A stretch of 64,000 nt of DNA from contig NIVC01001954.1 in the NCBI GenBank assembly GCA_002269645.1, positions 124,001-188,000 of the forward strand, given 5' to 3'. Shown here one piece after another: positions 1-64,000 of the stretch. The notes below the pieces were generated by a model. It did not search any database. It was not told the origin of the DNA and saw only the letters and a program-made list of their open reading frames with translations. The translations under genes and the position numbers were made by a program. Positions within the stretch are counted from its first letter, which is position 1, and the number at the start of each line of letters is the position of its first letter. The DNA is from Macrostomum lignano (lineage: Eukaryota).

Positions 1-2
1 TA

Positions 3-761
<759 letters not shown>

Positions 762-1410
762 TTATCCCAGGATTGCTCCCAGGCGAGGCTCCGGCAGGCC
801 CCCGGTCCACACTCTGCAAGATCAGGGGGCGGGAGGCCGGCTGCGGGCTTGGGACACAGGCGCCAGGTCGAGTTGACAGCCGACGCCCGAGCCCTCCCCC
901 ACAAGAGCGGCCCTCGAGAACCCGTGTGGTACCAGTTGCAACTAAGGGCTGTCGATGGGTAGTTGGCGCTTAGCCAGCAGCCAACTACTTAGCAGCCACC
1001 TGCCCCGCAAAAAAGCAGCAGGGGGGATCCGTCCCCCACCAGCAGACCAAGACGAGGAAGCTAGCCGCTTCCACGCCAGGCCAGAACGAAAAGGAGGGGG
1101 AAGAGCCTCCTCGAAAAACGAAAAGCTGGCGGATGTCACAGAGTCCCTCGGTTTAAGTTGCCGTTTGCCCCCCATGCAAGCAACAAAATTAAAAACAAAA
1201 GTTTTGACCAAGATTTGACCAAGACCTACTTTTCCAATCAAAGGAAGAACAGAACAATTTCTGGAACTTCCAGTCAATAGAAATGTGACAAAAATTAAAC
1301 ATTTGGAGCAGTTTTCCTTTTAAATGAGTTATTAAAGTAATGGTAATAGTTCAAATATCAATTAAGTGGCACCCGACTGCCACACATGACTACTGAGAAT
1401 ACACTGTAAA

Positions 1411-1592
1411 CAGTGGCGCAACTAGGGGGGGGGGGGCGGTCGCCCCCCCTTAGGCGGGGGACCGAAAAAAAATCAAAGGGGGGACCAAGCAAATTTTCGC
1501 CAAAAACAGAGCCACCCCTCTGCCGCCCCCCTCCCGGGACTTTACCCTCAGAATCCGCCCCCCCCCTTGAAAAATTTCTGGTTGCGCTACTG
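1411..1592. mobile_element. hAT-superfamily MITE (182 bp)
   Basis: 15-bp TIRs CAGTGGCGCAACTAG / revcomp CAGTAGCGCAACCAG; perfect 8-bp TSD ACTGTAAA at 1403-1410 and 1593-1600. Confidence 0.9.
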
Positions 1593-1991
1593 ACTGTAAA
1601 TTGTTTTAATTTGTTGGCAAACAAGAACACACTGCCGCCATGAGCTAAGATCCTTGCGCAGCCAATGCAACACAATATGACAATTTAGTGAATGCAGCAT
1701 TGTCCAATACTGAGATGATGACGATTTAGATAATTTAGTTGTTTTTCTCATAAGCTGCAGATGACGATCTCGAATATGACGACTTCGGCCGGAACCATAT
1801 CTAGCAACCCCCTAGTGCCACTGCACCAGTTCCTAAACTAAAAAATGAATCAAAATGAATTTTTGTTCTTATTTATATACATGTTATTCTGGTTGTTCCC
1901 CTTAAATCATTTTGGCTATGAATATTTTGCTTACCCTAGGCCCTAGGGCTTAGGATAGAATTTTTGTACAAAATCCTAGACACATTCTATG

Positions 1992-2699
1992 GGGTTATAC
2001 TGAATTCGTCAATATCTTCAAATATTGACCTAAAAGACCGTCAAAAGACCTAAAATTTGAGAAATTGGAAGAAGTCAAATTTGTCAATAGTTAAAACAAG
2101 CTGAGAGAATTCGTCAACAAAATGAGGCAGAATTACTAAAAGTTGTTTTGTATCTCAATAATGTAAATTTCTTTTAAATTTAAATATTTAGTATATAGAA
2201 AGATAGTATATTTGGAAGATTGAAGAGCCTTCGTACATCAGAATGCACAGACGATCGATTGAAATCACTGTACTGCAGGTATGACGATCAGGAGCTGACA
2301 TCTGTAGAGCTTCTCCAAAGGTGCAGCATGCTGGATTCAATTTTTAGTTTTTTCATTTTAGTTTTTTACTTATTCAGACTCTTATTGTTTCTAAAAAATA
2401 ATCTAATTTCTAAGAACTCTTTTTGTTTCGTTTTAACTGCAATTTTAACTTTATATTTTTGCATAAACAATGAATACACAAATAACCATGGGTTTGTATA
2501 ACCATGCATTCGCCTTCGTTTTACTTTTGAAATTGGCTTTCATCTTTTTTTAATTTCATTTCTTCAGTATATTTTTGTAGACTGCATGTATATTGGACAG
2601 GCCTACTCAGATAACCAAATTCGTCAATAGTGCCTATTAAGGTAGCCAAATTCGTCAATAGAGTTGATGAATTAAATGTTGACGAATTCGGTGGCACCC
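1992..2699 (+). mobile_element. Non-autonomous Mutator-like (MULE) element, internally deleted
   Basis: Imperfect 21-bp TIRs GGGTTATACTGAATTCGTCAA / revcomp GGGTGCCACCGAATTCGTCAA; 9-bp TSD with one mismatch, CATTCTATG (1983-1991) / CACTCTATG (2700-2708); several internal AATT(C/T)GTCAA subterminal motifs. Internal peptide TDDRLKSLYCRYDDQELTSVELLQRCS resembles the C-terminus of animal MULE transposases. Confidence 0.7.
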
Positions 2700-5320
2700 C
2701 ACTCTATGCACCATTGACATGAAAGTGTCTAGTGTATGCCAAAAGTTTTTGGGCAAAATTTTAGATATACATCAAGTATGCCAAACTTGGAAATTTGACT
2801 TGTCATATGTGTAAAGAAAGTGGTTTGGTTTAGGTCTCGTTTGAATTTTCTCTAAATGCTAGGCTCGCATGTGTAATGCTGTAATAGGATAAAGAGAGTT
2901 AGAAACTATAGGTGTGGTTGCCAATTATTTTCTCCAAAAATTAACAAGTATAGCAACTGAGTAATTTAAGTTAAGTAGTTAAGTCAAGTAGTTCAATACG
3001 CTAATTAATAATCTGAGCGAGCACTGGAACAATTGACCGCAACTGTAATAACTACTTAGTTAGTTGGGTGCTTTTATTAACAAATTGGATAAACCTAAGA
3101 CTCCAATGCTAAATCACAATACCAATGACTGCTATTATTAAGAAGATGCTAAGCTAAGCGGTGACTCACAACCTAGTAGCCCAAGTAGCCCAAGTTGACT
3201 GTCTAACTGTCCCAGCACAATGCTCTTTCCAATTTGAATATATTTCATATAAACTAAATAATAACAAAATAAGTACATAATGTAAGAATATACTACTACA
3301 ATTACAGAATAAGGGATATATATGGAAAATAATATAAATACTATATAAAACTATAAGAAATTCCAAATAAAGTACAATATTCAAAATCAAGCTATAATTT
3401 CATATGTTTATATATACATTGTAACAAAATAATTGTGTGTCTATTACTCATTTATAAAAACTTGCAATTTCTCAAAGTTCTAGTATCTAAATTCTTTAAA
3501 ATAGCACTATCATATCCAATTTCTATTTTTTTGTTTGCATTTTCATTATCTCTTAACTACTTACATTTTTCTTTGATATGTTCTACTTTTTGTTATAGAA
3601 ACTGTAAGATACTTGCATCTATTTTCAAATTGCTTTTTATACTACCTTTTTATATGTCAAAACAACTTTTTAAGATTTAAACATGCCAAATATATATGCT
3701 AATGAATTATGCAAGGCTAATGCATGCCAAAAAATTATGGCATAGGGCCTATAAGACACTTTCCTGACTATGGTCTATGCACATTGACAAAAACTTGTGT
3801 ACTTGCATGCACATTTCTAGAAAACTTAAGCAACTCTAAAATGTTTATATGCTTTTATTTGTTCGAAAAAACTTGTGATTTTTAAAAAAAATATTGAATA
3901 TTGCATTTGTTAATAAGCCATACAGTAAAACAAAGTATTTGCATTTAAAAGCAAAGCCATTGAGCCTCCATTCTTAAGTGTTACATATATACTAGAAAAT
4001 ATGGGTATACAATAGATGCAAAAATGGTTGGTCTAAAATATCTAGTATATAGAACAATCTGCTAGAAAATTGTGTTACAGCCAATGTATAACATAGCTGT
4101 TAGCTTACAAAACATACAATGTCATAATACAAAAAGAGTCCTACATTGTTGTAACAAAAAGTTTCTTTATTCTATTGTTGCAATCTTTCTAATAATGTCT
4201 AATAACATAATGTCTAGGCCTAGTTATCTACATGTAATAATAAAAAACTTTTTATCCAAAGTTGAAGCATGTTTAAAATAGAAGCAAATTGTTACCAAAA
4301 TAACTTTGTCATAAAATGTCTATTACTAAAATGACCTCCACCTATATATACTATATTTGGCTTTTTTATAATTTGTTATTTTATAATTATTATAATTTGT
4401 TGGTTTTTTGTACAAAGCAGCCAATAAATACTTTATTAAAGATATAAGGCACAATGTATATTGATACTATACTATACTTTTTGTACTAAAAATTCTATTA
4501 AAATGCCACTTTCTTGACTATGGGCTAGGCTTAGACAAAGGCTAAAGTTATAGCAATATAACAAATAATTATATTTTATAAAATTGCTATATTTGCAAGT
4601 ATAATTAAAAGCACTTTATAGTTTATGTATGCTGATTTATTGTACTATATTTATATAAGATATTTCATTTATTACATATATGCACAATCTCCTAAATTTT
4701 ATCTAGCCAATGCAATAAGTTTTCTATGAAAATGCAACCTTGTTACTTGTGTCTGAAGAGCCTTCTTGCAACATATTTGCAAAATTATTTTGTACAACTT
4801 GTGTATACTGATTTATTGTACTATATTTATATAAGATTGCAACAAACGAATAGACAAACATTGTGTCAGCTTTAGTATTAGTAGATATTTAATTTATTAT
4901 ATATGCACAATCTCCTAAATTTTATCTATAGTTTTTTTATGAAAATGCAACCTTGTTATATCAAAAGAGCCTTCTTGGTTAGGCCTATGATAAATAGAAT
5001 AAACAGAATGGTAAGCAATTTATCCATTGACAAATTTATTTATTAACTATAATATTGCTAAAATATGCATCAAATGTTGTCAAGTAAATCTATTGTCTAA
5101 GTTAAATTGTTATAAAATGTCTAGAATCTAGCTAGACTTATCTTTACCACATAAAAAATAGCATTTTTTATATAGCATTTTGTGCTTTATGCTAATTAAT
5201 CCAAACTACTTATTCAGTTCAAACTCACATTTTTCAATATGAATTATTTTGCTATAATTCTATTAATACTTATTTTCAGATGCTACTAGAGGCACAAAGT
5301 TTAACTGTATTCAATATGCA

Positions 5321-8300
5321 ATGATTAGTTCACTGTTGCAGAGGTACAACAGGACCAGGTGGGTTACTAAGTTTTTGTAATCATGTTCAAATATTTGTTG
5401 CATTGTTCTTTAAAGTTTAAACTACTTATTTCAACATGAGTAGCATGGAACATGAGTAGCATTAAAAAACACCTGATATTTAAAGTTCGGCTATAAATCT
5501 AAGGTTATATTATGCAATTACTATTAAATTTTGCTAACCCCTTCTCACACCTGGACTGGCTAATATGACAGGTATTATGCACTATTTGGGGGAAGAGCAA
5601 GTTTGCTACGGCTGGGATGCCTCCGCACCGCTGGCTATGGTGGAAGAGTGCACAATGGCGGATGCATTGGCAACTGGGACAGTAGCGATGATAGCCAGCT
5701 CCGGTCAGTGGAACAGGTCTACCAGGTGAGTGCTGTGCGTTTGTAGTGTGTATTTTATTTTTTCGCTTGTCTGGCGAGCGAAATATTTTATGGTGAAAGC
5801 GTGGCGGCAGTCTGTCTGTTTGTTTTAGTGTCTAATTGTCCTAAAGTCTTAGTTTCCTTTAAAAATGTCTTTCTGTCTGTCTGTTTGTCTGTTTGTCTTA
5901 GTGTCTCAGTATCTGTGTGTCTTAGTGTCTGTCTATGTATTAGTGTCTTTCTGTCTGTTTGTCTTAGTGTCTTAGTGTCTGTCTGTTTGTCTTAGTGCCT
6001 TAGTGTCTGTCTGTCTTAGTGTCTGTGTCTGTCTGTATGTCTGTCTGTGTCTGTCAGCTAGTCTATCTATCTGTAACAACACCCACACACCCCTTATCCC
6101 TGCTCTCCCAAACCCAGCTGAAGTCGCCCACTGAGCACATGCTATTGCGCCCGGACGCCTACATTGGTTCTATCGAGCCGGCCAAACAGCTGGCCTGGAC
6201 ACTGCGGCCGGACAGCTGCGGCGATCGGATGTCCGAGCGTGAGCTGTGCTACTCGCCCGGCCTGTACCGGATCTGTGACGAGATTATTGTGAACGCGGCG
6301 GATAACTGGCAGCGAGATCCGGCCGGCACTAAGGACATTCGCATCGCCGTGGACTCGACGACTGGCACAGTGGAAGTCTGGAACAACGGCCGCGGCGTCC
6401 CAGTTGCTGTACACCCTGACGATCCTGACAGCCGGTACGTGCCTAGCCTGCTATTTGGCCGGCTGTTAACTTCCAGCAATTTCGACGACTCGGTCAAGGC
6501 TACCACGGGTGGGCGGAACGGATTCGGGGCGAAGCTGGCCAACGTGTTTAGCAAGGAGTTCTCTGTGGAGACTCGGAGCGGCCAGACCGGCCTGGAGTTT
6601 CGGCAGGCTTGGAGAGACAATATGACAGTGGCTGGGGAGCCTGCGGTGAGTTGCAGTGTCGCTTGGAGTTATTGTTGCTCATAATTGGGTGATATTCTGT
6701 TTATTGTAGCGTTTTTCAGTGAGATTAAAGTGAGATTTGTGTTTATTGTTGCTGATTTCTGCGAGATTTTGTGTTAACTGCGGCTTATTTCAGTGAGATT
6801 TTGTTTTTGTTTCTTGTAGCTCATTGAAGTGGGATTTTGTGTTTATTGTAGTTTATTTCAGTGAGAGTTTGTGTTTATTGTTGCTGATAACTGGGTGAGA
6901 GTTTGTGTTTATTTTTGCTGATAACTGGGTGAGAGTTTGTGTTTATTGTTGCTGATAACTGGTTGAAAGTTTGTGTTTATTTTTGCTGATAACTAGACGA
7001 GGGTTTGTGTTTATTGCTGCTGATAACTGGATGAGAGTTTGTGTTTATTTTTGCTGATAACTAGGCGAGATTTTGGCAGCTAATTTGTACCGTTATATTA
7101 TACCATAGATTGTCCCAACACCCATCCCACCCTGCTGCAGGTGCAAGCAGCCAACGGCGGTCCAGACTACACCCGAGTGACATTCAAGCCCGACTTGGCC
7201 AGATTCGGGTCGACCAGCCTGGACGCCGACCTTGTCGCATTGATTCAACGCAGAGCCTACGATCTGGCCGCCACCTGCCCGGGAGTGCGCGTGTACTTTA
7301 ACGACCAACAGGTGCCGGTGAGAAGTTTCCGGCACTACTGCGAAATGTACGCGCCGCCTGGCAGCCTGCTGGTTAGCGCCGCCAATCAGCGATGGCTGGT
7401 GGCCGCCTGCGCGTCTGGCGGCGGCGGTGTCGATTCTAATGACGAGATTGTCGATGCTAATTACGGGTTTCGTCACGTGAGCTTTGTTAATGCCATAGCA
7501 ACTCCGGCTGGCGGTCGGCACGTTGAGCTGCTGTGCGACCGGCTGCTGCGGCCGCTGACCGAAGCTGTCGATGCTTCGCTGAGAAATTCCACAGCGCTTG
7601 GAAAGCGGCGGCGGCGGCTTATCGAAGCCTTTCCGGCTGTGAAGCCTTCACAGGTAGCTTAGGCACTTTAGTAATGTGTCCTGTGGCAGTTCTGTCCGTT
7701 GTTTATCCCCCCCCTGGGATCCCTGTCCTTTCCCCTGGGATCTGTCTTCATTTCATCCCCCTGGGATTCCTGTCCATTTTATTCCCCCCTGGGATTCCTG
7801 TCAATTTTATTCCCCCCTGGGATTCCTGTCCATTTTATTCCCCCTGGATTCCTGTCCATTTTATTCCCCCTGGGATTCCTGTCCATTTTATTCACCCACC
7901 CTGGGATTCCTGTCCATTTTATTCCCCCCTGGGATTCCTGTCCATTTTATTCACCCACCCTGGGATTCCTGTCCATTTTATTCCCCCCTGGGATTCCTGT
8001 CCATTTTATTCCCCCTGGATTTCTGTCCATTTTATTCCCCCTGGGATTCCTTTCCATTTTATTCACCCACCCTGGGATTCCTTTCTATTTTATTCACCCA
8101 CCCTGGGATTCCTTTTCATTTTATTCCCCCCCTGGGATTCCTGTCCATTTTATTTCCCCTGGGATTCCTGTCCATTTTATCCCCCCTGGGATTCCTGTCC
8201 ATTTTATCCCCCCCTGGGATTCCTGTCCATTTTATTCCCCCCTGGGATTCCTGTCCATTTTATTCCCCCCTGGGATTCCTGTCCATTTTATTCCCCCTGG

Positions 8301-11300
8301 GATCCCTGTCCTTTCCCCCTGGGATCTGTCTTCATTTCATCCCCCTGGGATTCCTGTTCATTTTATTCCCCCCTGGGATTCCTGTCCATTTTATTCCCCC
8401 CCTGGGATTCCTGTCCATTTTTCCCCCCTGGGATTCCTGTCCATTTCCCCCCCCCCCTGGGATTCCTGTCCATTTTATTCCCCCCTGGGATTCCTGTCCA
8501 TTTTATTTCCCCTAGGATTCCTGTCCATTTTATCCCCCCTGGATTCCTGTCCATTTTATTCTTCCCTGGGATTCCTGTCCATTTTATTCTTCCCTGGGAT
8601 TCCTGTCCATTTTATTCCCCCCTGGGATTCCTGTCCATTTTATTTCCCCTGGGATTCCTGTCCATTTTATCCCCCCTGGGATTCCTGTCCATTTTATTCC
8701 CCCCTGGGATTCCTGTCCATTTTATTCCCCCCTGGGATTCCTGTCCATTTTATTCCCCCTGGGATTCCTGTCCATTTTATCCCCCTGGGATTCCTGTCCA
8801 TTTTATCCCCCTGGGATTCCTGTCCATTTTTCCCCCCTGGGATTCCTGTCCATTTCCCCCCCCCCTGGGATTCCTGTCCATTTTATCCCCCCTGGGATTC
8901 CTCTCCATTTTATCCCCCCCTGGGATTCCTGTCCATTTTATTCCCCCTGGGATCCCTGTCCTTTCCCCCTGGGATCTGTCTTCATTTCATCCCCCTGGGA
9001 TTCCTGTTCATTTTATTCCCCCCTGGGATTCCTGTCCATTTTATTCCCCCCCTGGGATTCCTGTCCATTTTTCCCCCCTGGGATTCCTGTCCATTTTATT
9101 CCCCCCTGGGATTCCTGTCCATTTTATTCCCCCTGGGATTCCTGTCCATTTTATCCCCCTGGGATTCCTGTCCATTTTATCCCCCTGGGATTCCTGTCCA
9201 TTTTATCCCCCTGGGATTCCTGTCCATTTTTCCCCCCTGGGATTCCTGTCCATTTCCCCCCCCCCTGGGATTCCTGTCCATTTTATTCCCCCCTGGGATT
9301 CCTGTCCATATTATTTCTTCTTTCGGGTGACTGTCAATTTTATTCCTACGGAAATGGGATCCCTGATCATTAATCCATCATTATTCCTCTGGGATCCCAG
9401 CCTATTTTATTCCCCCTCTGTCTGTTTCTTCGAGTTAGGGCCCAAATCACAGAGCATCAATGCACAGAGCCATGACAGAAATAACTCGCATTTCTCCCTC
9501 TTCGCAGGTTCGCCGGCGTCTCTGGCTATTCTGCAGCTGCCGAGTTGACAATCCCAGTTTCGAATCGCAGGCGAAGCGCCGGCTCACTTTGCCGGCGTCA
9601 AAATTCGGCGCCGCTGCCGCCGTGCCGGAGGAGCTGATCAAAGGCGGCAGTTTTGTCAGCGTTCTGGCCGACGTTGGCAAGCGGGGCAGCGTCGGTCAGG
9701 CCGTTTGCAGCTCCATGCTTGCCGCTGCTGCTGATTCCGCATCGAATAGAAGTCGCGAGAAATCTTTGGCTGAAGCTTCGGCAGCAGCCTCGGGTGCTAA
9801 GGTGGCCGCCGCTGCTGCTGCCGCTGCTGGCAAACTGCAGCACGCCAATCTAGTAGCTTCAGGCGTCGGGCGCGGCAACGACTGCGTCCTGGTACTGACT
9901 GAGGGCGACTCAGCCAAGGCGCTGGCCGTGGCCGGAGCGGCTGCGGTTCCCGGTGGCCGAGATCGGATCGGCGTGTTGGCACTGCAGGGCAAGCTAATCA
10001 ATGCCAGGGAGGCTGCGCCCACCGCCCTGGCTGAGAGTCGCCTGTTGCAACTGCTGTGCGATGTTGTTGGGCTGCGGGTGAGGCGCCGGCTTTTTGCTTG
10101 GCTGAATTGTTTGCTGGTCTGTAGCTTAAATATGGGGGCGTAAGGCTTGTAGGTATGCGGATTTTATCGGGTTTTAATTTTTTTTCTTGTGTGTGTCTTA
10201 TATCCATGGGATCTGTGTCTTATCCATAGGATCTGTGTCTTATATCCATGGGATCTGTGTCTTATCCATGAGATCTGTGTCCTTTATCCATGGGATCTGT
10301 GTCTTTTATCCATGGTATTTGTGTCCTTTATCCATGGGATCTGTGTCCTTTATCCATGGGATCTGTGTCCTTTATCCATGGGATCTGTGTCCTTTATCCA
10401 TGGGATCTGTGTCCTTTACCCATGGGATCTGTGTCCTTTATCCATGGGATCTGTGTCCTTTACCCATGGGATCTGTGTCCTTTATCCATGGGATCTGTGT
10501 CCTTTATCCATGGGATGTGTGTCCTTTATCCATGGGATCTGTGTCCTTTATCCATGGGATCTGTGTCCTTTATCCATGGGATCTGTGTCCTTTATCCATG
10601 TTATTTGTGTCCTTTATCCATGGGATGTGTGTCCTTTATCCATGGGATCTGTGTCTTTTATTTATGCCCCCTGGGATCTGTGTATTTTATCCATGGGATC
10701 TGTGTCCTTTACCCATGGGATCTGTGTCCTTTATCCATGGGATCTGTGTCCTTTATCCATGGGATCTGTGTCCTTTACCCATGGGATCTGTGTCCTTTAT
10801 CCATGGGATCTGTGTCCTTTATCCATGGGATCTGTGTCCTTTATCCATGGGATCTGTGTCCTTTATCCATGGGATCTGTGTCCTTTACCCATGGGATCTG
10901 TGTCCTTTATCCATGGGATTTGTGTCCTTTATCCATGGGATCTGTGTCCTTTATCCATGTGATCTGTGTCCTTTATCCATGGGATCTGTGTCCTTTATCA
11001 ATGATAGTATGTCACTAATAGCTAAATGATACATTTATCCTGTTTATGTATTACCCAAGGCCTATGCCAACCATGCTACTAACAGTAGCAACATGCTGGA
11101 ACAGTCAATAATTCAATTCCCACGCACACACGCAGCTTGGCAAACGCTACGAGACAGAAGCCGACTTGGCCAGTTTGCACTATCGCCGAATTCTAATCAT
11201 GTCCGATCAGGACACGGACGGCATTCATATCCGAGGCCTAGTATTGAATCTGTTGCACTGCTTCTGGCCTGAACTATTGCTAAGCAGGTGGGATTTTTTG

Positions 11301-14300
11301 CGCCTATTAGTGACGCCGATTGCTAAGGCAACGCCGCCAGCCGACGTGAAAGCGGATAGCGAAGAATTATATTCTATGGACTCGCTGGCCAAGTGGATTA
11401 GCTCTAAGCCAGACTGGCGGCGCTGGTCTTTGAAGTATTACAAAGGCTTAGGCGGTTTCACTGCCGCCGAGGGTAGGCGCTTCTTTGTCCGATTGTTCTC
11501 TGGCCAGTCTGTCCGGCTTGTCCGGCGCGATGTCGGCCAAGGCGGAGAGCAGGACGACGCCGCCCTGGTGCTGGCATTCGGACCCGATGCCGATGCGCGA
11601 AAGGCCTGGCTGGCCGAGGCTGCCGCTGAGTGAGTAGGAGGTCAATTCGGCCTTGTATTGTACTCGTAGAATTCTGGCACCATTGTGTGACTACCAGTGC
11701 CAATTTCGTCTCGATTTCATTATCTGATTGCCACTGTTTATCCTTGAAATCCCACTGTCTATCTTGGAAATCGCAATAATTTTCTTAAAAATCCCAATAT
11801 TTTCCTAGAAATCCTAGTATTTTTCTAGAAATCCCTGTGTTTTCCTAGAAATCTCTGTATTTTCCTAGAAATCCCAGTATTTTCCTAGAAATCCTTGTAT
11901 TTTTCCTAGAAATCCCAGTATTTTTCTAGAAATCCCAGTATTTTCCTAGAAATCTCAGTATTTTACTAGAAATTACAGTGCTTTTTTTCTAGAAATCCCA
12001 GTATTTTCCTAGAAATCCCTGTATTTTCCTAGAAATCTCAGTATTTTTTCTAGAAATTCCAGTATTTTCCTAGAAATCCCAGTATTTTCCTAGAAATTCC
12101 AGTATTTTCCTAGAAATCCCAGTATTTTCCTAGAAATCCTTGTATTTTTCCTAGAAATCCCAGTATTTTCCTAGAAATCCCAGTATTTTCCTAGAAATCT
12201 CAGTATTTTCCTAGAAATTACAGTGCTTTTTTTCTAGAAATCCCAGTATTTTCCTAGAAATCCCAGTATTTTTCCTTAGAAATTGTTGTAGCTTTTGCTA
12301 GAAATCTTTTTTTCCTCCAAACAGTAGTAGTTTTTCCTAGAAATCAGTACATTTTCTTAGAAATTCTAGAAATCGCACAATCTATCTCGCCTTCTATCCC
12401 TGAGAGCCGGCTGTGCATGCGACAAAATCAACGTGTCTTCCCCACAGCGACCATCAGTCCGACGCTGCCCCTCTAAGCTCCTCTCTGGCAGAAGAGCTCA
12501 ACAAATCGTCGCCAAATGCCGAGTTAAGCTGCTCAGATTTCATCCATCGCGAGCTGGTCCAATTCTCTCTAGCCGATAATCGGCGTTCCATACCGGCCTT
12601 AATGGACGGCTTGAAACCGTCGCAGCGGAAGGTATTGTACACCTGTTTCAAGCGCCGCCAACGCCAGCCAATTAGAGTGCCCCAGCTGGCTGGCAGCGTA
12701 GCCGAACTAACAGCCTACAGGCACGGCGATGGAGCCCTATTCAATACTATAGTTGGCATGGCGCAGAATTTCCCCGGCTCTAACAATATCAATTTGTTAG
12801 TGCCTGGCGGTCAGTTCGGCTCCAGATTGCTCGGCGGTAAGGACGCAGCCGCTGCCAGGTATATTTACACCTGCCTGTCTCCGCTGGCTCGGCTTATATT
12901 TCATCCTGACGATGATGCCCTGCTAAACTATCGGATGGAGGATGGCGAACGGGTTGAACCTGTCAGGTTTGTCACCTGTGTGTTAGTGGATGCAGGATCT
13001 TGTGGATGGTTGTCTTTTAATAAGGGTAGACTCTCATTTCTGGTCTAGATGAGGTCACTTCACCTAGGGTCAGGCCATGTTGATACAGGGTCTGACCATA
13101 TTGATACAGGGTCAGGTCATATTGATACAGGGTCAGGCCATATTGATACAGGGTCTGGCCATATTGATACAGGGTCAGGTCATATTGATACAGGGTCTGG
13201 CCATATTGATACAGGGTCAGGTCATATTGATACAGGGTCAGGCCATATTGATACAGGGTCTGGCCATGTTAATACAGGGTCAGGTCATATTGATACAGGG
13301 TCAGGCCATATTGATACAGGGTCTGGCCATGTTAATACAGGGTCAGGTCATATTGATACAGGGTCTGACCATATTGATACAGGGTCTGACCATATTGATA
13401 CAGGGTCTGGCCATATTGATACAGGGTCTGGCCATATTGATACAGGGTCAGGTCATATTGATACAGGGTCAGGCCATATTGATACAGGGTCTGGCCATGT
13501 TAATACAGGGTCAGGTCATATTGATACAGGGTCAGGTCATATTGATACAGGGTCAGGTCATATTGATACAGGGTCAGGCCATATTGATACAGGGTCTGGC
13601 CATGTTAATACAGGGTCAGGTCATATTGATACAGGGTCTGACCATATTGATACAGGGTCTGACCATATTGATACAGGGTCTGGCCATATTGATACAGGGT
13701 CAGGCCATATTGACACAGGGTCTGGCCATGTTAATACAGGGTCAGGTCATATTGATACAGGGTCTGACCATATTGATACAGGGTCTGACCATATTGATAC
13801 AGGGTCTGGCCATATTGATACAGGGTCTGACCATATTGATACAGGGTCTGGCCATATTGATACAGGGTCTGACCATATTGATACAGGGTCAGGTCACATT
13901 GATACAAGGTCAGGCCATGTTAATACAGGGTCAGGTCATATTGATACAAGGTCAGGCCATGTTAATACAGGGTCAGGTCATATTGATACAGGGTCAGGTC
14001 ATATTGATACAGGGTCAGGTCATATTGATACAGGGTCAGGCCATGTTAATACAGGGTCTGGCCATATTGATACAGGGTCAGGCCATATTAATACAGGGTC
14101 AGGCCATGTTAATGCATAGTCAGGTCATATTGATACAGGGTCAGGTCATATTGATACAGGGTCAGGCCATGTTAATACAGGGTCAGGCCATGTTAATACA
14201 GGGTCAGGCCATGTTAATGCAGGGTCAGGTCATATTGATACAAGGTCAGGCCATGTTAATACAGGGTCAGGCCTAGGGTCAGGTCAGGTGGACGCGGGTC

Positions 14301-15886
14301 AGGTCAGTGAGGCACGGGTCAGGTCAGTCAGGACACGGGTCAGGTCAGGTTGACATGGTTCAGGTCAGATCAAGTCTCTCCTTATCGCCCATCCCGCAGC
14401 TACTCGCCAGTGGTGCCCCTAGCGGTGGTGAACGGAGCCGAAGGCATCGGCACCGGCTGGAACACCAGCATTCCCAACCATTCCTTAGCCGACGTGATGG
14501 CGAACCTGCGCCACATGCTTCGCGAGGGCGGCACAGCGGAGCCCCTGCCTATGCTGCCGGCATTTCGCGGTCACACCGGCCGCATCGTTGCCATGCCCGA
14601 CGGTCGCCGGTTCGTTTCCTACGGCCGGCTATTAGCCTACGCTAATACGGGTATATTCGAAATCACCGAACTGCCTGTTCGAGTCTGGAGCGAGCCGTAC
14701 GGCTGCAGCCTGGCCAGCCTGGCCGAGTCTGTCAATAACTACTGCTCGGATTGGCGAGTTCGATTTCTAGTTAAACTGGACCCGTCTCAGCTGGCCAGGG
14801 CTAACCGGATGGGACTGTACCGGTACTTCCGGTTGAGTAGCCGGTTCAGCACCGGATCCATGGTGCTGGCAGATAGCGGAGACAGGATGTGCAGGTCAGT
14901 GCCACGGGCCGATGGGGATGGCACAAAGAGATTAGTGCAATTAGCTAATGGATTTTCTGACTGTCGGCTGGCAACTGTCGGCTGGCAACTGTCGGCTGGC
15001 AACTGTTGGCTGGCAACTGTTAGCTGGCAACTGTCGGCTGGCAAATGTTGACTGGCAAATGTCGGCTGGCAACTGTCGACTGGCAAATATCGGCTGGCAA
15101 CTGTCGGCTGGCAACTGTCGGCTGGCAACTATTAGCTGGCAAATGTTAGCTGGCAACTGTCGGCTGGTAAATGTTGACTGGCAAATGTCGGCTGGAAACT
15201 GTCGACTGGCAATATCGGCTGGCAACTGTCGGCTGGCAACTCTTGGCTGGCAACTCTTGGCTGGCAACTGTCGGCTGGCAACTGTCAGCTGGCAACTGTT
15301 TGCCGCTGAGCTGATTTGCGATCCATTGTTTCTTTGAACATTCCTCAACTTCCCGATCCCCGCCAGGTACCAGACGGTCAGCGACATCATGCGCGACTAC
15401 TTCGACCACCGGCTGGACATGTACAGGCGCCGACTCGATTATCAACGCGCCGAACTCGACGCTTTAGTCCGGTTGCTAAGCAACCAAGCTCGATTCGCTT
15501 TAGACGTAGCCGAAGGTCGATTAAACCTGTCCGGATTTACCGGCCGGTCGGACACAAACCGGCGATTGTCGGCCGCCGGGTTCGAGCCCGATCCTGTCCG
15601 GGCCGCCGCGATTCGAAATGCCGACGATTTCAACGGCGGCGACGAATTCGACTATCTGCTCCGGATGCCCGTGTGGTCGCTGACTCTGGAGCGTCGGCAG
15701 CGTCTGCTGCAGGATCGAGATGAAGCCGCCGGCCGGCTGCGCCAATTGGCCGAGCTGACCCCGGCCAGGGCCTGGCTAGAAGATCTGAACGCTTTGGAGT
15801 CGCGGGCAGCCGCCTGCGCCAAGGAGGAGACCAAGCAGCTGGGCGGCGGCGGCAACGGGGAGGATGGCTGCGAGACCGAGGTTTGA
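5321..15886 (+). CDS. TOP2: Divergent eukaryotic type IIA DNA topoisomerase (Top2 paralog), ~1276 aa, no C-terminal tail, putative N-terminal mitochondrial presequence
   Basis: Exons 5321-5358, 5572-5725, 6118-6645, 7141-7653, 9508-10077, 11136-11629, 12448-12966, 14400-14894, 15367-15886; all GT-AG, phases consistent, 3831 nt in total. Motifs: SVEQVYQ|LKSPTEHMLLRPDAYIGS, DEIIVNAADN, NNGRG, GGRNGFGAKL (GHKL ATPase), FESQAK, TEGDSAK, QGKLINARE, DQDTDG (TOPRIM), YYKGLG, DGLKPSQRK, GQFGSRLLGGKDAAAARYI (catalytic Tyr), NGAEGIGTGW. Exons 3-9 are high confidence; exons 1-2 are lower (exon 1 about 0.55). Confidence 0.92.
5815..6070. repeat. Degenerate (CTGT)n/CTTAGTGT microsatellite, Top2 intron 2
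   Basis: Visible tandem CTGT/GTCT. Confidence 0.85.
6700..7072. repeat. 34-bp minisatellite, Top2 intron 3
   Basis: Unit TTGCTGATAACTGGGTGAGAGTTTGTGTTTATT(T/G). Confidence 0.85.
7710..9312. repeat. ~25-30-bp minisatellite, Top2 intron 4
   Basis: Unit CCCCTGGGATTCCTGTCCATTTTATT with a variable C-run. Confidence 0.95.
10192..11002. repeat. 22-bp minisatellite, Top2 intron 5
   Basis: Unit CCATGGGATCTGTGTCCTTTAT. Confidence 0.95.
11778..12372. repeat. 20-bp minisatellite, Top2 intron 6
   Basis: Unit TTTTCCTAGAAATCCCAGTA. Confidence 0.95.
13062..14368. repeat. 21-bp minisatellite, Top2 intron 7
   Basis: Unit GATACAGGGTCAGGTCATATT, decaying to GGTCA repeats at the 3' end. Confidence 0.95.
14962..15300. 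repeat. 14-bp minisatellite, Top2 intron 8
   Basis: Unit GGCTGGCAACTGTC / GGCTGGCAAATGTC. Confidence 0.92.
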
Positions 15887-15903
15887 GCTGGGACTGACTG
15901 GAG

Positions 15904-16160
15904 ATGGGGTGGGGGATGGGTTGGGGTAGGGGATGGGTTTGGGTAGGTGGATGGGTTGGGGAAGGGGTGGGTTGGGGTAGGGAGATGGGTTGGGGAAGGG
16001 TGGGTTGGGGAAGGGAGATGGGTTGGGGAAGGGGGATGGGTTGGGGTAGGGGTGGGTTGGGGAAGGGGTGGGTTGGGGAAGGGGTGGGTTGGGGTATGGG
16101 GATGGGTTGGGGAAGGGGTGGGTTGGGGTAGGGGTGGGTTGGGGTAGGGGATGGGTTGGG
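15904..16160 (+). repeat. G-rich repeat just after the Top2 stop codon (G-quadruplex potential)
   Basis: Tandem GGGTTGGGG(A/T)AGGGG(A/T)T-like units. Confidence 0.85.
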
Positions 16161-16824
16161 GCAGCAAGGTAATGCACCAGTATTGTTAGCAGTATCAGTA
16201 AATGACGAACTCCCTCTCTCTCTCTCTCTCTCTCTGGCCACCAACTGCAGCAGCAGTCCGACCATCGGCCAGGCCACGGCCAGGCAGTCATCAGGCCACC
16301 GGCGGGGCTCATGCCCACCGTTGTGTCACCGCCCTGCGATCTCGTTAGCGACGGTTTTTAACGACAAAATTGAAATTTAAAAGTCTTGTGATTAACAGTT
16401 CAGATTAAAATACGAGTAAAAATCGTTTTTTAAGCTTGAAAAGTTAGTTATTTTATTGACTGCATTTTCAGTGTTCGCTTATGAAAGTGTAGACGCAATT
16501 GTATTTGAAAAAGGTTTATAATGGATGCTTCCTCCTGTGTTTTGGATGTCTATTTTGCGAAGCACAAAAAGGATTGAATTTAACTGCTTTTTCAAGAAAT
16601 TGCATTTCTACTTGCATGTATTTTCTACTGATTATACCTGGACTTGTAATTTTTATATATCAAGTATAAAGTTGACTACTTTTTGTAACTACGAGTATGT
16701 TGTTTTCTGATCTTCTATTAGCCTGATAGGTAATGTATTCCTAAGAATAGCTAGAATAGAATAGCTAGCTGGTCTCTGATTGCTCGGGATAGAAAAATTG
16801 GGGGAGGCTTCACAAGCGAAAAAT

Positions 16825-17245
16825 TGTATCCAGCTCGTCCCTGATTGGTCCGGATAAAAATAGGAGTAGCCAGCTCGACTCTGATTGGCTGGAACAAAAA
16901 GAATAACCAGCTCGTCTCTGATTGGCTGGAATAAAAAAAGAATAACCAGCTCGTCTTTTATTGGCTGGGATAGAAAAAAAGAGTAACCAGCTCGACTCTT
17001 ATTGGCTGGTATGCAAAAAAGAGTAACCAGCTCGACTATGATTGGTTGGGATAGAAACAGAATAACCAGCTCGTCTCTGACTGTTCCAGTTAGAAAAAAG
17101 ATATAATTTCTTTTCATTGAATTAGAATTTGCCTCTATAAATTTACATTCATGCGGCTAGTATTAACACTTTGATTCTAGCGGCCAGCGATAAAGAGAGC
17201 AAACTGGGATAAATCTCCCTCCTCCTTATAAACCAACCAATCTCT
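16825..17245 (+). promoter_or_regulatory. Putative CTDSPL2 promoter: tandem array of reverse CCAAT boxes plus a TATA-like element
   Basis: About 7 units of 38-40 bp (AACCAGCTCGTCTCTGATTGGCTGG + A-tract), six carrying ATTGG, followed by TATAAA at 17227-17232 and CCAAT near 17237, about 55 nt before the predicted ATG at 17287. Confidence 0.45.
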
Positions 17246-17286
17246 GGAACGTTGGTTCCGCCGTGCAGCCCAGACCAGATCAAAGA

Positions 17287-19347
17287 ATGCTCGGACACGC
17301 AAGGCTGCACAGGATCCAGACTGCTCCGGCCAGGGTTTGCGGCGGCGGCGGCGGTGCCTCCTTCATCACTTCAGCCGCTCAACAGCAGCAGCAGCATCAG
17401 CAGCAGCACCGCCTTCGTCGGATTCGCCGTCCGCCGCCTCAACAGGTTGGCGTTTCATCCTCGCCGTCGTGCGCCGCCAAAGCTGCTGGCACGCCGAAGC
17501 GGACCAGAACTCACCTGCACGGCCGGCTGTTCTCGCCGGCATTCGAAGATCCGACGCCAGCTGCTGTTGACGCGGCTGGCAACGATGACAATAATAATTC
17601 TGGCAGCAGGAAGCAGCAGCTGGCGGCGGAGCGGACAACCAAGCAGCGGCGTCGTGGACGAAACCCGGCTCGCCTGCTGTCCCGGCGTCGCTGCCTCGTG
17701 CATCATTCGGTCGATTTGGCTTCCTTAGCAACAGCCGCTAACATTACTGCGCCAGCACCGGCCGACAAGGAGCTGCCGGCGCCCGACAGCGGCGAATCCT
17801 CGGACGATGGCGGCTCCGAGGAGGAGGCCGAAGAGGAAGAGATTGAAGCCACGGCCGTCGGTGCCAACGACGGAGCCGGCGACGGCGCCGCGCCAATTGC
17901 GGAGCCGACTCAGCCGCCAGTCACTGACGAAAACGCCATGGCTTGTAAAAATCCTCTAGCTAGCAGTGAGCATGAGCAGCTGCTGGCTAGGAAGTACACC
18001 GATCCGGAGGAGTACAGATATTGTGCCGGCACCGCCACTGAGGACTACTTGGATCCGTGAGTGCCCTCAGTTCACCTTGTCTGATCTTCTAGAGACTCGA
18101 CAGGTTTCACTTGCTCTGACTAAACCTGCACATTCCCTGACTAAACCTGCACATTCCCTGACTAAACCTGCACATTCCCTGACTAAACCTGCACATTCCC
18201 TGACTAAACCTGCGCATTCCCTGACTAAACCTGCACATTCCCTAACTAAACCTGCACATTCCCTAACTAAACCTGCACATTCCGTAATCAAACCTGCACA
18301 TTCCCTAATCAAACCTGCACATTTCTTAATCAAACCTACACATTCCCTAATCAAACCTACACATTCCCTAATCAAACCTGCACATTCTGTTTATTTGTGC
18401 AGGTATTTATTTTATCTATGAATTACCCACCACTAAACCAGTGCACCAAGTTCAGAGAACAGGCCCTTTTAATCAACTTACTTTTATACGTTTCATGTAC
18501 AGTGTAGCATTTTAAAATAAATTTTCAGGTTCAGCTTCATCCGCAGCCTCCCGCCGGCGCCGCCGGCCAGCCCCCAGCGCATCCCGGTGCTGCCGAAAAA
18601 GACCCGCCGGACTCCGCGATGCACCCTGGTGCTGGACTTGGATGAGACGCTGGTGCACTCCAGCGTGGACAACTTCCTGCACGGCGCCGATCTCACCTTC
18701 CCTGTCTCATTCGAGTTTGTTGAGTACAAGGTGCACGTGAAGCTGAGGCCCGGCTTTCATGAATTCCTGCACCGAGTCTCCCAGCTGTTCGAGGTGGTGC
18801 TGTTCACTGCCAGCATCCGTGACTATGCGGACGCCCTGCTGGACATCCTGGACCCGGAGAAGCGCTTCATCAGGTGCAGCTGGGCTGTCTGTCTGTCTGC
18901 GTGTCTGTCTGTCTGTCTGTCTGTCTGCCTGCCTTCCTGTCTGTCTGTCTGCCTGTCTGTCTGTCTTTCTGTCTGTCTGTCTGTCTGCCTGCCTGTCTGT
19001 CTGTCTGTCTGCGTGTCTGTCTGTCTGCGTGTCTGTCTGTCTGTCTGCCTGCCTGTCTGTCTGCCTGTCTGTCTGCCTGTCTGTCTGCCTGTCTGTCTGC
19101 CTGCCTGTCTGTCTGTCTGTCTACCTGTCTTAGTGTCTGTCTGTCTGTCTGTCTTAGTGTCTGTCTGTCTATCTTAGTGTCTATCTGTCTGTCTTAGTGT
19201 CTGTCTGTCTGTCTGTCTGTCTGTCTTAGTGTCTGTCTGTCTGTCTTTCTGTTTGTCTTAGTGTCTGTCTGTCTGTCTGTCTTAGTGTCTATCTGTCTGT
19301 CTTAGTGTCTGTCTTAGTGTCTGTCTGTCTGTCTGTCTGTCTGTCTT

Positions 19348-19382
<35 letters not shown>

Positions 19383-19383
19383 T

Positions 19384-19440
<57 letters not shown>

Positions 19441-19903
19441 ATGTCTGTCTGTCTGTCTCAGGCCCTCACTCAGTCCCTTCATCGCTAATCTCGCGCCGCA
19501 GGCACCGGCTTTTCCGCGAGCACTGCGTGTCAGTCCAGGGCAACTACATCAAAGACCTGAGCATCCTGGACCGGGACATGTCCGCCACAGTGATCGTGGA
19601 CAATTCGCCTCAGGCGTTCGCTTATCAGCTCAGCAACGGCATCCCCATCTCGTCGTGGTACACAGACTCTGAGGATCGGGAGCTCTTCAAGTTGCTACCC
19701 TTCCTCGAGTTCATTGCTAGTCAGGTGGGTTGTTAGTAGATGTTAACTACAAAACATATCGGAATATAGCTAACCTAACAAGCGTATTTCCCTTATCCTG
19801 GCCCGCGCAGGACACAGACGTGCGCACTGTGATCAGCCAGAAGTTTCGCCTACACGAGCGGGTATCGGCCGCCCCGGCCCTGCAACCGCTGGAGCTGTGG
19901 TGA
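17287..19903 (+). CDS. CTDSPL2: CTD small phosphatase-like 2 (SCP4; FCP/SCP HAD family), ~476 aa
   Basis: Exons 17287-18056, 18529-18873, 19502-19724, 19811-19903, phases consistent (1431 nt). Motifs LFSPAF, DP|[28 protein letters not shown] (DxDxT), KLRPG, VLFTAS, R|[37 protein letters not shown]. The start codon is inferred. Confidence 0.93.
18113..18387. repeat. 21-bp minisatellite, CTDSPL2 intron 1
   Basis: Unit CTAAACCTGCACATTCCCTGA. Confidence 0.92.
18885..19460. repeat. (CTGT)n microsatellite, CTDSPL2 intron 2
   Basis: Visible tandem CTGT. Confidence 0.95.
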
Positions 19904-20139
19904 CCCCCCCGTGCTGGCGAGTTTTTATATAGGCTTTTAGTTTAATTTGTGTAATTTCTCATTATCATTATTTAGCTGTTGCCAGGTTATTGCAGCTAGT
20001 TTCAATTATCCATTATTAATGCACTAATATCATATTTACTGACACCAATTTTTTGTTAGCGAGCCTCATTTGCTTAGCTATAGTGAGTCTTTGTTCTTTG
20101 AACGACGTTGTAGAATGTCCTGTAAATTGTTCTGTGTGA

Positions 20140-21192
20140 TGCTGTAGACAGTTCTGTATGCTGCTGTAGACAGTTCTGTAGGCTGCTGTAGACAGTTCTG
20201 TATGATACTGTAGACAGTTCTGTAGGCTGCTGTAGACAGTTCTGTATGCTACTGTAGACAGTTCTGTATGATGCTGTAGACAGTTCTGTATGATGCTGTA
20301 GACAGTTCTGTATGCTACTGTAGACAGTTCTGTATGCTACTGTAGACAGTTCTGTATGCTACTGTAGACAGTTCTGTATGCTACTGTAGACAGTTCTGTA
20401 TGATGCTGTAGACAGTTCTGTATGATGCTGTAGACAGTTCTGTATGATGCTGTAGACAGTTCTGTATGATGCTGTAGACAGTTCTGTATGATGCTGTAGA
20501 CAGTTCTGTATGATGCTGTAGACAGTTCTGTATGCTACTGTAGACAGTTCTGTATGCTGCTGTAGACAGTTCTGTATGCTACTGTAGACAGTTCTGTATG
20601 CTACTGTAGACAGTTCTGTATGATGCTGTAGACAGTTCTGTATGCTACTGTAGACAGTTCTGTAGGCTGCTGTAGACAGTTCTGTATGCTACTGTAGACA
20701 GTTCTGTATGATGCTGTAGACAGTTCTGTATGATGCTGTAGACAGTTCTGTATGCTACTGTAGACAGTTCTGTATGCTACTGTAGACAGTTCTGTATGCT
20801 ACTGTAGACAGTTCTGTATGCTACTGTAGACAGTTCTGTATGATGCTGTAGACAGTTCTGTATGATGCTGTAGACAGTTCTGTATGATGCTGTAGACAGT
20901 TCTGTATGATGCTGTAGACAGTTCTGTATGCTACTGTAGACAGTTCTGTATGCTACTGTAGACAGTTCTGTATGCTGCTGTAGACAGTTCTGTATGCTAC
21001 TGTAGACAGTTCTGTATGCTACTGTAGACAGTTCTGTATGCTGCTGTAGACAGTTCTGTATGCTACTGTAGACAGTTCTGTATGCTACTGTAGACAGTTC
21101 TGTATGCTGCTGTAGACAGTTCTGTATGCTGCTGTAGACAGTTCTGTATGCTACTGTAGACAGTTCTGTATGATGCTGTAGACAGTTATGTA
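20140..21192. repeat. 22-bp minisatellite downstream of CTDSPL2
   Basis: Unit CTGTAGACAGTTCTGTATGATG (variants GCTA/GCTG). Confidence 0.95.
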
Positions 21193-22099
21193 TGCTCGAT
21201 GTGGCTCTGTATTTGTTGTCGATGCTATCAAAACTTCGCTTATATTAGTTCCTAAGGGGGGTATATATTTTATCTGGCATTACCCCGATTGCACAAATGC
21301 CTGTTTAGCACCTGGAACTGTGTGTAAAATCTGTGATTAACCCGCATACAATTGAAACCTTCCATTGAACTAATCTCTAGTAGACGCGGCATTACTGCTT
21401 TGTTTTTCTCCCATGTACAGTGCCAGTGGTTTCAGTAGGCAGGTTAAAGTTTTATGATAAAATGCGTTAATACTACTAAGATTATTGCTTTGCACATGTT
21501 GCGATAAAAAACTCTGCTTTTAAAGTAAGTAGTATAACATTTCCAGTGCGCAATTTTAACTCGTATTCAATTTTTTATTCTGTACGTCTCCATTTTGTTT
21601 TGAATTTGAATTTCAGCAGCAGAAGCAGTATTTTTCCTTATTTATTTCTGCTGTGCGCAAATCTGTGAATTTCGGGCATTGGTCTGAATTTTTATTGCTT
21701 ATACAAATCTGTACATGTGATTGTTTTCACTTTGTCAATCTCTCGCTTTAACTTGCTGCTGTTTTCCCCTTACTATTATTCTAATCTCTCTTGTGTGCTG
21801 CTGAACATTAATTAGTTTTATCGATTATTTGTTGATTGCTTTTATCTGCAGGTTGGCCAAAACTGGAAATTGTTATGGCTTGTGTGTGTGTGTCGCTTCT
21901 TTATTGCAAAAAAGTTGTAGCTAAGCACATCTTTGTTTTCTCTTCTCTACTTATCACGTTTTTGCTCTCAGTTTTCTCCTAGTGCGCGCAGCTATCTTTG
22001 TTTTGTACTGGTATGGCTGTGCGATTGCTTTATTTTGCTTGCGTTCTATGCGCCATGTACTCCGCGGCAGTGTGGGCAGACGGCATGTGACTGCGGCAG

Positions 22100-22995
22100 G
22101 GGTTGCAGCCTGTGACAGCAGGGGTTGCAGGGTGAGAAAGAGCAGGGGTTGCCAGGGGCGTAGCCAGGAATTTCCTACGGGGGGGGATACACCAAGGTGA
22201 ATTTCCTACGGGGGGGGATACACCAAGGTAAAAGTGCTCACATGGTAGCATGTATAGCGAAAAAGTGCAACAAAAAAGTTTTGGTCAGGCTCTTCGGGGG
22301 GGGATACATCCCCCCTGATCCCCCCCCTCCCTACGCCACTGGGGGTTGCAGGGTGAGAGAGAGCAGTGGCTGCAGGGTGAGAGAGAGAGAGAGCAGGGGT
22401 TGCAGGGTGAGAGAGAGCAGGGGCTGCAGGGTGAGAGAGAGCAGTGGCTGCAGGGTGAGAGAGAGAGAGCAGGGGTTGCAGGGTGAGAGAGAGCAGGGGC
22501 TGCAGGGTGAGAGAGAGCAGTGGCTGCAGGGTGAGAGAGAGCAGTGGCTGCAGGGTGAGAGAGAGCAGGGGCTGCAGGGTGAGAGAGAGCAGTGGCTGCA
22601 GGGTGAGAGAGAGAGAGCAGGGGTTGCAGGGTGAGAGAGAGCAGGGGCTGCAGGGTGAGAGAGAGCAGTGGCTGCAGGGTGAGAGAGAGCAGTGGCTGCA
22701 GGGTGAGAGAGAGAGAGCAGTGGCTGCAGGGTGAGAGAGAGCAGTGGCTGCAGGGTGAGAGAGAGCAGTGGCTGCAGGGTGAGAGAGAGCAGTGGCTGCA
22801 GGGTGAGAGAGAGCAGTGGCTGCAGGGTGAGAGAGAGCAGTGGCTGCAGGGTGAGAGAGAGCAGTGGCTGCAGGGTGAGAGAGAGCGCAGTGGCTGCAGG
22901 GTGAGAGAGTGCAGTGGCTGCAGGGTGAGAGAGAGCAGTGGCTGCAGGGTGAGAGAGAGCAGTGGCTGCAGGGTGAGAGAGAGCAGAGGCGTGAG
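22100..22995. repeat. 24-bp minisatellite interrupted by a hAT MITE
   Basis: Unit GCAGGGTGAGAGAGAGCAGTGGCT. Confidence 0.92.
22153..22341. mobile_element. hAT-superfamily MITE (189 bp) inserted in a minisatellite
   Basis: TIRs CAGGGGCGTAG / revcomp CAGTGGCGTAG; perfect 8-bp TSD GGGGTTGC at 22145-22152 and 22342-22349; internal ~31-bp tandem duplication. Confidence 0.9.
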
Positions 22996-23759
22996 AGCAC
23001 ACAGTTCTACTACTTAGTAAACCGCCGCAGTGTGTCAAGTGCTTAAGTACGCAAATTCCATACGCCGCTGTACAATAGCTAAACCAGATTGGTGAATAGA
23101 ACAGATTTCCCCATTCGATTAGCTTTGAAATGCTTTAATTTTTTCGATACTAACAGTGCCTGCTGTTCTCAATGTTCATGTAGTTACTGCGAGTAGCCAC
23201 GCGTTAACTTTTTTAATCCTTAAATCGCACCGGCCTTTACTGTGCCTTCGCTGTCAACCCACCACCTCCTCCGCTTCCTCCTGATTGGCTGGCAGCTCAG
23301 GGGCCAATGAGAGAGCTGTTTGTAATCTCTGTCCCGCCGTCTCTGTAATCCGTGCAGCTATTTGCGAATCAATTTTATTTTTTAACCCCATCGCGGCTTC
23401 TAAAGTTGTTTAAAAAGAAGTGAAACTGAAATTTTGCTAACTTTCTTTACTATCTATATCCATATGAATATCGCTTATTTATTTCGATTGCGAAGGCCTT
23501 TAAAAACGTGAAAAAATGTTATAATCTTTTTTATAATTTAAATTAATAAATTGCTACAATTAACCAACAGAGCGCGCGCTTCTCTGTTTATGTTGATATT
23601 GCAAAAAAATTCAGGTGGCCTAATTTTTATGATGAGAATTTTCTCCGTTAAAGCAGAGCTCGTTTGTAATTTGCTATGGGGCGTCGGAGCATCGAGATTC
23701 TGTGAAAATGAGCAAAACATGAAAATATTTATGTGCGGTGATGTGAATATAATTTGTGC

Positions 23760-26700
23760 GACTCTCCCAGTCTCCCACTCTCCCACTCCCACTCTCTCTC
23801 CCAGTCTCCCACTCTCCCACTCCCACTCTCTCCCAGTCTCCCAGTCTCCCACTCCCACTCTCTCTCCCAGTCTCCCACTCTCCCACTCCCACTCTCTCCC
23901 AGTCTCCCAGTCTCCCACTCCCACTCTCTCTCCCAGTCTCCCACTCTCCCACTCCCACTCTCTCCCAGTCTCCCACTCTCCCACTCCCACTCTCTCCCAG
24001 TCTCCCAGTCTCCCACTCCCACTCTCTCTCCCAGTCTCCCACTCTCCCACTCCCACTCTCTCCCAGTCTCCCACTCTCCCACTCCCACTCTCTCTCCCAG
24101 TCTCCCACTCTCCCACTCCCACTCTCTCTCCCAGTCTCCCACTCTCCCACTCCCACTCTCTCTCCCAGTCTCCCACTCTCCCACTCCCACTCTCTCCCAG
24201 TCTCCCACTCTCCCACTCCACTCTCTCTCCCAGTCTCCCACTCTCCCACTCCCACTCTCTCTCCCAGTCTCCCACTCTCCCACTCCCACTCTCTCCCAGT
24301 CTCCCACTCTCCCACTCCCACTCTCTCTCCCAGTCTCCCACTCTCCCACTCCCACTCTCTCCCAGTCTCCCAGTCTCCCACTCCCACTCTCTCTCCCAGT
24401 CTCCCACTCTCCCACTCCCACTCTCTCCCAGTCTCCCACTCTCCCACTCCCACTCTCTCTCCCAGTCTCCCACTCTCCCACTCCCACTCTCTCTCCCAGT
24501 CTCCCACTCTCCCACTCCCACTCTCTCCCAGTCTCCCACTCTCCCACTCCCACTCTCTCCCAGTCTCCCACTCTCCCACTCCCACTCTCTCTCCCAGTCT
24601 CCCACTCTCCCACTCCCACTCTCTCCCAGTCTCCCAGTCTCCCACTCCCACTCTCTCTCCAGTCTCCCACTCTCCCACTCCCACTCTCTCCCAGTCTCCC
24701 AGTCTCCCACTCCCACTCTCTCTCCCAGTCTCCCACTCTCCCACTCCCACTCTCTCCCAGTCTCCCAGTCTCCCACTCCCACTCTCTCTCCCAGTCTCCC
24801 ACTCTCCCACTCCCACTCTCTCCCAGTCTCCCAGTCTCCCACTCCCACTCTCTCTCCCAGTCTCCCACTCTCCCACTCCCACTCTCTCCCAGTCTCCCAG
24901 TCTCCCACTCCCACTCTCTCTCCCAGTCTCCCACTCTCCCACTCCCACTCTCTCCCAGTCTCCCAGTCTCCCACTCCCACTCTCTCTCCCAGTCTCCCAC
25001 TCTCCCACTCCCACTCTCTCCCAGTCTCCCAGTCTCCCACTCCCACTCTCTCTCCCAGTCTCCCACTCTCCCACTCCCACTCTCTCCCAGTCTCCCACTC
25101 TCCCACTCCCACTCTCTCCCAGTCTCCCAGTCTCCCACTCCCACTCTCTCTCCCAGTCTCCCACTCTCCCACTCCCACTCTCTCCCAGTCTCCCACTCTC
25201 CCACTCCCACTCTCTCTCCCAGTCTCCCACTCTCCCACTCCCACTCTCTCCCAGTCTCCCACTCTCCCACTCCCACTCTCTCTCCCAGTCTCCCACTCTC
25301 CCACTCCCACTCTCTCCCAGTCTCCCACTCTCCCACTCCCACTCTCTCTCCCAGTCTCCCACTCTCCCACTCCCACTCTCTCTCCCAGTCTCCCACTCTC
25401 CCACTCCCACTCTCTCCCAGTCTCCCACTCTCCCACTCCCACTCTCTCTCCCAGTCTCCCACTCTCCCACTCCCACTCTCTCCCAGTCTCCCAGTCTCCC
25501 ACTCCCACTCTCTCTCCCAGTCTCCCACTCTCCCACTCCCACTCTCTCCCAGTCTCCCACTCTCCCACTCCCACTCTCTCTCCCAGTCTCCCACTCTCCC
25601 ACTCCCACTCTCTCTCCAGTCTCCCACTCTCCCACTCCCACTCTCTCCCAGTCTCCCACTCTCCCACTCCCACTCTCTCCCAGTCTCCCACTCTCCCACT
25701 CCCACTCTCTCTCCCAGTCTCCCACTCTCCCACTCCCACTCTCTCCCAGTCTCCCAGTCTCCCACTCCCACTCTCTCTCCCAGTCTCCCACTCTCCCACT
25801 CCCACTCTCTCCCAGTCTCCCAGTCTCCCACTCCCACTCTCTCTCCCAGTCTCCCACTCTCCCACTCCCACTCTCTCCCAGTCTCCCAGTCTCCCACTCC
25901 CACTCTCTCTCCAGTCTCCCACTCTCCCACTCCCACTCTCTCCCAGTCTCCCACTCTCCCACTCCCACTCTCTCCCAGTCTCCCAGTCTCCCACTCCCAC
26001 TCTCTCTCCCAGTCTCCCACTCTCCCACTCCCACTCTCTCCCAGTCTCCCACTCTCCCACTCCCACTCTCTCTCCCAGTCTCCCACTCTCCCACTCCCAC
26101 TCTCTCCCAGTCTCCCAGTCTCCCACTCCCACTCTCTCTCCCAGTCTCCCACTCTCCCACTCCCACTCTCTCCCAGTCTCCCACTCTCCCACTCCCACTC
26201 TCTCTCCCAGTCTCCCACTCTCCCACTCCCACTCTCTCTCCCAGTCTCCCACTCTCCCACTCCCACTCTCTCCCAGTCTCCCACTCTCCCACTCCCACTC
26301 TCTCTCCCAGTCTCCCACTCTCCCACTCCCACTCTCTCCCAGTCTCCCAGTCTCCCACTCCCACTCTCTCTCCCAGTCTCCCACTCTCCCACTCCCACTC
26401 TCTCCCAGTCTCCCACTCTCCCACTCCCACTCTCTCTCCCAGTCTCCCACTCTCCCACTCCCACTCTCTCTCCCAGTCTCCCACTCTCCCACTCCCACTC
26501 TCTCTCCCAGTCTCCCACTCTCCCACTCCCACTCTCTCCCAGTCTCCCACTCTCCCACTCCCACTCTCTCTCCCAGTCTCCCACTCTCCCACTCCCACTC
26601 TCTCCCAGTCTCCCAGTCTCCCACTCCCACTCTCTCTCCCAGTCTCCCACTCTCCCACTCCCACTCTCTCCCAGTCTCCCAGTCTCCCACTCCCACTCTC

Positions 26701-28945
26701 TCTCCCAGTCTCCCACTCTCCCACTCCCACTCTCTCCCAGTCTCCCAGTCTCCCACTCCCACTCTCTCTCCCAGTCTCCCACTCTCCCACTCCCACTCTC
26801 TCCCAGTCTCCCAGTCTCCCACTCCCACTCTCTCTCCCAGTCTCCCACTCTCCCACTCCCACTCTCTCCCAGTCTCCCACTCTCCCACTCCCACTCTCTC
26901 CCAGTCTCCCAGTCTCCCACTCCCACTCTCTCTCCAGTCTCCCACTCTCCCACTCCCACTCTCTCCCAGTCTCCCACTCTCCCACTCCCACTCTCTCTCC
27001 CAGTCTCCCACTCTCCCACTCCCACTCTCTCTCCCAGTCTCCCACTCTCCCACTCCCACTCTCTCTCCCAGTCTCCCACTCCCACTCTCTCCCAGTCTCC
27101 CACTCTCCCACTCCCACTCTCTCTCCCAGTCTCCCACTCTCCCACTCCCACTCTCTCTCCCAGTCTCCCACTCTCCCACTCCCACTCTCTCCCAGTCTCC
27201 CACTCTCCCACTCCCACTCTCTCTCCCAGTCTCCCACTCTCCCACTCCCACTCTCTCCCAGTCTCCCAGTCTCCCACTCCCACTCTCTCTCCCAGTCTCC
27301 CACTCTCCCACTCCCACTCTCTCCCAGTCTCCCACTCTCCCACTCCCACTCTCTCTCCCAGTCTCCCACTCTCCCACTCCCACTCTCTCTCCAGTCTCCC
27401 ACTCTCCCACTCCCACTCTCTCCCAGTCTCCCACTCTCCCACTCCCACTCTCTCCAGTCTCCCACTCTCCACTCCCACTCTCTCTCCCAGTCTCCCAGTC
27501 TCTCTCCCAGTCTCATTCTCTCAGTCTCCCACTCTCCCAGTCTCTCTCCCAGTCTCTCACTCTCCCAGTCTCTCCCACTCTCCCACTCTCTCCCAGTCTC
27601 TCCCACTCTCCCAGTCACTCTCCCACTCTCCCAGTCTCTCACTCTCCCAGTCTCTCACTCTCCCAGTCTCTCACTCTCCCAGTCACTCTCCCAGTCTCTC
27701 ACTCTCCCAGTGTCTCACTTTCCCACTCTCCCACTCTCCCAGTCTCTCACTCTCCCAGTCACTCTCCCAGTCTCTCACTCTCCCAGTGTCTCACTTTCCC
27801 ACTCTCCCACTCTCCCAGTCTCTCACTCTCCCAGTGTCTCACTCTCCCAGTCTCTCACTCTCCCAGTCTCTCTCCCAGTCTCTCACTCTAACTCTCCCAG
27901 TCTCTCTCCCAGTCTCTCACTCTCCCAGTGTCTCACTCTCCCAGTCTCTCACTCTCCCAGTCTCCTACTCTCCCAGTCTCACTCTCCCAGTCTCTCACTC
28001 TCCCAGTCACTCTCCCACTCTCCCAGTCTCTCACTCTCCCAGTGTCTCACTCTCCCAGTCTCTCACTCTCCCAGTCTCTCACTCTAACTCTCCCAGTGTC
28101 TCACTCTCCCAGTCTCTCACTCTCCCAGTCTCTCACTCTCCCAGTCTCACTCTCCCAGTCTCTCACTCTCCCAGTCACTCTCCCACTCTCCCAGTCTCTC
28201 ACTCTCCCAGTCACTCTCCCACTCTCCCAGTCTCTCACTCTCCCAGTCTCCCACTCTCCCAGTCTCACTCTCCCAGTCTCTCACTCTCCCAGTCACTCTC
28301 CCACTCTCCCAGTCTCTCACTCTCCCAGTGTCTCACTCTCCCAGTCTCTCACTCTCCCAGTCTCTCACTCTAACTCTCCCAGTGTCTCACTCTCCCAGTC
28401 TCTCACTCTAACTCTCCCAGTGTCTCACTCTCCCAGTCTCTCACTCTCCCAGTCTCCCACTCTCCCAGTCTCACTCTCCCAGTCTCTCTCCCACTCTCCC
28501 AGTCTCACTCTCCCAGTCACTCTCCCACTCTCCCAGTCTCTCACTCTCCCAGTGTCTCACTCTCCCAGTCTCTCACTCTCCCAGTGTCTCACTCTCCCAG
28601 TCTCTCACTCTCCCAGTCTCTCACTCTCCCAGTCTCTCACTCTAACTCTCCCAGTCTCTCACTCTCCCAGTCACTCTCCCACTCTCCCAGTCTCTCACTC
28701 TCCCAGTCTCCCACTCTCCCAGTCTCACTCTCCCAGTCTCTCACTCTCCCAGTCACTCTCCCACTCTCCCAGTCTCTCACTCTCCCAGTCTCTCACTCTC
28801 CCAGTCTCTCACTCTCCCAGTCTCTCTCCCAGTCTCTCACTCTAACTCTCCCAGTCTCTCTCCCAGTCTCTCACTCTCCCAGTGTCTCACTCTCCCAGTC
28901 TCTCACTCTCCCAGTCTCCCACTCTCCCAGTCTCCCAGTCTCCCC
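23760..28945. repeat. 5.2-kb pyrimidine/purine-asymmetric satellite built from 8-bp CTCCCA(G/C)T subunits
   Basis: ~24/26-bp higher-order units up to ~27480, then 16-bp CTCCCAGTCTCTCACT units. Confidence 0.97.
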
Positions 28946-29066
28946 TCCAGAGTCTGACTCATATTGTGAGACATTGAAATAATTCTCAAAATCAATGAAA
29001 ATTATGCAATACGACGCGATGTTGAATTGTCGAGCTGATTGAATTCAGCTGAGCTGCCCACAGCAA

Positions 29067-31894
29067 CTACAGCACGCTCTGGCGCAGCAGGTAGGCGTAC
29101 AGGTGCAGGCACTCCAGCAGGAACACGTACTGCCGGGGTCCCAGCTCGGCGGCCGCGGCAGCCGGGCACCGCCTGCGCAGCCGGCCGATCAGCCGGAGCA
29201 GGTCGCAGCTGCGGCTACGTCGAACCTCGGCGGCAGCGGCCAGGAAGGCTGGCAGCAGGGCGGAGCCGGCCAGCCCGGGCCCAGGGCCGATGAAGGCCGC
29301 CCTGGCGGAGTCGGGCGCGGCGGCCAGCGCTGCGGCGCAGGCGACGCCGAACCGGACGAAGTTGGCCCGGCCGAGCGGCAGGCCGGAGGCCGGGTCCCAG
29401 GCGGCGGTGAAGCTGCATAGGGTGAGGCGCTTCATCAGGTTGGAGTCCAGGCAGGCCAGGCTCAGGTAGCGCAGCGTGTGGCTCGGGTGGCAGGAGGCGC
29501 GGAGACCCCACAGCCGGAACTGGCCGCCGCCGTCGTCGAGGCCGGTGGCCGCGGGCCGCAGGCTGCACACCACGGTGCAGTTGGCCTCCCACAGTCCGGC
29601 CAGAAGAGCCGTCGGCTCGGCGTTCGCCGAAACCAGGGCGAAGCCGTGCGGCCACCAGGGCTCCAGGCTCGCGACGGTCTGGAAGTCGGGCGTAGCGGCG
29701 GCTGGGGCGACCAGCGGCGGCGGGCCGACCAGGCTGGCGAACTTGGCGGCGGCGTCGGAGGCGTCAACGAACGGCCGGTTGGAGCTGCCGCGGAAGCGGA
29801 TGGGGCGGCTGGGCGGCTCGGCCTCGGAGTTGGAGGAGTCGCCGCTCCTGACGGTGCCGGAGTCGCCATCTTCAACCCAGGTGGACGCGGTCTCGACGCT
29901 CCATAGTCGGCAGCGGCGACGGCTCTGCTGAAGGCGTTGTTGAAGTCGGCGCCGGCGCCGCAGATGGCGCGCCAGCAGGCCAGCCAGGGCAAGGGCCGCT
30001 GCGGCGGCGGCTGCGGCCGGTAAAGCCGCTCTGAGCAGCCTTGGGCCGCCGCCGCCGCCACCGCCGCCGCCGCCTCCACCATCGCCGAAGTCGAAAAGCC
30101 AGATGCCGCCGTTGCCGTTGCCATTTTTGGTGACGCTGTCGGCGCCACCGCCGCTGGCGCCGTTTCGCCAGAAGGCGGTAACTTCGAAGTGGCTGTCGAG
30201 GCCCTCCACCGAGCGCAGGCGGTCCTCGGCCAGGTTGGCGAAGGCGCGCAGTTCGCCCGGCTCCGGCTGGCTGGCCGGCGGCCGCAGCAGCAGAGCGGCC
30301 ACCCGCAACTCTGTTGTCGGGGTGGATTGCATGTATAGGGGCTGCTGGCTAGTGGTGAACATATTAAACGCGCATTTTAGCGTCACTAGAGCGCATCAGA
30401 ATTGAATATAAAGGTTTGCAAACTGATAATAGTTTATGCTTTTAATAAATAAGGCATCCATTATTCGCTGAAATATGATTAAGACATTCGAACGCACACA
30501 CGCGCTTATTGAGAAGCAACCAACCACTTTCTAGGAAACAGCTAGCTCGAAAGAGTGCAGCTGACTTATTTATCTTGATTAGATGGGCATGATTTGAATA
30601 TTCAACCGCAGCCACTGCCTGGAGAGTGGCCGATTGCGAATAAATTAAATAAGAAGCAACTCCGCCCGCACCTGACGGCGGCCAGGCTGTGCCAGGTAGG
30701 CACTGACTAATTTAATGCAAATTCCGAGCAGGCGGGCAGGTAGCAGGCACCCATGTGGAAATCTGATACCTTGTGAAGAGATATGGACTGTTTGAGAAAA
30801 GTGGCAGCGGTTAGTCCAGTCCAATTGGTAGCGAAATTCAGAAATTAAAAATCTAACAAAATTACCAATAAACATGAAGTTCCTATTTGATAGAGTTCTT
30901 GCACTTAGAAAAACTTCTTGTTCAGAGTCTTCTCTTCAGAGTCTACTGAAGTTACCATGAAGGGAGACACAAAAGCCCTAACCTAAACCAACCACCCTGA
31001 ACTGTGCTCTCATCCCACACCCTGAACTGTGCTCTCATCCCACACCCTGAACTGTGCTCTCATCCCACACCCTGAACTGTGCTCTCATCCCACACCCTTA
31101 ACTGTGCTCTTATTTCACACCCTGAACTTGCTCTCATCCCACACCCTTAACTGTGCTCTTATTTCACACCCTGAACTTGCTCTCATCCCACACCTTAACT
31201 GTGCTCTCATCCCACACCCTGAAGTGTGCTCAACCCTACATGTACACCCTGAAGTGTGCTCAACCCTACATGTACACCCTGAAGTGTGCTCAACCTACAT
31301 GTACACCCTGAAGTGTGCTCAACCTACATGTACACCCTGAAGTGTGCTCAACCTACATGTACACCCTGAAGTGTGCTCAACCTACATGTACACCCTGAAG
31401 TTTGCTCAACCTACATGTACTCCCTGAAGTGTGCTCAAGCTACATGTACACCCTGAAGTGTGCGTACAAATTTTGCCAGCGGAAATTTAAGTCTGCTAGC
31501 AAGCACTTTGCAAAGAGCAGTTCAGCTCACCGCGCCACTCAGAGGCAGTTGGGTACTCAACCCTGAACCGAACGCAGACTCCGCCGCCGTCGTTTCGCTC
31601 GCTATCAGCGCAAGTGGTCAGGTGGAATCGGCGCGCCTGCGACTGCAGCTCGCCCAGCACCCTGGGCACGAAGGTGTCATTCAGCTCGCGCAATGAGAGG
31701 CCGCTGCTGCGCTTTCGGCGCAGTAAAATCTGAATGCGCCTGGCCACGACGCGCTGGTCGGTTGCGACCTCCGACTCGTCTAGCTGGCCGACAACATCTG
31801 CCTCGTTGGCATTTGCTGCTGCTGCTTCGGCTGCTTGAGTCATGCCGAGCAGAAAAAGCAACAACAGGCAATAATAGTTAGAAGTATCAGACAT
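29067..31894 (-). CDS. Receptor-type protein tyrosine pseudophosphatase with IA-2/phogrin-like layout (signal peptide, SEA-like ectodomain, TM, dead PTP domain), ~535 aa
   Basis: Exon 1 31894-31531 (signal peptide MSDTSNYYCLLLLFLLGMTQA, RRKR dibasic site; donor GTGAG, phase 1) joins exon 2 30310-29067 in frame (1608 nt). Hydrophobic TM followed by RHLRRRRR. PTP remnants LWEANCTVVCSL, AWDPASGLP (WPD loop), FIGPGPGLAGS (in place of HCSAGxGRT), DLLRLIGRLRRRCP, RQYVFLLECL. Confidence 0.72.
30990..31462. repeat. 25-bp grading to 29-bp minisatellite in the intron of the pseudophosphatase gene
   Basis: CACACCCTGAACTGTGCTCTCATCC grading into GTACACCCTGAAGTGTGCTCAACCTACAT. Confidence 0.9.
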
Positions 31895-32084
31895 AATTTT
31901 GCTTCAGAGTGCTCTTTACAGCTTCTTTCTCTTTTTAGAAGTTCGACTAATACTGACTTCTTCAACTGCCTGCTTTAACGCAAAAGTTGGGCTATTTATC
32001 TTAGCAGCGTCACGTGTGTAACGTGCTCTATAGGCTCTTTCCAATTGGCTAAATGCCAACTGACCAATGAGACAAGCTACCGAG

Positions 32085-32598
32085 CCAGCAGCTGAGGATC
32101 TGGGAGGCTGGCCCAGCAACTGACACTCTGGGAGGCTGGCCCAGCAACTGAGGATATGGGAGGCTGGCCCAGCAACTGACACTCTGGGAGGCTGGCCCAG
32201 CAACTGAGGATCTGGGAGGCTGGCCCAGCAGCTGAGGATCTGGGAGGCTGGCCCAGCAACTGAGGATGTGAGAGGCTGGCCCAGCAACTGAGGATGTGGG
32301 AGGCTGGCCTAGCAACTGACACTCTGGGAGGCTGGCCCAGCAACTGAGGATATGGGAGGCTGGCCCAGCAACTGAGGATGTGGGAGGCTGGCCCAGCAAC
32401 TGAGGATGTGGGAGGCGGGCCCAGCAACTGAGGATGTGGGAGGCTGGCCCAGCAACTGAGGATGTGGGAGGCTGGCCCAGCAACTGAGGATGTGGGAGGC
32501 TGGCCCAGCAACTGAGGATGTGGGAGGCTGGCCCAGCAACTGAGGATGTGGGAGGCTGGCCCAGCAACTGAGGATGTGGTAGGCTGGCCCAGCAGCTG
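32085..32598. repeat. 28-bp minisatellite (same family as 41232-41885)
   Basis: Unit GGCTGGCCCAGCAACTGAGGATGTGGGA / GGCTGGCCCAGCAACTGACACTCTGGGA. Confidence 0.93.
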
Positions 32599-34204
32599 GG
32601 GTGTCAAAATGGCAGGAAAGAAAGGCAGCAGCAAGACCAGCTTGGCGCCGGATTAGCGTCACCAATGTGATGAGCAGCTAAAGCTGCAAGGATGACAGTG
32701 CAATGCTGAAATGATGCGCCAATATTTGAGGCGCCACCGTGTGGACCTAACCGTATATTATCGCACAGATAAAATATGCATAAAATGAGGGGCAAATGGG
32801 GCGCCCCACCCGCCTGCCAAGCCCCAGAGCTGGGAATCCAAAGGAGTTGTGAAGTTGGCCGACAGAAAACACATGTAAGTGAAAAAATAGCAAGTGACGG
32901 GCTGGAGTATAGCGGAATTATATAAAATGTAAAAGGTATAACAAAAGCATACTTTTAGGCTACAAAATTTAAAGAGGCAATTTAAGAACAACAGTGCACT
33001 GGCGCCAAACACATTGAGATCTGACAAGCTGTCTATTTGGTAAATATTAAATAATATAGTAATTCTATGCGGAAAAAGATTCGCCACTTCCTACTAGGAT
33101 AAGTAGCATCTGCACGTTTGCGCGGCTTGCAATTCGATGACAAAAATTCAACCAATAATTTGAATAATAATAAAAAACATTGTGTACTTTACATAATTTT
33201 GGTCATAAGAAATTGACATTGTTGCAGAATCAAAGCTAAATATAAAACAATGCTCTATACACGTGTTTTTACTCGCGGGGCGTATAAAATAAGTAGTATA
33301 ATGCGAAAATGGTGCGCGGAAAGTTCTTCTTTGGGTAAAAAATGAATACAACATTATATAACAGATGATAACCAAGTTCTTTAACTTGCTACTGAGGCAG
33401 TAGACAATGAAATATTTTCTCACTAATAATAATCCTAATCATAAATCATAATCATAACTGTTTTTGTTTGTTTTACGCGAGTCAAAATAAAGACAGTCTA
33501 CAAACATCATATCTGTGTGTAAAACGATAAATAAGTATATTTCAGCATCTGCAAATACATATAGACAGATGAAAATATGCATTTCCATATCTAATACATC
33601 GAATTAGCTAGCATTGGTCCTATATTTGTTTCATGCTCAGCAGCAGCAGAAGTCACAGACAGAAACCATGGACAGATATTCAGGCTAATAATTTTATCTA
33701 AGTGCATACTCGTCAGAGCCTACTTATTAACTAAATAGTAGTTTGAACGAGTATTTTGCGTATTCTATGGTTTCATTATCCGTGACCGCACGCGCATAGA
33801 AATCTGGATGAGCCACCCGCGGAAGACGCTAAATGTAGGGGCGAGCAAGCAGAATTTATTCGTGTAACATTAGAGCAATTAAAAAGCCAAGCGGTACGAT
33901 TTCTTAGAACAAGCAACAACAATGACAGAGCGAGCTGCATGCAGATAGGACCACTAGTAGTATATAAGTACGCTACTCTTAACGATTGTGTAATTCTTTT
34001 TGTAGGCGGATTTTTTGAACAAAAATGTTACCCTGTTGTATTATATATATTTGTGCAGTAAAAGTTTTATTTTCATTTTGTTTTATTTTAGGGATGCTTG
34101 CTACCGGGTTAACTTGCTATTGGGAGATGCTTGCTCTTGGGGGTGAAGGGAACTTGCTATCTGAGAGGGGGTTGCTAGATATCTATAAGGTCTCTTTGTA
34201 TCCC

Positions 34205-34352
34205 AGGTTATGCTTGCTATCTGGGGTTGCTTGCGGTCTGGGGGATGCTTGCTATCTGGGGGATGCTTGCTATCTGGGGGATGCTTGCAGTCTGGGGGAT
34301 GCTTGCTATCTGGGGGATGCTTGCAGTCTGGGGTTGCTTGCTATTTGGGGAT
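34205..34352. repeat. 18-bp minisatellite
   Basis: Unit GGGGATGCTTGCTATCTG. Confidence 0.85.
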
Positions 34353-34624
34353 CGATGCTTGAGTGCTGTCTTGGAATGTTTTTTAGAGGGAATGTCTGTT
34401 ATTTTTTATGAAGGCTTTATTTCGCTGCCCATTTGTTATTCGTAAAGAACAAGCATTCTATCCAGATGTCCCTCATTGGGCGGCGAAGATTGTTAGTCTA
34501 ATCACAGATTTTGTGATGCAAATAATGATTTTGTTCCTAACTCCGCTCTAGAAAACAGGCCTCGAAAAAATTTGCACCATCCTGATATACTACAGTGGTC
34601 CTTGTTGTTCCCCTGTCACAAACT

Positions 34625-52068
<17,444 letters not shown>

Positions 52069-52364
52069 CTTGCCGCGGCGGGTCCGAGGAGAGGATGGGG
52101 ACTGGGCCGATTAGTACAGGCTGCGCTGCTGAGTAAGGAGAAACTGTTAAACGCCCGACGGTCGACAGGCGGAGGCGGGCAGCATGAAACATGACATTAT
52201 CATCGCAAATTTATGCTCATGCAGTTCACACTCTCTACAATAAAATAATTGAGAACACAAAAATTCGGATGCCTCAGAATCATACACCCCTGATGGACGA
52301 GTTGGCCTCAGAATCTCACCCTTTCTGTTGTGGCCTCTCACCCCTGCTGGAAAAAAATTAAAAT

Positions 52365-52998
52365 CTCATCCCTTGCTGCCTACGGTAGCCTCAAAATATC
52401 ACCCCCCTTGCTGTCTACGGTAGTCTCAAAATCTCATCCCTTGCTGTCTATGGTAGCCTCAAAATCTCATCCCTTGCTGTCTACGGTAGTCTCAAAATCT
52501 CATCCCTTGCTTTCTACGGTAGCCTCAAAATCTCATCCCTTTGCTGTCTATTTTAGCCTCAAAATCTTATTCCTTGCTGTCTACGGTAGTCTCAAAACCT
52601 CATTCCTTGCTTTCTACGGTAGCCTCAAAATCTCACCCCTTTGCTTTCTATTTTAGCCTCAAACTCTCACCCTTTGCTGCCTACGGTAGCCTCAAAATCT
52701 CATCCCTTGCTGTCTATGGTAGCCTCAAAATCTCACCCCTTTGCTGTCTATGGTAGCCTCAAAATCTCATCCCTTGCTGTCTATGGTAGCCTCAAAATCT
52801 CACCCCTTTGCTGTCTATGGTAGCCTCAAAATCTCATCCCTTGCTGTCTATGGTAGCCTCAAAATCTCACCCCTTTGCTGTCTATGGTAGCCTCAAAATC
52901 TCATCCCTTGCTGTCTATGGTAGCCTCAAAATCTCACCCCTTTGCTGTCTATGGTAGCCTCAAAATCTCATCCCTTGCTGTCTACGGTAGCCTCAAAC
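52365..52998. repeat. 33/34-bp minisatellite upstream of the PPP1R16 ATG
   Basis: Unit TACGGTAGCCTCAAAATCTCATCCCTTGCTGTC. Confidence 0.94.
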
Positions 52999-54017
52999 AA
53001 AATCTCAACCAGCTGGACAAGGTAAAATCAAAATCTCACTCTTCTGTGTACAACGACAGTTTCAAAATCTAACCACTATAAACATAACCTCGGAACTATC
53101 ACCAAGATGCAGAACCCATATTGCCCGAATTCGGTGACAAAATAGACAAAATATATTAAAGGCAAAGCGAAAAAAGAAACAACAACACATTTTTTTAATT
53201 ATCTCCGCTCCAAAGCAATCCGCGTATCAATGGGAACGCGCACCAAAACAGAATGCCCCGATACGGAAACACAAGACTGCGGGGGGGGAGGATTATTTCA
53301 ATTCAATAACATTCGAATGCGCCAGCCGCATGCTCAGCGGCTTATTTCTCCGGCATGCCCGCCTATCCAAAATCCTATTTATGCCCGATTCCTTCGCTTG
53401 ATCCTCCTTCATTTTCTTCTTCTTCCTGGCTAAAGAAGCTAATTTTTCTATACCCCCCTCCATGTTTTCCACCCCCAAATGCAAGTCAGAGAGACGTTAA
53501 GGTAGAGAAACAACACGCAGCCAGCCTTAGCTGTGCAGGCTAGCAAATTAGAAGCTTTCCAACTGCGACTGAATCTTAAAGCTGTGCCCTCGGCCCTTAT
53601 TGTTGGTAATTATCTCTTTGAAGGCGACGGGCCCACCCGCTTACGGACAGACATGGGACCGTCTTTTTCAGCTCTCCCGTTCATTTCCTTATCTGTCTAA
53701 AAATACCCGTCAGCCTCCGACAAGCGGATGCTGTAAGGCATCTGTCCTAGTTGCATGTAGTTTAGCCCCAGTCAGTCCAATAGCCAATATATATTATCTT
53801 ATAGGTGAGGCAAGCGCAAAAATGCAGTATAATTGAGTCGTTCGCTAGTTATGGGTAGATGAACGACAAAAGAAACTGAACGAAAAAATTGTAACAGACT
53901 ATTGTGAAGGAGACGTCTTCTCTTCACTTACACCTAATTTTAGCGTACTTACAAGCACACTTTTCATTGCATTTGTGACGAATGCTTAATAACCTAGTTT
54001 TCTAGCTTACTCTAGCT

Positions 54018-55845
54018 GATCTCACCCACTTCATTAGCATTGGATCTATCGGTCTCACCCACTTCATTAGCATTAGATCTATCGGTCTCACCCACTTCAA
54101 TAGCATTAGATCTATCGGTCTCACCCACTTCATTAGCATTAGATCTATCGGTCTCACCCACTTCAATAGCATTAGATCTATCGGTCTCACCCACTTCAAT
54201 AGCATTGGATGAATCGGTCTCACCCACTTCATTAGCATTAGATCTATCGGTCTCACCCACTTCAATAGCATTAGATCTATCGGTCTCACCCACTTCAATA
54301 GCATTAGATGAATCGGTCTCACCCACTTCAATAGCATTAGATCTATCGGTCTCACCCACTTCAATAGCATTGGATGAATCGGTCTCACCCACTTCAATAG
54401 CATTAGATCTATCGGTCTCACCCACTTCATTAGCATTAGATCTATCGGTCTCACCCACTTCAATAGCATTAGATCTATCGGTCTCACCCACTTCAATAGC
54501 ATTAGATGAATCGGTCTCACCCACTTCAATAGCATTAGATCTATCGGTCTCACCCACTTCAATAGCATTGGATGAATCGGTCTCACCCACTTCAATAGCA
54601 TTAGATCTATCGGTCTCACCCACTTCAATAGCATTAGATCTATCGGTCTCACCCACTTCAATAGCATTGGATGAATCGGTCTCACCCACTTCCATACCAT
54701 TAGATCTATCGGTCTCACCCACTTCATTAGCATTGGATCTATCGGTCTCACCCACTTCAATAGCATTAGATCTATCGGTCTCACCCACTTCAATAGCATT
54801 AGATCTATCGGTCTCACCCACTTCATTAGCATTAGATCTATCGGTCTCACCCACTTCAATAGCATTAGATCTATCGGTCTCACCCACTTCAATAGCATTA
54901 GATGAATCGGTCTCACCCACTTCATTAGCATTAGATCTATCGGTCTCACCCACTTCATTAGCATTAGATCTATCGGTCTCACCCACTTCATTAGCATTGG
55001 ATCTATCGGTCTCACCCACTTCATTAGCATTGGATCTATCGGTCCCACCCACTTCATTAGCATTAGATCTATCGGTCTCACCCACTTCATTAGCATTAGA
55101 TCTATCGGTCCCACCCACTTCATTAGCATTAGATCTATCGGTCTCACCCACTTCATTAGCATTGGATCTATCGGTCTCACCCACTTCATTAGCATTAGAT
55201 CTATCGGTCTCACCCACTTCCATACCATTAGATCTATCGGTCTCACCCACTTCAATAGTATTGGATCTATCGGTCTCACCCACTTCAATAGCATTAGATC
55301 TATCGGTCTCACCCACTTCATTAGCATTAGATCTATCGGTCTCACCCACTTCAATAGCATTGGATGAATCGGTCTCACCCACTTCAATAGCATTAGATCT
55401 ATCGGTCTCACCCCCTAAAATAGCATTGGATCTATCGGTCTCACCCACTTCATTAGCATTAGATCTATCGGTCTCACCCACTTCAATAGCATTGGATGAA
55501 TCGGTCTCACCCACTTCAATAGCATTAGATCTATCGGTCTCACCCCCTAAAATAGCATTGGATCTATCGGTCTCACCCACTTCATTAGCATTGGATCTAT
55601 CGGTCTCACCCACTTAATTAGCATTGGATGAATCGGTCTCACCCACTTCAATAGCATTAGATCTATCGGTCTCACCCACTTCATTAGCATTAGATCTATC
55701 GGTCTCACCCACTTCATTAGCATTAGATCTATCGGTCTCACCCACTTCATTAGCATTAGATCTATCGGTCTCACCCACTTCCATACCATTAGATCTATCG
55801 GTCTCACCATACATACATACCATTGGATCTATTGGTCTCACCTTA
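54018..55845. repeat. 33-bp minisatellite
   Basis: Unit ATCTATCGGTCTCACCCACTTCATTAGCATTAG. Confidence 0.96.
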
Positions 55846-56526
55846 CTTCATAACTCTTATTCACTTACATTCATAGACTAGAGTCCTATCAAATTATCTA
55901 GACTAGAGAACACTGCCAAACAATGTCCCAAGTCCAGGGGCCTCAAGTGGTCAGGCAGAGTCAAAAGCAAGAGTTGTAAATTTTTGGATCAGCATAGCGA
56001 CTTCGCACAATTGCGGGCCAAGTTGAGCTGAGCACTTGGGCACAGATAAGGCCGAGTAGTGTTTAGTAAAGTCGGACGAAAGGGCAGAGAGCAAGAGGGA
56101 GGGAGGGCTTGCAGCAGTGCAGTGGCAGCGGAAGTGTCGCAGAGCGCGCAGACACAAGCTTACTACCCTCTCTACTGTGCTCTACTCATACGCCCATAAA
56201 GATAGCACCGAACCAACTCAAAAAAAGTTAATCTATAGGCATTCCAGTTCCGCACTTCCGCTCCATACGAAAATATATAATCTACCGCCGCCCAATACCC
56301 GATCAACCACAGCCTGCGAATTCGAATTTCGAGTCAGCAGAAATAGTTTGAATCGATAGATAGAGAGAGGGACAGAGAGGGGAGATCGAGATAAAAAGGA
56401 AATAAAAAGTTTTTCGACCGGAGCGAACTGTGTTTTTTTCAGCTGCTAATTAAAACGTTGAGTTGCGTAGATAAAAACACTGGGGGGGGGGGAGACTTCG
56501 CGTGCGATTGTCAGCAAATTGATTCG

Positions 56527-56528
<2 letters not shown>

Positions 56529-56585
<57 letters not shown>
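56529..56585. repeat. (CT)n microsatellite
   Basis: Visible run. Confidence 0.95.
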
Positions 56586-56587
<2 letters not shown>

Positions 56588-58783
56588 CGATTCGAACTCG
56601 GGAAGAAAGAGCTAGTCGAAAATTTTTGCATTTAGCCTATTAACAAGGCAAGTATTTGCGTTTTAGCACGCGACGAGGTCAGGCTAAAGGCAGCCAGAAA
56701 TAGATTGGGATTGACTGGACCGACCTAATCCCAATGTAACTATAATATTATATACTGACCGGCCTAACGCACTAAGCGATTTTGAGGCGCTACTTTTCGC
56801 AGTCTTGCATCTGTAGATAAAACTGCATTACTAAATAAAAGCTTATGATTTGTGCTCCAGATCAATGAAAAAGGAAAAAAAGTAAATAAAAAACAACTGA
56901 CTTCTATACTTGGCTTTGTCAAATGTGTCATTTGCATGTAAAAATTGTGTCAGTGGCTTGTAAAATGGTGCCAATTTCTTCAATTTGAGTGTCAAGAACT
57001 TAAAACTGGATGTCATTGTCCCCGAAATGGGTGTCATAGCCACTCATAGGCTTTGATTTGAGTGTCAGAGGTAAAATGGTGCCAATTTCTTCAATTTGAG
57101 TGTCAAGAACTTAAACTGGAACTGGAACTTAAAACTAAGAGTGAATACAATATCAGCAGTACTAAGTAAGTAATACTGGACATTGGAAAATCAGAGGAAC
57201 CGAGTCCGGGACCTCCACACCCCTCTGGAGGTCTTGAGGGGTAGGGCAGAGCAGCTCAGCGAGGCCTATACTCCGTGCGCAGCCAAATTAATTTGGGGCC
57301 TGTGTTCACGAAAATAAGCCAGGGGGGGGGGTTGTCGTGCGATTAACAGCCACGAGGGTCAACCCCCATGGCGCAGAGAGTGTACATGCTTGTGTTTGAG
57401 TGCGTGCCTGTGTACAAGGTGCTGACGCGCTCAGGAGCCAGCGGAATGGGCAAGAACTGCCTCGCCGCTGATCACGCTGGACGAAGTCAGTGGTCACCGA
57501 AGGCGTTGCGCCAGGGCACCCACAACCCTTCCTGACAACGATAGTTGTAAAATGGAAAGTTGCAGCCGAACAAAAAGATAATCCAATCTACTGTGAGTTA
57601 AGCGAAAGCAGTCCTAGACTCAATTCGGTGGCAGTAATTGGGCAGCGATACCGACAGGCACAGCTACTGAACACAGAAGCTTCAATAGCGCTGGGGTAGA
57701 CCCGAGGAGGCAAGCAGGCCGAGGAGAAAAGGGCAGCACAGCGGGATGCATACACAATGCAAAGAGAGAACTATTAGAGAAATTACTACTAGAGAAACTG
57801 CGACGAGGGCACGAGTAGTTTAAGTAGCTGAGAGTGTAAAAGCGTGTGAAAAAATAGTTGGAAGGTGAATAGGATGGAACAGTTCTGTCAGGTTAGACTA
57901 ACTGACGATTTAATGTTGCAAAGCATTTGGTTTTTTGAGTTATAAATAGCTTAAAATGCATTGACAAATGAACTAACAATTATTTCTTTATTAATTAACA
58001 ATTACAATGCAATGTCCAAGCCTTATGAATTTAGACACACAGATCCAAAAACATCAACTAGAAATTTGGACCCCTAGCACTATTCATAAACTCACCATTT
58101 CCTAATATGTTTTAGGCTTTATCTATTCACTAAAACAGTAATACATGGTTCCTGGTGTTAAATAACCTATGGTGCCCATTCAGGAAATCCCTTTAACTAC
58201 TTTGAGACATCTTAGAGTGACCTTAAATACCCTTAGTACCCAGTACTTAAGAGAGATCTAGATGTACTTTTACTAGTAGCAGACAAAAAGCAAGGAATGT
58301 TCATTAGATGCATTTAGATATTGGGGCTTTGCTATTATTTAGTGAAAGTCTATATAGATATGTATATAAGTTGTATAATAACACATTTTAGAAAAGTTTG
58401 CTTATAGTATTAACAAACTACATTTTGCAGCATAGTTAAACAATTTTTGGTTAAACAAACAAAAAAAGATTTTTTATTAGGTAATTTAGGTAAAAATTAT
58501 TAGGAAAAATAGTTTTCTAAGCTTGACAACTATAAACAACTATGTTTAAAAAACACTAATAAAATATAAAAATACATGATTAATTTATACAGTAAGAATT
58601 CTATTTCAAAGATTTTTTATAGAAAAATGATAAGAAATAAAATTCTAATATTTAAATCATATTAAAATCAAAAAGGTATAGCATTAATCTCTAATCCCAA
58701 ATGGTCCTTTAATACTAGTTTGCTATTATTTACTATGTGCAATATAGTTTGTTTCTAGAACTATTGATTATTTTTTTATATCG

Positions 58784-59059
58784 AGGCAGAAGGCCTTTTT
58801 ATTTCAATAGATGGAATGGCAGCAAAGATTTTGCGCTGTTTTGCATGTATATTTATATTTAAACAAACAGCGCAATATTGAGGGCCTAGGGAGGTGCGAA
58901 AAGGTGGCGTGATGTGATAGGCTATGCCGACCCCCCCCCCAGCTTAGCGAGCTGGCTAGCTTGGTGCGCACCCACCCCACCTCAGCTAGACAGAGGTTGG
59001 GAGGGGTATTCCAGTGCGGCTGCACTGGTGCTGCCAGTTGCGTAGTCTGGCCACCACAC
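58784..59059 (+). repeat. Direct repeat copy 1 (~275 bp)
   Basis: Aligns by eye with 61205-61478 (AGGCAGAAGGCCTTTTT...GCACTGGTGCTGCCAGT), roughly 80% identical. Confidence 0.8.
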
Positions 59060-60583
59060 GGGATAGCGACGTTTGCCTGCGGGACGTTTGCCAGCCGACG
59101 TTTGCCTGCGGGACGTTTGCCAGCCGACATTTGCCAGCCGACATTTGCCAGCCGACATTTGCCAGTGGGACGTTTGCCAGCCGAAGTTTGCCTGCCGGAC
59201 GTTTGCCAGCCGACGTTTGCCTGCGGGACGTTTGCCAGCCGACATTTGCCAGCCGACGTTTGCCAGCCGACGTTTGCCAGCGGGACGTTTGCCAGCCGAA
59301 GTTTGCCAGCCGACGTTTGCCTGCCGGAAGTTTGCCAGCCAAAATTTGCTAGCCAATATAAAGCCAGTCAGTGAAAAATTTGATACTGAAACATTCGCAG
59401 TTTAGCGGTTTGACAAAAACTGTTTTTACTCCAACTTTTTGACGGTTATTCGCATGTATACAAGTTTGAAAGCAAAATATATAAATTATGCAGTCCATCA
59501 GTCTAACGTCTAATATCTAGTTTAACAACGATTTTGGCACAACATATCAAAAGATGAACATTGGGTTTGCCTCGTATGAAAGCAATAACAATTGTTGTGC
59601 TGAAAAGATGAAAACTTCCTATCTCCCTATGGCCTTCAAAACATTTTTCATAGATTTCGAGTGCTGCGTACTTCTACTTTAGTAGTCCTTGGCATGACTA
59701 AGCTTTGCATACGTAGTGTCTAGCACTTGCTATTCTACTAGCTTGCTACTGGCGGCTTGTCTGGCTATTCAGCTATATAGCTTACTATAAAAACGTACCG
59801 CATTCGACTCGTCTACACATGTACGTTGAGATCGCGGTCTCCTGGCTTACTTGAGTAGTAATACAACAGCATTGGAATCAATTTGCTTACTTTTAGATCT
59901 CCCAATGAACTGAGAAATATATGAGCCAGAATTACCGCTCAGCAGCTCTTTTTGTTTGCTTCATACCTTAAATCGCTGGAGATTCCCGTTTTAATCTGCG
60001 CGTCTTCTTTCGCACATCAAAAATCAAACATCTCAAACTGGGAAAAACGATACACAATTGTCAAAAGTAAACAATATTTTCACATTCAAAGAAAATCGTT
60101 GTTGAACTGGATGTTGGATGTAAATCTATATAAATTGCATAATTTATATAGATTTTGCATAAATTTCATAATTTATAGATTTTGCTTTCAAACTTGTATA
60201 TATGCGAATAACCGTCAAAAAGTTGGAGTAAAAACGGTTTTTGTCGAAACGCTAAACTGCGAATGTTTCAGTATCAAATTTTTCACTGACTGGCTTTATA
60301 TTGGCTAGCAAATTTTGGCTGGCAAACGTCGGCTGGCAAACGTCGGCTGGCAAACGTCCGGCAGGCAAACGTCGGCTGGCAAATGTCGGCTGGCAAACGT
60401 CCGACTGGCAAACGCCGGCTGGCAAACGTCCCGCAGGCAAACGTCCGGCAGGCAAACTTCGGCTGGCAAACGTCCCGCTGGCAAACGTCGGCTGGCAAAC
60501 GTCGGCTGGCAAATGTCGGCTGGCAAACGTCCCGCAGGCAAACGTCGGCTGGCAAACGTCCCGCAGGCAAACGTCGTAGACCC
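59060..60583. mobile_element. Foldback-type non-autonomous Mutator-like element (1524 bp)
   Basis: Inverted arms of ~430 bp (59060-~59490 and ~60170-60583), each made of tandem 14-bp GGCTGGCAAACGTC units plus ~150 bp unique sequence; GGG...CCC ends; perfect 9-bp TSD CCACCACAC at 59051-59059 and 60584-60592; no transposase ORF inside. Confidence 0.88.
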
Positions 60584-60674
60584 CCACCACACAGCTTCCC
60601 CTAGCACCGAGCTAAGCCCCGAATGTCGGTTGATAGCTAAGGCAGCGAGAGTGCCAAGGAGCGGGCACTAAAAT

Positions 60675-60820
60675 CAGCTGGGCGCCAAAGGCAGCAAGGC
60701 ACTGAAGATGGCAGGGCGCCAAAGATGGCAGGGGCACCAAAGGCAGAAGGGTGCAAGACGGGCACCAAAGATGGCAGGGGCACCAAAGGCAGTAGGGCAC
60801 CAGGTGGGCGCCAAAGGCAG
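60675..60820. repeat. ~18-bp degenerate tandem repeat
   Basis: GGCACCAAAGATGGCAGG-like units. Confidence 0.7.
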
Positions 60821-61204
60821 CAGGAGCGCAGCCCGACCACACCCAAGACAATCGACAGTCAGTTGCCACTGTGAGCCGGGTCGATGCTCCTGCACAGAGG
60901 CTAGGGACATTAAGCTAGCAACAGCGGTGCAGTGCTAGCCTAGAATGAGCTGCAGCGTGTGGCGGTGGTTGGTCCAATGTGGGGGCCAAAGGCGAGACCA
61001 TAGGAGCTACTGGGGGGCAGGCTGACTGGGCCGATTTGTGCTGCAGGGTATTGCTGTGGCTGCTGGGCTGCGGTGCTACTGGGCTGCAGTGCTGCTAGGC
61101 TGTGGTGCTGCTGGTGCAATCAGCCAAGGTGGTTGGCTGCCGGGACTGCACAGGGCCAACCAGGTAGGCCCAGCATTCCATGCTGGGCATCAGGTTTACC
61201 AATT

Positions 61205-61478
61205 AGGCAGAAGGCCTTTTTATTTCAATAGATGGAATGGCAATGAAGATTTTGCCCTGCTTTGCGCATATATTTATATTTACAAAAACAGCACAATATT
61301 GAGGGGCCTAGGGAGTTGCAAAAAGGTGACGTGGCAATATAGGCTATGCCACCCCCCTTGGCTTAGCAAGCCGGCTAGCTTGGTGTGCACCTATCCCACT
61401 TCAGCTAGACAGAGATTGGAGGGGGGTGTTCCAATGCAGCTGCACTGGTGCTGCCAGTCACATAGTCTAGCTGCCACA
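61205..61478 (+). repeat. Direct repeat copy 2 (~275 bp)
   Basis: Diverged copy of 58784-59059. Confidence 0.8.
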
Positions 61479-63688
61479 ATATTTTATTATATACTATACT
61501 ATTATTTTTCTTTTATATAATGCATTATAATCTTTTTAATATTACATTATAATATATTTAGAATAAAATGGAATGTAAGTATTAATCATGATTACTTATT
61601 AGCAAGTGACTAAATTTTATAACAAATAAAAATTTTATAGGTCTAAAGGGTCTTGACCAGAGACCTTATGCCATAACCCTTAATTGGCTTATAGCCAATA
61701 CGAGTATAGTTATAAGTATAATATAATTATCCAAAATATAGCTCCCTCTATAAAGTAGAAAGTTTGATATATATAATATTTTGATATTGATATAGTATAT
61801 ATTTTTTCATAGATAACTATATAGAGCATATATATTTGATAGATTTTCTAAATTGGTTAAAATAGCAATATGCATTAAAATAAAAAAGTTAAATAAGCAA
61901 AAGTATACTTTATCCCTTTCTTACTTGAATATAAGAGCCATTAAAAGGGTACTCTATAATAAATTTTCTCTATTAACATTGTAACAAAAATTCATTTTGA
62001 TTTAAGCTATTTTGATGATATTTTTATATAATGTCAAAGGTGTATAGTATCTTATTTTCATATTTAAAAGTCTAATACACTCTATTTAAAGCATTTATTT
62101 TAAGGGCATAGATACAACATTCAATAAAGGCAGTTTTTATTATCATGGTGACTGTATAAGTAACAAAATGGTTATTTTTATAGTTAATGCATAAGACACT
62201 ATCTGGGCCTATGGTCTTTACTTAATATAGGCCTAACTGTATAAATAGCAAAACTGTTATTTTTATGGTTACCACAGGTAGGAAGCAAAATGGCTATTTC
62301 TACAGTCATGTGGAAGAAATTTCAGTTAAATTACAATGTAATAGTTAACAATTACCTAAAGTAAGCTACCATGACAAGAACTACTAAAAGTTACTATCAT
62401 ATTTATTAATGCCATTTCTTTATTTTAAAAAATTAACCATCATATTTTTTGCATAGCAAGTTTGTCACTTCATTTAGGTGGTATTTGTTTAAGTGTTAAC
62501 TGTAAAAATAACTGTCTTGCTATTTATATGGTCACTGTAACAATAACAACTGCCTTCAATAAAATAAATACACTAAAATGCAAACTAAAACCAATTATAG
62601 TATATAATCCATTTATTTATTTATTTACAGTTTATATTACTGTATCAAAGTTTATTTAATTGTAGATCTAGTTGTTAGCTAAAATAAAAGTTGCTTGCTA
62701 GAAAGTTCCTACTTGCTAGTAACTGAAACTTCCAAGCTAGAAAGTTCAAAAGTTATTAGCAAAGAATTTTGGTTTCTCCTCAGAAACAAAGGGTAATAAT
62801 TATATGACTGGCAGTTCACCACTAAAATAAATAATTTATCATAATTAATTTTGAGTTTTGATTACGCCACTGGCAATTTGGCATCAGGCCATCATGGTGC
62901 TCTCAGATCAGCAAAGAATAATTTATTAACAAAATCAATTAAAAAGAGCCCAAACGACTAAGTAATTAAGACATTCTAAAAATAATAATACAGTTACAAT
63001 CATGATGCTGCATGACAAAATTTAAGTTCTCACTATATTATGGTATTTTGTTGTGTTGTGTACCTGTGGTTGTCGGTCCAGTAAGACTCGAGTCGAGACT
63101 ATAATATAAATTGACGAAGCGACAGTAACTTGAATTAGCATTAAAAGTTAATTTCATTGAAAGCAACTAGCTAAACAAATTGTTTAAGACGCCTGTAATA
63201 AACATGTTTAAGCTGTTTAAGTTTTTTATGTTATAGTTTTTTAAAGCTTACTCAAGCCTTTTGCTTATGTTTATATTTTAAGTAAGTTATCTATGCAGTA
63301 CTATTTCGTTTTTTTAACTCCTAATCTTTTCGTACGTTTAAATAGTTTAGGCCTTAGTTAGTCTATGCCGGCCACTCAGTCTCAACGCCTCATTACCCTC
63401 ATATATGGGGTTGTCTTTAAGCCTGTGGCTTGTTTGTGGTCGTAACCTGAAGTTACACTATTTTGATACATTCGAATATTCTACTACTTAAGACATTATC
63501 TATAATTAATGACTATATGCCTATTATTACAACTAACTAGATCTCAGATTCTCAGTATCTGTTCTATTTATTCTGGTATTTATTCTAGGCGTCTTATTAT
63601 TAAAAATCTTGTTTCGTTTCGTGTCTGGGCTGCTGTGCACTGGGACTATACCTCGTGTCCTCGTCATCTCGAACCCAGCATGCCATTT

Positions 63689-63805
63689 GGGTTCCTGGAC
63701 ACTTCGTCATCTTACCACTTCGTCATCCACTCTTATTGTTGGACACTTCGTCATCTTACCACTTCGTCATCCACATTACTAATGTGGACACTTCGTCATC
63801 CACTT
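63689..63805. mobile_element. Possible left arm of another Mutator/foldback-like element
   Basis: Starts with GGG, then tandem ACTTCGTCATC motifs resembling the AATTCGTCAA motifs of the 1992-2699 element; no right arm or TSD inside the window. Confidence 0.35.
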
Positions 63806-64000
63806 TTTGTATGAAAAACTTTGTTATATGTAATGTCATGTATGTATACATGTTACATATACTCATATATGCAATTATATACTCGTAACTATATAACTAT
63901 ATAAAGATAAAGATTAAACATTATACATGTATATGTATCTACATATAATCGCCCTTCTCCTTTCACATTCTGGGCTTGAGACCAGACAATGGCGAAGTTC

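What the first reader, a model, noticed from the sequence alone, without database searches (positions are those of the whole stretch)
5321..15886. Possible dedicated mitochondrial type IIA topoisomerase in an animal
Seen: the exon carrying the conserved SVEQVYQ start of Top2 (5572-5725) has no in-frame ATG. Joining the upstream 5321-5358 exon (GTGGGT donor, phase 2) gives the leader MISSLLQRYNRTRYYALFGGRASLLRLGCLRTAGYGGRVHNGGCIGNW: 48 residues, 7 Arg, no Asp/Glu, rich in S/L/G. The protein keeps all catalytic residues (GHKL motifs, EGDS, DxDxD, RY) but stops ~30 aa after the last conserved helix (RAWLEDL), so it lacks the long basic C-terminal domain that normally holds the NLS. It is also much more diverged than a normal nuclear Top2 (QGKLINARE for RGKILNVRE, KGLGGFT for KGLGTST). 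Established: mitochondrial presequences are Arg-rich and acid-free; kinetoplastids have a separate mitochondrial Top2 gene, whereas vertebrates reuse the nuclear TOP2 genes. Inference: a tail-less, presequence-bearing Top2 paralog serving mtDNA. I do not know whether this has been described in this lineage. Caveat: exon 1 is AT-rich and unsupported by RNA data, and an internal KRRRR (~7601-7615) could act as an NLS.
Basis: partly seen in the sequence, partly recalled or inferred. Interest (0 to 1): 0.82.

Follow-up and report, generated by a model that had tools for sequence, protein, structure and literature searches.

The report
Tail-less, leader-bearing third flatworm TOP2
The flatworm Macrostomum lignano carries, besides two ordinary nuclear-type topoisomerase II genes, a transcribed, fast-evolving third copy that has lost the nuclear tail and gained an arginine-rich N-terminal leader, which makes it a credible but untested candidate for a dedicated mitochondrial topoisomerase II, something I did not find reported for any animal.

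Summary
The window is Macrostomum lignano DNA. The 1311-aa product is identical to GenBank PAA62286.1 (Mlig004942.g1), a model from an RNA-seq-guided transcriptome, so the 5358/5572 junction and the leader rest on RNA data.

The two "would refute" conditions I could test were not met:
- This is not the only TOP2. Two CTD-bearing TOP2 genes exist, P0170 and Mlig014497.g1.
- Annotated transcripts use the basic leader.

The tail-less gene is the long-branch sister of Mlig014497.g1 (200/200 bootstraps, two shared derived introns). It is therefore a lineage-specific duplicate, not an ancient or transferred gene. It keeps the catalytic residues and is under purifying selection (pN/pS about 0.24).

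The leader has presequence-like composition: 7 Arg, no Asp/Glu in 48 residues. Its amphipathicity is no better than shuffled sequence. No targeting predictor, expression data or localisation data were available, so mitochondrial targeting stays an inference (about 0.45). Rivals are a nuclear or germline paralog and a relaxed, decaying duplicate.

The gene is annotated in public databases but I found no description of it in the searchable literature.

The parts
5288..5320 (+). 5' UTR covered by the annotated transcript. It contains a 2-codon uORF, ATG CAA TGA (5316-5324), that overlaps the start codon.
   Evidence: PAA62286.1 begins with RGTKFNCIQYA, which is the translation of 5288-5320 in frame with the ATG. 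The sequence was read.
5321..5358 (+). Exon 1 CDS (MISSLLQRYNRT + 2 nt). Donor is CAG|gtgggt, phase 2.
   Evidence: It is 100% identical, flanks included, in the two homeologous loci.
5572..5725 (+). Exon 2. It holds the rest of the leader (to 5677) and the start of the conserved Top2 N-terminus (SVEQVYQ, 5705-5725).
   Evidence: No in-frame ATG. In-frame stop at 5561-5563.
5321..5677 (+). Coding sequence of the 48-residue presequence-like leader, interrupted by intron 1 (5359-5571).
   Evidence: R7, K0, D0, E0, net +7. P(no D/E in 48) = 0.0025 given the rest of the protein. RYY|A motif at residues 13-16.
6118..6645 (+). Exon 3: GHKL ATPase domain (DEIIVNAADN 6277-6306, NNGRGVP 6382-6402, GGRNGFGAKL 6508-6537).
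   Evidence: Pfam HATPase_c. Alignment to human TOP2A 6zy5. Coordinates.
7141..7653 (+). Exon 4: transducer domain. GKRRRRL (7600-7620) lies in an insertion at the K-loop.
   Evidence: Pfam DNA_gyraseB. Alignments. The intron after KPSQ (phase 0) coincides with a Branchiostoma TOP2 intron.
9508..10077 (+). Exon 5: QTK loop (here SQAKR, 9565-9579), an Ala-rich insert of about 80 aa, and the Toprim start with TEGDSAK (9898-9918) and LQGKLINAREA (9982-10014).
11136..11629 (+). Exon 6: Toprim DxDxD (SDQDTDG, 11202-11222) and YKGLGGF (11439-11459).
   Evidence: Donor phase 2.
12448..12966 (+). Exon 7: winged-helix domain with the active-site Arg-Tyr (AAARYIYT, 12848-12871).
   Evidence: Pfam DNA_topoisoIV. 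The donor after VEPV (phase 2) is shared with Mlig014497.g1.
14400..14894 (+). Exon 8: tower domain.
   Evidence: The donor after DRMC (phase 2) is shared with Mlig014497.g1.
15367..15880 (+). Exon 9: coiled-coil and C-gate (RAWLEDL, 15767-15787). The donor GAG|gtttga is used in the annotated transcripts and bypasses the TGA at 15884-15886.
16251..16361 (+). Exon 10: the last 36 residues plus the TAA stop.
   Evidence: tblastn of P0001. Identity with PAA62286.1.
17287..19400 (+). Context, not part of the gene: start of the downstream gene Mlig004942.g2, an NIF/FCP1-type phosphatase in the same transcriptional unit. It is the source of the false long "tail" in UniProt models A0A1I8IIA3 and A0A1I8I938.
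   Evidence: Pfam NIF, 2.8e-57.

Best explanation
Window 5288-16361 (+) is Mlig004942.g1 of Macrostomum lignano. It is a 10-exon, 1311-residue eukaryotic type IIA topoisomerase.

Shown:
- It is a lineage-specific duplicate of a canonical, CTD-bearing TOP2 (the Mlig014497.g1 type).
- After duplication it evolved about three to four times faster than its sister.
- It lost the roughly 300-aa Lys-rich C-terminal domain that carries nuclear-localisation and regulatory elements in canonical Top2.
- It replaced the acidic/Lys N-terminus by a 48-residue Arg-rich, acid-free extension encoded by a new 5' exon plus the 5' part of exon 2.
- It keeps the ATP-binding, Toprim metal-binding and Arg-Tyr cleavage residues and the dimer gates.

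Inferred:
- It should still work as an ATP-dependent homodimeric strand-passage enzyme.
- The leader acts as a matrix-targeting presequence, so the enzyme is imported into mitochondria, processed near its N-terminus, and relaxes or decatenates the circular mtDNA.
- The two CTD-bearing paralogs serve the nucleus.

This would parallel how vertebrates made TOP1MT from TOP1.
For: Gene model and RNA support:
- The spliced translation is 100% identical to PAA62286.1.
- The Mlig_3_7 models come from a genome-guided RNA-seq transcriptome (PMC5816591).
- The same leader is present in models at two further loci.

Family membership:
- Pfam finds HATPase_c, DNA_gyraseB, Toprim, TOPRIM_C and DNA_topoisoIV.
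- The protein aligns to human TOP2A residues 23-1220, E = 4e-262, with catalytic residues kept.
- 176 of 202 universally invariant sites are retained.

Paralog status:
- P0170 and P0269 have long Lys-rich CTDs.

Origin:
- The gene is sister to Mlig014497.g1 in 200 of 200 NJ bootstraps.
- The two share two intron positions and phases that are absent from Branchiostoma and Echinococcus TOP2. Chance is 1.5e-4.
- Without the long branch, Mlig014497 sits with P0170 among flatworms.

Constraint:
- pN/pS is 0.23-0.25 against the two other loci, P <= 3e-4.

Leader:
- 7 Arg, no Asp/Glu, net +7. P = 0.0025 for an acid-free 48-mer given the rest of the protein.
- Arg residues are spaced every 2-7 residues rather than clustered.
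- There is an R-3-type RYY|A motif.
- All eight canonical Top2 N-termini examined contain 5-7 acidic residues in the same span.

Tail:
- 67 aa with 5 basic and 10 acidic residues.

Precedent:
- TOP1MT is a faster-evolving, MTS-bearing duplicate of TOP1 (PMC10081982).
- A CTD-less Top2beta was reported in bovine mitochondria (PMC6514783).
Against: - No localisation, import or expression data exist here.
- Dedicated predictors could not be run.
- The helical hydrophobic moment of the leader (0.68 over residues 2-12) is matched by 37% of shuffles. The 18-residue moment is poor. There are 9 Gly in 48 residues.
- GKRRRRL fits a monopartite NLS pattern.
- Fast evolution, Lys depletion with Ala/Arg/Gly gain at unchanged GC3, and changes in otherwise invariant motifs (QTK to QAK, PLRGK to ALQGK) also fit relaxed constraint.
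- Two of the three genomic copies carry 1-nt indels in exon 8 in the public assembly.
- No ortholog from another species and no independent assembled-transcript fragment of the leader was recovered.
- Other animals manage mtDNA without a dedicated Top2 (PMC9638942).
Confidence: 0.45

Rival explanations
1. It is a nuclear, possibly germline- or stage-specific, TOP2 paralog. It would reach chromatin without the CTD, either through the internal KRRRR acting as an NLS or through access during open mitosis or meiosis. The basic N-terminus would be just a disordered extension. The fast evolution would reflect specialisation, or conflict of the kind common in reproduction-related genes.
For: - The KRRRR motif fits a monopartite NLS pattern.
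- Amphipathicity of the leader is not above shuffles.
- The branch is very long.
- Germline-enriched genes of M. lignano are often Macrostomum-specific (PMC5816591).
- No ortholog was found outside M. lignano.
Against: - KRRRR lies at the K-loop position inside the folded transducer domain.
- The entire CTD is lost while two CTD-bearing paralogs are retained.
- An acid-free, evenly Arg-spaced 48-mer at the extreme N-terminus is unlike all eight canonical Top2 N-termini examined.
- No germline expression evidence was found.
Confidence: 0.28
2. It is a redundant duplicate drifting under relaxed constraint. It is transcribed but has little or no function. The leader and the lost tail would be by-products of a truncated duplication that captured a chance 5' exon.
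For: - 26 of 202 invariant sites have changed, including QTK to QAK and PLRGK to ALQGK.
- The Pfam Toprim score is below the curated cut-off (22.4 against 23.1).
- Amino-acid composition has shifted towards residues with GC-rich codons while GC3 is unchanged.
- Two of three loci have frameshifting indels in exon 8, and their models are truncated.
- The gene was not found in the stored parts of the expression tables.
Against: - The ORF is an intact 1311 codons across 10 exons.
- pN/pS is about 0.24, with P <= 3e-4 against neutrality.
- 87% of invariant sites and every catalytic residue are kept despite about 50% overall divergence from the sister gene.
- The indels may be long-read assembly errors.
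Confidence: 0.15
3. The functional product is a read-through fusion with the downstream NIF/FCP1 phosphatase, as in UniProt A0A1I8I938. On this reading the protein is not tail-less.
For: - A donor at 16345|gt and an acceptor at 17268|17269 join the two ORFs in frame in this window.
- Both genes belong to one transcriptional unit, Mlig004942.
Against: - The transcriptome-based annotation splits the unit into g1 and g2, and g1 ends at the TAA at 16359-16361.
- The other fused model, P0002, needs frame changes.
- About 900 nt of AT-rich sequence and a CCAAT-repeat array lie between the two genes.
Confidence: 0.05

Closest known systems
Canonical metazoan TOP2, specifically M. lignano Mlig014497.g1 (PAA94319.1)
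   Same: - Same five-domain architecture and the same catalytic residues.
- Sister genes: 200/200 bootstraps, two shared derived introns, and shared motifs such as AAARYI.TCLSPLAR, VWSEPY, NNYCSD and KL.HAN.
   Different: - Only 49.6% identical over the core.
- No ~300-aa Lys-rich CTD.
- A new Arg-rich, acid-free N-terminal leader from a new 5' exon.
- An Ala-rich insert of about 80 aa before Toprim.
- Lys 2.6% against 9%.
Vertebrate TOP1MT, the mitochondria-dedicated duplicate of TOP1
   Same: - A nuclear topoisomerase gene is duplicated and one copy acquires an N-terminal targeting sequence.
- That copy evolves faster than its nuclear sister (PMC10081982).
   Different: - TOP1MT is type IB, not type IIA. 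It arose at the base of vertebrates and its localisation is proven experimentally.
- Here the targeting is only inferred and the gene is known from one species.
Kinetoplastid mitochondrial topoisomerase II (TOP2mt)
   Same: - A separate nuclear gene encodes a type IIA enzyme that acts on mtDNA (PMC6514783).
- From my own memory, not checked here: these enzymes are also short and lack a long CTD.
   Different: - Independent origin. The flatworm gene is nested within flatworm TOP2.
- Kinetoplastid sequences were not included in my tree.
- The kinetoplast DNA network creates a special need for decatenation that no flatworm mtDNA is known to have.
Mammalian Top2alpha/Top2beta reported in mitochondria
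   Same: - Type IIA activity has been proposed for animal mtDNA.
- A C-terminally truncated Top2beta was found in bovine mitochondria (PMC6514783).
   Different: [quoted passage not shown]
- Its presence is disputed: human mitochondria were reported to hold only TOP1MT and TOP3A (PMC9638942).
- Here there is a separate gene with its own leader.

Membership tests
Eukaryotic type IIA DNA topoisomerase (Top2) | N-terminal GHKL ATPase domain with the catalytic Glu/Asn box and the Gly-rich ATP lid | tested here: met
   Pfam HATPase_c, 9.7e-9. DEIIVNAADN, NNGRGVP and GGRNGFGAKL align to human TOP2A E87/N91, N120 and the 161-168 lid.
Eukaryotic type IIA DNA topoisomerase (Top2) | Transducer domain with the QTK-loop lysine | tested here: met
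   Pfam DNA_gyraseB. The motif reads SQAKR: Gln and Lys are kept and Thr is replaced by Ala.
Eukaryotic type IIA DNA topoisomerase (Top2) | Toprim domain with the catalytic Glu (EGDSA) and the DxDxD metal site | tested here: met
   TEGDSAK and DQDTDG are present. The Pfam Toprim score of 22.4 is just under the cut-off of 23.1. The adjacent PLRGK is changed to ALQGK.
Eukaryotic type IIA DNA topoisomerase (Top2) | Winged-helix domain with the active-site Arg-Tyr, plus tower and coiled-coil C-gate, all fused in one polypeptide with the B-type half | tested here: met
   Pfam DNA_topoisoIV, 1.2e-90, covering positions 1-431 of 432. AAARYIYT is present. The alignment to human TOP2A runs to residue 1220.
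Eukaryotic type IIA DNA topoisomerase (Top2) | Strand-passage and ATPase activity | not testable with these tools
   Requires recombinant protein and relaxation or decatenation assays.
Canonical nuclear metazoan TOP2 | Long charged C-terminal domain with NLS and regulatory sites | tested here: not met
   There are 67 residues after RAWLEDL, with 5 basic and 10 acidic. P0170 and P0269 have about 300 aa of Lys-rich CTD.
Mitochondrial matrix proteins with a cleavable presequence | N-terminal 15-60 residues rich in Arg and hydroxylated or aliphatic residues, and devoid of acidic residues | tested here: met
   R7, K0, D0, E0, net +7, first acidic residue at 49. P = 0.0025.
Mitochondrial matrix proteins with a cleavable presequence | Ability to form a positively charged amphipathic helix | tested here: inconclusive
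   The maximum 11-residue moment is 0.68 at residues 2-12, but 37% of shuffles reach it. The 18-residue moment is 0.26. The leader has 9 Gly.
Mitochondrial matrix proteins with a cleavable presequence | Processing-peptidase cleavage motif (Arg at -2 or -3) | tested here: inconclusive
   There is one R-3-type match, RYY|A at residues 13-16, and several trivial R-2 matches. Pattern matching alone has low specificity.
Mitochondrial matrix proteins with a cleavable presequence | Positive call by trained predictors, and import shown experimentally | not testable with these tools
   TargetP, MitoFates and DeepLoc are not available offline. No localisation data exist.
Protist mitochondrial Top2 (kinetoplastid TOP2mt type), membership by orthology | Common descent with those genes | tested here: not met
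   The nearest relative is an M. lignano nuclear-type TOP2, by bootstrap support and shared introns. The resemblance would therefore be convergent.

The most novel reading that the evidence does not exclude
An animal has evolved a dedicated, presequence-bearing mitochondrial type IIA topoisomerase. It would have done so by duplicating a nuclear TOP2, discarding the nuclear C-terminal domain and recruiting a new 5' exon as a targeting signal. This would be a type II counterpart of vertebrate TOP1MT, convergent with kinetoplastid TOP2mt, in a flatworm where transgenesis and RNAi make it directly testable.
Probability: 0.4. Interest if true: 0.75.

Novelty: new variant of a known kind. Interest (0 to 1): 0.6.

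Why it matters
Whether animal mitochondria use a type II topoisomerase at all is disputed. Some groups find Top2alpha and Top2beta in mitochondria. Others find only TOP1MT and TOP3A. No targeting signal has ever been identified on an animal Top2 (PMC6514783, PMC9638942).

A separate animal gene whose only obvious differences from its nuclear sister are a presequence-like leader and the loss of the nuclear tail would be a natural experiment. It could show that a Top2 can be committed to mtDNA in an animal, and what such an enzyme must keep or can lose.

M. lignano supports transgenesis and RNAi, so the question is answerable in this species.

If the protein turns out to be nuclear, the locus is still of interest. 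It documents how a tail-less Top2 is tolerated, and it shows rapid TOP2 family expansion, from one gene to three types, with near-complete intron turnover in one flatworm lineage.

Tried and rejected
1. Spliced-leader start codon.
- The M. lignano SL ends in ATG (PMC8629364).
- Joined at the 5572 acceptor, that ATG is out of frame and stops after 38 codons.
- No nearby AG gives the right frame. Rejected.

2. A hidden long basic tail.
- UniProt A0A1I8IIA3 (1501 aa) and A0A1I8I938 (1747 aa) extend into window 17262-18054.
- That sequence is exon 1 of the downstream NIF phosphatase gene, Mlig004942.g2.
- P0002 also needs frame changes. Rejected as chimeric models. An in-frame read-through splice is kept as a minor rival.

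3. Ancient or horizontally acquired Top2.
- The first NJ tree placed the gene at the base of Metazoa, and identities were flat at 39-44% to all eukaryotes.
- Finding Mlig014497.g1 resolved this as long-branch attraction.

4. Only TOP2 in the genome. Rejected.

5. Pseudogene. Not supported.

6. Orthologs or independent transcript fragments.
- The N-terminal 196-aa search returned only GHKL fragments at 58% identity or less, none covering the leader.
- The exhaustive exon-8 search found only M. lignano copies above background.
- Nothing was found, which is not evidence of absence.

7. Expression class (neoblast, germline or other).
- The supplementary tables of PMC5173321, PMC5816591 and PMC5946080 are truncated in the library.
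- They contained neither TOP2 nor the Mlig ids.

8. Literature.
- No paper links Macrostomum and TOP2.
- Moreira et al. 2022, on TOPIIA evolution in animals, is not held. It might mention invertebrate duplicates.

9. Technical limit. A single exon was used instead.

Full report
**What is there**

- The window is genomic DNA of the free-living flatworm Macrostomum lignano. A nine-exon translation built from the sequence hits UniProt A0A1I8ICT6, "DNA topoisomerase 2", of M. lignano at 97% identity over its full length. The next hits are canonical TOP2s at only about 40%.
- Pfam finds the complete Top2 architecture: HATPase_c, DNA_gyraseB, Toprim, TOPRIM_C and DNA_topoisoIV.
- All splice sites are GT-AG. 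Exons are 55-64% GC and sit in AT-rich or minisatellite-filled non-coding DNA.

**Checking the 5' end**

- Exon 5572-5725 has an in-frame TAA at 5561-5563 and no in-frame ATG. An upstream exon is therefore needed.
- The proposed 5321-5358 exon joins in phase 2 and yields the quoted 48-residue leader.
- GenBank proteins of the Mlig_3_7 annotation fall in the same 90% cluster.
- PAA62286.1 (BOX15_Mlig004942g1) is 100% identical to my translation from the Met onward. It carries 11 further in-frame residues that are the translation of window 5288-5320.
- Two further loci, Mlig000796.g2 and Mlig009085.g2, give models that start with the same MISSLLQRYNRTRYYALFGG.
- That annotation is a genome-guided RNA-seq transcriptome in which transcriptional units are split into genes at trans-splicing events (PMC5816591). 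I did not see the reads myself.
- I also tested whether the spliced leader could supply the start codon. The M. lignano SL ends in ATG (PMC8629364). At the 5572 acceptor that ATG is out of frame, so it cannot.
- The next in-frame Met is residue 72, inside the conserved N-terminus. M1 is therefore the only sensible start.

**Checking the 3' end**

A donor at 15880 joins an acceptor at 16251 and adds 36 residues before a TAA at 16359-16361.
- The tail after RAWLEDL is 67 residues, with 5 basic and 10 acidic. The conclusion that the long basic CTD is missing stands.
- Two UniProt models show long C-terminal extensions. These map to window 17262-18054, the first exon of the next gene, an NIF/FCP1-type phosphatase that starts at ATG 17287.
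- That gene is Mlig004942.g2, in the same transcriptional unit. One fused model needs frame changes. The other uses an in-frame read-through splice. I treat both as chimeric and keep the read-through as a low-probability rival.

**Is it the only TOP2?**

- No. A search with a trematode TOP2 recovers M. lignano A0A1I8HWP8 (P0170, 1491 aa). It is 60% identical to the query and has a long Lys-rich CTD.
- An exhaustive search with exon 8 then revealed a third type, PAA94319.1 (Mlig014497.g1, P0269, 1536 aa). It also has a long Lys-rich CTD.

**Origin**

- The gene first looked equidistant from all eukaryotic Top2s (39-44% identity) and attached at the base of Metazoa in NJ trees.
- With Mlig014497.g1 included, the two genes pair in 200 of 200 bootstraps. 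The tail-less gene sits on a branch about three to four times longer.
- They share two intron positions with identical phase: after VEPV, and after the Cys-Leu-Lys / Met-Cys that precedes RY. Neither is present in Branchiostoma or Echinococcus TOP2. The chance of this is about 1.5e-4.
- They also share derived motifs.
- Without the long branch, Mlig014497 groups with P0170 among flatworms, in 137 and 134 of 200 bootstraps.
- The most economical history is two successive duplications in the macrostomid lineage. The younger copy lost the CTD and gained the leader.
- An ancient or horizontally acquired origin is rejected. Any likeness to protist mitochondrial Top2 is convergent.

**Is it functional?**

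- Aligned to human TOP2A (6zy5), the ATP-binding Glu/Asn box, the ATP lid, the QTK lysine, the Toprim Glu and DxDxD, and the Arg-Tyr pair are all kept.
- 176 of 202 positions invariant in 33 canonical Top2s are retained.
- Against the two other genomic copies, pN/pS is 0.23-0.25, significantly below neutrality.

Several signs point the other way:
- QTK reads QAK and PLRGK reads ALQGK.
- Lys falls from 9% to 2.6%, and Ala, Arg and Gly rise, although GC3 is unchanged.
- The two other copies have 1-nt indels in exon 8 in the public long-read assembly.

**The leader**

- Its composition is what a matrix presequence looks like: 7 Arg spaced every 2-7 residues, no Lys, no Asp or Glu until residue 49, and Ser/Leu/Ala/Gly-rich. 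The chance of an acid-free 48-mer is 0.0025 given the rest of the protein.
- All eight canonical Top2 N-termini examined have 5-7 acidic residues in the same span.
- An R-3-type motif, RYY|A, is present at residues 13-16.
- The helical hydrophobic moment is not better than shuffled versions (p = 0.37), and Gly is abundant. The amphipathic-helix criterion is therefore inconclusive.
- The internal KRRRR lies in an insertion at the K-loop of the transducer domain. This weakens but does not remove the NLS caveat.

**Comparison with what is known**

- The review literature states that no targeting sequence has been found on animal Top2 and that mitochondrial and nuclear forms appear identical. It also reports a CTD-less Top2beta in bovine mitochondria (PMC6514783).
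- A later study finds only TOP1MT and TOP3A in human mitochondria (PMC9638942).
- TOP1MT is the closest analogy: a duplicated nuclear topoisomerase with an N-terminal targeting sequence and faster evolution (PMC10081982).
- I found no paper on Macrostomum TOP2.
- One relevant paper on TOPIIA evolution in animals is not held, so the novelty claim is limited to what I could search.

**Verdict**

The paralog status, the RNA-supported leader, the missing CTD and an intact, constrained enzyme are shown. Mitochondrial targeting is a reasonable inference that I put at about 0.45.
- The rivals are a nuclear or germline paralog (about 0.28), a relaxed duplicate (about 0.15) and a read-through fusion (about 0.05).
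- The gene is already annotated but, as far as I could find, uncharacterised. It is a new variant of a known enzyme family.

Noticed in passing
window 6861-7075, 7757-9315, 10192-11003, 11741-12364, 13066-14273, 14960-15299, 15905-16161: Seven consecutive introns of the TOP2 gene (introns 3-9) are each largely filled by a different minisatellite, with periods of 14-34 bp and up to 57 copies. The rest of the window is similarly packed with arrays, so most long "ORFs" listed there are repeat artefacts.
   Followed up: partly
window 16819-17101: There are about 7 tandem copies of a 39-bp unit containing CCAGC..GATTGGCTGG, a CCAAT box on the opposite strand. They lie about 170 bp upstream of the first exon of the downstream phosphatase gene. 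This may be a promoter element inside what is annotated as one transcriptional unit.
   Followed up: no
window 16345/16346 donor and 17268/17269 acceptor; gene from 17287: The downstream gene Mlig004942.g2 is an NIF/FCP1-homology phosphatase (Pfam NIF, 2.8e-57) in the same transcriptional unit. An in-frame read-through splice would fuse TOP2 to it, as in UniProt A0A1I8I938. The 17269 acceptor is probably the SL trans-splice site.
   Followed up: partly
window 5316-5324: A two-codon uORF, ATG CAA TGA, overlaps the TOP2 start codon (ATG at 5321-5323) within the annotated 5' UTR.
   Followed up: no
L004 about 15339-15873 and L005 about 16188-16721 (exon 8 of the two homeologous loci): Both other genomic copies carry 1-nt indels in exon 8 that truncate their GenBank models (1073 and 1017 aa). 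These are either long-read assembly errors or real inactivation of two of the three copies.
   Followed up: partly
L003 3001-13507 (Mlig014497.g1) compared with L001 and L002: None of the 7 introns of the CTD-bearing sister gene coincides with any of the 26 core introns of Branchiostoma TOP2 or the 11 of Echinococcus TOP2. Those two share 5 with each other. This implies near-complete intron turnover in the Macrostomum TOP2 genes.
   Followed up: partly
whole CDS, window 5321-16361: Lys is 2.6% in this paralog against 9% in both nuclear-type paralogs, while Arg, Ala and Gly are raised. GC3 is the same (0.67 against 0.69), so the shift is at the protein level and not from the local base composition.
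   Followed up: partly
window 23762-28948: A 5.2-kb C-rich array of about 158 copies of a 32-bp unit (CTCTCCCAGTCTCCCACTCTCCCACTCCCACT) gives a GC skew near -0.88.
   Followed up: no
window 48477-49244 (+) and 40496-41494 (-): One ORF fragment carries mariner-type transposase domains (Transposase_1, DDE_3). Another ORF carries ankyrin repeats. The DM9/UFD1 hits at 54012-55613 lie inside a 33-bp tandem array and are probably spurious.
   Followed up: no
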